Assembly: GCF_036971445.1 (NCBI RefSeq)
Contig: NC_091470.1
Location: 307,644,001-307,708,000 of the forward strand
Length of the DNA: 64,000 nt
Source of the DNA: Narcine bancroftii
Taxonomy: Eukaryota
Reading direction: 5' to 3'
A program made the translations under genes and the position numbers. Positions 1-64,000 of this stretch are shown here, one piece after another; positions within the stretch are counted from its first letter, which is position 1; every line of letters starts with the position of its first letter. The notes under the pieces were generated by a model. That model searched no databases, was not told the DNA's origin, and saw nothing but the letters and a program-made list of their open reading frames with translations.

Positions 1-950
1 CATTTAGAGGCATAATCTGATCAGGGATAGTCAGCATGACTCATCAAGGGAAATCATGTCTCAAGATCCTGATTGAGTTCTTTAAGGATATGACAAATTA
101 CACTGATGTAGATCAAGCAGTGGATGTAGTGAACATGGATTTCATTAAGGCATTTTGTAAGGTTCCCCATGCAAAGCTAATGGAGAGGCATGGAATCCAA
201 TGAGGCCTCACATAATGGAGACAGAATTGGTTTGCTCAGAGAAGGCAGAATGTGGTTGTAGATGGTTTGTATTCTGCTTGGAGGTTGGTGACTCGTGGTG
301 TTTCACAGGGATTTGTTCTGGGATCTTGTGATTTTTATGAATGACCTGGATGAGGAAATGGAAGAGTGGGTTAGTAAGTTTGTGGATGACAGTAAAAGTA
401 GGTGGTGTTGTGGATAGTCTGGAAAGTTGCTAGATATTACAAAGGGACTTGATAGGATGAAAAACTGGGCTGAGAGGTGACAGATTCATTTCCGAAGGTC
501 AAATTTGTAGGCAGAGGATGGAGGATGAAGCGTGACCTGATGGAGGTGTAGAAGATGATGAGAGGTATTGACTGTGTGGATGGCCAAGGGTTTTTTCCCC
601 CAGGGCTGAAATGGCTAACAAGAGTGGTCATAGTTTTAAGGTGCTTTGGAGTAAGTACATGGGTGGAAGTCAGGATTGGGGGAGGGCAGGTACAATGGGG
701 GGGACAGTGTAAGAGGTAGTTTCATCATGCCAAGTGAAAGGTGTATGGAACGTGCAGCCTGCAACAGTGGTGGGGACAGGTACAATAGGATCTTTGAAGA
801 GACTATTAGATAGGCACATGGAACAGAGGAAAATGGAGGGTTATACAGAAAGGTAAATCTTAGCAGTTGGTAGAGTAGGTTTTTTATGTTGACACCACAC
901 TGTTTGCCGATGGGCCTGCACTGTGCTGTAGATTTCTTTCTTCTATGTTC
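1..950 (+). mobile_element. CR1-clade LINE 3' fragment (degenerate RT to 3' tail)
   Basis: Broken RT motifs KGKSCL..LIEFF, VDVV.MDF.KAF.KVPH, SKFVDD; ends in a TTCTATGTTC-type tail near 950. Confidence 0.8.
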
Positions 951-1640
951 ATTAAACCCACATTCTTTAATTCCCTTAATTTCTGTAGATCTCAGTCATG
1001 AATATATTCAGTGAATATGACTCCATAACCGTCTTGAGTGCAGAATTCCAAAATTTCATTGCAATGTGATGAAGAAATTGTTTGCTTATGCCAGTCTTGA
1101 ATGATTGATCTTTTACACCATGACTCTTGGTTTAAGTAATTTTACTCCTCGTGTCTTGTAAGAATTCTGTACACTTCAGTGAGATCCCTCTTATTTTTCC
1201 TAACTTTATGTGACCTCTCAGAGGATTATCCTCCCATCCCAGGAGATATTTTGGTAAGTTTTCATGTACTCCCACTATCACTTTAGATGGGAAGACCAGA
1301 TCTGTACACAATATTTCAGACGTAGTCTCACCAGAGCAATGTATAGATCAGGAAGAACATCCTTTCTCTTGTCTGGAAATCCTCTTGTATTAAATGCCAA
1401 CATGCATTTTGTTTGCCTTCCTCATTGCTTGCATCACCTGCATGCTAACTTCCAGTGATTTATTTGCAAGGACACTTGGGTTCTTTTTAACATTAATCCT
1501 TTTCAATATCTCATCATTTAAAAAGGAAGTTAGGTTTTCCCACATTTTATTCCTTCTGCCACATTAATGCTCTTTTACTTAGCATGTCTCTATATCCCTT
1601 TGAGTCCATTTAACAGCAGTCACTGTGTCCCAGCCTTGCA
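951..1640 (-). mobile_element. Old CR1-like LINE fragment, antisense
   Basis: Resembles the reverse complement of a CR1 3' region (gcagaattccaaaatttcatt, gtgagatccctctt, gtctcaccagagc); heavily decayed, boundaries approximate. Confidence 0.5.
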
Positions 1641-2306
1641 TTAAGTTTGGTTGCTTTATGTGTCAAATACGTAATGTTTAATCAAATGCTTAATTCTAAA
1701 ATCAAAATAAGTCTTTGTTAATTGGTTTGGTGTGTTTCTTTGTCCTCGACCCTTTTTTGGATGGGGTTAAAAATGTGCTTTTTTTTCCTTTTTATTCCAT
1801 ACAAAAATTAATGTTTGTCCATTTTGTATATATTCCTAACCTTTCTTAGTTACTCCAGTGTAAGTTGGAGAGTAGAGTAAGATTCCCATAACTATTCTCC
1901 AGCTGTTGAGCAATCCCAATCATTTAGTATTAGGTTCAGCATATGATGTTTGCTCCATTCTGAGATTTTGGCTCCCAAGCTCCCTTAAAACTTTATTGGT
2001 TTATTGTAACGTGTATTATTCTACTATGTGACATCTTTAAAAAAAAAGTATATTGTAGGATTAATGGGAATGAGGCCCATCAGTCCAGAAAAACTGGATG
2101 CCCAGCTTTCTAATGTCCAAGGCAGGGCAGATCATCAGAATTTTGCAGTTGACTGTTCTTAAATAATGTAATATGCTGTTTAGGTGCAAAAATTTATGTC
2201 CGTATTCAACAAAATTGGTTTTTAAGATCTATTCCATGTTTTTAGTTTTTTTTTAATGAATTTACCTTGCCATTCTTTAACACATTAACAATTTTTAATT
2301 CCTCAG

Positions 2307-2406
2307 ATGACTTCTGCAACAAAAAAACCAAAATTACTTGTAGTTTCGGGATGCCTCAGAGGATTAATGGCACTTATGGTTAACTTCACTAAATCCAGAG
2401 AGGAAG
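2307..2406 (+). CDS. PRKDC: DNA-PKcs exon (100 nt; ~human exon 7)
   Basis: cctcAG|ATGACT...GAGGAAG|GTggg; [33 protein letters not shown]. Confidence 0.95.
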
Positions 2407-2489
2407 GTGGGTTTTTGTTTGCATTACATGCTTATCTGGCCATAATAATAGGGAAAAAAGGACAACTTACAATTGCTTTTCTCCAATAG

Positions 2490-2545
2490 ATCCACAGACA
2501 TCAAAGAATATTTTTGACTATGCATTGAAAGCCATAAATCGGCAG
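2490..2545 (+). CDS. PRKDC: DNA-PKcs exon (56 nt)
   Basis: caatAG|ATCCA...CGGCAG|GTgag; DPQTSKNIFDYALKAINRQ. Confidence 0.95.
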
Positions 2546-3314
2546 GTGAGTTTTCAGTTGCACATTATCTATTTAGAACATTTTCTTTGAAATAAAGGAT
2601 AAAAGAGTAAATGTGAAATATTGTCTTGTGAGAATTGAGAAGTCTTGAATTAGAAGTGGCAGAATTAAATGAGGCTGTCTTACAGTCCAGTAAAGTTTAG
2701 AAAGCTCAGAGATTGTGCTGTGAGATTACCTTGAAACCATATGTGGCAGAAGAGATGGGTACTAAAGAAGTGAAAAAGATGCTATATTGCCACTGAATTT
2801 GGGATCCAGAACAAGTCTGTGTTGGTGCTTTTGAACAAGGTTTTCATGTGTCTGAGTGTGTGGGGGAGGAAATGACATCATCTGAAGCTTTGGTTATGAC
2901 TGAAAACTACAAGTGATGCAAACCCATAATACTTAAAAATGCCTGCACTGCTAGATTGAATTTGAAGGTGACTATTTTTCAAAGAGTTATTAAATGATTT
3001 CAGCCACTGACAAAACAAATGATGGGCGACTCCTGCGTAGCTGCAATTCGGTTAATGGACGTGCACCCTTACAGAATTCACAAATCACTGCTCAAAAATT
3101 TGAGATACTAATACAGAATTTGCTCTCAGAATTCATGTGAAAAAAGTAAATAAATACAAATTTCATTTTTTTTCAGCTCTCATTTTTTGGCACATGCACA
3201 GATGGGGCAGCTTCGCATTATGGAAAAATTGCAATACGGCCCATTTTCTAAGAGTGCAACCCACTTAATATAGGAGTCACCTGTGTAGCATTTAGCACCA
3301 TCAAATTATTGTTT

Positions 3315-3352
3315 TCTCTCTCTCTCTCACTCTCTCACACACACACACGCAC
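3315..3352. repeat. (CT)n(CA)n compound microsatellite
   Basis: ctctctctctctcactctctcacacacacacacgcaca. Confidence 0.9.
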
Positions 3353-4179
3353 AGTAGTTTGGGCTTGAAATGTTTATTTTAGAAAATCAAAATGTTTTCT
3401 AATGTTTTTGATTTAATAGTGCAGGTTTAAAAATTTTGCATGAATCATGTGTAGAAATTAATATGAAATACTGACTAGGAAATGAGGGAAGTCCACATGT
3501 TCGTGCACCGTACATTCACCAAATTGCTGAATGATGCTATAACGTTGTCATTCATTTATATGTCCAATATAGAACTAAGATGAGGGCTGGTGAATGAAAT
3601 CAGCTAAGCTACTGCATTTAAATATTTAGAATGAACAAACCATTTTGTAAGAAGAGTCCAAAAGGTTTGTTTTGGCACTATGTTTCCATTTTTGAATCTA
3701 CAAACGGTGGCAATAACTTAAAATTCAAGGTTACTAATTGTTTAAAAGCCTTAGTTTTATTTTTTTGGGCTCATTAAATTTAATTTGGAATTTTTAACTT
3801 AACAGAACCCTTTGAATAATTGGTCAGGATTTTGATTTGGGTTATTGTTGCTGTTGTTTCAGATAATTACAAATTCCGCTTACTGTATTTAATTGCTTCC
3901 TGTTGATTAGTGTCAGCAGACCTGATAGTTAGCAAACCATTCCAGTAATGGAGAATTTACAAAGTTAGTGATCACAAAAGTGTAAGGAAAGGGTGAATGT
4001 TGAAATGTGCATGTTTGGTAAAATTTATGATAACATCATAACTCCTCAATTAATATCCTAATTTCTTAATGGATTGAGCCTTTGATTACTTGCAGAATTT
4101 CTGCCTAGATCAGAAAATTATACTGTAAATTTGTACACCCCTCTAAACTTCCCCAGCCAGAGCTTATTTTATAGGGTAT

Positions 4180-5169
4180 TGTCCTCAATGAAAGTGTGTA
4201 AAATAACCTCTAGCAAAACTATTGACTGAGAGTGAAAATAATTTTTAATGTTTCCTTTGTACTGGATTTCCATCCAGTAAATATGTGTGGTTCAATAACA
4301 TCATATTAATTTCTTCCTCTCAACATTGGAGTACTTGTGTAGTTCTATTAATGGTAAGTTGCTGTCCAGTGGAGTATGTGTGGAATGAAGAGCCACTTTT
4401 TTTGAAAGTTAGTTCTGCATGGACAGGAAGCAAGCTGTCCAAAAAATATTTTTATTGCAGAAAACAGCTCAGTACATGGTGTATTCAATGTAAATGTAAG
4501 AAAAAAAATGGGTTATCTTGTATTACTTGGAAGTGGAGAAGAAAACTAATCAGCCAGTAGTGATAAAGGGTGTCATACTTTGCTAACATGCGCATGTTTC
4601 TTTTGACAGTTTGACATGAAGAGATATGCAGTTCCTATAGGTAAGGTTTCTTTGTTTTTCTTCATCCCTTTGCAAGTTGACTTAATAACAATTTGAAATT
4701 TAATTGATTTGATTGCCAGGACTGAAGGGTTCAATGTTGAAATATTTGTGGATGGAGATACAAGGGATGTGAAGCTGCACTTTAATAATATTGACACAAA
4801 GTTAAGGAAATGTTAATAACAGTAATGCAGGAAATTTTAATACAGTAAAAATATTCAAAGATACCTTATTAAATTTGCAAACATAGCTATTGTTTCTCCT
4901 CATTTTACATCAAAGATGTTGATATGTACCGTAAATACTTACAGAATTTCCCTGAGTATTCTCAGTATAAGATTGACCATTGAAGATTGGTCATCTGTGC
5001 AAAGGCCACTCAGTTCATTCTGTCCTCAGTGGAGGTGTGTAAATGTTAACCTTTACCAAAACTCATTTGATGTTGACTGAGAATGAACATCATTTTTAAT
5101 TTTTCCATTGTACTGGATGACCATCCAGCAAATGTGAGGTTCAATAACATCATCTTAATTTCTTCCTCT
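4180..5169 (+). repeat. Two diverged ~140-bp direct repeats (4180-4320 and 5021-5169) flanking the 31-nt exon
   Basis: Shared blocks tgtcctca.tg.a.gtgtgtaaa, ttgactgaga.tgaa, tgtactggat..ccatccag.aaat, ggttcaataacatcat.ttaatttcttcctct. Confidence 0.85.
4610..4640 (+). CDS. PRKDC: DNA-PKcs micro-exon (31 nt)
   Basis: tgacAG|TTTGAC...CCTATAG|GTaagg; FDMKRYAVPI; needed to keep the frame. Confidence 0.93.
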
Positions 5170-5262
5170 GATCATGTATAACAGGATGCAAAGAGGACAT
5201 CAAGTATAAGGATTGTGGGGAATTCAAGATTTTAATGTGTTCTTCCATTATTTTTTGCCCAG

Positions 5263-5420
5263 CTGCGTTGCGTCTTTTTGCATTGCATTCTAATCAATTC
5301 AGCACCTACCTCATGGACAACTGCCAAACCCTTTTTGAAGCAATGTCCATATGTTGTGGCCATACTAATAATGAAATGAAAAAAGCTGCCTATAGTGCTC
5401 TTGAAAGTTTCCTGAAAGAG
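5263..5420 (+). CDS. PRKDC: DNA-PKcs exon (158 nt)
   Basis: cccAG|CTGCG...AAAGAG|GTaatt; [17 protein letters not shown]...SALESFLKE. Confidence 0.96.
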
Positions 5421-6054
5421 GTAATTCATTTTCCTTCAATCACAGTACTATTCTAATGTGTATTTGACATAGATTTTATTTTAAAACCATTTGAAACTGC
5501 AGGGCCATGGCAAGATGTTCTCAAATGGCCACAATGCTTCGTACCTTCAGCAAAGATTATCATACCACAAGAAATGTTATAAAATAATAAAGAATAAAAC
5601 TGAAAATTTGATTTGAAGTATTTCATAATTGTTGCATGGTATTTTATACACAAAAAACAGTTATTCCATACAGCAGGTTTATATTGTTCCTCAATAACTT
5701 GTCTATGTCCTTCTTTGTCTGATTTCGATAACGTCTTTTGCCCATGTACTTGTCTATCTTTCCATTAAATGCTTGTATGCTGACCATTTCATCAAACTAG
5801 TAATTTGGGTAAAGAATAATCTCTTCAATTCACAGTTAATACCTATTACCATATTTATATTCTGTTTTAGTCTTTCATGAGATGTATATTCCTTAGTTTT
5901 GGTGGTGTTCAAGTCAAGAATTGTTGTGAGACTCAAGAAACTGCAAATGCTGGAATCTGGAACAAAATTATTTTTGTATCTTTTAATTGAAGAGACTACA
6001 AGTCTTCACAATACTCCAAATGTGAGTTAAACTAGCTTCTGAATAAATAAAATA

Positions 6055-6094
6055 GTATAGCCCTTCTATTATTGGTATAGCCCTTCTATTATTG
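6055..6094 (+). repeat. Perfect 20-bp tandem duplication
   Basis: gtatagcccttctattattg x2. Confidence 0.9.
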
Positions 6095-7509
6095 ATTGCA
6101 GCCCTCCTAGAATTCAGTTTTGTGTTTGTGGTTTTATTGACCTGTATTACGTTTTAGTGACTTGTTTATCAGGCAATACAGGTTGATATTTAGCAGATAT
6201 TCATTGTTTTCAAATTTAGCCCCAGAGAAGTAAAACAGGTTGTAATAAATCCCAAATTGGTTGTTGACCATTTTGTAGCTCTTCACTTTATTAGCCTATT
6301 GACTATTTTAATGGCTTTAAGCCTAAATCCAAAGATATGGTTACTTTTCAAGGTATGTATTATCCATTTATTTTCCCAATGAAATGTATCTTCTCTTTCA
6401 ATTGTCTTTATTTTCCTATTTGCATACTCACATTCTGTTTGGATTTTTCATTGGTTCATTATGAAAGAAATGTAGAAATTCTGATTATGGGACTAAAGAA
6501 AAACCCTGCGTTTTTTTCGGTTAGTGTCAGTGTCCAGGCTCTGTGTGGTTGTGACACATTTTCAAATGATTGTCAAAACCTTTTACTTTGACAGAACTGT
6601 AAAATTGGCAGCATTGATATCGATGTCTATGATGTTCATGAGTTGGAACCATTCTGTTGGACAGTCCAGAGATAGATTGATACATTACCATTCATGTTGT
6701 AGCTTCCAATCAAATGGTTTCTTGATCATGTGATATTTGCAAGTCTGCTAGGCTGCTTTTTTTTAAATAACAAGGAAAGACAAATATCTGCTCCTCGATG
6801 GAGCTTAAAACAAATTGCTGGAGGAACTCAATGGTCTTCATGGAGGGAATTGGATAGTCAACATGTTCAGTTGAAAGGCTGCAGTTACTGGGAGATTGAG
6901 AGGAGTGGCTATGGCAGCCAAGGCATGACTGTTAATCACCTGTGGCAGAGCCAGGACCGTGGTAGTGGCCATGGAAGCTGCCTTTACCAGGACTATGATT
7001 GATTGCACAGTGCTACTATGCTGGATTCTCATCCATCCTGGAATGGCAGGAAGCTGTTGGATAGAATTTCATTTGCTTGTTGTGGTAAAATGCTAGAAAC
7101 AAAGCTTGAATACAGTATTCAGTTTATCTAGTTAGTTTGCTTTTACTATGTTTTCTGTTAAGTTTTAAATCCAAAATCACAATTTATTTTGAGAATCCTG
7201 GATAGAATGGAAAACTCATATTTTTATTGCATCTCAGTTCACACTGCAATAACCTCTCTAAATTCTTTATTAAGCACCATGCCCAATGCTCTTGTTATTG
7301 GATCTAATTTCAAAGGAAAAAAATACCTTCCCATAAACCAGATCCTGAAAAATCCCAAATTGGTTTTGCAGAGGATATATGATTACCAGTAATCCTATTG
7401 ATAAATATATTCATGTGAAACATTGCAACTGCAATTCTTTCTAGATCACAGTGCAACTGAAAGCAGGCTCAGTTATTAATTTGCATTATTTTGTCTTTTT
7501 CATACACAG

Positions 7510-7656
7510 ATTGCCTTACAAGTGAAAGAAAATGCACATTTGCATGAAGACAAGTTGCAGTATTTCATGCAACAATTTTATAAGATAATTCGAACAATGG
7601 AATCAAGCAATAAAGAGCTCTCAATTGCCATTCGAGGATATGGACTTTTTGCTGCT
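7510..7656 (+). CDS. PRKDC: DNA-PKcs exon (147 nt)
   Basis: cacAG|ATTGCC...GCTGCT|GTatgt; [10 protein letters not shown]...[15 protein letters not shown]. Confidence 0.96.
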
Positions 7657-8090
7657 GTATGTTTCATTCTTCTAAATTGTTATAAAAGCTATTCCTTGGT
7701 ATTTATAAAGTACAGTAATGGGAGGAATATCTTGGCAAGAATTACTGCACTTTCTGTTAATAGATTTAAAAAACCATGCTTTGATAATTGGATGACATTC
7801 TGGGATGGTGAGATCTGAGAGAATGGGGGATGTTTCCCTCAATATTATGGAAGTGGAGCTGAAGATGATTGGAGGATGTAGTTGAAGTTGGATCCCACAA
7901 GTTAAATGTACTTGTGTTAACTGGTAGATCTGCTGAGAAATGAGGCATTTTATAATTTACATTGGGCTAGTTTTGGAAAAGAGAAAATGTATTCCATTTC
8001 TAATGTTACAAAAGTCATTCAATTATAATGATAAAGTTTGTTGCATATTGAGTGCTGAATCTTAAAGAAGAAATTGGAATGATTTCATGG

Positions 8091-10412
8091 TGTGACGGGT
8101 TATATTATATTTTATATTACATATTAATATGTTTTTAAAAGAGGTAGATTGTGGGGGTTTAGAGTGTAGGTCACTTCACAAACAGATGGTAACACTTAAC
8201 AAAAGAGATCTCATTTAAAATGCAAGAGCTTTGCTCGAGCTGAATATTCAGACTCCAGTGATTTTGCTAAAAACAATGAAACTGCTAACGAATTTCAAAA
8301 ACAGGTGCAAATGGAAGAGTCCAGGCTCAAGAGGCTGATAAGATATTTCAAAACTTGGGACTGGACCCTTGGGGGTCATGTGGTTTTGCAAGCAGAGAGA
8401 GAGAAAAAAGTGATTCTTTTGGAGAGAAAGAATTCAGTTCTGCAGTGGCATTTGAGTCTGCAACATGACAAGCTTTGGAAGATTGTTTGAAACCCCATTT
8501 TAAAGATGGTTGTGAGTTTGGAGTTCAGCCTGTTGAAAAACCCTTGTGGTCCTTACAAGAGGAAATGGCTGACCAGAGTGTTTCACCTGAAATAAAGAAA
8601 AGAAGAGGAACTCTGTGGTGACCTGGAAGAAGAGGTTATCATTGTGTGATGGGTTATGTTATGTTGTAAATAGATATGTTTTAAAGGGAGATAAATTGTG
8701 GCAGGGTTTTTTTAGTGTAGGTCACATACAAACATTTCAAAACTGATCTCATTTAAAATGCCAGAGCTCTGCTCAAGCCAGACAGTCCAGGCTCAGGGTG
8801 TCTTTGCAAAAACTTTGAAGAATGCCTATAAGAACTTTACAAGTAGGTGTTAATTGAACATGCTGTGGAGTAATGGATTATTGTTTTGGAAAGAAACAGA
8901 TGAACAAACTCAGAAGATTGAGTCTGGGGCTGCAGTCTGAGTGCAGTTGGTTGTTCTAAGAGGGTCATGTGATTTTTCTCTGAATGAGAGAGAGAGAGAA
9001 TTCAGTTCTACAGTTCAGCAGCAGCTGGGACTGGAACATGACAAGCTGGCAAGCTTGTGGAAAACCCCCATTTTGAAGATGGGTTTTGAGTTCTTAGTTC
9101 AGCCTTGTCAAAGTCCTTGTGGAGATGGCTGGCTGTATAATGTTTCACTTCAAATAAGGGGAACAAAAAGGAACTCTGTAGTGACCTGAAAGAAAGAGGT
9201 TATCATCTGGAAATCTCTGATGGGGCAAGTTTCTTTAGCCAGACACTGAAGTGGCTGTTCAGAAGGAATCAGTTGTGAGTGTCCAATGAGCAACAAGTCT
9301 CTCTGAAAACCGACAAGAACCTTCTTGAGCAGTAACCATTTACCATTCAAGCACCAAAGCCAGGTGAAATTCAGAAATGTTAGATTCTGTGCACAGTCTA
9401 AGAATTGCCTGATACCAGTTGTGACAGATTATAGATGTGTTTTTGGGTGATAAATTGGGGCAGGTTTTTTTGTGTAGGTCAAATACAAACACTTTAAAAC
9501 AGATCTTATTTAAAATACTGGAGGTCTGCTCATGCTGGACAGTCCGGCTACAAGAGCCTTTGCAAAAGCTTTAGAAAGTGCCCAAGAGGCTTCACTAATG
9601 ATTGTTGTTTACAAAAAGGCAACAGATGAAAAATCTCGTCAGAGCCGCAGATTGTCTGAAAGAGAACTTGCTGTTCTAAGAGGGTCATGTGGTTTTGAAA
9701 GCAGAGAGAGTAAAACTGGCTTTTCTCTGAGAGAGAGGATTGAGTTCTGCATTTTTACAGTCAGCAGGAGCATCTGGGACTGGAACAGAACAAGCTGTCA
9801 AGCTTGTGGGAAAAACCCCATTTGGAAGACAGGTTGTGAGTGCTTAGTTCAGCCTGGTCAAAGTCCTTCTGGTTCATACAGGAGGAGAGGACTGACTACC
9901 TAATGTTTTACTTGGTATAAGAGAAACAAAAAGGAAATCTGTGGTGACCTGAAAGAAAGAGGTTATCGTCTGGAAAACCCTGATGGGGCAAATTTCTTTG
10001 GCAAGCGTAGCTGATTAGAAGAAATCAGTTTGTGTCCTAGAACAACAAATCTCTCTCTGAAAACTGACAAGAACCTTCCTGAGCGGTAACCATTTACCTT
10101 TCAAGCACTAAAACCTGGTGAACTTTATAAATGTTAAATTCTGTGCACAGTATAAGAATGGCCTGCAATCAGTGAACTTGGAGGAATGAGAAGTGAGATT
10201 GGACTGTGAACCAAAGAACTTTTCTGAACTTAAACACACATTACATACATGTGCGCTTAGAATTAGAAGGGGCTTAAGTAAATAGTAATAAGTTAAAGTT
10301 TAATCCTGTTTTCATGTTTAAAGATTGTTAAAAGCAACTTTTGTTTAAGTAACCATTTGTCTTGGTGAATTTCTATTGCTGCTGGGTTTTAGGGTCCTCT
10401 GGGCCCGTAAAA
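8091..10412 (+). mobile_element. Array of three related LTR-like units (starts 8091, 8645, 9420); only the last runs to its end
   Basis: Units begin TGTGACGGG / TGTGATGGG / TGTGACAGA and share gtgtaggtca, atttaaaat, ctgt.gtgacctg.aaga blocks; array ends CCCGTAAAA, a near-inverse of the start. Orientation assumed. Confidence 0.7.
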
Positions 10413-10493
10413 TTAGCATCAATCTTATCAACTTTTTTAAAAAATTAGAACTCTATATTCATTGTTTTTAGATAATACGTGTATATTGAGAAT

Positions 10494-10720
10494 GGTTAGC
10501 ATAGCGGTTTGTGCAATGCTGTTACAGCACCAGCGACTGGGACAACTGTCCGAATCCCACGCTGTCTGTTAGGAGTTTGTACATTTTCTCTATGCCTGTG
10601 TGGGTTTCCTCCAGGGATGTAGGTCAATAAGATGTATTTGGGTGGCATGGAATCATGGGCCAAAAGGGCCTGTTACCTTGCTGTATGTTTAAATTAAAAA
10701 ATAAATTTAAGAAATTTAAA
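10494..10720 (+). mobile_element. V-SINE (HE1-like)
   Basis: tRNA-like head, core aggagtttgtac..tgtgtgggtttcctcc, tail gggcctgttaccttgctgtat + A/T repeat. Confidence 0.75.
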
Positions 10721-10874
10721 TTTAAAATTGTAGGATGATGGTCTTTTTTCTCTGGGTATTTAATAGTAATGAATTGGGTCAAACAAATTTGTATTCTATT
10801 CCAGCAAGAAAAAGGAATCTTTGCAAATGTTAGCAAACTTTATTGATAATGTCTTACTTGTCATACACTTTATT

Positions 10875-11154
10875 ACAAAGTACATGTACACCAAAATCTT
10901 GCTTGCTTCAGCCAAGCAGGTAGAGTACGTCTGTTTAAAAAAAAACAATCCAATATTAAATGTGAATAACTGTTAAAGCTGCATGGTAATTATTTGCTTT
11001 ATTATCACTTCAAATTACAATCCTGGTTCATTATCTATAATTTCAAGATAACTAGCCTAGAATTATAACCTTTTTGTCTGATTTTTGTTTTAAATCTTGC
11101 TTTCATGTCCTACTTCAATACCAATTTACATAAAAAACTCCTTAATCATATAGA
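10875..11154 (+). repeat. Arm 1 of a ~280-bp inverted duplication (arm 2 = 12006-12135 + 15167-15318)
   Basis: Reverse complement matches the sequence on both sides of the RTE insertion with few mismatches. Confidence 0.92.
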
Positions 11155-12135
11155 TTATTGTCAAAGTGCCTTCAAAAGATTTTCTGTATTACCTTCATGA
11201 ATTTTTGCTTAGTTTTTATTTTTGCTTTTCATTTTACCTTTGCTTCTTCTCGTGAAGAGTTTGTTTCTTTTGTCTTTGTTATGACTAGTGAATTGCTCAT
11301 TCCCAGTTTCAATTTAAAAAATTGTTCTGTGGCTTCTTGAAGTCTAAAGTGGACTATCATATCGTAATTACAGCCTATCTGTTTTTTCTTTATTTTATTT
11401 AATTTTCAATCAACATGGAATTACAAAACAAATTAAATCAAAGAAATATTACAGATATATACAATAACATAGCAAAACCAAACTCTATGTTAATATACAA
11501 AGAAGGAAGAATCAGCACATTATCACAATTATCAAATTCTGCACTATTGTTTGTAAATTCAAAATTACACACTGTGCTGATCCTTAAAAGAAAAAGAGAA
11601 CCCCTCCCCCCAAAAGGAAAAGGAGAAAAAGAAGAGGTAATTCACCCATATAATGTGACAAAATCAGCTGTTTTCCAAAAGCATTATTATCATTATGTGA
11701 TTCGTCCAGAGCTTACTTCCTCCCTTAAGGGATAAATGTCTTGACATAAACATCACGAGGGATACTGGAGATAGTGGTATTGGAGACTGGAGGGGAAATC
11801 ATCAAAGATTAACCCCCGTGTATCTTAAATACGTGTTCCATATTCTTAAAAACATGCTGTAACAGGTTGTAAGTAATCTTCTCCAGTGGAACACAACTAC
11901 ACATTTCTGACTCAGCTAGGAATCTGATTTCCAAGTAATAGCTATACACTTCCTGGCTACCGCTAAAGCAAGTTTTACAAATTTGAAATTGATATTTCAA
12001 TGGCTTCTATATGATTAAGGAGTTTTTTTTATGTAAATTGGTATTGATGTAGGACATGAAAGCAAGATTTAAAACAATAATCAGACAAAAAGGTTATAAT
12101 TTTAGGCTAGTTATCTTGAAATTATAGATAATGAA

Positions 12136-15100
12136 GCTTGCAGCGAACCAGCCGGTGGTCAGTGTGGCATTCCACGCTGGGCATGACCCTGGTGTGGAGC
12201 ACATCTCGTTTGTCACTTTCTCGCACCAGGATGTAGTCCAGGAGGTGCCAGTGTTTGGATCGGGGATGCATCCAGGTAGTCTTAAGGCTATCCCTCTGCT
12301 GAAAAAGGGTGTTTGTAATGACAAGCCGCTGTTCTGCGCAGAGCTCCAACAGGAGGCGCCCATTGTCATTCCACTTGCCGACGCCATGCTTGCCCAGGAT
12401 TCCTGGCCAGGTTTCTGAGTCTTTGCCGACGCGAGCGTTGAAGTCGCCAAGGATGACAACCTTGTCGGCTGTAGGGGTGCGTTGGATGAGGTTGCGCAGG
12501 TTGGTGTAGAACTTGTCCTTTTCTGCTGGTTCCGCCTGGAGGGTTGGAGCATAGACACTGATGAGGGTGATGCAACGCTTGTTTTGAAGGGGGAGTCGCA
12601 TGGACATGATTCGGTCCGAGTGGCCTGTCGGAAGGTTTTCGAGTTTGGAGGCAATGAAGCTCTTGACCATGAAGCCTACACCAGATAGATACAACCTTCA
12701 CTTCAAGCCAAAGCCCAGGAACAGTAAAGCCCCCAGAAAGAGGTTCAATGTTGGAAACCTGCAGTCAGACAAAGCGAGAGGAAACTTCCAGGCAAACCTC
12801 AAAGCAAAGCTCGACGATGCAACCCGCCTCACGGACCCGTCCCCTGAAACCCTCTGGGATCAGTTGAAGACTACCATACTGCAATCCACTGAAGAGGTAC
12901 TGGGCTTCTCCTCCAGGAAAAACAAGGACTGGTTTGACGAAAACAGCCAGGAAATCCAGGAGCTGCTGGCAAAGAAGCGAGCTGCCCACCAGGCTCACCT
13001 TACAAAGCCGTCCTGTCCAGAGAAGAAACAAGCCTTCCGTCAGCATGCAGCCATCTTCAGCGCAAACTCCGGGAGATCCAAAATGAGTGGTGGACTAGCC
13101 TCGCCAAACGAACCCAGCTCAGCGCGGACATTGGCGACTTCAGGGGTTTCTACGAGGCTCTAAAGGCTGTTTACGGCCCCTCACCCCAAGTCCAAAGCCC
13201 GCTGCGCAGCTCAGACGGCAAAGTCCTCCTCAGCGACAAGATCTCCATCCTCAACCGATGGTCAGAACACTTCCAATCTCTTTTCAGTGCCAACCGCTCA
13301 GTCCAAGATTCCGTCCTGCTCCAGCTCCCTCAACAGCCCCTAAGGCTAGAGCTGGATGAGGTCCTCACCCAGGATGAGACATATAAGGCAATCGAACAAC
13401 TGAAAAGTGGCAAAGCAGCAGGTATGGATGGAATCCCCCCAGAGGTCTGGAAGGCTGGCGGCAAAACTCTGCATGCCAAACTGCATGAGTTTTTCAAGCT
13501 TTGTTGGGACCAAGGAAAACTACCTCAGGACCTTCGTGATGCCACCATCATCACCCTGTACAAAAACAAAGGTGAGAAATCAGACTGCTCAAACTACAGG
13601 GGAATCACGCTGCTCTCCATTGCAGGCAAAATCTTCGCTAGGATTCTACTTAATAGAATAATACCTAGTGTCGCCGAGAATATTCTCCCAGAATCACAGT
13701 GCGGCTTTCGCACAAACAGAGGAACTACTGACATGGTCTTTGCCCTCAGACAGCTCCAAGAAAAGTGCAGAGAACAAAACAAAGGACTCTACATCACCTT
13801 TGTTGACCTCACCAAAGCCTTCGACACCGTGAGCAGGAAAGGGCTTTGGCAAATACTAGAGCGCATCGGATGTCCCCCAAAGTTCCTCAACATGATTATC
13901 CAACTGCACGAAAATCAACAAGGTCGGGTCAGATACAGCAATGAGCTCTCTGAACCCTTCTCCATTAACAATGGCGTGAAGCAAGGCTGTGTTCTCGCAC
14001 CAACCCTCTTTTCAATCTTCTTCAGCATGATGCTGAACCAAGCCATGAAAGACCCCAACAATGAAGACGCTGTTTACATCCGGTACCGCACGGATGGCAG
14101 TCTCTTCAATCTGAGGCGCCTGCAAGCTCACACCAAGACACAAGAGAAACTTGTCCGTGAACTACTCTTTGCAGACGATGCCGCTTTAGTTGCCCATTCA
14201 GAGCCAGCTCTTCAGCGCTTGACGTCCTGCTTTGCGGAAACTGCCAAAGTGTTTGGCCTGGAAGTCAGCCTGAAGAAAACTGAGGTCCTCCATCAGCCAG
14301 CTTCCCACCATGACTACCAGCCCCCCCACATCTCCATCGGGCACACAAAACTCAAAAGGGTCAACCAGTTTACCTATCTCGGCTGCACCATTTCATCAGA
14401 TGCAAGGATCGACAATGAGATAGACAACAGACTCGCTAAGTCAAATAGCGCCTTTGGAAGACTGCACAAAAGAGTCTGGAAAAACAACCAACTGAAAAAC
14501 CTCACAAAGATAAGCGTATACAGAGCCGTTGTCATACCCACACTCCTATTCGGCTCCGAATCATGGGTCCTCTACCGGCATCACCTACGGCTCCTAGAAC
14601 GCTTCCACCAGCGTTGTCTCCGCTCCATCCTCAACATCCATTGGAGCGCTTTCATCCCTAACGTCGAAGTACTCGAGATGGCAGAGGTCGACAGCATCGA
14701 GTCCACGCTGCTGAAGATCCAGCTGCGCTGGGTGGGTCACGTCTCCAGAATGGAGGACCATCGCCTTCCCAAGATCGTGTTATATGGCGAGCTCTCCACT
14801 GGCCACCATGACAGAGGTGCCTCAAAGAAAAGGTACAAGGACTGCCTAAAGAAATCTCTTGGTGCCTGCCACATTGACCACCGCCAGTGGGCTGATATCG
14901 CCTCAAACCGTGCATCTTGGCGCCTCACAGTTTGGCGGGCAGCAATCTCCTTTGAAGAAGACCGCAGAGCCCACCTCACTGACAAAAGGCAAAGGAGGAA
15001 AAACCCAACCCCAACCAACCATTTTTCCCCTGCAGCCGCTGCAACCGTGTCTGCCTGTCCCGCATCGGACTTGTCAGCCACAAACGAGCCTGCAGCTGAC

Positions 15101-15156
15101 GTGGACTTTTACCCCCTCCATAAATCTTCGTCCGCGAAGCCAAGCCAGCCAAAAAA
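12136..15156 (+). mobile_element. RTE-clade (BovB-like) LINE, 5'-truncated, with inverted 5' part (12136-12688 antisense); TSD AGATAATGAA
   Basis: Antisense APE endonuclease (SVYAPT, LGDFNARVG, TDHRLV); sense RT (FVDLTKAFDTV, GVKQGCVLAP, LLFADD); TSD at 12126-12135 and 15157-15166. Confidence 0.95.
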
Positions 15157-15178
15157 AGATAATGAACCAGGATCGTAA
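13424..15178 (+). CDS. RTE LINE reverse transcriptase ORF (partial; frameshifts near 13040 and ~15010)
   Basis: 584-aa ORF with a full RT domain; terminal zinc finger displaced by a small deletion relative to the copies at 21.5 and 52 kb. Confidence 0.85.
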   Translation: MDGIPPEVWKAGGKTLHAKLHEFFKLCWDQGKLPQDLRDATIITLYKNKGEKSDCSNYRGITLLSIAGKIFARILLNRIIPSVAENILPESQCGFRTNRGTTDMVFALRQLQEKCREQNKGLYITFVDLTKAFDTVSRKGLWQILERIGCPPKFLNMIIQLHENQQGRVRYSNELSEPFSINNGVKQGCVLAPTLFSIFFSMMLNQAMKDPNNEDAVYIRYRTDGSLFNLRRLQAHTKTQEKLVRELLFADDAALVAHSEPALQRLTSCFAETAKVFGLEVSLKKTEVLHQPASHHDYQPPHISIGHTKLKRVNQFTYLGCTISSDARIDNEIDNRLAKSNSAFGRLHKRVWKNNQLKNLTKISVYRAVVIPTLLFGSESWVLYRHHLRLLERFHQRCLRSILNIHWSAFIPNVEVLEMAEVDSIESTLLKIQLRWVGHVSRMEDHRLPKIVLYGELSTGHHDRGASKKRYKDCLKKSLGACHIDHRQWADIASNRASWRLTVWRAAISFEEDRRAHLTDKRQRRKNPTPTNHFSPAAAATVSACPASDLSATNEPAADVDFYPLHKSSSAKPSQPKKDNEPGS

Positions 15179-15744
15179 TTTGAAGTGATAATAAAGCAAA
15201 ATAATTACCATTCAGCTTTAACAGTTATTCACATTTAATATTGGAGTGTTTTTTTTAAACAGACGTACTCTACCTGCTTGGCTGAAGCAAGCAAGATTTT
15301 GGTGCATATGTACTTTGTTCTTAATCTTAGGTCTTGTATCTGCCAATTTCTCCAATAACAATTCTGGCACTTGAGGGGATCGAATTCCGGTAATTTGTTC
15401 CAGGAGTTTCCCCTAATCTTCCCAGAAGGATCTCACCTTAGGGCATGACCAGATCGAATGGAAAACGGTCTCTATATCTTGAAAGCATAATTTGGATAAT
15501 TTGGATTACAATTTATTTAATTTTTGAGGAGTAAGGTACAATTATATTGCACCAGCCTATACCTTACATTACAGACCAGAAAAATTTATCTATTTCTATA
15601 CTTAAATCTGAGTGGGAAAGTTGAGAATCACTGCTCTCGACCCAATTTTACTGAAATATTTTGCTTAAGAAAAATAGTCATTGGCCCATTTCCTGTGGAG
15701 TTATGAAACCGTACACATAACAAGTAATTTAAGTACGATTAAAA

Positions 15745-15875
15745 TAGTGGTTTTCAAACTTTTTCTTTCCACTCACATACTACCTTAAGCAATCCATTAC
15801 TAATCACAGAGCACCTATTACATAGGGAATACTTAAAGTGGTACGTGAGTGGGGAAAAATGGATGAGAACCACTG
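15745..15875. mobile_element. hAT-type palindromic MITE (~131 bp)
   Basis: tagtggttttcaaact...gagaaccactg; same family as 48564-48695. Confidence 0.75.
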
Positions 15876-16812
15876 ACTTGGAGACAAATTAAGTTTGTTG
15901 TTTAGGAGTTTTATTCTTTTAATCTCTCCTCTTTTTATATTTTTGTAATTCTTGTATCTTTTGCTTGCTTTTTGGCTTCTATAATTATTTTAGAGACCTT
16001 TCTTTGTTGTATTAGTTCAACTGTTGTCCAAGCCTTTCCCATCCTCCCAGGGAGAGGGCTGAATATTTTACACAGATAATTTGTCTGCCAAGTGTCACAA
16101 AGCAATGATACATTTGGATACGATATTAGACCATATTGAATAGACCATTAAACAAATAGCACTAAACCCATGGAGAGCACAATACAAACAACCATCAGGC
16201 TGATGCCAAACTAACAATCCGGAGAGTTGAGGCACACGTACAATTTCTAGTTAGGAAATCTGTTACAAGTAACCAAATGGTCATTGAGTAAATTAAGGTT
16301 TTGGGTGTATTGAAGATTATGTCTTGAATGCCAACATCATGGAAATGAGATGTGCAGCTAAACAAATTAATTCTGCTACTTGTGCTCCATGTGAGGCTTT
16401 TCTCACCCTGGTGACTGCACATCTGATGTGGAGATACATACTGTTCAGTATAGCACGTGTGGTCTAACCAGTAATAAGTTGCTGGTGTGATGAAACGATG
16501 ATGAGTCAAATACAATTACATCCCTTAAGGAAAATTTATAAATATTTGAAGCAGATACAGGTTTGGGGGAGAGGGTGAGGCAACTTGCTGGCTATTGGAT
16601 TGCATTTGAAGGGCACTGAGAAATGAGATGCAGAATAGTTCAGTGGATGAAAATGTAACCAATTAACCAAAATGTGAAAAAATTAACATAAACATGCTGT
16701 GCAATATATTTTGAAAGGACTACACTTCAATACTTTATTGTTGCAATGAACATACTGGCGTTAATCCAGTCTAAAATTTATTTAATTTTAATTGTCTGTT
16801 CTATAATTTTAG

Positions 16813-16977
16813 CCCTGTAAGGCTGTGAACTCACAGTATGTTGACTTCATGTACATCGAGTTGATTCAGCGTTGTAAACAGATGTATCTTACAGAGGCTG
16901 ATACTGAAGATGACAATATCTATCAGCTTCCCAGTTTCTTAGATTCTATTTCAAGTGTCATCTTTCACATAGACAAA
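16813..16977 (+). CDS. PRKDC: DNA-PKcs exon (165 nt)
   Basis: tttAG|CCCTGT...GACAAA|GTaagt; [24 protein letters not shown]...FHIDK. Confidence 0.96.
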
Positions 16978-17512
16978 GTAAGTATGTCCGGTGTTAGTCC
17001 TGTCAAGAAACTTTAAGAATCATTCCATATTTGTCTATTTTAATGTGATTTTTTAAAAACTATTTTGTAAACTTGCTAGTTTCCCCATTTTATTTGCACC
17101 CATAAGTTATTTTTTACAATCTATTGATTTAAAATGGTATCTTAGTATCAAGAGTTAAATAGCTATGCAATTTCTCAAAATTATGTACCACTCTAGATCC
17201 AGTCCCAGAAGGTGAACCAGTCTTGTTCCACTAGATTAAACCACTAATAGTGTGCCCAACATATTTGTGACAGAGGATATTGAAACATCGCTGTTCCTAA
17301 TTTATTAACAAACCTGTTCTTTAGAAATCGATAAGCCACTTTTTTTTAAGTGCCTTAAAAACAATGGAATTAACATTAAATTGTGATTATTCATAGGGAA
17401 ACAAAATAGAACAAATTTTCTGTGTCAGGTGTTTGAAATGCATAATTATTAAAAACTGCATTTTATTAATAAACTGCAGTTTATTTTCCGTTACTGTATT
17501 TTTTTTCTTCAG

Positions 17513-17681
17513 ATCCCCGGAGTTTATACTTCAGTGTTAGAACGTCTAATTGTCGTTCAAATAGATGGCTTCCCACAATACAGTACAAAGATGCAACCTG
17601 TCTGTTGTCATTCCATTGTCAAACTCTTCCTTGCTCTGGCTGAAAAAGGCCCTGTACTTTGGAATTTTATTAGCACTGTAG
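17513..17681 (+). CDS. PRKDC: DNA-PKcs exon (169 nt)
   Basis: ttcAG|ATCCCC...ACTGTAG|GTgag; [24 protein letters not shown]...FISTV. Confidence 0.96.
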
Positions 17682-18059
17682 GTGAGTATTATTTTTTGCT
17701 CTATAAACATACCAAGCAGTCACTCTTCCTAATTGTAAAAAATATTCCCCAACATTTGTTAATGCATAGCAATGTTAAAGATGTATTTATCTTTTAAAGA
17801 AGTGCTGAATCTGGTAAGAAAAGGGCAAATATGCTTTGAACCACATTCATTAGAAAGATCAGTATTTTAAGTGGGATGAACAGCATGGATTACTGGTGTT
17901 TCAGTAAATGACTTCCTTTCTAAAGGTTAATTATGTTTGCAAACATTGTGCAAATCAGTCTTAAGAAGTTTGAATTATTTTAATGCAAAATATAAGCAAG
18001 TTTCGTGTTTTTGTTTAACTAAGTTGCTTCCATTATTTTGGAGTTCAATGTAAACAGAA

Positions 18060-18275
18060 TGGCATGTTTAGAGTAGCAGTTAGTGTAAAGCTGCTATAGC
18101 GCCAGCAACCAGGGTTTGAATCCAGTGCTGTCTGTAAGGAGTTTGTTTGTTATCCTCGTGGGTTTCCTCCAGGTTTCCTCTCACTATTCAAAATGTTACC
18201 GGGGTTGTTGGTCAATTTGTTGCAATTGGGTGGCACGGGCTCATGGGCTGAAATGCTGTATGTCTAAATTTTTTT
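18060..18275 (+). mobile_element. V-SINE (HE1-like)
   Basis: gggtttgaatccagtgctgtctgtaaggagtttg..gtgggtttcctcc core and tail. Confidence 0.75.
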
Positions 18276-18566
18276 AAAAGATTACATTTCACATAAATGT
18301 TTAAGGGGAAAACTTGCTGTTTGGATGAGAAGCAATAAAGTTTAGCTTTCTTACATGGGGAAAATATGTCATTCCCAATGTAAAGAAAATAATTGCTGCC
18401 ATTTGGTGACTTACTGAACAATCTGTTAAAAATATGAATGTCTGCAGAGGATTGTTTTCCAATGATTGTCTGACAGAAAAATTGAAATTGTTCAAATAAA
18501 TCTGGGAATTAATTTGGTTCTTGCATTTATTGAACTATTAATTTAATTTTTTAAATTGTATTTCAG

Positions 18567-18616
18567 TGCATCAGGGTCTGATTCGTGTCTGTTCAAAGCC
18601 AATTCTTCTTCTCAGG
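18567..18616 (+). CDS. PRKDC: DNA-PKcs exon (50 nt)
   Basis: ttcAG|TGCAT...CTCAGG|GTaaga; VHQGLIRVCSKPILLLR. Confidence 0.94.
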
Positions 18617-19344
18617 GTAAGAGAAATCTACATGATCAACTTCATTGAGAAACAAGCATTGACTGTTGCCCTAAAATCATATTTGTAAGCATTAGCTCAG
18701 AAGTACAATGCATTCTCATGAATTTCATTTCAGACATGCTAGGGGATTCTTTTGTATATTTTAATGGGCTATTATCTATTAAATAAAGTGAAAGGAACTT
18801 CATGTTAAGCATTTGTTTTTTAGCAGTATAATTTCAGAAACAATATCAGTTGAATGTTGTATTTTAAATATGTTGTCAACTTCTGGCCTGAAAATGCTAA
18901 AATACAGGCACAATACTCCATATTTGATAGCCCAAAAACCGAAAAGACCCAAAATTCAAAACTTTTTTTGAGTGTCAACATGACTTCACAAGTGGAAAAT
19001 CCATACCTGACCTCACCATGGGCATACAAGACCTCCCCCCCCCACCATTTCAGCAGGGAATATTAAGAATTTTTAAAAGTGTATTTACCATCAGCGGGTT
19101 GCCAAAGTTGGGGGGGTGGTGAGGGCGTGGTGTTGCGATGCAAGGGAACCAGCGCAGGGACCGACATTGGGCTGCCTTGGGGTGGGGTGGGGGGGAGGAG
19201 CGGGGAAGTGGGACCAGTGCGGGGACCGACAGCAGGCTGCTGGGGTGTCGGAAGCAGGGCGGTGATCAGTGTGGGGACCAACTGCAGGCTGACATTGTTC
19301 CAAAATCCAAAACTCTGGTCCCAGGCATTTTGGATATGGGGTAC

Positions 19345-22300
19345 TGATAGGCCATAGACATGGACTAGACAAGTGCTATATTAATGCAGTGCTTTTATTA
19401 ACAGACTCTCAGCCACCATTATACTTGCCAGTGGGAAAGCATCACCATTTGTTATACCAGTAGGGTGGAGCATCTCTATAGCCATTGCCAATAGCAAGTA
19501 ACTCCATACATGAGAAGCAGACAGTAAAATATACCCCCCATTACATCATCACATTCACCCCCCACAAAAATCGACCAATTTTATTAAAATATTATACTGA
19601 TCAAAGCAAAAGCTGGAAAAGCAAGCAGGTTAAAAATTTCAGAGGTAAAGGGTGACAGCAGGATAATACAAACCCAGAATTAATTGGAACACAGACCAGA
19701 AAACAGGCTACAGAGATTACATTTAATACCCTTGGTAATTATGTCTACAACTAGAAATGGTCATAACACAGTCTCTGCTGAGGTTTAGAAATATGAGCAG
19801 ATCTGCACAAAGGCACTGGTGGGAGCAGAGCTTGATCTCCTAACGAAGGAGTTTTCGCACCAGCTGTGGAAGGGAGTGGAGAGCGGGAGGCAATATTGTC
19901 ACGTGGAGAGTATTGTTCCTTGGGTAACTGATTTTCTCCTGGTGGGGAGGGCAGTGAGGGTGTCAGAATAGTGGAAGGGCTAACAGACTGCAGACCAGGT
20001 GAAGCCAGGTCTCTAAGTGAAATGGTGTCCTCTCTCCCATCAGGAAAAGCAACATGAGCATACTGTGGGTTAGCATGAAACAGTTGAACACGCTCTACAA
20101 GCAGGTCAGATTTGCTGAGTCTAACGTGTTTTCTTAATAAGACTTCTTCGAGCTCAGATAGCCAAGGCCGATCCAATCTTCGACTTTCTAGGGAAAGTAA
20201 AAACACGTTGGTGAGGACTTTCATTGGTAGCTGTACAAAGCAGTGTGCAAATAGAGCGGCTGGTGTGGAAACTTTTCGACTTCAGTGCAAGAGTGATAGC
20301 TTTCCAGATTGTACCATTACCATGCTCCACCTGACCATTTCCCCACGGGTTATAGCTTGTAATACGACCAGTAGCGATTCCCCTATCAAGAAGATATCGC
20401 CTAAGTTCTGTATTTATGAAAGCTGACCCTCTGTCACTATGAATGAAGTTAGGATAACCGAAAATACTGAAAATCATATCAAGACATTTAATAACAGTAC
20501 TAGCAGAAAGACCTCAACAATGAAGACACTGTTTACATCCGGTACCGCACGGATGGCAGTCTCTTCAATCTGAGGCGCCTGAAAGCTCACACCAAGACAC
20601 AAGAGGAACTTGTCCGTGAACTACTCTTTGCAGACGATGCCGCTTTAGTTGCCCATTCAGAGCCAGCTCTCCAGCGCATGACGTCCTGTTTTGCAGAAAC
20701 TGCCAAAATGTTTGAGCTGGAAGTCAGCCTGAAGCAAACTGAGGTCCTCCATCAGCCAGCTCCCCACCATGACTACCAGCCCCCCACATCTCCATCGGGC
20801 ACACAGAACTCAAAACGGTCAACCAGTTTACCTACCTCGGCTGCACCATTTCATCTGATGCAAGGATTGAGAACGAGATAGACAACAGACTCGCCAAGGC
20901 AAATAGCGTCTTTGGAAGACTACACAAAAGAGTCTGGAAAAACAACCACCTGAAGAAATACACAAAGATCAGCATGTACAGAGCCGTTGTCATACCTACG
21001 CTCCTGTTCGGCTCTGAATTACGGGTCCTCTACCAGCATCACCTACGGCTCCTAGAACGCTTCCATCAGCGCTGTCTCTGCTCCATCCTAAACATTCATT
21101 GGAGTGACTTCATCACCAACATCGAAGTACTCGAGCTGGCAGAGTCTGCAAGCATTGAATCCACGCTGCTGAAGACCCAACTGCACTCGGTGGTCACGTC
21201 TCCAGAATGGAGGACCATCGCCTTCCCAAGATCGTGTTATATGGCGAGTTCTCCACTGGCCACCGAGACAGAGGTGCACCAAAGAAGAAGTACAAGGACT
21301 GCTTAAAGAAATCTCTTAGTGCCTGCCACATTGACCACCGCCAGTGGGCTGATATCGCCTCCAACTGTGCATCTTGGCGCCTCACAGTTCGGCGGGCAGC
21401 AATCTCCTTTGTAGAAGACCGCAGAGCCCACCTCACTGACAAAAGACAAAGGAGGAAAAACTCAACACCCAACCCCAACCAACCAATTTTCCCTTGCAAC
21501 CGCTGCAACTGTGCCTGCCTGTCCCGCATCGGACTTGTCAGTCACCAACGAGCCTGCATACCCCTCCATAAATCTTCATCCGCAAAGCCAAGCCAAAGAA
21601 AGAAAGCAGAAACATCAGCACATGGTATAGCAAAGGGAAAACTAGAGAATTCATCATATTATTGTTTGAGGGTAGTGGTCCTTTAATATCCACGCTGAGG
21701 CGTTCAAAGGGACTTGACGCCTTAATCAGCGTAGAAGTGGGAGACTTGTAATAGTGTGGTTTACACTCCGCACAGACTGCACACTCGCTAGTCAATTTTT
21801 TGATACCTTCTCGTGAATATGGCAAATTGAGGGACTTAACATAATGATAAAATCTAGTGACCCCTGGGAAACATAATTAATCATGAAGACCTTTCAAATA
21901 GTCCAGCTGCTGACTTGGACTTGGACAGGACATGGGAGAAGAGCATCTGGGGGGTGGGGTTCATTGAACTTTCCTGGGCGATAGAGTATATCGTAATCAT
22001 AAGTAGAAAGCTCAATTTGCCAATGCATGATCTTATCATTTTTAATCTTGCTCTTCAATTTAGTGTTGAACATGTAGGCAACAGATTTTGATCAGTCAAT
22101 AAATGTGAATTTCTTTCTGGCTAAAAAATGTCTCCAATAGTAAATGGATTCTACAATGACTCATGCTTCCTTTTCAATAGAGGATTGCCTGAGATCCAGC
22201 CCATGTAATGTCCGAGAGAAAAAGGCCACAGGTCTACCAGCTTGATTTAGCATAGCTACTAAGGCCTAATCAGATGTGTCAGATTCCACTTGGAATGGTA

Positions 22301-24768
22301 AATCCTCATCAGTAGCTGACATTGTCGCTTTGGCTATATCTTGTTTGATATGTTCAAAAGCACAGAGGGCTTCTTCAGACAGGGGAAAACTAGTTGTTTA
22401 AACAGTGGATGTGCCTTATCTGCATAATTCAGCACCCAATAAGCGTAAAAGGAGAAAAAAACCCAGGCAGTGCTCGAGGTACTTTTGCGTTGCAGGTTGG
22501 GGCAGCTCCATGAGTGGTCTCATTCTCTCTGGGTCAGAGCTGATTTCGCTTCTACTCACAACGTAGCCCAGTATAGCCAGGCATTTAGTGTGGTATACAC
22601 ACTTATCATTGTTAAGGGTCAGGTTCAGATCCTTGGCTACCTGGAGGAACTTCTCTAAATTACAATCGTAATCATTTAAGTCCTTGCTACATACAGTGAC
22701 ATTATCCAGATAAGGGTAGATGGCTTGCAAGTTGTGAGCGTCAACTAGCTTATCCATTTCTCTTTGGGAAACTGAAACACTGTTGGTAACTCCAAAAGGG
22801 ACCCTTTTATATTAAAATAATCTGCCATCTGCCTCAAAAGCAGTAAGCTGCCTTTCATCCTTGTGAATGGGCACCTGATGGTAGGCTGATTTCAGAACAA
22901 TTGTGGAGTATATTTTGTATTGTGCAATCTGGTTTCCCGTGTCTGAGATACGTGGCAGGGGATAAACATCCAGTTGCGTAAACCTGTTTATAGTTTGACT
23001 GTAGACCATGACCATTCTACGTTCCGCCCCGTTTTTGACAACTAATACTTGGGCACGCTAAGGACTTGTACTGGGTTTGATGATTTTTTCTCTCGATAAA
23101 TGACTAACCTTGTTCCTAATAAAGAGTCTGTCTTCTTTCCTATAGTGCCTACTCTTTGTAGCTATAGGCTTACAATCCGGGGTTAGATGGTAAAAGGACG
23201 TGGAGGTTTAATCTTAAAGGGTTGATGACCCATAAACAGCCTCTTGGGGTACCGTGATCATTGGTAGTGGGCTGTTAAATGCCAGTACAATACTTTTCAC
23301 AGGGTACTGGAAATCTAGCCCTAATATCATTGGAGTGCACAGACCGGGGAGCAGGTGTAATTTGAAATCTTTGTACTTGTTTCCCCGAACTTTCAGGGTT
23401 ATTCTGCAGCAATGTGTAACGTCTCGTTTTAGTCCATAGATATTTTATGCTTAGATGGATACAGGTTAAGATTCGGGGAGCTTGTGGTCGTAGGATGGAT
23501 ATAGCTGTCAGTACTGCCCAAATCAGACAATCAACAGGCTCCCCATTTACCTTCACCTTCATCGTGGAATGCTTCATTCTGTGGGGTTCATCTTGGTTTA
23601 TCATCATCCACGCCAGAACAGGGCCTTCCCACGACAGCGATCTGTCGGAGCGCGCCTTGTCACTGGCAGTTCCACTCACAATTTTGGAAGGTGTCAGATG
23701 AATCTTTGGCTCTCCAAGTCAACACAGCAGTCTCATGGTGGTGCCCCTGCTTATTAGCAGTGCTTGTGCACTTCTTCTTTCTTCTCTTCAAATCATGGCG
23801 TGAGCCAAATGAGGACTTTCACGCCTGGCAGGCTCTGGCCCAGTGCCCTCACTTTCTGCAATTGGCACAATCGGCTCGTTGTGCAGGGCACTGTGAGCAT
23901 ATATGCAGTGCCAATCTGTAGAAGTAGCAACTTCTGTAGCAGCCTTTACACTGTGGTTTAGTGGCACTTAGCAATGGATCATTGCTGTGGGCGGGCTTCA
24001 GGGGTGCCACTTCAGCACCTCTTTCCTTCTCAAGAGCTTTAGCGCTTTGTAGCGCAACCCTAAAGGTCTTCAATTGTTGTAGAGCAACATTAAAGGTTAG
24101 GCCCGGGGTCTCCAGTAATTGTTGTCTGATGTACCCCGACTCCAATCCACTTATGAATGCGTCCAACATTAAGGATTCTCGGTGGGCTTTGATCGTGACA
24201 GCAATGCAGGCACAGGTTCTGGATAGCCCTTTTAGTGCAAGCACAAAAGCATCTTCGCTCTCTCTGGCTTGTTGTCTTTGAGTGTGAAGTTGATGTCTTG
24301 AAAACAAAGTATTTTGTGTCATATCTCAATAGGTTCTGAGGAGATTCAGTGCATTCTGGTAGATAGCGGTCTGCCTAACCATGGCGAGCCACAAGATGGT
24401 CCATCTTCACAGCGTTTTGCACAACGTTGTTCACTTGCTTTTATGCTTCAAAACACTGGAATCAGTGGTGAAAAATTTCTCCAGCTCGGGTGGCATCTTG
24501 ATCTATCTTGAGTCTTCCAGCTTTCAGGGAAGTATCCATGATTGAGAGTCTGTTAATAAAATTGATTTGCATAGACGTGGACCAGACAAGTGTTACAGGG
24601 CTTTTATTAACAGACTCTCAGCCACCGCTATATTGGCCAGTGAGAAAGCATCTCCATCTGTTATACCAGTTGGGTGGAGCATCTCTACAGCCATAGCCAA
24701 TAGTAAGCAATTCCATACATGAGAAGCAGTCAGTATAATACAACCCCCCTCCCCATTACATCATCACA
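19345..24768 (-). mobile_element. Full-length degenerate Ty3/Gypsy retrotransposon (Mag-like), TSD GGTAC
   Basis: LTRs 24563-24768 and 19345-19553 (TG..CA); PPT at 19554-19564; gag (RQQLLE, double Zn knuckle), protease, RT (YPYLDN), RNase H and integrase (IHSDRGS) remnants; GGTAC at 19340-19344 and 24769-24773. Confidence 0.95.
20510..21604 (+). mobile_element. 5'-truncated RTE LINE nested in the Gypsy integrase, TSD AGCAGAAA
   Basis: Closely similar to 14048-15156; (AGAA)n tail; TSD 20502-20509 and 21605-21612; removing it restores PCADVSASTVIKCLDMIFSIFGYP. Confidence 0.93.
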
Positions 24769-25197
24769 GGTACCGAACCTGTACTTTACCAGTTGGCAAT
24801 GATGCTTCAAACTTCATGTTCTACATTTGCTCCTTCTCATGTTCTGTATTCCAAACAGCTTGAACCCTGGCTGCTGATTCTCAACATTGGCTTCTAAAGC
24901 TTTAGATCTTTGCTCTCTCCCTGACTTTCCAATTGGATTCTATTGCACTCCTTTCATCTCAGTGCTCTTTGACTTGTCTTTCAGATGGCTGAGTTGACAA
25001 ATTATTTTTTCCCTAATGTCTTATCCCACCTGCATATGATTGAAACCATTAATCAGAACTTTAAGGATTTAAGCCCTTTCCCTATTAGAAACTGGTATTT
25101 CCAGACAAAAGCAATGGTAAGTCATCAGATACGGCAGTATTCAGATGGGCTGTTAAGATCTTCAAGATTTTTAAAATGTACATTTAATTTTTAAAAA

Positions 25198-25441
25198 AAT
25201 TAATTTAAATTTAGACATTCAGCACAGTAACAGGCCATTTCAGCCCACGAGTCCATGCTGCCCAATTTACACCCAATTAACCAACACCCCCGGTACATTT
25301 TGCACAATGGGAGGAAACTGGAGCCTCAGGGAAAACCCACACAGACATGGAGAGAACGTACAACTCCTTACTGACAGCGTGGAGTTCAATCTCTGGCACT
25401 ATAAAGATGTTGCGCTAACCACTGCACCAACCATGCTGCCT
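25198..25441 (-). mobile_element. V-SINE (HE1-like)
   Basis: Reverse complement of SINE core: gggaggaaactggagc..aaaacccacacagacatggagagaacgtacaactcctta. Confidence 0.8.
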
Positions 25442-25877
25442 TTATTTCCTCTCACTGTTCCAATAGCACAGAAACCTTTGTCAATATTCCTCTCTCTTTA
25501 TCACCGTAGATCATTATATTATTACTTGTTCAGTTTCTGTGAGCTTGGAGTCTGCAATTACATTCTCAACCAGGCTTCACTTTTGGTACAAGAAATCAGC
25601 AAATTAGAAAACATTCGAGAGAAATAGCATTTACATCCTTGCTTCAGTGAGACCAGAAATGTGCATAATATTTTGGTGGAGTGTCACCAAGCTCTGATAT
25701 AAGTGCTGTAAGACATCTTTACTTCAATGCTCAAATTTATTATAATTGTCTTTCACTTTCTCTGCCGACTACCTTGTATGAATCAGTTTGCATTTACTGT
25801 TCAAAGTTTATCTTTTCAGTGTCATGTGGTTGCTTTATTATAATGTTGACCCGTGTAAATATTAATCAATACTTCAG

Positions 25878-26024
25878 GAAGGAATGGAGAATCTTGGACC
25901 AGGATCAGATGCACAACAGTCAGTCCGCAACAGTGGCGTTGTGACATCAGGAAACTGGAGAGTTCCATCTTACAAAGATTATTTAGACTTGTTCAGAATT
26001 CTGCTGGACTGTGAGAAAATGAAG
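25878..26024 (+). CDS. PRKDC: DNA-PKcs exon (147 nt)
   Basis: ttcAG|GAAGGA...ATGAAG|GTaagt; EGMENLG...GNWRVPSYKDYLDLFRILLDCEKMK. Confidence 0.9.
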
Positions 26025-26575
26025 GTAAGTCAGGTAGTACTGCACAACTCAGCAACAGATCTGATTTATCATATTATTATTCAAAATGGAATACTTCAAG
26101 ATGAAGTACTTTTAATTTAAAATTATTCAAGAGCTAAATCTTTGTAATAAAATGTCCACCTTTTCAGTTATGTCCAATTCTTATGAAGAATGAAATAAAC
26201 ATTGTAAACAGCTTCTGCAGATTTGTCCTTAAGGGACTCTCATTTCCAGATCAGAAGTCTGTTTTGGATTGGTGATCCATCTGTTATCTCTATCCTTTCA
26301 ATTTCATTCTAGTCTTTCCCACTTTTATCTACTTTTATCCTTGTCTCTCACCTGTATAATAATTATAAAACATAACAATTTACAGCATGGAAACAGGCCA
26401 TTAGGCCCTTCTAGTCCATCTGTTTATGTTGACAAAAATAAGAGGAATGTACAGCAAGACTATAATTTCTTGTCAAGAAATCAGAAGTATGATTTCAAAT
26501 AGTTGTGGTTGAAATTGTGACATGTAATCCACTGCATCTGAAGGAATCTTACGTCCTGTATTATATTTATTTAAG

Positions 26576-26728
26576 GTATCCGGATTGGTTGAAGTGACAT
26601 TTCAAACCATTGAGTCACCTCTGAAATCTTTAAATCACCTGCTGTATGACGAGTTTATTAAATCAGTGCTCAAAATTATTGAGAAATTGGACATGTCTGT
26701 GGATAAGCAGAGCCAGAGTGAAGACGGG
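26576..26728 (+). CDS. PRKDC: DNA-PKcs exon (153 nt)
   Basis: ttaAG|GTATCC...GACGGG|GTatta; VSGLVEV...SLNHLLYDEFIKSVLKIIEKLD...SEDG. Confidence 0.92.
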
Positions 26729-27313
26729 GTATTATACATGTCTCTTTATTTCTTGCATGTTATCTTATTTTAGATCTAGATGCATTAAACTATTGTCAAT
26801 AACTGTAATTGTGTTTCTGTATTAAGTTATGTTAGTCACTGTGTATTTTGAAGAAGTTCACAGATAGCATATGTAACTGTTTGAAAGGAGTATCTGTTTA
26901 TAGTGATGCAGTGTTGAATACATGTGAACTCAACACATCACTATTCAAATGTCCAATAAACAATAATCCTGCAAAGAAAAGATGAAGATCTTGTAACAAT
27001 AGATACGTTAGATAGGGATTTTTATAACTTTTTTTGCTGGTTGTAAATATACAGTGATCAGTTTAATCAGTGCAACACTAGTTTCTCATATTGGTTTGAT
27101 ACATTTTCGAAAAAGTCATGGATATTAATTTTGCAATATAGAGAGAATGCAGGTAGGCAAATCCTTAAAAATATAAAACCATAAAAATTAATTTTAATTT
27201 AATTTAAATACAATAGAAAGTTGTTAATTGATTAATTGCTGAACCTAATTTATAAACTAAAAACCAAAAAGTTGAAATTTATGTAATGAATGAAGGATCC
27301 GATTAATTTGCAG

Positions 27314-27429
27314 GCATCGGGTGACGGAAACAATGGCATTGTAATTCCAACTTCTGACCCAACAGCAAAAATGCAGCCAACTAAACCAAAGGATTTTATT
27401 GCTTTCATCAATTTAGTAGAATTCTGTGG
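27314..27429 (+). CDS. PRKDC: DNA-PKcs exon (116 nt)
   Basis: tgcAG|GCATCG...TGTGG|GTaagt; ASGDG...[28 protein letters not shown]. Confidence 0.94.
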
Positions 27430-27574
27430 GTAAGTCTACACATTACTCAATGAAACAGTGGAAAATAAGTTATCTTAATTGTTTTTCAGTAAAATTAATG
27501 CTTTGTAAGATGTCAGTGGTCCACAGTAACGTTATTTAGAGCTATTGACTTGATTGCCATTGTATATCAGTGCT

Positions 27575-30500
27575 TTGAAGTCACATATATGTAATGGCAT
27601 AGATGAAGGAGATGGACTTCAGATCCTCCTGGGAGAATAAAGTTTAAAGCCCAGAAAAATAAAGTTTTTTTCAAAAAAAATTGTTTAATTAAAGCCCCCA
27701 GAACCTACCTGCATCGTGTTGGTTATGGGTGGTAGAGGAAGAAAGGCAGCAAGAGTCAAGAAAAGAATGAGTAAAGATTCACAGAAAATGGCCTGGGCCT
27801 CAAGTTCTGAAGCCTCCAAGATCAACGCATGCAATGACAGCCTATTTGAAACCAGAAACAGCGCCACCTCCCCAGAGAACTGAAGAAGATGGTGATCCTT
27901 CTGTTCAGATCTCCTCTGAAGAATATCAGAATGTAGTGCACATGATGAATTTGATCCTGAGTAGAGACTCAGCAGCTCCACTGCTAATGGTCCTGATGGT
28001 ACTAAGGAATTACAGCTGTCAGAAATACCTGCTTTTTTGACATCAGGAAGATGAGGGTGATCAAGAAGAAACAGATGAAGGTGTAGGGGATGTGGAAGAT
28101 GAAGAAGAGGCTGAAGGAGATCCATTGGAGGCTCGAGGACAAGGGTCAACTATAAAAAGCGCTTTTCTCAATGATGAGTCATTTTCAGATTTTAAAAGGC
28201 GACATGCAGAATAGTAAAAGTGATGTAAAGGTCATTAAATAATATGGTGACATATGCTACAGAAGTTAATAAAGTTAAAGAAAAATGTTCAGAGTTGAAC
28301 TGGATATGCATATTGTCAAAAATGATGTAGATATTTGCATGGAGAGAGTTGAAAGTTCAGAATCTGTTTTGAAAAAGCAGAGAAAGGAAATGATGGAAAA
28401 AATGCATATGTTAGAAAATCCAAATAGATGAAATAAGGTTAAGATTGTTGGTATTAAAGAAGATTGTGAAGGAAGTGGTGATCCTATGGATTTTTTTCGA
28501 AATTGGATTCCTAGAGTTTTGGGAGAAGAAAATTTTCCGAATGAAATTGAGTTGGAGAGGCCCCATAGAGCCCTATGGAGGAAGCCACAGCCAACTCAAC
28601 TGTCTAGATCTATATTAATTAAATGTCTATGCTATCAAGATAAAAAAAAATTAAGATTAGCAGATCAAAAAGAAAGACAAAATATGGGACCTATGATTAT
28701 TGATGGAAATAAAATCTTTTTCTACGTGGATTTGAGTAAGGCAGTGGTGGAGAGAAGAAAATTTAATCCAGTTAAGGAGATTCTATGGAAGAAAGATTGT
28801 AAATTTATCTTCAGATATCCAGCTATACTAAAGGTATTCCTGGACAAAACTCAACCTAAGTTTTTTCTTGTGGATTGAGGAGAAGCAAGGGCTTTTGCAG
28901 AATCACTTCCTCCAATTAGGGAGGAGCAACAAGTGAGAATGGAAAGTTCAAGTCCTCATTGAGAAGGGCAAAGGGAAGTGCTGCAGATACAGCTTACACC
29001 AGAATTGCATTGATGCAGTTTTTAAGCTGTCAACATAAGATGTAGAAGGATCTGGAGTTCCAAAGTGAAACAGTTGAAATTGATGAAGACCAAGTAATGC
29101 TGATCTTGAGGCAGTGGGTGCCAGAATGTTTCCATGAACTTTGTAATTAGTTTTTTTCTTCCCGTGTGGGAGGTGGAGGAGAACAGAAATTTATCCTTTC
29201 TTGACTTATCCATGATGTGCCATTTTGTGGCAAGAGCCACAATCTGTATAGTGGAAGGGAGTAATGACGTTTGTTTTTCATTAAGCATAACTTGGAGGGG
29301 GTTTGCACTTTTTTGATGATTAATACTACATATTATATATTGTTAAATCTTTTTCTTTTCTTTTTGTTTGCAATATTTTTTCTTTGGGGCACAGACCTTT
29401 ACAGGAGCCAGTTGGGTTTGATGGGTGAGACCTGTGAGAATGGATTGAAAGAGAGTTGGGCTTAAGATAATGGATGCAAATAAATTAAAATTTCTTAATT
29501 TTAATGTTAATGAGATAAATAATACAATGAAAAGAAAAAAAAAATATTAGCTTATATGAAAAAATAAAAATGAATATTGCATTTTTGCAAGAGATTCATT
29601 TGACCGAGAAGGAACATTTAAAATTAAAAATAGATTGGGTGGGTCTAGTGGCATCTTCATCTTTTAATTCTAAAGCAAGAGTAGTAGCAATTTTAATTTA
29701 AAATAACAGGTAAAAGTTCAAGGAGTATTAATGGATATTGTTGGAAGATATATTTTGGTTCATGGTCAAATTTATTCTGAAAAATAGACACATGAGTATT
29801 TATGCACCAAATGTGGATGATAAAGATTTTATGCAGGATACATTTTTGTATTGAGCAGAATCACAGGAAAAAAAATTAATAGGGGGTGATTTTAATTGTT
29901 GTTTAGATCCTATAATGGATAAATCAATAAAAGCAGTAGTAAGAGCTAAAATGGTGAATATTATATTAAATTTAATGAAGGATTTAAATTTAATAGATAT
30001 TTGGAGAAGGCTGAATCTGAAAGGGAGAGATTACTCTCTTTACTCACACTTACATCATTCTTTTTCAAGAATAGATCTCTTTTTGATACCAGCGCAATTA
30101 CAGGGAAGAATTAAAAATGTAGAATATAAATCTAGAATATTATCTGATCATTCTCCACTTTTATTGGCATGTTCAAATCCTGAGAAAGAAGATTTACTTT
30201 ATAGGCAGAGATTTAATACTGGATTGTTGAAGAAAGTGGAGTTTTGTGATTTTATAAGAAATCAAATTCAATATTTTTAGAAATAAACTCAAATTCAGTA
30301 GATAATGAGATGCACTTAAAATGTATTTAATCAATACATGTATTGTAATACATGTATTACAAAAATGTAATAATTAAATTATTCAGTAAAAATTAAGAAA
30401 GATTATATGAAAAATAAATCAGTTGGAACAAAATATAGGAAAATTAGAAAAGGATTTTCAAAAAAAAAAGAAGAAAAATTAAAACAATTAATTAATTAAA

Positions 30501-33114
30501 ACGTTAATATACTACTACTCAGACATAGAGAACCAAAAAGATAATTTAGAGGACAAAACAGATATTATGAATTAGGAGAAAGAGCATACAAGGTTCTTGC
30601 TTGGCATCTGAAAACAGAACAAGAATCTAGAACAATTAATGCAGTTAAAAAATAGTTCAGGGCTTATTACCTAAACCACAAGAAATACACGATGCATTTA
30701 AAGAATTTTATTTGGGACTATATCAATTGGAATCAGTTCAGGATGAGGAGAAGATTAATAAGTTTTTAACTCAAATAAATGTACCCAGTTTAAATAATCA
30801 GGAACAAAGAGAGTTCAATTCCTTATTTACAACAAAAGAAGTTGGTGAAATAATGAGTTCATTACAAAGTAGTAAGTCATCTGGGGCAGATGGATTTACA
30901 AGAAATTTAAAGATCTTTTGGTACCTCTGTTTATGGAGGTGTTAAATCAAGCATTGAGGGTACATTCTTTGCCAAAGAAGGAGAGAGATTCATTAAGTCA
31001 ACATCATATAGACCAATTTCATTATTAAATGTTGATTATAGGATAGTAGCTAAAGCCTTAGTTATTAGATTGGTAAAAGTATTTACTGAAGTTAATACAT
31101 ATGGATCAAATTGGATTTGTTAAAGATCAGAAGTCTGCGGACAATGTGGCATGGTTAATTAGTCTAATACATTTAGCTCAAAAGAGAGGAAATTTAAGTG
31201 TTGCTGTGGCATTAGGTGCAGAAAAAACATTTGATAGGCTCGAATGGGATTTTGTCTTTAAAATTTTGGAGAAATACGGATTAGGATCAATATTTTTAGA
31301 TTGGGTTAAAATGTTATATCAGAATCCTAGTGCAAAGTTAGCGATTAATGGCCAGGTTTTAGCACATCTTTGGTTAACTAAATCAAATAGACAAGGTTGT
31401 TCATTCTCACCAGCTTTATTTATTTTATCAATTGAACCTTAAGCTCAATTAATAAGACAAGATTCAAGGATTCATGCATTAGGATGAATCAAGATGAATA
31501 TAAAATAAATTTGTTTGCAGATGATGTTTAGATTTATTTAACAGATCCTTTAAATTCTTTGAATCATCTTAAAATTTGATTAAAAGAGTATGGGGAAGTA
31601 TCAGGTTATAAAATTAATTGGGATAAAAGTGAAATTATGCCCTTAGTAAATGGAGATTACGCACAATGTAAGAGAGTAATTGAATTTAGATGGCCGGATG
31701 CTGGAATAAAATTTTTAGGTATCCATGTGGAATCACAGTTTAAAAATTTATTTAAATTTTTTACCACTATTAAAGAAAATAAGAGATGATTTGGAAAGAT
31801 GGATTATGTTACCTATTACTTTGATAGGTAGAGTTAATTCAGTTAAGATGAATGTATTTCCTAGAATTCAATATCTTTTTTTAATTGATTCCAATTTTGA
31901 TTCCTCAATTTTTTAAAAGAATTAAATGCTTCTATTAGGAAATTTTTGTTGAAGGGAAAGTAGCAAGGGGTTCTTTGGAAAAATTAACATGGAATTATGA
32001 ACTTGGGGGGGGGGGGAGGCGTTGCAGCTCCTTTATTATAAAGCAGCCCAGTTGTGATTTATTAGTGTAATGTATTATTTAGTTAAAATTTCAGGTTGGA
32101 TGAACATAGAACTTGATAAAACAGAAGAACCAAATCCAATCCACAATTCCATTTTCAATGGGAAGCCAATTTTTAAAGATGTAGAAACATCAGGATATTA
32201 AGATGATTTAAGTTTGTTTTGAAGCATGGAAATTTATTACTTTTGATAGAATGAAATAAAAGTTTCATGTATCTGAAAATACAAGGTTTTTGTTATCGGG
32301 TTATGAACTTTTTGCGTGAAAACTTTTGTCAAGATCTGTATTGTCAGTAGAGACAGAGGTGGAGTTATTATTGTGTAATGGAGATACGAAGAAATTTATT
32401 TCATTAATGTATAAATTGTTACAAAAGGAAGGCCATAAAATAGGGATACATAAATCAAGATAAAGATGAGAAGAGAATTTGAATAAACAAATAAATTAAT
32501 GTGAGTGAGTGGAGCTATGTAGAGAAAATATGAAAAGTATAATAAATGAGAGGTATATGTTAGTACAATATAATTTTATTCATCAGCTATATTTGACACC
32601 ACAAAAGATAAACAAATTAAACCGTTCTTTTTTGAATTTGTGTTTTAGATGTGGACAGGAAGTTGGCATTTTCTTGTCCTAAGATTAAATCTTTTTGGTT
32701 GGAAATTGGTAATTTATTAGAAAGAATAATTGGAATTAAATTCCCACAGGACCCAATGTTGCTTTTATTGTGTGATATTAAGGGGGTTAAACTTAAATTA
32801 AAATTGAACATGTTCCAAGTGAAATTTGTTAAAATTGTTTTGGCAATAGCTTGAAATTGTATTGCAATAACTTGGAAGTCAGATATAGATTTGAGACTGG
32901 AAAGAAGGCATACAGAAATTCAAAGTTATATAGCACTTGAAAAAAAAACATAATTTAATAGATAAATATCATACATTTTGTAAAATATGGGGCTCATATT
33001 TACAAGGTATTGGGATAAATATTTAAATGAAACTCTGATATTTCCTTTGTCCTTGGAAGTCTCCACATACTACAAGAAGTTTTATAGCATAAAGTACTTC
33101 TGTTGAAGGTCTCT

Positions 33115-33165
<51 letters not shown>

Positions 33166-33340
33166 TTCTATTTTGTCTTCTTTCCATTTTTTTTTAGGGG
33201 ATGGGGGGATAATAGAGGGGTTCTTTTTCTTTCTTTCATTTTTTCTTTCCTTGTATATATAGATACCGCATATATTTGTAATATACAATAATTGAAGTTT
33301 TTTGTGGTTATAAATTGTAAAAGATATAAATAAATTTAAA
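27575..33340 (+). mobile_element. Near full-length degenerate L1-clade LINE (ORF1 + ORF2)
   Basis: ORF1 ELERPHRAL..FRYPAILKVF; EN FLQEIHL, GGDFN, SRIDLF, LSDHSP; RT KTFDRLEW, RQGCSFSP, LFADDV; AATAAA and A tail; many stops. Start approximate. Confidence 0.9.
33115..33163. repeat. (TG)n microsatellite in the L1 3' UTR
   Basis: About 21 uninterrupted TG units. Confidence 0.95.
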
Positions 33341-33422
33341 ATCAGTTTATATACATAATTTTTATATTATACTTATGCATATATTTATTTGTATTATATG
33401 TTTGTGTGTGTGTGTACATACA

Positions 33423-34302
33423 CTAGGAGGATACCCAATGTTGTGCGGGAAATAAAACACTTATTTGTTGACTATATGGTTAAAACAAAATACCCAAAAA
33501 CTTCATGGTAATTCTCAGCAAACTTTTGTTTTCTGCTCATGGAATGCCTGGTGGCATCAGCACGGAGGCAGGCTTGGTGTTGTTCCTCAGTTTCCTGCTG
33601 CCTGCTCCTTGTTTGGAGGCCTGAGTACTGATATGGGCTTATCACTGCTGTTTTTTTTCCTGCTGGCTACTCCTTTCATGTCTGGAAGAATCAACAGTGA
33701 AGCGAGACTGATGTTCCTCTGCTGTTTCTTGGTTTATTCTTTGTCTAACTCAATGTGCTTGTGAAGAGCTTCTGCCAACGTTGCTTCACTTTTCTGGGCC
33801 CATATTGAACTGGGTTTGGCCACTTGTTTTTATTCTGAATGTACATTGATGCACAACACTGTAACTAATTGAGGTATTTCTAGTACAAGTTCATTTTTTT
33901 AAAAATTTGAAATTCATATGACCTTAAAAGTTAACTTCAATGTGGTTATAACATTCAGCATTAAATGTAATCACAATTACAGTAAACAGTAATGCAAGTA
34001 GTGCAAGCTGGTCAAAAAACACTTTTGAACTTCATATAGCCTAAAAGGCTAAATTCAATGTGGTCATGACATTCAGCATCAAATGTTACCCCTACTGAAC
34101 CTCCTTAGACATTTCTAGAGAGCTCCATATTGATTTGCATGGAGAACAGACAAATAGACAAACAAACAGACATACATGCACAAAAATACATTAAATTTTA
34201 TATTTATATTAATATATATATGTATATTTTTATATTTATATCTATTTGTCTATTTATTCCTCTCTATATCTATCTATCAATATATCTATCCATAGATATA
34301 GA
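33423..34302 (-). mobile_element. Non-autonomous Helitron derivative retaining the RepHel N-terminus
   Basis: Minus-strand 3' end: decayed hairpin cccgcacaacattgggt then CTAG|T; internal MGP..SNVGRSS..QETAEEHQSR..QETEEQHQACLR; (TGTC)n and TA-rich 5' part; 5' boundary uncertain. Confidence 0.7.
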
Positions 34303-34859
34303 TTCCATACCAGGTTAGACCAGAGGTTTAGATTGTCCTTAACATTCAGAGCCAATTATTAAGGTTGCGAGCATTAGCACAACACTGTTGCTTCACCAGC
34401 ATCCCGAGTACAAATCTGGCGCTGTCTGTAAGGAGTTAAGTGTCTGCGTGGATTTTCTCCATCTGCTCCAGTTTCCTCCCACTGTTCAAAACATACTGGA
34501 GTGTAGGTCAAGAGTGTGTAATTGGTCAGCATAGGCTCGTGGATGAAAAAAGACCTGTTACTATACTGTATGTGTAAATTTAAAAAAACTACATTTCTAC
34601 CCCTCTCTATTTTGTGTTTTAAATTTCGAGATACAGCATGATGACAGGTCCTTCCGACCCATAAGCCTGTGGCACTTAAATTGAGCATGAAAGAATACCC
34701 ACACAGACACTGGAAGAACATACAAACTCAAAGACAATGTCGGATTCAAACTAGGTCACTGGTGCTATTATCGCATTCTGTGAACCGTGCCACCCTTAAT
34801 AATGGGCTCTGAATGTTCAGGACAATCTGGACCACTGGTCTAATCTGGTAAGGAATCTA
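34299..34859. repeat. Imperfect palindrome: 66-bp outer inverted arms enclosing two tail-to-tail V-SINEs
   Basis: Arms 34299-34364 and 34794-34859 match at 59/66; SINE (+) ~34365-34590, SINE (-) ~34615-34793. Confidence 0.85.
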
Positions 34860-35284
34860 GTGCAAGCACAATATTCCTTTCTGTACCTGGACAGGTTATA
34901 ATGCATACAATTTATTCATGTTCAGAAACAAAATAAGAATATAATTGAGAATTCAACCTCAAAAACTGACTATTGAATTTGCTGTCTGCCTATCTCTGCA
35001 CTCTAACTGTAATGGAGCCCCGAGCAGAGGAATTTAATTGGACAATATTTATTTCATGATCATATTGATTCTACCATCTGAATTTGACAATATTAAGTGA
35101 CTACCCATTACATTTTCAACATTCTGTATTTGAATAATTTTTGATCTATTTAGTCCAGATTTGCGGCTTCATGGCACAGGGGTGCACATTGTGTGTATCG
35201 ACTCTGCAGAATTTTATTAGCACAATGCTTAAAGTTACTTTTTATACACTGTCTTCAGCAAAGTTATCTTAATTTTTGAATCAG

Positions 35285-35444
35285 GGTGTTGTTATTGGAG
35301 AAGCACACAGAGTACTTTGAACATTGGATGTATAGATTTGGACACGAGCTCATTCTGCGATCAACACAATTTCCCCTCGTCAGTGGATTCTACAAACTTC
35401 TGTCAGTTGCAATGAAAATCGCCAAAAAGATTAAATATTTCAAG
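35285..35444 (+). CDS. PRKDC: DNA-PKcs exon (160 nt)
   Basis: atcAG|GGTGTT...TTCAAG|GTaatg; [14 protein letters not shown]...[21 protein letters not shown]. Confidence 0.95.
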
Positions 35445-36113
35445 GTAATGAAATATTCCCATGATTTACTTCCTCCAGTTTTTTTTATCATTTTGTGTAA
35501 TATTGTGGATATGAGAGATGAGGTGCCCAAAGAGCTTAGAAATCTTTACCAAGGCTATCTTTGAGACTTTTCGTGGAAGAGTGCACATTGGTAATTGGTT
35601 TATCAGTTTTTCCTTTGAAGACAAAAGCCATCAAAGAAAGTTTGTGTCTGCAAATGGGTTCTATGTATTGTTTAAGCCTGGTCTTGAATTTCAGGGCTGC
35701 ATTGACATGACCTAATTTTGTGAATATACTAAGTTATTTTAACTTTTGTAACTTGTTACAATAAGTTTATGCCACTCTTCATACTGTTCTTGGGGATAAG
35801 GTATTTTTATTGAATTTCATAATTATTTATCTATCTTGAGAGCTTAAGTCCTGGACAGCTCCCTGATCAAAATGGTTTATCCGTCCTGCTTTAAAACATC
35901 TTCATCAGACTACTACTCAACCTTTCCTAGAGAAAGTAACCCAAAACTATTCAGCCTTTTCTGTTTAAATGTATCATCTTAGTTCAGATAGTATCCTTTT
36001 GAAAATCTGAACCATTGCTCTTTGCGTTTCGTTATCTGAATGTGATCTTACTCTATGCCAATTTATTTTTATGCTTTTCAATGTTTTATTGCAGAAATGA
36101 ATTCAATACTTAG

Positions 36114-36920
36114 TTTGCAATATACAAAAGTGCTGGAGAAACCCAGCAGGTCATGCAGCATCTAAAGGAAGCAAAGAGTAACCAATGTTTTGGGCCTGTG
36201 TCCTTTGTTAAGGTATGAGCGAAAGGTTCCTGAATAAAAAGATGGGATGGGGGGGGGGGGGGAAGGAGGGAAAAAGGGAAGTCCACAGGCCAACTGGCAA
36301 GAGAGCATAGGTGGATATGGTTGGGAAGACAAGAGAAAAAATAGCTCTGAAGTGATAGGAGGAGAGTGTAGCTCTCTGAATGGAGATGGACGGGGGAGGG
36401 GAGCTGGAGGAAAGGAGAGAGAGGAAAAGGGAAAGAGAAAAAGACACAGAGGGTTCTAATGGAAACTGGAGAAGTGGATGATAGCATCATCTGGTTGGAG
36501 AGTGGCTTGACAGAACATGAGTTAAAAATACAATGCTGGAGAAACTTAGCAGAACAGACAGTGTACTTTATTTAGCAAAGATAAAAGTGCATAACTTTAT
36601 CTTTATATGAAATACACTGTTTGACCTGCTGAGTTTCTTCAGCATTGTGTTTTTACTTCAACCACAGTGTCTGCAGACTTTCATGTTTTACCACAGGTGT
36701 TATTCCTCCAATTTGTGGAGAGCTTTGGTTTGTTAATGCATGAGGCCATCGACTGATGTGTCAGAATGGGAATGAGGTGTAGAATTAAAATTGTTGGCCA
36801 CTAGGAGGTACTGGTTATTACAGTTTTGTTAACTTTGCTTCCTCTAGATGCTGTGTGACCTGCTGAGCACCTTTGTGTATTGCACTGCAATGACACTGCT
36901 GACTGTCCTGTTTAACTCCA
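36114..36920. mobile_element. Penelope-like element remnant with inverted terminal repeats and a nested palindromic sub-element (36522-36690)
   Basis: tgctggagaaacccagcaggtcatgcagcatct..ggaagcaaa at ~36130 versus its inverse at 36833-36885; decayed hammerhead-like core at ~36185-36213. Confidence 0.65.
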
Positions 36921-37137
36921 GTACTGAGTTTGCTGGTTTAATCATTTTATTGAATTAGCTACTGCATCTATTGATGTGTGTATTTGTACTCTGAATCTCT
37001 TTGTTCCCCTATTTCTTTTCAGAACATTATATTGAAGAAATTTATGGTATTCTTACCTTTCTCAACAAAATACGCCATTTCTTTGAAAATTTACTTGCCA
37101 ATTAGGTGCTTACTCTACCAGTTTATTAATGTCTTCC

Positions 37138-37512
37138 TGTAGTCACACGCTACTCGAAAGAAGACACAGACATGCGCACGTAGTGTAGTCAGGTTAAGAT
37201 CTGAGTTTTATTAGGGCTCAGGCCTGACTTTTATACTTTCACTGTTCCCACCGTGGCCCCCCTTGGCTGACGTTACAATGTGCATAACAAAAGTGGGTTT
37301 CATGCATGCAGGTACTATCCAGGATAACAATGCCCTTCTTCTCCACATGCTGTCCCTGTCTGTTAGCTACACAGCAAGGCCAGCACCATTTTGAGGTCAC
37401 GCAAACCTGCTGGTTTGCTTGTTGGGGGTAGTGCCGCTGCACAGGCTACTGGCGTTTGATTGCACTCGCCGCCCAAGCGCCGACTTGATCACTGCCGCAG
37501 CGGGCCACCACA
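37138..37512 (-). mobile_element. Solo LTR of a CsRn1-like Gypsy, TSD TTCC
   Basis: TG..CA; TTCC at 37134-37137 and 37513-37516; reverse complement matches LTR 53034-53410. Confidence 0.9.
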
Positions 37513-37797
37513 TTCCTATATTTTGTCATTTTTTTCTTTGCGTGAAGTACTACTCCCATCTGGTGTTTGTAAATTATGAACTACAGCGGTTGGAACATTT
37601 AGCCTGGTGAATGCCTCAATCAATAGTTTTCTTGAGGATACTCTCTGCTTTTGACTTCAACAATCTTTGATTGTTATCATCTACTTTCTTCTTGCTCCAT
37701 ATTCTGTGACTGCAGAGGTAAAAGGTGATGAATGTACTTGCTGAATTGTTTTGGTTTTGATTAGATTTCTGATAATTTAGAAAAATTCTTTTGCCAG

Positions 37798-37884
37798 GGT
37801 GTTTGCACCAAGTCTGGAAAACAGTGCCACAGGAATGCAGAAAAGTTTGCCTGCTTTGCTTTATTTGCCAAGTTTGGAAAGGAG
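37798..37884 (+). CDS. PRKDC: DNA-PKcs exon (87 nt)
   Basis: gccAG|GGTGTT...AAGGAG|GTaggt; GVCTKSGKQCHRNAEKFACFALFAKFGKE. Confidence 0.94.
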
Positions 37885-39724
37885 GTAGGTGCTGACAGAA
37901 AGGGTTTTGAACATCTTTGTATTGCAGGAATAGATAACATTTTTTAGTGTAAGTTGCTTATCATTTACCACTGATGATTCAGATTTTTTTTTGCACTGAC
38001 AAGAAACACCATGTATAAAAAAAACAATGTTAGTTTAAGTCTTTAAAAATGTAAAATCGTCAGATAATTAGAATTTTTTAAAAACTGTTTGATTTAAGTC
38101 TCATTCAATACATATGATTGAAAATATAGGAAGACATTTCAGTCCAGAACTGGACAAGATTATTATTAGCAGGTGTGATACTTCACGATCAGAAATAGCA
38201 TCTTTTATTTGAGACTTTGAACTGATAATTCCTTATAGTCTCATGAACCTAAAGAATCTATACATTGAGCAAGTCCATTTCATGAAGTTCAACGATTCCT
38301 CTAATTGTCACATAATATTAAAAATATGATATACATGATATACTTCAATTTTTGTCATCTGCAAGGCAAACAATGAGTCACCATGAGCATTGCCCAGCAC
38401 CCCTAACAATAGGAGAAAGAGAAGCAAAAGAGAGGCCCTTCAGGGGCTCTGAATGTCCATGGACAATCTCCAGCACTCTTGTAGCCTCCTTAGCAACACA
38501 GACTCCATTTCAAACCGCTAGTAATCAGAGCTCCAGATCCAAACCTCCAATATGATCAGGAAGCCTTCAGCGCCTGAGGCCTTTTGAGAGCCATTCTTGC
38601 CCTCAGAACCCTCTTGAATCCCAATTATGATCTGGTTCCCATGACCCAGTCTCTAGCAACCCGTTGTCTATGTGGGTTCTCCGACTACAAGGCGGCCACA
38701 GCTCACAGCCGGTGTGGGTCCTTCAACCGCTGAGTCCTCCACTGGTCTGCTGTCATGGTCACCATCTTGTAGGTTGGTCTACTAAGCTTGGGTGTTCTCC
38801 CCCAATTTTTGTGCCCGGTTCTGGTCTGCTGTTCCCCTGGAGTCTGCGATCCTTGTGGTGTGCTGCCCAGCACAAGTGCTGCCATCTTGGGTAGATCTCC
38901 ATGGTTGTAGGATTTAAAAAAACAGGCTGTTGAAAGCCTCTGTGGAGTCATTGGCATCAAAACTGGGCAGTAGGATGCTGCGGAGCAACATGGTGTCTCT
39001 GCTCCCTGCTCTTCCGTGTCCAAACTAGTGGCAGTCCTGCTGATACAGCAGATCTGGGAACTTTCTTTCTTCCTTTGTAACCTCCTTTTTATGATATATG
39101 AAGGGAGCCATGTGGCTCATAGGATGGTCCAATTTCTCAGTAATTTTTCCTGCAATCAATTTTCCCCATATTCCTATTAGCACCCCCCTTGTTTTACCAC
39201 GATCTACATGCTGTGGCTATGGAACGTACTAACTGCACCTCTTTGGAGATGGGAGATACCCAAGCAGTCAAAGGAAGAATGTGCAAACCTCTGACAACTG
39301 AGGTTGGAAGTGAACCTTTCCTTGAATATGTGAGGCAACAGCTCGACCAACTGCACAATACTGCCACCCTTAAATAAGCACCATATTGAAGAAGAAACAA
39401 GTTATCCCCAGTTTCCTGACCACATTTATCCCTCACTTAACATTACTTCGAAAGAGATTGAGGGTTTTTTTCCACATTTTCAGTGTAAATTGGCACTGCA
39501 CATTATCAACAGCAATGATTCCTGTAATGATGGTGGGTTTATTTTGGAACCTATGAACCAATATCAGACTTCCTGATGAGGTCTCGTGCATTTATAATTC
39601 TATACTTCTTTTAATCTTGATTGAAGAATTGATTATGTTAAGACAACTGAATTAAAAAAAAGTAACTTTTTCCTTTAAGCTCAAGCTCAATTCTTTTGTT
39701 GAATTAGGTAGTATCCTGTCATTA

Positions 39725-40030
39725 AAATATGTCATAAAATTTGTTGTTTTGCAGCAGTATTGAGCATTGCAGGTGCAAAATTGCAATAAATCACGTTTCT
39801 GTAAATATAATATTCAAAAATAAAAAAGTAGTGGAAAAAAAAGTGAGGTAGTGTCTGAAGGATCGTTGTCCATTCAGTAATCTTATGGTGGAGGAGGAGA
39901 AGCTGTTGTTGTAGCATTGGGTGTGCATCTGCAGGCTCCTGTACCTTCTTTCTGATTGTGGCGGTGAAAAAAAGGCGTGGCCTGAGTGGTGAGGGTCCTT
40001 GATGATAGAGGTTGCTTTCTTGAGCATGTT
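39725..40030 (-). mobile_element. Rex1/Babar-like LINE 3' fragment
   Basis: LKKATSIIKDPHHSGHAFF....RRYRSL..NNSF. Confidence 0.75.
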
Positions 40031-40957
40031 AACTTGATGGACCTAATCCTCTTTTTTCCATGATTTGCTTTCTTGAGTAAGGATAACCTGGAGAGACACC
40101 AAAATATGCACCAGAGTACAATTGTGATGAATTAAAGTACCATTGGGATAAACTGATGTCCTATTACATAGCATTAAAGAGCATGTTGTGGCTCAAGGCC
40201 TGAATGTTGCATGATATACCCATATAACCATTTACGGAGCGGAAACAGGCCATGTTGGCCTTTCGAGTCCCCACCGGTTCACTGATTTTGTGCGCCCTCT
40301 TCAAGCATTGGTCCCGGTAGATCTTCATTCAATAACGATCTTGCCATTAGTTTGCCAAAAACGCAACGCTCAATTATAAGCATCTGGAAAATTCACTTAT
40401 TTGACATCTGCCAACTCCCATAGGTGCCTGTGCCAAGGGATTTACTGTATATGGTCCATCTATCAACAAAATTATACCTACTGATTAATTACTTGTCCTT
40501 ATTAATAAAATTTAAACAGAGAGATGGCTGGACAAGCGACATATTGTAATTGCAACATGTGGGAACTAGTAAATCATATAGCGATTCACATCTGCAGCAA
40601 GGCTAGCAGCTCAAGGAACTTCATCTCAGAGCTCAGGAACAGGGCAGCTACCCACAATTCCAGAAGGCAGCTACACTCCACGCTTAAATAAATTGAATTT
40701 TAGATTTCACATTTATTGTCAGAGTACATACATGACACCGCATACAACCCTGTGACCCTCCCTCAGAGGGATGAGCCCGAATAAGACTTTCCCATGAACT
40801 TGCTGTAAATGTACTTGTACATTTTGACGTCAATGAAGAATGAAATAAACATTTTTATTGAAAATTGTAAAGAAAAGAAAATAATCTGAAAATAACAAAA
40901 GTTAAAAATATTGCTGCACACAAATATATCAACTCAGTTGTAGATTTTTTTTTTTTT

Positions 40958-41161
40958 TAATTTAGAGATACAGCATGGTCACAGGCCTAACTCGTGTGAC
41001 CAGTTAATCCCTGGAACGTGGGAAGAAACCAGACCACCCGGGTGAAACCCATGCAGTCAGGGAAAAACGTACAAATTACATGGAGCCAGCACCAGATTTG
41101 AAATTGGGCTGCTGGCCCTATAATAGCATTGTGCCAACTGCTTCGCTAAATGTGCCACCCC
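40958..41161 (-). mobile_element. V-SINE (HE1-like)
   Basis: gggaagaaaccagaccacccgggtgaaacccatgcagtcaggg..tgtgccaccc. Confidence 0.75.
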
Positions 41162-41320
41162 TCGATAGTGAAAATCAGGTGGATATGCATGCTTTAGAAT
41201 GGAATTTCATCTTCATGTGATCCATTCTTAATGTGAAAATCTTTTAATTTGATAAAATGCTGTAAGGGATTTTATGTATCATGATCCAGATCTCACACTT
41301 AACTGTGCTATTTATTGTAG

Positions 41321-41440
41321 GTGGCAACAAGAATGAAACAGTACAAGGATGAATTACTGGCTTCCTGTCTGATTTTTGTGCTCTCACTACCTCATGAAAT
41401 AATTGAACTTGATGTCAAGACTTTTATTCCTGCATTGCAG
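41321..41440 (+). CDS. PRKDC: DNA-PKcs exon (120 nt)
   Basis: tgtAG|GTGGCA...TTGCAG|GTtaga; [25 protein letters not shown]...IPALQ. Confidence 0.96.
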
Positions 41441-41489
41441 GTTAGAATGCTTCCCAAAGTTTTACTTGCAGTACTTTTCAGATGAGTGT

Positions 41490-42050
41490 TTTAACATCCT
41501 ATTCTCAATTTCATTGGTTTATATTGTACATTAGAAGATAAATAAGAGAATTGTCTTAAATTGAATCCCTCTAGCAATGAAGGCCAACATTTCAGTTGCC
41601 TTCTTGATGGATGACCCTTATGCACTAGCAAACCAACCTTTTGGAATTCATGCACAAGCACTACCAAGTCCTTCTCCACAACAGCAGGTTTCAATCTTGC
41701 ATTATAAGACCATAAGACATCGGAGCAGAAATAGGCTATTCAGCCCATCAAGTCTACCCAATAGTTTAATCATGAGCTAATCTATTTTCCCACTCAACCC
41801 CACTGCTTGGCCCCCTCCCATACCCTTTGATGCCCTGGGTAATCAAGAACCTATCAATTTCAGCCTTAAATACCCAATGACTTGGTTTCCACAATGCCTG
41901 TGGCAACAAATGCCACCCTCTGGCTCAAAAAATTCCTCCAAATCATTGTTTAAAGCATATGCCCTTCAATCGTGAAGTTGGGCCCTCTTGTTCTAGACTC
42001 TCCCACCATGGGAAACAATGTTTCTATATCTACTTTCTCCATGCCTTTCA
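41490..42050 (-). mobile_element. CR1 LINE fragments
   Basis: EKDLVVLVHE..KV; CR1 tail ataagaccataagacatcggagcagaaataggc at ~41703. Confidence 0.7.
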
Positions 42051-42815
42051 GATTTATTGTCAGAGCGCATACATTAGATCACAAACAACCCCGAGATTCC
42101 TTTTACCTGCGGGCTTGGCAGAATTACTACTAATTGGTAATGAAAATATAAACTGTACACAGCATAAATATGTAAACAAATAAAAGAACTGTAAACAGAT
42201 AATGAAAGTAAACAAACTGGCTGCAATATAGAGAGAACAAAAAGAAAGTCAATAAAATGCACGTTAGAGTCTTTAAATGAGTCCTTGATTGAGAAGTCTG
42301 ATGATGGAGGGGTAGCAGCTGTTCCTGAACCTAGTGGTGCGAGTCTTGTGGCACCTATACCTCTTTCCTGATGGCAGCAACGAAATCAGAGCATGCGCTA
42401 GGTGGTGTGGGTCTTTGATTATTGCTGCTGCCCACCAACGATACTGTTCCCTGTATATATACAATAGTGTGGAGGGTTTTGACTACCTTTTGGAGGGGTT
42501 TGCGCTCAGGAGTATTGGTATTCCCATAGCAGACTGTGATGCAGCTGGTCAGCACACTTTCCATCACACATCTGTAGAAATTTTCTAGGGTTTCTGGTGT
42601 CATACCAAACCTCCACAAACTCCTAAGGAAGTAGAGCCACTGACATGCTTTCTTCACGATGCCATTGGTATGTTGGGTCCAGGAAAGATCCTCTGAATCA
42701 GTGACTCCCAGGAACAACATGCTCACCCTCTTCACTTCTTATCCCCCAATAATTACTGGATTGTAAACTTCTGGCTTTCCTTTTCTGAAGTCAACAATCA
42801 GCTCCTTAATTTTCA
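42051..42815 (-). mobile_element. Rex1/Babar-like LINE 3' part nested in CR1
   Basis: FLGVTDSEDLSWTQHT..IVKKA..LYFLRSL..NFYRCVMESVLT; IIKDPHH..LLPSGKRYR. Confidence 0.8.
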
Positions 42816-44304
42816 ACATGCAGTGAGATTCCACCCCCCACCTCTTCCCCCCCCCCCACACCCCCACACCACACCATTCTGCTAAATTCCAACAAATACA
42901 GGCCAAAAGCTTTTAAATAATCATCTGATTTTTTTTATTCCTTCCAAAGTGAATGACTTTGCATTTCATGATATTGTACTCCATCTGCCAGACCTCTGTT
43001 CACCCACTTAACCAATTTACATTCTCTGCTCAATTTGTTTTTCCACTCTGTTTGTAATGCCATATCAGTCAGTTAAACAGCTGTTCACCTGTGATGAAAG
43101 AGTACGGAGTTTGAAGACAAAGGTTATTTTAATCTTTTCAGTCTTTCTTTACATTCCAAGAGCCGAAGACCAGGCATTGCCTTCAGGTTCCTGCACAGTC
43201 TTCACGTATCCTTATTTTTAGTTGACTGACCATCTGCTTTATTTTGTAGTTGTTGAGAGATTTTGCCCTCCTGTTTTGTTGACCAAAATCATACAATTGC
43301 TGTGGTTCAGAAGGTGACCATTCAGCCCACCAAATCATGCTGGCTTTATGCACAAGAGCTATGTGGCCCATTCTCCCACTTTTCAGTCTGTTACGCTGAA
43401 AGTTATCTTTCTTTACATTCATATCAAATCTCTCTTTACATTCCTATCAAATCTCTCTTTGAAATCAATGTTTCAATCCCCTTGTAGGCGATGAGTTTGT
43501 CCTCTCATTCTCGCTGTATTTTTAGCTATTCTTGTCGTGCCCCCGTAATAAATGCTGACATTTGGCCTCCTAGTCATCTACTATATATTGCATGAAGCCT
43601 TCACAAGGACACCTTGATCTGTTTGAACATCATCTTTACCTAATTCTTCTGTTTAGCATACCTGTCATGTTTACTGAAGTGGATGATCTTTAATTTTTCC
43701 ATGTTATATTACATCTGCCCTGCTCTTGCCCTTGTCCATATTACCCCGTCACACATATTATTCAGAATTTGAAATATTCAGCAGTGAAATTGAAGCAAGA
43801 ATCATTAGCTTCCAATACTAAATGATTGAATAAGTGGGTCTTGTGGGTGGGTAGGGTAGACATTACTTCTCTCCATTTCAAGCAGTTAAGAGCCACCCAT
43901 GCATCTCCCCATGGTCCTGCTGGGGCTATTTCATTTCCTGGAATATATGTCATGGGCAGTTACCTGCATTCATGTCTGCTCTCCCACCAAAAAAAATCTT
44001 TCAATGTGGCCTAGCTGATACAAAATTTTACCAAATGAGAGGTGATGTATCTTAAGATAAATGATCAAGAAATAATATTTGCAGCAATTGATGAAAACAT
44101 AAAAGGAATGGCAGTTCAGAAATAGTGTTTTCAATTAAAAAATATTTAGAAGTGGGAGAACAAATTAATGAAACTGTGAAACAGAGCACCTAGAATCATG
44201 GGTTCAATCAAGTTAATAGCAGATAAGCAAGGATGTAATACAAACTGGCATATTAATCATTGGTTAGACCAAAGTTAGAATCCAATCAAATTAGGAGCTT
44301 TAAA

Positions 44305-45670
44305 TTTATATTTAGACATACAGGGTGGTAACAGGCCCTTCTGGGCTGCCCAAATACCTCAATTAACCTACAACCCCCATATATTTTGAAGTGTAGGAGG
44401 AAACCAGAGCACCTAGAGCAGGGGTGTCAAACTCAAATCCACGGAGGGCCAAAATTAAAAACTTGGACTAAGTCGAGGGCCGAACTAAATATTTATTGAA
44501 AATTTTCAACAACATCTGCATGTTTTCTCTTCTTTCAACATATGTAATGTTAAACTTTAGGATATAACTTTAGGAGGATAATGTTACAGATCAGGAGTAG
44601 GTAGCTCAAGTTCACCCTTTGCTTGACCTGAAGGAAACATATTTGGTCCCTGTGGAGATGTAGTCAGCATTCACAGGCTGTGTCCATTTTGGCCTGCATC
44701 AGGACTCAGCATTTCCTGCTCACTCCTCAGGCTCTAGGCCTCTATTCACCCTCGACCCACCATCCCTCTACCTGACCAGTCCTTTACCCAACCTCTACTC
44801 ACCCCTCACTCCACTCGCTCTGCCTCTACCCACCCCATCCTATACACGCCCCTCTACTGCCTCTCCCCTCAACCTGTTCCTCCCTCTACCTGTCTCTCAC
44901 CCTCTAATCACCCCTCCCCGACTCGCCCTGCCCCTCCCCTTTTACCTCTTCCCTATCCACCCCTCCTTCTACTCATCCCTCCCTCTACCTGTCTCTCACC
45001 ACCATAACTTCCCCTGCCCATTACTCCTCACCTACACCCTCTGCCCACCCCTGCTTACCCACCCACTCAGGCCCAGCGCCCTGCCGATCAGCCTTTGCGG
45101 ACAGCCACCATCTCTCTCTTCACGTGCAGGGCCGAACCACCGTCCCTGGGGTCCGCGCGGGTGCAAGAGCTGAAGACCGTGGCGACCGGGAGAAGTGCGC
45201 TCGCTCTGTGGAAGGGCCGCCCGGTGCCAGTCGCGCGGGGCTCGCGCTGCCCGGGGGCGTGCGCAGCCTGCCATGCCTGTCGCGCCGACAAGCAATCACA
45301 GGCGCTCGCCCATCCGCCGCACCGCTCGACAGGTGGGAGAAGTGACTGGTTGTGCGGGGAGCCTTCCAACTGGCTTGCCGGCTGATGACATCGACAGACT
45401 TCTCATGTTACAATTTCTCGTGTTACAGTGGGGAAGGATGTGCAATGAAGGGGGAGGATGGTGGGGGTGACATTACCAAAAAACAGCATCGGCTCTCGCT
45501 GCAGGGCGGGCCACCTCTAATACATTTTTTAAATGATCTTGCGGGCCAAATATAATTATATCGCGGGCCAAATTTGGCCCGCGGGCCAGAGTTTGACATG
45601 TGTGACCTAGAGGAACCCCACGCAAACATGGGAAGAACGTACAAACTCCTTACAGATAGCTCTGGATATT
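44305..45670 (-). mobile_element. V-SINE split by the hAT insertion (44305-44418 + 45613-45670)
   Basis: ggaggaaaccagagcacctagag | gaaccccacgcaaacatgggaagaacgtacaaactccttacaga. Confidence 0.8.
44419..45604. mobile_element. Non-autonomous hAT (Charlie/Buster-like) element, 8-bp TSD ACCTAGAG
   Basis: TIR caggggtgtcaaactc / gagtttgacatgtgtg; perfect TSD with central TA at 44411-44418 and 45605-45612; subterminal gcgggcc repeats. Confidence 0.92.
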
Positions 45671-45925
45671 TGTTTATGAAGCATCACTAATATTATTTTT
45701 GTTAGAACAGCACACAAGAGAAAATTCTTGAGAAATATTCTAAACTGAGGGATTAGCAGAGAAGAGCTATTTTTATTGGCTATGGTATCTTGTTGAAAGA
45801 GGTATGTGGTGGCAGAATGTGAATAAGTGGTTGACTTCTTTGCAGAATTAGCATAATCATAATGGAGAGAATTTTTTCCAAAGTTCATTTTTTCTCTTCT
45901 CTTTTCTCCCCATTTCTCATATCAG

Positions 45926-46082
45926 ACTACGTTTAAACTTGGCCTTAGCCACATTCCTCTTGCTAATGCTGGGTTGGATGCTCTGGAAGACTGGTCAGCT
46001 CATCTCTCCAAGCAAACCATTCAACCTTATTACAAAGAGATCTTGCCACACTTGGATGGCTTCTTGAAAACTTCAGTTTCAA
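45926..46082 (+). CDS. PRKDC: DNA-PKcs exon (157 nt)
   Basis: atcAG|ACTACG...TTTCAA|GTaaga; [23 protein letters not shown]...[10 protein letters not shown]. Confidence 0.95.
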
Positions 46083-46639
46083 GTAAGAATCTTTAGTTAT
46101 TTTGTTATTCTGTCCAATGCAATGAAGCCACTCTTCTATCCACTCAGTAAATATATTGTTCAGCCCTGTCATTAAAAGGCTGAAAAAAAGGGTTGAGCTT
46201 TCGTTTTGCTGTTTAGACTTGTTCACTCGATTTTTGAAATCCATGTGGTGATTATTCATTACAGAAAGTGCAGAAATTACTGCTTTGATCACTGATGGAT
46301 CACTGATTGAAGTGAAATATATAAAGGGTGCTTGTAAAACGGGCATAGTTGGAAAAAAAATATATAATTGTGCACAGTGATTACAAAGGTTGAATGAAGG
46401 GCTTCCCCAGGAGTCAAAGGAACTTTAGGAAGTCTCTTGCACAATTTTTAACCAATCTTTTTCTCTATAAAACTAAACTCTGTACATTTATTTTATTTTG
46501 TATTACCTGTTGTAGTATTAGTTGAATAGCATGCATAATAAAGTTTTCTACTGTATCTCAGAGCAGGTGGCAATAAACAATTCAATTCAAAATTCACAAC
46601 CTGGAAACTGAGAAGGTGATTGAAGTTGAGAATAGAAAA

Positions 46640-46900
46640 TAGGAGCATCCACCCTTTCCACTGCCTCAGATAGGCAGTCAGCAAACTGAAGGACCCATCC
46701 CACCCAGCCATACATAGTTCTCCCTCCTCCTCTTGGGGAAAAAAAGATCCAACGGCATGAAATCTGGCACCAGCAGATTCAAAGGCTGTGTTTTCCCTGC
46801 AGCGATCAGACTCATGCATGAACCTTACAACAGTGCTTGCACACTGCCCTTGCCGTGTACTAACTGATCTTTCACCATAACACTGCACACTGTAAGGTAA
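46640..46900 (+). mobile_element. Old Rex1-like LINE 3' fragment
   Basis: LKDPSHP...SRFK..FP..IRL, similar to the antisense Rex1 copies. Confidence 0.55.
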
Positions 46901-47189
46901 TGTGTTATTGCCCTTCCTTTAGTACATTTATGTAAAATGCCTTGCACTCATTGTCTTTTTAGCTCTTAATCTTTGTCTTTTGCATTTGGCCTTTCTGTAC
47001 TCCACTTTTTTTTCCCCCTTTTCTAACTTTAGCTTTGGATTTTCTGCTTTGTATCCCTTTGTCTTTCTGCCTGGATGCTCATCCCCCTTGCTAACAACAT
47101 TAGCAAGGACATTGGTCCTGCCCATATGTGGATAATTTCAATTGCTAATTGATTATTATTTGCAATTCAAAGTAAAAGGAAACAAAGAA

Positions 47190-47640
47190 ACTGCTGGAAG
47201 AAAATCAGTGTTTTGGGTTGGGCCTCTTTATCATGACTTAGGTTTTAAAAAAAAGTGATATAACATATAAAGAGGGAAATAACCCAGAGGAGGGCCCTAT
47301 GGTTGGTAGTACAGAATGTGTGAGAAGTAAAGACCACCAGGAAAGGGAGGGGGAAACAAAAGCATGTACAGGAGAAGGTAAAGAAGAGATGTAAATAGTG
47401 GAACCAAAGAGGGGTGAGTGAGGGTGCTTAAAATGAGATTGTTCACACCACTTGGTTCAAAGCTATCCAGGAGAAACATGATGTGTTGTTTCTCAAATTT
47501 GTGTTTGGACTCATTCTGACAATGTGTGAAGGTGAAGACAGATATATCTGTCAAGAAATGTTGGGGTTGAAATTGTTGGCCACAAATAGCTCATGTTTAG
47601 ACCCACAAACATAGTGTAGATGTTTGATGAAGTAGTCACC
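47190..47640. mobile_element. Decayed Penelope-like fragment
   Basis: Similar to 36130-36800 (ctgctggaagaa..gttttgggttgggcctctt, tgttgtttctcaaatttgtg). Confidence 0.5.
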
Positions 47641-47646
47641 CAATTA

Positions 47647-48186
47647 TAGTAAAATCTCTATTATCTGGCATTGAATCAACTGGAAACTCAAACAACTGGC
47701 AAAAAAAAGAGGAAATAATATTTTTTTTGGGGGGAAATAAATAAAAATAAAGTTTCAATAAAAGTTTATAATTGTAAAAGTAAGTGTTCTCTGAAGCAAC
47801 ACACAACCCCTTGGGAGTGGAGTGCTCCAGTCGTGGAGGGAGGTGGGAGAGAGAGAGAGTGAGAGCAGCGTGACTCGGGTGGGCGAGGGGGGAGAGAGAC
47901 GGCAGCACGACTCGGGCAGGCCGGGGGGGGAGAGAGACAGCAGCGCAACTCGGGTGGGCGAGGGGAAAGATGGTAGCGTGACTCGGGCGGGCGGGGGTGA
48001 GAGACGGCAGCGCGACTCAGGTGGCAAGAGGGAGAAAGACGCAGCGCGACTGAAAGGGGATGGATATGGCAGCACAATTCGGGTGGGCTTAAATCTGGGG
48101 CAGCTGGCTTTTGTTCTGAAATCCGGAAAAATCCAAAATTTGGAACACACTGCCCCAAGGGTTCCAGATAAAGGATTGTGTACCTG
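47647..48186. mobile_element. TcMar-like non-autonomous element with a GC-rich ~37-bp minisatellite (47860-48060)
   Basis: Right end ccagataaaggattgtgtacctg|ta; repeated unit gagagacggcagc.cgactcggg.gggcg.gggg; the two ends do not match each other well. Confidence 0.6.
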
Positions 48187-48563
48187 TATTACCGTAATTT
48201 GAGGGTAGTGGAACCTGCTTTAAATGCAATGCACTCTCTCAGGCAACAATTAAGGAAATTACTAGAAATTGGACTCTTGACATATTTTTATCTCAGTTTT
48301 GGCCATTTACTGAGAAAATAATAGTTTTCAAAATCTGTCTGATAGAATGGGAGTATGGTAAGTGAGTGAAGTGATTTAGATGTGACATGTCTTGGAATAT
48401 CTCTCTGGATTATGCATCCAACTGAAATGAGTGGAGTTTGAACATTACCACCAGTCTCAGAGTCATGAATGCTTATCAGCTGAATCACTGCTCACACTTC
48501 CAATCACAACCTCCACAATTTCAAACACTTTTTAAAGACTTGGGTGGCACGGTTAGCATACTG

Positions 48564-48695
48564 CAGTGGTTCCCAACCTTTTTCTTTCCATTCACCTCCC
48601 ACCTTAAGTAATCCCTTACTAATCATAGAGCACCTATGGCATTGGGAATCCTCAAAGTGGTATGTGAGTAGAAAGAAAAAGGTTGGAAACCACTG
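48564..48695. mobile_element. hAT MITE, TSD GCATACTG/GCATAGTG
   Basis: cagtggttcccaacctt...aaggttggaaaccactg; 8-bp TSD with one mismatch. Confidence 0.88.
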
Positions 48696-48746
48696 GCATA
48701 GTGTTTAGCACAACACTGTTACAATGCCAGCATTTGGGACCAAGGG

Positions 48747-50896
48747 GACAGATAAATTCACTGAAATCAGTTCACTGTTGGAATAGTCACCGACGAATAT
48801 TCACCGTTGGAAAATTTTCCTCCATCAAATTCACCGACAATTGAATGAATGAAAAAAAAATAATTGATTAACCAACTGACTAAACTAACCAACCAAACTA
48901 AACATTTATTATTAACAGTTGAGTTTGATAGGTTACTCTTTGACTCAGTCTTTCACCAACACAATCACCTTTCAGACACAGCAAGCATTTATGAAATGGT
49001 TCACAATAAGGCCGTAGATACAATCAATTCTCTGCATTAAATGTTATTCGATGCCTTTGCTTCAAGTAGTGAAGCAGCTGTTGGAAAGTTGTCAAGTGCA
49101 GAAACATCAAAAGAACAATGAGATACCTGTGAAGCAAGAAGCACGCAGGACCGGACATTCCAACCTTTCGCAAAGATGTTGTATTTTCTTTGAGACTACA
49201 CAAAACTGCCCAGTGCGAAGAGTTTTTATATTTTGACTCGGCATTATAAAGACCGCATTATAGTCTTTGGCACAAAGTTAAATCCTCAAATGTTAATGAA
49301 GAGCAAACACTGGTATGCCAATGGCACATTTAAATCAGCGCCATTGCTATTCAATCAATTATACATGCTGCATTGTTGAGAAGATAAGGTTTCAATCCCA
49401 TTAGTGTATGCTTTGATCCCGCTTCAACTCCGTTAGCAATAACTACTGATTATGAAAAAGCCATGATTAAAGCTTCTAAGCAAGTACATTATTTCCAAAC
49501 ATGAAACAAAGAGGTTGCTTTTTTCATTTTTATCATTGTGAGTTGCTCAAGCACATGGTCTGAAACAACAATATGAGATGGATGCAGATTTTGCCCTAAG
49601 CCTGCATCTGCTCTCTGCATTAGCATTTGTCCCTCCATATAAAGTAGTTGTGGCTTTTGAGATTTTGTGCAACAGCGATATTTTGCCTCCTGAAGTTCAG
49701 CAAGTCATTGATTATTTTAAGGATACTTGGATTGGTCATCCAGATTGAAGGCAACGGTGTTGCCCACCGCAATTTACACGAGGTGTGGGATGCTTACAAT
49801 GCTATCGTAAATGATTCGACAAAAAGAAATAGGGGGTTTGAAGAGCAGGCTAACTGCCTGCCACCCCAATAGTTGTAAATTCGTTTAGTGCATTTAAAAA
49901 AAAAACTTTATGAACAATATATTGCAGGTCAAGAGCCACCGAGAAAGAGAAGAAAATATCGGGATTATGCAAAAAAAAAAGAATCGTCCTGAATTATGAA
50001 ACTGACCAGTGTGTCATAACATTTTTAAGAGGAATAGCTCATAATATAGTACAACTCCGATTATCTATAATGATCGGAACCTTGCCTCTGTCAGATAAAA
50101 GTTTTTTTTTCGGATAACTGGTCATTTTTAAAAAAAAACACCCCAGAAACAACAGAACATCACTTGCAACAGTGTTTAAACAACAACAAACATCAAGGGA
50201 AGGCTTTTTGAGCATTAGAATAATGTTTAATTCTCACCAAAAAAATGCTGGCCACTGCCAATCACAGATTGGGGCCAATTGGGCCCGCTCCTGCCAGTTG
50301 CCCGATGATACTGCTGCTGCTGCTGGGAGCCTGATGTCCCTCTGCTGCTGGTAGGCCGCTCTCCTTGATGACACCAGGATCAGGGATTCTTCCAACCGCT
50401 TGCGGCTGGGAGATAGTGGCACACAGTTTGTGAGGGAAAGTTGGAGAGAAAATTCAATAGGGGAAGGTAAAGAAGAAATGGAAAGAGAGAGAGAGGGAGG
50501 GAGTTACCTGAAATGAGGACAATCGTCATTCTAATTTCATGTCGAATGAATTATTTTTCAACCTATGAGGTCAGTTTGGCTTTGAAAATTTTTTGGATAA
50601 ATGAGGATTTCTCACTTGTTTCAGATATCCTCATTTACCTGAAATTTTAAAAAAATTCCAGATAAATGAGGATTTTGGAGAATTGGAGTTGTACTGTATA
50701 TCATTTTAATTTTTAATGAATTTTGAAGTGTCCTTTATTAAAGCTTTTAATTAGGTGTGAATTGATTATTAAAAATTAAAAAGCTCCTTGGTGAATTTTC
50801 CGTTGGTGAATTAGGTGGTCGGTGATTTTTTTTGCCGGTGAATTTTTCTTTTGTGAATTTTCTGTTGGTGATGTGATTTTGGTGAATCCGGCACAC
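48747..50896 (+). mobile_element. Degenerate Mutator-like (MULE) DNA transposon
   Basis: Long TIRs built of (a)attcaccg / cggtgaatt units; transposase remnants HWYANGTFKSAPLLFNQLYMLH, PLVYAL, TDYEKAMIKA, RGCFFHF. Confidence 0.85.
50047..50696. mobile_element. TcMar-like non-autonomous element nested in the MULE
   Basis: TA|tagtacaactccgatt...aattggagttgtactg|TA. Confidence 0.75.
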
Positions 50897-51183
50897 TAAG
50901 GAGTTTGTACATTTTCCCCATGACTATGTGGGTTTCCTCTGGGTTCTCTGTTTTCCTCCCACCTTTCAAAACATACTGGGGATTTTCGGTGAATTGGGTG
51001 TAATTGGGCGGCAGGGGCTCATCGGTCAAAAGGGCCTGTTACCATGCTGTATATTTACATTTTAAAATAACCACGTTTCGATGGATTGAGAAACTTGCAA
51101 TCATGTATTTTTTATAGAGGAGTGACGTGATTAAAAATGGATGTTTTGGTTATGGATACTTCAATTTTTAAACAATGCATTAG

Positions 51184-51287
51184 GTGAGTTTGAGAACAAT
51201 TGGGATATTACGAGGATTGATACTTCAACTAAAGGAGGAAACAAGTTTCTCATACGTCATCTGAAAAAATCAACTCATCTTTCCATG
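51184..51287 (+). CDS. PRKDC: DNA-PKcs exon (104 nt)
   Basis: attAG|GTGAGT...TCCATG|GTagga; SEFENNWDITRIDTSTKGGNKFLIRHLKKSTHLSM; phase matches both neighbours. Confidence 0.9.
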
Positions 51288-51390
51288 GTAGGAGGTTATC
51301 TTTTTAATTTGAGCCAATGCTTTTTAATTGTGAAATATATCCATAACTGAGTATGCTTTGAAATCATTTTTTATATTTTTTGTAAAACAG

Positions 51391-51481
51391 CATGAGGAAT
51401 CACCTCTTGCAACTGTGAGGCGCAGAGTGGTGTGGTTACTTGGATGTCTGGGAGGACAGATCAACCGAAGTCTTGTCACAG
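51391..51481 (+). CDS. PRKDC: DNA-PKcs exon (91 nt)
   Basis: aacAG|CATGAG...GTCACAG|GTaggt; HEESPLATVRRRVVWLLGCLGGQINRSLVT. Confidence 0.95.
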
Positions 51482-51872
51482 GTAGGTGTGAGGACTGTCT
51501 GAGCCTTGCCAATCAAATTGAAAACAGAATAAATAAAATGTGGAAATTAAAGCCAAGCAAATATTGTATAATTTTTTTATTAAAGGATTTACTTCAATGT
51601 TGGCTTAATTTAATATTAATGTTCTGTCAAACTGCAATATTTATACCTCTGCTTAATAAATATATTAATTGTTGTTATTCATGATAAGAAGAAACAGGTT
51701 GACAGGGCAGTATTTCAGCAATGTTTTTTTTCTGGAATTAAAAATCATGAATTATTGGAGATGACTAGTGAAGTTAGAATTGCAGAACAAATAATTATTG
51801 TGATTCTATTAAACAATAAGTCAAATAGTTGGACTGACTTAAAGTGTTATTGATTCAGTTAAACATTTGAGG

Positions 51873-52461
51873 TCTTCTTTCTTCTTTCTTTTTTCTTTGG
51901 CTTGGCTTCGCGGACGAAGATTTATGGAGGGGGTAAAAAGTCCACGTCAGCTGCAGACTCGTTTGTGGCTGACAAGTCCGATGCGGGACAGGCAGACACG
52001 ATTGCAGCGGTTGCAGGGGAAAATTGGTTGGTTGGGGTTGGGTGTTGGGTTTTTCCTCCTTTGCCTTTTGTCAGTGAGGTGGGCTCTGCGGTCTTCTTCA
52101 AAGGAGGTTGCTGCCCGCCAAACTGTGAGGCGCCAAGATGCACGGTTTGAGGCGTTATCAGCCCACTGGCGGTGGTCAATGTGGCAGGCACCAAGAGATT
52201 TCTTTAGGCAGTCCTTGTACCTTTTCTTTGGTGCACCTCTGTCACGGTGGCCAGTGGAGAGCTCGCCATATAACACGATCTTGGGAAGGCGATGGTCCTC
52301 CATTCTGGAGACGTGACCCATCCAGCGCAGCTGGATCTTCAGCAGCATGGACTCGATGCTGTCGACCTCTGCCATCTCGAGTACTTCGACGTTAGGGATG
52401 TAAGCGCTCCAATGGATGTTGAGGATGGAGCGGAGACAACGCTGGTGGAAGCGTTCTAGGA
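51873..52461 (-). mobile_element. 5'-truncated RTE LINE (third copy)
   Basis: Intact C-terminus ...NPNQPIFPCNRCNRVCLSRIGLVSHKRVCS*; (AAGA)n tail. Confidence 0.93.
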
Positions 52462-53033
52462 TCTTGATAATAATTGCCTACTTCTGTGATTTGTAATGAA
52501 GAAGAAATATGCCCCTGTGGTCCTTGTGAACTGAAAGTGACCGAATGCTGATTGCTAGCCAAAGTGAGGAAGGAAATATTAATGAGAGACTACACTTCAT
52601 AAATTTACCATTGAAATGTCTGCCCCTGTTTTAATGGGAAATGCTGATTGATTCTCAGTGTTCCATTAAAGTTTGTTTTAAGTAAATAGCATCATACTGT
52701 TATTTCACTGCATCTCATAAGGGTTCTTGACCTGTGTGTGTACATTCTATGATAGAACCATTTTATTGCTACAGGATATCTCTGGGAGGGAGGTTAGTCA
52801 CTGGTCCCTTACATATAAGCATGTGAGAAAATTAGCTACCAGTTGAGCTTGCTCTACAAATTTGGTTCTGTGTTCATGATTAAAGATGAAATTCTCCATT
52901 TTTATCTTCACTACTCATCTTTTTTGTTCTGTCTTGTGTGTGTAACTTTTGGTGTACCATCTATTGTTGTTTAGTCATTTATGATAAAGCTTTGAATCAA
53001 ATTAATTAAAACGCCCATCTGATTATTGGAGAG

Positions 53034-54730
53034 TCTGGCGACCCATGGCAGCAGCGATTGAGCTGGTGCTCCAGGCGCCGACTGCAACCAAAGACCAGCA
53101 GACCGCGCAGCGGCACTGGCTCCAACAAGCGAACCGATGGGTGAACAGCAAGGGCAGCTTAAAGCCCAGTGACCCCAAAATGGTGTTGGCCTTGCTGTGC
53201 AGCTACAGGAACAGCATGTGGAGAAGAAGGGCATTGTTAAGGAGGAAGCCCACTTTTCTTATGCATGTTGTGACATCAGCCAAGGGGGGGGGGGGGGGGG
53301 CACAGCTGGAACAGTGCAAGTATAAAAGTCGGACCTGAGCCCTAATATAACTCAGAGCTTTACTTGACTACACTACATGCGTGTCTTCTTTCGAGTAGCG
53401 CGCTGCTACAGTTGGTGACCCTGACAGTTTAGACGGCATCTAAACCCAGTGAATAGGCAGCAGTAACACGGTCACTCTCATGCTGCCGACCTTCTGGACA
53501 AATCGACGACACGTGTGGTTTGACCAGGTTGAGGCACATTTCCAGATCCGGCAGATCGCAGCAGAATCCACCCGGTACTACCATGTGGTGAGCTCCCTGG
53601 AACAGGACACAGCAGGCCGGGTGGCCAACTTCATCTAGGAGCCCCCATTGGAAGGCGCGTATACTTCCTTCAAGGACACTGATCGAGACCTTCGGGCTCT
53701 CACAGAGTGAGAGAGGGGCATGTCTGCACCACCTTATGGGCTAGGGGATAGGCCCCTGTCAGCCCTCATGAACGAGATGCTGGCCCTCCTGGGCAAACAT
53801 GAGCCCTGCAATATGTTTGAGCAAGCATTCCTGGAGCAACTGCAGCACCCCAGGGGAGGTAATCCAGACGACCAGTGGTGTTTCTACCACCAGAGATGGG
53901 GTGCCAGAGCCCACTGGGAAACGCTGGGACCAGCCATCACTAATGGCCACGACTGCTGGCCACCAAGACAGCCTCTTGTATGTTTGGGACTGCCAGTCCG
54001 GATGACGCTTCCTCGTGAACACAGGAGCAGAGTTCAGCATCCTGCCCCCATCGGGACAGGACACCAAGAACAGGCAGTCAGGCCCCCACGCCGAGGGCTG
54101 CTAACAACAGCATGATTCGGACCTACGGTATCTGCAAGGTCCAACTGCAGTTGGGAAGCAGCCTCTTCTCATGGGTGTTCACGGGAGCTGCAGTGGAACA
54201 CCTGCTCTTTGCAACAGGCTTCCTGTGCTCCCACAGCCTGCTAGTGGACCTCTAGGGAATGAGATTGGTCCAAGCCAAGACTTTTCAAACCATCAAAGAC
54301 GCCAGGCTCCCAGCACTCCACCTGGACTCCGTACAGAGATTGGACAATGAGTACGCCAGAGTCCTGACCTAGTTCCCTGCGGTGCTCACCCCCCAATTCA
54401 CCACAGTGATGCCCTGTCATGGAGTACAGCACCACATCCTGACCTAAGCTGCTCCACCCAAGGGCAAAACACCTTACTTTGGAGAACCTCCAGCTGGCGA
54501 AGGAGGAATTCAGGGAGCTGGAGGAGCTCGGCATCGTACAGCGGTCAGACAGTCAATGGGGTTCTCCCCTGCACATGGTACCCAAAGCAACTGGGGGCTG
54601 AAGACCATGCGGTGACTACTGCCGGCTCAATGAGGCCACAACACCGGATTGGTACACCGTGCTGCACATCCAGGACTTCACGGCTAACATGCACGGGACA
54701 AGGATCTTCAAGATGGACCTCATGCAGGGA
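53034..54730 (+). mobile_element. CsRn1-like Gypsy 5' half (LTR 53034-53410, PBS, gag, protease, start of RT), truncated by L1
   Basis: LTR ends gctaCA, then gt-TGGTGACCC (tRNA-Trp-type PBS); gag LPTFW..WFDQVEAHFQIRQI..TRYYHVV; RT PLHMVPK..RPCGDY.RLN..KMDL. Confidence 0.88.
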
Positions 54731-57700
54731 TATTGAAGGCTGAATATAAGAGTAGGATTTTGTCTGATCATTCTTTATTATTAATAACATGTACTGGTTC
54801 AGAGAGAATTGATAATACCCATCGATTGAGATTTAATTCTTTGTTATTGAAAAATGTAGAATTTTGTAATTTTATGAGATCAAATACAGTTCTTTTTGAG
54901 AATAAATGTGGATTCAGTTAACAGTAAATTTGTTTTATGGACTGCTTAAAAAGCATATTTGAGGTGACAAATTATTAGTTTTACTGCTAAAATTAAGAAA
55001 ACATATAGCTGATGTAACTAAATTAGAGAAGGAGATAGAGATATTAGAAAAAGATTTACAGCAAAATTCAATGGAAATTAAGAAAATGTGTTTAACTAAT
55101 ATGAAGTTACGATATAATTCCTTACAAACATCAATTTGAGTAGTTACTACAGAGAACTAGACAAAGATATTAAGAATTAGGTGAAAGAGCTCATAAAGTA
55201 TTAGCTTGGCAGTTAAAAACAGAACAAGTTTCTAGAACAATAAATGTTATAATGGATAAATCAATGATTGCAAATAAACCTCAGGAAATTAATGATGTAT
55301 TTAGAAATTTTATGAAAAATTATATACTTTTGAAGTAGTGGAGGATGAGGTTAAAATTGATAATTTTTAAAATCTGATCTGGATTTACCCTTTTTGAGTG
55401 GTAAGGATATTAAAGATTTAGGTGCTTCTTTTACTGCTAAAGAAGTAATAGATGCATGTGGCGGCCCGCAATTGCGGAGATCGGGCTGGCACATCGCACA
55501 GCAGCAGACGCGGTCAGAGATTGCTGAAGCGACTCCCAGGACAATGAACCGGCAGGGGTAGAAGCTGGGGCAGCATCAGACCAACAACCCTAAAATGGCA
55601 TTGGTCAAACTGCCCAGCTAACTCAGCAGAAACAGCCTGGGGAAGAAGGGAATTCATATGCATGGATGTTCCCACCCCCTATTGTTATTCATATGTCTGA
55701 CTCAGTCATTCAGTAAAAACAGTGTGAGCTTGAACAGTATAAAAGCAGCCTTTCCAGTCCTAATAAATGGGTGAGCTTAACCTGCCACACTGCGTATTGG
55801 TCGGCTACATGGACTTTGATCCATGCCAAATGGGAAGTCTCCATGGGATGATGGCTTTACTTGTGAATTTTATAAAAATTTTCAGGATTTATTGATTCCA
55901 TTATTGATGGCGACAAAAGTTCACTCTTTTCCGGATTCTTTTGCTCAAACAATTATTAGTTATTCTTAAGAAAGATAGGTACCCATTGAAAGCTGTGTCT
56001 TATAGACCAATTTTATTATTAAATTTTGATTATAAAATTGGAGCAAAGGTTCTAGTTAATAGGTTGGCTAAATATTTACCAGAAATTAATTTAGATCAGG
56101 CGGGTTTTATTAAAAATCATTATTCGGCAGATAATATTGTGAAGTTGAATTCTTTAATAAGCACTTTTTGGAAAGATCCAACCTACCAATGGTTATTTAT
56201 TGGATGCAGAAAAGGCCTTTGATAGAGTAGAGTGGAGTTTTTTTATTTAAAGTTTTAGAGAAATTTAAATTTGGCCCTTTTTTAATAGGTTGGATTAAGG
56301 CTTTCTATAGAAGCCCCACTGCTAGAGTTGTGATAAATGGACAGTTATCTTCACCTTTTATGTTGACTAGACAAGACTATCCTTTGTCACCAGCTCTATT
56401 TGCATTAGTTATTGAACTTTGCCTCAGATGATTAGACTAGATATTAATATTAAAGGTATTAAGGTGAAATCTGATGAATTTGAAATTAATTTTTTTGCAG
56501 CTTATGTTTTGATATATTTAACAGAACCTCAGAATTCTTTGAGGTGTTTACAGGACAGATTGGAACAGTATGGTGAGATATCAGGTTATAAAATTAATTG
56601 GGAAATGAGTGAGATTATTCTTTTTGTAGTCGTATTGTGAAATTCAAATGGTCAGATCAAATTAAGTATTTAGGTGTTAAGGTAGATTGTAATTATAGTT
56701 ATATATATGAATTAAATTATTTGTCATTATTGTCTAAAATTAAACATGATTTGAATTGATGAAAAGATTTACTGATTATATTAATTGGAAGAGTTGATTG
56801 TATTAAAATGAATATTTTTCCTTGAATTCAGTATTTTTTTTCAATCTATTGCTTGTAAGATTCCTCAAATTTTTTTTTTAAGGATTTAAATGCTTTGTTG
56901 AGGAAATTTTTGTGGAAGGATAAAATGTTAAGGGTATATTTCCAAAAATTAACTTGGAAATATGAATTAGGAGGTTTGCAACTCCCTAATTTTCAAAATT
57001 ATTATGATGCAGCACAATTGAAATTTATTAATAGGATGTTTGAAACAGATAAACTCTTGATACCGGCTTATTTTGAATTATCTCAAATTGATGAGAAAAT
57101 GATGGATCAGTTTATTTATAGATGGAATACTAAGTTATTGAGTAATTATAATTTGCCTGTTAAAAAACATTTAATGAACATATAAAAAAATAAAGTTATT
57201 GGTACCCAAGGTAAGATTTCAGGTAAAACTCCTTTGTATCAAAATAGAATTTCCCCCTTTACACTTAAAATCAGCTTTTGAAATTATGGGATTGAAAGGG
57301 TATTAAATTGGTGCAAGATTGTTATGAAGCAGGATATTTTATTTCTTTTCAAGAATGAAAGAGAAATATGATACATCAAATACTCATTTTTCTTATTATC
57401 AAATTAAAGCTTGATTGTTGGATAATTTTGGACATACTTTACAGTTACCTAGATGGTCTAAGTTTGAAATTTTACTTACTGAGGGTGATAAGAAGGGATT
57501 TCTAACTGAGATGTATGCTTTATTACAGAATAAAATGCCTAAATTGAATTTACATAAATCTAGATTGAAATGGGAGAAAAATTTAGGTATATGTATTTCT
57601 CAGGATGACTTGATGAATTTATGTAGGGATAGTATGACTAAAATTGTAAATGTAAGGTATCAATTAGTTCATTATAATTTAATTCATCAATTATATTTAT

Positions 57701-58391
57701 CTCCTGAAAAATTAAGGAGATATAATTTTATTTATTCAGATTTATGTTTTAGATGTCATGAGGATGAAAGTTCTTTTTTACATTCTACTTGGTCATGTGA
57801 AACAGTAAAATCTTTTTGGAATAGACTCAAGGAATTTTCAGAAGTTATTCTAAAAGTGAAATTTTCATTAGACCCTTTTGTATTTTTGTTGGGTAATATT
57901 AAGAGGTTGAGTTTAGAATTAAGATTAAATAGATTTCAAATTGCATTTTTGAGATTGGCATTAGCTGTAGCTAGAAAATGTTTGGCAATTACTTGGAAAA
58001 ATTAAACTGATTTGAGTATTCAGAGATGACATACAGAATTGAGGACGTATTCTATTGGAGAAGATAATACATAATTTGTGTGTAATTCTTTTCAAATTGG
58101 AAAACTTGGAGCCCCTATTTGGATTATATGGGGTTGAATTTTAAATCCTTCTGCCGCAGTGTTACTCCAAACCATGGGAATTAGTTGATGAATTTTGTTG
58201 ATATGGGTGATCTCCTTTTTTCTTCCTTTTGGGGTAGGTTAGAGGGGGTGGGTTATGGAAGGGGGTGGAGGGTTGTAGGGGGTTAGTTTTAAAATATCAT
58301 GCATGTATTGTTTTTGAATTGTTTCTGTTTTATTCATTAATTATATGTTTCAAAATATGTATAATGATTTAATAAATAAAATTTAAAAAAA
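54731..58391 (+). mobile_element. 5'-truncated degenerate L1-clade LINE
   Basis: EYKSRILSDHS, SYRPILLLNFDYKI, LDAEKAFDRVEW, CFRC..FLHSTWSC, LAVARKCLAITWK; AATAAA + poly(A). Confidence 0.9.
55457..55809 (+). mobile_element. Solo LTR (CsRn1-like) nested in L1, TSD TGCA/TGGA
   Basis: TGTGGCGGCCCGC...GGCTACA; removal restores L1 frame EVIDAL.SMPNGKSP. Confidence 0.85.
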
Positions 58392-58579
58392 TAGATAAGT
58401 CCAATGCAAACTTTCCAACTGATTATTTAATTCAATTGCAGTTCATTTTTTTCTGTAACATTTTATCTTTAAATATATTGAACAATCAACAACCATACAA
58501 AATATACAACGTTAAGAAAACCCACCCTTCCACCCTCTCCCCCTGTGTCAGTCCAATTAAACAGAGAAAAAAATATCCC

Positions 58580-61466
58580 GGGGGGTGTGGCAAGATGGCG
58601 CAACTCTTTGGTGTTGTTTTGTCTTTAAATGCCCATTAAAATCTTTTCAAGGTTAGATATAGTTAGAGCTGTTAAACTAGTTTCCAATGGTACAATTGTT
58701 GAAAAAAAAGCAAGAAAAAAACGGCAACAGATTGTTAAGAAATTACATTTTCTGAAGATATCAGAGCCTACTTGTTTACAAGAAGCCAGGACTCAACGTG
58801 GAATGGATTCAGGAGGAGAAGCACAGGAATCAGCAGCGGAGCTCTGTTTTCTGCCGGTAGGGCTCTCTAAAAATGGCACCCGGCAGCCCTTCGAACAAAG
58901 GGCTAGCCAGGTGCATGTATTTCAGTCAATGCCCGCTATGAGCGCTGTCACAGAGCCTTTGACAGCTGAAACAGCTGGGAAGCTGCCAGCTGAAGGCTTG
59001 CAGTTAAAGGGACGTCCACTGACTGATGTAGTGGTGGCGCTGCGAAGTGCACCACCTGAAATGAAGATTCCTATAGACCTCGATGTGTCGGAGATGCTTG
59101 ACAGAATATGGCTTGGGGATAACCCTCGCCATCAACCTCCAAATATTACTGGGGAGGTTATGGCGGGGGTTTCTACACGAAGTCACACTACAAGGAAAGC
59201 AGTTAAATTAAGGGAGGGAATACAAGACCTTTTGGCTATTCAGAAACAACTGGACCCTACTGTGTCTGAATCTACTTCAGTGGATAAGTTTCTTAAGAAT
59301 CTTGAATCTAAGTTAACTGCTATATTGAAAGAATTTGTTAAAGCTTTAGATCAACTTGATACTAAACTTACTACCTTGGTGGATATTAATGCTCAACAGA
59401 TGGCTGATTATGGAGCTTTTAAGCTTAAAACGAGTGAAAGACTTGATTTTTGTGACCAAGGTTTAGTTGAGGTACAAGATCAATTACAAGGTGTCAATAA
59501 AACAGTTGAAACTTTACAAATTCAGAATAAAAATTTAATGAAAAGGGTTGATTATTTGGAGAATCAATCCAGACGGAATAACATAAAAATTGTTGGTTTA
59601 CCAGAAGATATGGAAGGATCAGATCCAAGAAAATTCTTTACTGAGCGGATTCCACAAGTATTAGGAGAAGATAAGTTCCCGGAAGGCTTAATACTGGAAC
59701 GTGCACATAGACCTTTGAGAAGAAAGCCTTCTTTTGGACAAAAGCCACGACCTGTTTTGGTTCGTTGTTTAAATTATTATGATAGAGAGACAATTTTGCA
59801 TGTGGCCATAAGAAGTGCACAACAAAGAAGATTTCCTTTGATGGTTCAGAATAATCGTGTTTTTTTAAATCCGGATTTGAGTCAAGAAGTTATGGCTCAA
59901 CGACGTGAATTTAATTCTGTGAAAGAAGTGTTGTGGAAAAAAGGTTATAAAGCAACATTTAGATATCCTGCGGTACTGAAGATTTTTCAAGATGGTTACC
60001 AATCAAAATTTTTTGATGATCCTAAGGAAGCTATGGATTTTGCTCAATCGTTACCAATTATACAATTTCAGGAAAGACGTAGTCCTCCACGGTCTCCAAA
60101 GAGAGTGGAGATACAAGATGGGAATTGAATTCCAAGGAGAAATGGAAATAATGGTGGTCGAAGTGATAAAGTTGATTAAAAAATGCTAAAAATAAATTTT
60201 TTTTTCTCTCTTTGAGAAAATTTTAAATAATGATGATAGTTTATGTGAAACGTGAGTTGGGAGAGGGAGCTGGGTGGGCACTATTTTCCAGAAGTCATCA
60301 GCTACGTGTGAGTTATCTCACACCCGATATTGTGTGGGAGTTACCGCAATGAGCGGTTGACCCAGGAGGAGGTAGCAGTTGCCTCCTGCCTGGTTTTTTT
60401 TTCTTATTAATTTTTGGATTGAGGAGTGAAGGTTTTTTTTATTATTTTTAATTTTTTTAAATATTTTTTTTGTAGTTTTAGGAGGGGATAAGGGGAGGGA
60501 ATTTTTTTTTCTTTTCTTTTTTTTGTGTGTTCTTTTAAGTAATGTTTAAATTTAAATTTTTTTTTTAATACTTAAGGTTTTAATTTATTAAGTATAAGAA
60601 AGTATTTGCTTGTTTAAAAAATTAAAAGTTGATGTGATTTTTTTGTAAAGTTTATTTAGTAGATAAGGAATATTTGAAATTTAAATCTGAATGGGATGGA
60701 TAAGCTTTTTATTTTATATTTAACTTCAAGGTGAAACGAGTGGTAATTCTGGTGTAAATTATTTTATTATCTTAGTTACAGAACGAAGGGAACAATGGTG
60801 AAAGTTATAAATTGAATTGTACAATTCTTAATAAGGCTTGAATTTTGTTTGTTGTTTATGCTTCATTTGTTGAGGATATAGTTTTTGTTGTAGATGTGTT
60901 TTTATTATTTGGATATGTGAATTTTAAAGTAATGATTGGGGATATTTAAATGTGGTATTGGAGCTTTTATTGGATAAGTATTCAAGAGCAAAAGGGAAAA
61001 ATGGTGGAAGAGTACTAAAATTGAATTGTATAATGCTTAATGAGGTTTGGATTTTGTTTTAAGATGGTGGTTTATGTGACTAATATGATGATAGATGTGA
61101 AGTTAGTTGATATTTGGTGAAGATTTATTTTTATAGAGAATGTTTTTTTTATCTTTTTTTCTCATGCTACAATTCTTTTTTAAGAATTGATTATTGTTTA
61201 ATGTTTTTGTTTTTTTGTAAGTGGGTTTTTTTCTCTTACATATATTACTAATCATTAATCCTTCACTCTTTATTGTGGGGGGGAGAAGGAGGGGGGGTTG
61301 GATTAATTTGAGTCGGTTTATTAATGTTGTGTAATAATTATTGGGGGGGTAATAGTTTGTTTAGATTACTGATGTTGTATTGTAATTTCATTATTTCATT
61401 TTTAAATTTTTTATGTAATCTTATATCTTATCATGTTATAAAATCTTAAATAAAGTTTAAAAAAAA
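58580..61466 (+). mobile_element. ORF1-only non-autonomous L1 derivative (HAL1-like), 15-bp TSD AGAAAAAAATATCCC
   Basis: Starts ggggggtgtggcaagatggcg; intact ORF1; vestigial endonuclease, no RT; AATAAA + poly(A); TSD 58565-58579 and 61467-61481. Confidence 0.92.
58629..60128 (+). CDS. L1-type ORF1p (coiled coil + RRM + CTD), uninterrupted 499 aa
   Basis: LENQSRRNNIKIVGLPE, LERAHRPL, PRPVLVR, PDLSQE, FRYPAVLKI; true start codon uncertain. Confidence 0.88.
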   Translation: MPIKIFSRLDIVRAVKLVSNGTIVEKKARKKRQQIVKKLHFLKISEPTCLQEARTQRGMDSGGEAQESAAELCFLPVGLSKNGTRQPFEQRASQVHVFQSMPAMSAVTEPLTAETAGKLPAEGLQLKGRPLTDVVVALRSAPPEMKIPIDLDVSEMLDRIWLGDNPRHQPPNITGEVMAGVSTRSHTTRKAVKLREGIQDLLAIQKQLDPTVSESTSVDKFLKNLESKLTAILKEFVKALDQLDTKLTTLVDINAQQMADYGAFKLKTSERLDFCDQGLVEVQDQLQGVNKTVETLQIQNKNLMKRVDYLENQSRRNNIKIVGLPEDMEGSDPRKFFTERIPQVLGEDKFPEGLILERAHRPLRRKPSFGQKPRPVLVRCLNYYDRETILHVAIRSAQQRRFPLMVQNNRVFLNPDLSQEVMAQRREFNSVKEVLWKKGYKATFRYPAVLKIFQDGYQSKFFDDPKEAMDFAQSLPIIQFQERRSPPRSPKRVEIQDGN

Positions 61467-62176
61467 AGAAAAAAATATCCCATTGTCAGTGTGCATAGTA
61501 AAACACATCGACATGATAGTTCCACAGTGTTATAATCTTTACTGAGATCTATTGGCTAGACAGTAGCAATTGTACCCAATGGTGCCGCCAGTGAGGTACG
61601 TATATGTTCTAAATAAGGCTGCCAGAATTTTAGAAAAGTGTTATATCCCCTCCTAAGACTGTTTGTGACCTTTTTAAGTGGAATGTGGGTGTTCATTTCT
61701 GAAGACCACCTATCAATGAGGGAATCAGATTTCCATGTTACTGCTATACATTTCCTGGCCACACATTAGGCAATTTCTGTGAATTTAGTTTGGAAATTAG
61801 TTGGCAATTTACCAACACTAATAAAGTTCCCCAAAAGACAAAACGATGAATCTACTGGGAAGTGACTCCTGTCACCATAGTTAGGATGTCACAAAGGTCA
61901 TACCAGAAGAGACTCACCTTTGAACAGAGTCAGGTGGAATGTTAGAAGGAACCAACCTCTGTATCACACATCTCTAATTGCAATTACATGTTATTAAATG
62001 TCATTTGGGTGCTTTCTTTTGCAGGAAAATGTTAAGTGTAATTATTGAAGCCCTGATTGATAGATCTTGTTTTTTTACTTGCATTATGGACTTTGCTGTT
62101 TTCTATTTTCATTCAAAATCACTAACAAAAATATGGTATTGCATGAATACTTGGGCATTCTCCTTTGATTCAACAG

Positions 62177-62340
62177 CTGTGTCTTTTGAGGAAATGATGA
62201 AGAAATGTGTTGCTTGGGTAGCGGAGAAGGCATTGAGTTTCGCAGTACCATTTGCAGATATGAAACCTGTCATTTATTTGGATTCATTCCTACCACGCAT
62301 CTCTGAGCTTGCACTTGCTGCCAGTGATCGACAAACTAAG
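62177..62340 (+). CDS. PRKDC: DNA-PKcs exon (164 nt)
   Basis: aacAG|CTGTG...ACTAAG|GTgaac; [14 protein letters not shown]...[17 protein letters not shown]...ASDRQTK. Confidence 0.96.
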
Positions 62341-62489
62341 GTGAACTACCCTTCTCATCATCCACTTTGAATATCTTATATTTTTGGGTAGTCATTCTAT
62401 TTTTTGGTAATGTTTTATATAATTGCAAAAATGTTTTCCATTGTTTTTAAATATTACAATATTATGTTATGCATTATAAATCCTGCCAG

Positions 62490-62636
62490 GTTGCAGCTTG
62501 TGAACTGTTGCATAGTGTGGTTGCTTATATGCTGGGGAAAGGATCCCAAATCTCTGAAGGTCAACAAGAAACTATGTACCAGCTGAACAGACGTGTGTAT
62601 CCAGTCTTACTCCGTCTTGGTTGTGATTTGGATAAG
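62490..62636 (+). CDS. PRKDC: DNA-PKcs exon (147 nt; ~human exon 25)
   Basis: gccAG|GTTGCA...GATAAG|GTaaaa; VAACELLHSVVAYMLGK...YPVLLRLGCDLDK. Confidence 0.96.
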
Positions 62637-64000
62637 GTAAAAAAAATAAGGCTTTAAATATGTGATTATCAAAATACATTTTTTATTAAAGTTTAATATG
62701 TTGTGGGTTAAAATCAATAATGTATATAGTCTACAAGTGTTGTATTATCTTTGTTGTGTATTTTCTGTACTGTTTAAATATGATCTACGAGTCATTGCCT
62801 TTAATAACCTGAAAGGCTTGCTTTTTCAAATAATGTGCTAATATAGCTGGGAAATAGAATACATCAACACATGCACACTTTGAACAAGCAATATCAAAAT
62901 GCTAGCTCTGTGTAGAGAAGTAGTAGTAGTTTATTTATGTAGTGCATTTAACACAATGTATGTTACTATCTAAATGACAACAGACAGCCAAAATACACCA
63001 GCACCGCCAACATTTTTTCATAGACTATCCAACTTAGAACATTAATTTTTTAAACCCTAACCCATTTCTCCCTATCCCAGCTATGAATAACTTTGCAATT
63101 TTATATGAATGACAGTGCTAAAATCACCAGACTTCAAAGAACAAGCAGTGAAGAAAAATAAGCCCCATGGCAATTCCATTTGGATGTTGTAAGAAGTCCA
63201 GCCGCAGCCATCTTAGTGCTGGTTTACTGGCATTGGCAGGACTTGGATGTTAAAATCTGCCACCTTCAAAAGGGGAACCTACCAACCAAGTCACAGTTTC
63301 CTGAGGCAGCAGGGCAACAGTTCACTTCAAAACCCCCCGACATTGGACGATCCGAACGCCTTGAGGTCTCGCGTCTCAGGTTGACATCGACTACGACCAA
63401 CACACCCTTCAGGATTTCTTGGGGCTATCACTGCTCCGGTTGTATCGGGACACCACCTCCGTCTCCGCCACATTACACGTTTTCCACGACCATCGAAGCA
63501 GGCATCACTGGAAGGACGAGGCCACATCGCCACGCTACCCTGCAGCTCGGTCTCTTCAGTAGGCCTCACTCCACGACCGTCAAGCTGCAAACCTTGTGGC
63601 TTCGTCTCAGCAACCCACTCATTGTTTGGCGACCCAGGTTGCAGTTCCAGAGTCACTGCGTTTCATTGAAAACTCTTGTTGAATCCAGGTTTGTGCAGGG
63701 TGCGTCCCCTAGTTATTACAGCAGTCCTGGGATCCAGAGCAGCTGTTGCTGCGACTGCAGTCATGCTGTCATATTTACAGAGATTCACACTGTTCCAAAA
63801 AAAATCTGAGTGGACGCAAATAGAATCAACTTTCATTTCCTAAAGCTATACCCCACTTCTCTTGCATCATTAAACAGATGTTCCTTCTCTCATTATGGCA
63901 ACTATGTACTCCTGCACCTGTGCAGTATCATCCATTCATCTCTGGATCATAGCATCTCCCATTAATGGTTTTGGACTGCAGCATTTCTGATATACTTCAG

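Follow-up and report, generated by a model that had tools for sequence, protein, structure and literature searches.

A probable self-priming stem that also covers the 5′ poly(A) signal in most families of an animal Ty3/Gypsy clade

Mature tRNAs all end in CCA, so that the standard primer site of an LTR retrotransposon begins with TGG. Tf1 and Tf2 of Schizosaccharomyces pombe, Tj1 of S. japonicus and the Tf1/sushi chromoviruses are Ty3/Gypsy elements that use no tRNA; instead, their own LTR RNA is complementary to the primer site. The Tf1 transcript pairs with this site through its first 11 bases and is cut by RNase H between bases 11 and 12 (PMC7175516, PMC4600332; also PMC5341516). Self-primers have also been predicted in plants, namely Tcn1 (Gypsy) and TAR/Houba/Osr-1 (Copia); these belong to other lineages and hosts than the elements described here and resemble them in having a self-complementary primer site predicted from sequence, and an overlap with a poly(A) signal goes unmentioned in the portion of the source drawn on (PMC6317226). 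Self-priming is listed for Tf1/sushi, Tcn1 and plant TAR in a number of sources (PMC6317226, PMC3601003, PMC6238403, PMC4600332, PMC7175516, PMC5341516, PMC2864245, PMC12789967), and hairpin priming has been proposed as ancestral (PMC3601003). For a stem that contains a poly(A) signal the closest parallel is offered by the polyA hairpin of HIV-1 (PMC2645353; PMC12789967). This is an RNA stem with AAUAAA which represses 5′ polyadenylation (PMC2645353); the hairpin is present at both ends, and 3′ enhancers are needed.

The element analyzed here is a decayed Ty3/Gypsy element with RT and integrase domains, located on the minus strand of the window, i.e. the whole 64-kb stretch of Narcine bancroftii NC_091470.1 that was studied. 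Its assignment to Ty3/Gypsy follows from LTRs of the TG...CA type, a target duplication, a polypurine tract and the domain order PR-RT-RH-IN; Ty3 RT gave the best PDB matches. The copy is dead, as it contains stops, frameshifts and a LINE insertion, and its two LTRs are identical at 176 of 199 aligned bases. Its features, in the direction of the element, are as follows.

24769..24773, minus strand: 5′ copy of the target-site duplication GTACC, 5 bp (from sequence).
24563..24768, minus strand: 5′ LTR (TG...CA), 206 nt (from sequence).
24697..24701, minus strand: CCAAT-box-like ATTGG, kept in related families (putative function).
24660..24665, minus strand: TATA-like TATAAC, upstream of the predicted start by 31 nt (putative function).
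24630..24636, minus strand: predicted initiator, reading YCAGT in most copies; its start A, at about 24634, precedes the arm by 14 nt (placed by spacing).
24602..24620, minus strand: LTR arm of the stem and predicted self-primer, with AATAAA at 24608-24603 (sequence, folding).
Within 24602..24620, minus strand: predicted cut near the LTR arm's 3′ end (AAA/GCC, the slash marking the cut).
24562..24601, minus strand: 40-nt loop, comprising the rest of R, U5 and a 1-nt spacer A at 24562 (from sequence).
24543..24561, minus strand: primer-binding site without TGG, matching the LTR arm exactly as its reverse complement (from sequence).
19760..24539, minus strand: decayed gag-pol with the gag ATG at 24539, 3′ limit approximate (reading frames, domains).
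Within gag-pol, minus strand: RT at about 23057-22419, RNase H up to about 21980, integrase split by the LINE (domains).
20510..21604, plus strand: LINE fragment, presumably RTE-type, antisense in the integrase and flanked by an 8-nt repeat (from sequence).
19554..19563, minus strand: polypurine tract, ending in AA ahead of the 3′ LTR (from sequence).
19345..19553, minus strand: 3′ LTR; its arm copy at 19411-19393 has no partner downstream, and its AATAAA is predicted to be open (sequence, folding).
19340..19344, minus strand: 3′ copy of the target-site duplication GTACC (from sequence).

Behind the 5′ LTR a single A (24562) is followed by a 19-mer (24561-24543), ATC and the gag ATG (24539). 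An earlier note on this DNA had described the 19-mer as a perfectly self-complementary primer site without TGG, and this was reproduced at the same coordinates: positions 24620-24602 in the LTR are 100% complementary to it, 40 nt separate the two arms (the loop is 49 nt in most copies of the family), and the arm in the R region covers AATAAA. The longest inverted repeat expected by chance is much shorter, as 2000 shuffles of the 300-nt region gave 12 nt at most and 7.1 nt on average. In the 5′ context the stem folds at z = -4.5, and a comparable structure is absent from the 3′ LTR region. The note had also used the identity of the 19-mer in both LTRs as a supporting argument. This argument fails: at the observed LTR identity 19 identical bases are expected with P ~0.10, and as the copy is dead the identity is no sign of selection.

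The primer site was then compared with host tRNA ends, as the note had proposed, using a partial set of 27 distinct host tRNA sequences, which represent 13 anticodons. No 3′ end fitted, the best 3′-anchored match being 1 bp, and tRNA 3′ ends were rejected as primers for this reason. The best internal Watson-Crick match to the same 27 tRNAs was 6-7 bp, which is the shuffle level (~6); a tRNA D-loop gave 10-11 weak pairs once G-U was allowed, a figure obtained without a shuffle control. Control Gypsy groups in the same genome, Mag-type and Gmr1-type, do have TGG-type sites, and in the Mag-type family this is an ordinary TGGCGACGAGG primer site. Other Gypsy loci of the genome (L283, L284, L291, L292; L285, L289, L294; L271, L286, L287) comprise a young Mag-type family with a TGG site, decayed Gmr1-type elements that have the integrase ahead of RT, and sushi-type chromoviruses, likewise decayed; the labels are presumed or follow from domain order.

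The 3.3-Gb host genome contains at least 1137 LTR candidates and at least 1546 gag candidates for the family of the window element. The post-LTR motif was present, in some version, in all 30 loci taken from the LTR search; extra copies were collected by a search with the gag N-terminus in order to lessen bias (110 of 150 scored matches were taken). Altogether 133 family loci were read, with the LTR end findable in 124 and both arms in 111. An ordinary TGG site in other family members, which the note had set against its own reading, was not encountered: none of the 124 copies with a findable LTR end has TGG within 6 nt of that end.

A 13-bp core of the stem is common to the subfamilies, and positions 14-17 change by subfamily on both arms together, the variants being GAGAG/CTCTC, TTCT/AGAA, TTCR/YGAA, TTGAG/CTCAA and TTTAG/CTAA. 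Arms matched in 39 of the 53 copies that were typed exactly on both sides, against a mean of 11.9 and a maximum of 23 in 20000 shuffles; copies in a subfamily derive from few masters, so that copy counts are not independent, and the figure of 39 represents a handful of coordinated changes, not 39 events. The outer stem is mismatched in 14 of the 53, mostly through combination of two LTR types with the commonest primer site, which leaves 15 bp. Chimeric lineages of this kind (L009, L011, L029, L046, L060, L298 and others) carry one subfamily's LTR arm and another's primer site. Since such chimeras keep 15 bp the full 19 bp is unnecessary, and since lineages with the 15-bp stem have amplified, about 13-15 bp seem to be enough. 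In the gag tree of family copies, which is weakly resolved, a few copies with arm-matched primer sites are scattered among chimeras; this hints weakly that the primer is at times copied into the site. A lower arm divergence in subfamily-A copies (0.05 vs 0.12-0.19) was set aside, as these copies had been picked by arm sequence.

Searches with distant Gags revealed further families in the Narcine bancroftii genome, with different LTRs and with stems of 13-16 bp where intact; the gag search over all families yielded 15912 first-look candidates. Among close subfamilies of a second family group in this genome, one stem position is occupied by a T-A, G-C or C-G pair. One young clade family of the same genome (L288 and related loci) has identical LTRs, a 5-bp target duplication and long open frames, and its 16-bp stem is unlike that of the window element in sequence. 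Metagenome and MAG contigs contributed 90 loci, of which 34 had a locatable gag start or LTR pair and were tested; an exact stem of at least 10 bp was found in 22 and none in 12. Among these 12, L066 does show the stem once its position is corrected; L076, L130 and L137 are decayed, L098 and L115 have lost their 5′ arm and L103 its LTR, and the other five were not judgeable. The stem is also present in two more metagenome/MAG loci, L073 and L079.

Several of these loci have peculiarities of their own. In L158 (G000:C8, upstream of gag) a micro-inversion spanning the inverted repeat has turned the inter-arm loop around at the DNA level. In L079 about 17 nt behind the primer site recur further upstream in the LTR region. 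Ten contigs of bacterial genome records, mostly MAGs (L141-L150), encode this animal clade and are most likely host contamination. In L061, L062, L063, L065, L142 and L145 a small hairpin (ACCU/AGGU or GCCU/AGGY) begins with the base directly behind the arm; it could stack on the main stem where the cut is predicted. Hairpins flush with the arm end summed to 86, compared with a mean of 70 and a maximum of 83 in 300 shuffles, an enrichment due to a few related invertebrate-type families and absent in the family of the window element; we treat it as a hint only.

Pairing between primer site and LTR was compared across 21 family representatives, hand-picked from this genome and from metagenome contigs, some of them related, and with the LTR end set by eye in those without a 3′ LTR: primer sites paired with their own LTR at a mean of 13.05 of 14 positions and with other LTRs at 9.31. 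Pairing at 13 or more of 14 positions was seen in 17 of 21 self-pairs against 4 of 420 cross-pairs (permutation p = 1e-5). In a 29-row stem alignment positions 1-14 are paired in 24-29 rows, 11 of the 14 show 3-4 pair types, and pairing drops past position 14-17. The geometry is constant across families: the LTR end CA is followed by one base and TTT, and the arm ends in AAA followed by RCY, mostly GCC or ACC, with a loop of 35-66 nt. Compensatory change between the LTR 19-mer and the post-LTR 19-mer, which the note had suggested as a check, is present both within and between families. The stem is real, clade-wide and compensatorily conserved.

All stem-bearing loci and their homologues from ray, catshark, tunicate, anemone, nematode and insect fell into one RT-RNase H clade, with SH-aLRT support of 100 in a quick 48-row tree that omitted one short locus, and with 100/100 in a second, careful tree of 17 rows. 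The closest named proteins to the window element are from rays and catsharks. The host is a vertebrate, as the note had it, but with homologues in tunicate, anemone, nematode and insect the clade is not vertebrate-specific. The RT placement that the note had called for thus produced a single clade, but its position among relatives was less firm. The stem and chromovirus clades are separate in the RT tree (100/100 and 100/99), yet their union or sister relation was not rejected (p-AU 0.32), and on this figure an origin independent of chromoviruses was tested and found unsupported. A chromodomain or SH3_Tf2-1 at the integrase C-terminus was found in none of 7 clade polyproteins, and was found in most of the fish chromovirus polyproteins compared; in this, and in forming a separate RT clade, the elements differ from Tf1/sushi.

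The designation as Mag-like was not established. Polyprotein identity between the stem clade and the Mag-type family of the same genome is ~23%, and the sister link to this one family reaches only 75/81, with long branches and a Mag label that is itself presumed. Two Cys-His knuckles in Gag are a Mag trait, and a TGG primer site of tRNA type is typical of the Mag lineage. With that lineage (A, B and C clades) the stem clade shares short LTRs, a TGTNATR-like start, a compact gag-pol and two Cys-His knuckles in Gag; it differs in having no TGG site of tRNA type (0/124 copies), which is present in the Mag-type control of the same genome. The tree contains no named reference sequence. The clade's single frame of ~1200 aa and LTRs of ~245 nt presumably match Cigr-1 of Ciona. 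The self-primed Gypsy group that the note calls 'Selfy', if it exists as described there, may be this clade. A search for 'Selfy' with 'Gypsy' gave nothing in the literature covered, Repbase and subscription journals being outside it, and for 'Selfy' alone the matches listed were unrelated. No relatives of the clade were found among viral contigs, and the protein atlas matches bore generic Gag names only. The Mag C motif is given as TGTNATRT (PMC3601003); Cigr-1 has its own clade in the main text and a Mag label in a supplement row of PMC6238403, and the motif of the stem clade was not found in the portions covered of the text supplements of PMC6238403 and PMC8905726.

Overall, the clade probably starts reverse transcription from a piece of its own RNA, which would be cut close to the arm end, and the same helix is predicted to hide the 5′ poly(A) signal in most families. 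The tRNA-independent self-priming that the note had predicted is backed by the clade-wide compensatory change, the fixed geometry at the LTR end and the lack of TGG. By analogy with Tf1, the element RNase H would nick the RNA at or near AAA/GCC, the freed 3′-OH would start minus-strand DNA by copying U5 and the loop, and the first strand transfer would proceed via the short R piece behind the cut. Since the 3′ end of the arm adjoins the LTR end in the same polarity, an arrangement that priming of the Tf1 type requires, a cut at this point would give a 3′-OH that copies U5.

The primer is predicted to be internal because the spacing of TATA and initiator puts the start upstream of the arm, which would then be transcribed without being terminal. 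In several families a TATA-like motif and an initiator lie at -85 to -87 and -52 to -54, respectively, counted from the arm end; in the family of the window element the TATA-like motif is at -64, its match being weak (TATAAC), and the initiator at -33. The TATA-initiator spacing is 31-35 nt and the predicted start 14-37 nt upstream of the arm; several families have no clear TATA. The primer would be ~33 nt long in the window element and, for this genome's other families, ~53 nt; it would carry a 5′ leader of 14-37 unpaired nt, in contrast to the 11-nt 5′-terminal piece of Tf1. RNA contigs on a young clade family (three contig sets) showed no transcript start or end, and an A-rich loose end in 2-3 RNA contigs was not used because of low agreement. 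More tentatively, these elements may constitute a pan-animal Gypsy clade apart from Tf1/sushi in which the helix is a switch with two jobs, hiding the 5′ poly(A) signal in the nucleus and allowing, in the particle, a cut behind the signal that yields an internal, capped self-primer of 33-53 nt; we put this forward as possible, although rather doubtful in its entirety. An internal capped self-primer mode was not found in the papers searched.

The same geometry and covariation would be seen if these elements were plain self-primers of the Tf1 type, with transcription starting on or beside the arm's first base, a 5′-terminal primer and a poly(A) overlap that is incidental in a short LTR. This alternative could also explain why stem length is sharply limited, with pairing falling after position 14-17, and why the arm has no hexamer in 7 of 21 families, and the RT tree is compatible with a chromovirus union (p-AU 0.32). 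We consider it unlikely, as the family of the window element has no TATA-like motif ~30 nt upstream of the arm, and in several families pairs of TATA and initiator, 31-35 nt apart, are located 14-37 nt further upstream. The clade differs from Tf1 also in that the stem is 13-19 bp and not 11, and in the predicted internal primer with its 5′ leader, and from Tf1/sushi in that the arm often contains a poly(A) hexamer.

With respect to polyadenylation, formation of the stem is restricted to the 5′ end, because its partner strand is outside the LTR. For the window element, AATAAA was predicted to be unpaired with a probability of 0.01 in the 5′ and 0.91 in the 3′ context; the corresponding values for the intact young family were 0.01 and 0.48. 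The masking of AATAAA in the 5′ LTR only, as suggested in the note, therefore agrees with folding, but it does not extend to every family: a canonical hexamer is within the arm in 14 of 21 families, in the loop in 3 and nowhere nearby in 4. Since only 14 families have it in the arm, masking is not the reason for the stem; it is plausibly a second job, common but not universal. Unlike the HIV-1 hairpin, the helix would be confined to the 5′ end and would double as the predicted primer site.

It could be argued that the stem, like the HIV-1 polyA hairpin, only blocks premature polyadenylation, and that a host RNA such as a tRNA fragment acts as primer. Repression of the 5′ site by structure is known in HIV-1 (PMC2645353), the hexamer is within the arm in those 14 families and predicted to be closed in the 5′ context only, and the host tRNA set tested was incomplete. 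However, the stem persists in families without an arm hexamer, including the 3 with the hexamer in the loop, and its partner always begins 1 nt past the LTR end, which masking does not need. In addition, the letters of the site follow those of the LTR, which is impossible for an outside primer, and there is no space for a second site ahead of the ATG; priming by a host RNA is accordingly quite improbable. Finally, template switching can also make arms co-vary, and the inter-arm loop inversion in L158, the spread of chimeras with imperfect outer stems and the scatter of arm-matched sites among mismatched ones in the weakly resolved gag tree would fit a stem without selected function, produced by copying one arm onto the other, but we regard this as very improbable, since position, polarity, the AAA/TTT junction and a core of at least 13 bp are kept across unrelated LTRs throughout the RT clade, and since an LTR element must prime somewhere and another primer site is absent.

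Most likely, then, the stem serves as a signal for self-priming, known in its kind, in a lineage for which the literature searched, Repbase and subscription journals lying outside it, contains no description of self-priming ('Selfy' may be a prior name); its testable twists are the internal primer and the masking at the 5′ end only. Self-priming in Gypsy has been described for Tf1/sushi, and a further large clade, whose named protein members come from rays, catsharks, a tunicate, a sea anemone, nematodes and insects, would mean that priming without a tRNA is widespread among animals. The clade bears on whether hairpin priming is ancestral, as has been proposed (PMC3601003), or arose repeatedly. 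In annotation tools that depend on a tRNA site, its elements would be scored as having none. Both jobs of the stem are directly testable on short RNAs of ~100 nt. The problem of 5′ versus 3′ polyadenylation would be solved in a simple way by a primer site that lies outside the LTR and also closes the 5′ poly(A) signal, and self-primed elements would probably evade control by tRNA fragments.

Follow-up and report, generated by a model that had tools for sequence, protein, structure and literature searches.

Introduction

The closest described counterparts of the element reported here are the half-L1 (HAL1) elements of mammals, which are described as having arisen several times independently within that group (PMC5753468; PMC2241872) and whose mobilization has been proposed to follow the logic that we adopt below, with ORF1p acting in cis and the ORF2p of L1 acting in trans (PMC2241872; PMC5786205). 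HeT-A and other ORF1-only telomeric elements of the Jockey clade, as well as Ag-Sponge of the CR1 clade, are also described as non-autonomous LINEs in which ORF1 is present (PMC5786205). According to a preprint account of the Drosophila telomeric elements, losses of ORF2 number in the dozens, and new ORF1-only lineages can descend from existing ones (bioRxiv 10.1101/2025.06.09.658640).

We have analyzed a unit at positions 58565..61481 of a 64-kb stretch of repeat-rich vertebrate DNA from Narcine bancroftii (the window, hereafter). It is probably a copy of a HAL1-like, ORF1-only L1 lineage, mobilized in trans by L1 ORF2p and independent of mammalian HAL1. The openly accessible literature that we searched yielded no report of HAL1 from sharks or rays, and the accessible portions of PMC8535693 and PMC4455052 contain nothing on HAL1 outside mammals.

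Results

Anatomy of the Unit

The unit comprises the following features.

58565..58579, forward strand: 5′ copy of the TSD, 15 bp, matching 61467–61481 at 15/15 bases
58580..58686, forward strand: short 5′UTR of 107 nt, with a G6 start, a YY1-type motif and a uORF
58629..60128, forward strand: open frame of 499 aa, ATG to stop, of which residues ~26–499 are ORF1p
58687..60128, forward strand: L1 ORF1 proper, ~480 codons, from its homologous start, profile and fold
60129..60179, forward strand: possible former ORF1 tail, 16 codons, from alignments with the proteins P0165, P0013 and P0015
60180..60535, forward strand: T-rich inter-ORF spacer, assigned by position and composition
60547..61275, forward strand: ruined APE endonuclease (EN) domain of ORF2, nearly full length, with blocks scoring above shuffles
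60786..60869, forward strand: native copy of an internal duplication, identical to 60992–61078 at 66 of 84 aligned bases, with its anchors spaced as in L1A
60992..61078, forward strand: inserted, diverged copy of the duplication, a net gain of 58 nt relative to L1A
61278..61458, forward strand: 3′UTR, with G tracts, a T-rich stretch and AATAAA at 61449–61454; it abuts the end of EN
61459..61466, forward strand: poly(A), 8 A (9 counting the first base of the TSD)
61467..61481, forward strand: 3′ copy of the TSD, identical to 58565–58579

The hallmarks of a retroposed unit (5′ end, poly(A) and TSD) are all present, as an initial annotation of this DNA had claimed. The TSD is perfect over its 15 bp; when 1619 control pairs of 40-nt stretches set 2.9 kb apart were compared, none had a 15-mer in common. 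The 5′ end is complete and L1-like: a G6 run at 58580 is followed at 58591–58599 by CAAGATGGC, a YY1-type motif whose core, AAGATGGC, occurs four times in the 64-kb window when both strands are counted, and a uORF of 14 codons runs from 58595. This arrangement of G6 and motif resembles the start consensus of mammalian L1, which is given with its YY1 site as G2-6(A/C)G2AGNCAAGATGGCGGA (PMC5381506), and we consider it a putative promoter. At the other end, the AATAAA is followed by a poly(A) tail that is short, since just 8 A precede the 3′ copy of the TSD. Comparison of the spacer at 60180..60535 with that of the L1 in the window gave no significant match.

ORF1

The 499-aa frame encodes an L1 ORF1p. 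In the numbering of that frame, a disordered N-terminus is followed by a coiled coil at residues 218–315, an RRM and a CTD. The top five matches of a profile search against the PDB are L1 ORF1p (best E 2.8e-34), and a Foldseek search with the predicted structure (mean pLDDT 72, core above 90) has human ORF1p in all of its top 11 rows (E 6.6e-12). Identity to human ORF1p is ~20%, and the Pfam match of the single protein is weak (E 0.056).

The annotation had described ORF1 as uninterrupted. A frame of 499 aa is indeed open, but the homologous ATG lies one base off that frame. Ten Narcine proteins of the family begin with MV[QH]L (four), with a later MDP (five) or with an unrelated sequence (one), and the matching ATG of the element is at 58687 (MVQLL), which lies in the +1 frame with respect to the long ORF. 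Homology switches into the long frame at an A8 run at 58702–58709, the 12-residue match ahead of the slip being weak by itself (E 0.065), and the homology of the relatives with the long frame begins only at about residue 26 of 499. A one-base frameshift is located at or just before the A8 run, the rest of the gene being open for ~475 codons, and residues 1–25 of the 499-aa frame represent the 5′UTR and the start of ORF1 read in the wrong frame. The ATG at 58629 was considered as the true start and rejected because those 25 residues lack homology and the relatives begin at the equivalent of 58687. Three origins of the slip are possible: (i) it was gained after insertion; (ii) it was present at birth; or (iii) it is an assembly error in the A run. 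The stop codon at 60126 may also lie 16 codons early, judging from alignments: that of P0165 runs past the stop to 60155, the tail of P0013 aligns in a shifted frame at 60092–60163, and P0015 stops short of the ORF1 stop.

In the deeply conserved columns of the ORF1 alignment, the element departs at 3 of 37, always with a residue that occurs in other rows, and the ten Narcine proteins depart at 2–5 of 24–37. In columns where three Narcine subfamilies (described below) agree, the element departs at 15 of 113. These include W340R, in a column where all three subfamilies have W. The same leave-one-out test applied to the other subfamilies gave departures of 6/104, 23/121 and 34/132. Comparison of the ORF1 core with the ORF1 of L1A, a second element in the window, gave differences at 42, 23 and 55% of first, second and third codon positions, respectively, the second position being the lowest.

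The Endonuclease Relic

Two decayed L1 elements in the window served as references, L1A (~27785–33350, full length) and L1B (a 3′ part, ~54730–58391). When 10 segments of L1A and L1B were tested against the unit, EN alone beat all shuffles (130.5 versus a maximum of 54.5 in 100 shuffles); this comparison detected no match to RT or to the ORF2 C-terminus anywhere in the unit. Three EN blocks, extending from 60547 to 61202, each score above all 500 shuffles, and tblastn gave an E value of 6e-10. The alignable part covers 436 nt at 68% identity with 15 non-triplet gaps, some of which are due to the decay of L1A itself. For the EN tail at 61242–61275, 1 shuffle in 1000 attained the score with L1A as reference, whereas 245 in 1000 did so with L1B, which thus does not support the tail match. 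Between 16 and 27 stops interrupt each frame of the relic, and its longest open stretch is 46 codons. The 3′UTR G tract follows directly after the end of EN, so ~2.9 kb of ORF2 behind EN is missing. The element lacks the intact ORF2, with EN and RT, of an autonomous L1. The annotation had read the locus as an ORF1-only L1 derivative with a wrecked endonuclease remnant and no RT, and this description holds in each respect (L1 ORF1p by profile and fold, ruined EN, absent RT and a TSD), with the addition that the remnant represents almost the whole EN domain.

The relic contains an internal duplication, with a local score of 90.5, where 1000 shuffles gave 69.5 at most. The duplication anchors are 138 nt apart in the relic and 80 nt apart in L1A. 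The two copies are 79% identical over 84 columns and 76% identical over 108 (21–24% different), corresponding to 0.13–0.15 substitutions/site per copy (lower confidence limit 0.07–0.09). The EN relic is at least 7–13% decayed. The duplication would not serve as a clock had the second segment been acquired from a diverged sister RNA through template switching. Divergence since insertion was estimated by simulation from the perfect TSD and 0–2 ORF1 lesions, with the indel rate and kappa assumed: the maximum-likelihood value is 0–1.3% and the 95% upper bound 1.3–4.1% across nine settings, or ~3% at most, and the likelihood of a 12% divergence is lower by a factor of at least 1e5. The decay of ORF2 is clearly older than the insertion at 58565..61481, as had been proposed, since at most ~3% of change has followed insertion, compared with 21–24% between the duplication copies, and the relic carries a sense-strand bias.

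The further suggestion that the element was recently active is sustained in part. A bound of ~3% makes it young beside L1A and L1B, but such a figure can mean millions of generations: at the rate of 7e-10 per generation published for the epaulette shark (PMC10587355), which may not fit electric rays, 0.5% amounts to ~7 million generations. The age has no lower bound, because the ORF1 slip may date from the insertion or from the assembly. Relatives of the flanks within the window gave no informative match to an empty site.

Strand-Biased Base Loss

A sequence that decays in place in a genome should change in roughly the same way on both strands. The relic differs from L1A in a directional manner, with C>T at 25 of 39 sites versus G>A at 11 of 74 (p 3e-7) and A>T at 39 of 171 versus T>A at 8 of 152 (p 6e-6); these directions are inferred with L1A as a decayed cousin and not as an ancestor. 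The loss of C and A is confined to the sense strand. In a control comparison of the ORF1 core with the ORF1 of L1A, C>T (17) and T>C (14) show no directional excess, and comparisons of L1A with L1B and of RTE with RTE show no such excess either. The relic is now 0.04 C and 0.45 T (the flank is 0.21 C and 0.19 G), and third positions of ORF1 across residues 191–499 contain 0.04–0.05 C, equal to the relic. Because in-place decay should be roughly symmetric, the sense-strand bias means that the relic most likely decayed within a transcribed, replicating lineage. Selection against internal poly(A) signals was tested as a cause of the loss of A, and the relic contains no AATAAA where 0.86 would be expected, an expectation that is small. 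The context of the remaining C's in the relic has no clear editing pattern.

Relatives and Candidate Partners

Protein searches returned 12 matches near the length of the ORF, 3 shorter and 1 longer, none of them near-identical. The closest proteins are all N. bancroftii models (9 of 12 matches, 43–74% local identity) and are paralogues, 53–65% identical; the sole longer match is an ORF1 piece within a ZBTB11 model. The 64-kb window contains no second copy of the element, no protein retrieved exceeds 65% identity, and the exact ORF1 protein is absent from the protein collection searched. A metagenome scan with the ORF1 alignment produced 569 pattern matches, of which 0 were confirmed. Ten sequencing runs were listed, with no RNA run among them: four DNA runs from one sample held 0.49–0.51 of the words, and the other six held 0.06–0.19; these shares carry no weight in our interpretation. 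Ray gene models that contain L1 ORF1 are numerous.

In a tree built from 27 ORF1 cores, all non-mammalian rows and with other ray ORF1s among them, the ORF1 belongs to a nine-row clade of Narcine-annotated ORF1s (100/99), whose sister consists of L1A and one unnamed protein (93/97). We infer an origin independent of mammalian HAL1, descent from which is very unlikely. Related ORF1 subfamilies exist in multiple copies in N. bancroftii: three of them contain 3–4 proteins each, 91–96% identical and encoded on different contigs. A partner was also sought by 3′ end. The 3′UTR of L1B is weakly alike (15 of 500 shuffles reach the score) and that of L1A has no likeness (351 of 500); L1A stands too far from the element to serve as its direct partner.

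Discussion

We propose that a source copy of this element was transcribed from the YY1-type 5′ promoter, that a trimer of its ORF1p would package its own RNA in cis, and that an autonomous L1 of the host genome would then supply ORF2p in trans, carrying out target-primed reverse transcription on the poly(A) and generating the 15-bp TSD. Mobilization in trans by L1 ORF2p is suggested by the combination of TSD, poly(A) and absence of RT. Over many such cycles ORF1 would have been kept under selection, and EN, as an untranslated passenger, may have drifted to a UTR-like composition. Purifying selection on ORF1 after the loss of ORF2 is supported indirectly, by a frame that is open next to the decayed relic and by the conservation of second codon positions relative to L1A.

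The same unit could in principle be a retrocopy of a domesticated ORF1 gene resembling L1TD1, in which ORF1 was selected by the host at one locus, EN decayed as 3′UTR, and retrocopying of the mRNA took place on one or a few occasions. Such a history would need no family to account for a conserved ORF1, an old relic and a fresh TSD. Domestication is described as visible in a single frame that is preserved while its surroundings decay (PMC4161310), and the many ray gene models that contain L1 ORF1 fit this history as well. We nevertheless think it unlikely, given that four to five diverging ORF1 subfamilies, three with near-identical copies on different contigs, look like replicating elements, that the unit uses its own L1 5′ end, and that the strong loss of C from the sense strand extends to the third positions of ORF1. 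The unit might also be a one-off chimera, in which template switch or recombination attached an old, decayed fragment of EN and 3′UTR to the 5′ half of a young full L1 in a single event. Against this, an old genomic fragment would decay without strand bias, unlike the relic. A chimera would explain why a single copy is seen and why no match between the spacer and L1A was detected, and the internal duplication does reveal rearrangement; the parts, however, stand in native L1 order and spacing, and, as a weak further objection, the search for longer proteins gave only the ORF1 piece in the ZBTB11 model. We give this account less credence still.

Least plausible, and in our judgment scarcely tenable, is a history in which an ordinary full-length L1 inserted here, then lost RT and decayed at the locus while its ORF1 survived by chance or by local selection. 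The one frameshift, the possibly early stop and W340R are what such an element might carry in ORF1. Yet at 10% divergence an open ORF and a perfect TSD would occur together with a probability of 2e-9, a perfect TSD alone at 12–14% divergence has a chance of 1–2%, and the strand bias would be left unexplained. A HAL1-like lineage mobilized in trans remains our preferred reading of the locus.

A broader version of this reading, which we offer as a speculation more likely to be wrong than right, is that the whole Narcine ORF1 clade (the element and at least four other subfamilies) is one long-lived ORF1-only radiation that lost RT once, then diversified and stayed active. Its EN passenger would record a pressure toward C>T and A>T on the sense strand that the retrotransposition cycle exerts, whether through C-to-U editing of RNA or through RT error. 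If so, no earlier HAL1-type radiation would be known from cartilaginous fish, and the A-richness of L1 ORF2 would be held by selection against the mutation bias of the cycle itself.

ORF1-only LINEs are a known and recurrent outcome, and what is new here is the host group and the neutral passenger. As one unreplicated copy of a strategy already known, the element is of moderate interest; if our interpretation is correct, however, the practice of keeping ORF1 and borrowing ORF2 extends to cartilaginous fish, in a form in which the ORF2 vestige can still be read. Whether mutation or selection causes the strand-biased base composition of L1 is described as an open question (PMC7140322). The EN passenger may be a record of the mutation spectrum of retrotransposition, and as ~730 nt of former coding sequence carried through many cycles it would be a natural neutral reporter of L1 base bias. 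In our view its capacity to test mutation against selection in L1 composition is the most useful feature of the element.

Comparison with Known Systems

The autonomous, fish-type L1A has the same plan as the element, with a short 5′UTR, ORF1, a long T-rich spacer and EN, and its ORF1 core is 46% identical; unlike the element, it has RT and the ORF2 C-terminus and has kept an A-rich ORF2. L1TD1 also keeps an ORF1-derived frame without ORF2, but it is a host gene, syntenic and spliced, in which two exons derive from ORF1 (PMC4161310), whereas the element has the hallmarks of retroposition and L1 ends. HeT-A and Ag-Sponge belong to other LINE clades; the element occupies an interstitial site and has the poly(A) and the TSD of an L1. 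The closest likeness is to mammalian HAL1, such as RNHAL1 of the rat, which is likewise derived from L1, encodes only ORF1p and lost ORF2 by deletion. The element may differ from HAL1 in that it keeps a whole, if ruined, EN domain, and it does differ in that its host is a cartilaginous fish and its ORF1 lies among the L1 ORF1s of rays.

Surroundings of the element

The HAL1-like, ORF1-only element at 58565-61481 (+) shares the window with two decayed L1s, which served as references for it, and the sequence directly upstream of it is itself reminiscent of an L1 end.

L1-type features of the window
27785-33350, +, L1A, a decayed full-length L1 with ORF1, EN and RT all broken
54730-58391, +, L1B, another decayed L1, represented by its 3′ part, with AATAAA and poly(A) at its end
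58430-58564, -, flank upstream of the element, G tract and T-rich, resembling a reverse-oriented L1-type 3′UTR
58595-58639, +, uORF of 14 codons within the element, its ATG within a YY1-type motif

In the ORF1 core tree, the ORF1 of L1A belongs to the group that is sister to the clade containing the element. L1B, which contains a GC-richer, unrelated stretch at approximately 55440-55800, ends approximately 170 nt upstream of the element. Since the intervening flank resembles an L1-type 3′UTR, the tail of an older L1 may have been the insertion site of the element; the likeness of the flank to the 3′UTRs of L1A and L1B is weak (12/500 and 16/500 shuffles, respectively).

Within the element's 5′ end, the uORF overlaps the ATG at 58629 that begins the 499-aa open frame and stops 47 nt upstream of the homologous ORF1 start (ATG 58687); it may affect ORF1 translation.

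Other retroelements are also present.

Other retroelements of the window
12006-15318, 20506-21612, 51878-52461 and 10875-11154, LINE copies
19750-24320, -, and 53400-54730, +, broken fragments, putative LTR-retrotransposon gag/pol, labelled by eye from their translations

The LINE copies are 88-96% identical to one another, and one carries a 584-aa RT-type ORF (13424-15178); this LINE is putatively RTE-like.

ORF1 in host gene models

In five Narcine bancroftii proteins (P0006, P0008, P0009, P0165 and P0171), pieces of L1 ORF1 are attached to models of host genes (GALNT6-like, FAM122B, GPR139, ZBTB11 and TEFM), which suggests either that splicing into ORF1 is common or that these joins are annotation artefacts. 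Outside the window, in stingrays, a TRIM RING-B-box is joined to a long open L1 ORF1 in models P0022 (Hemitrygon akajei), P0166 and P0167 (both Hypanus sabinus), the ORF1 part being entered at an identical point in the two genera, with 95% identity. These models possibly represent a TRIM-ORF1 fusion, or a domestication, that has been conserved; alternatively, annotation may have taken up a young insertion common to both genera.
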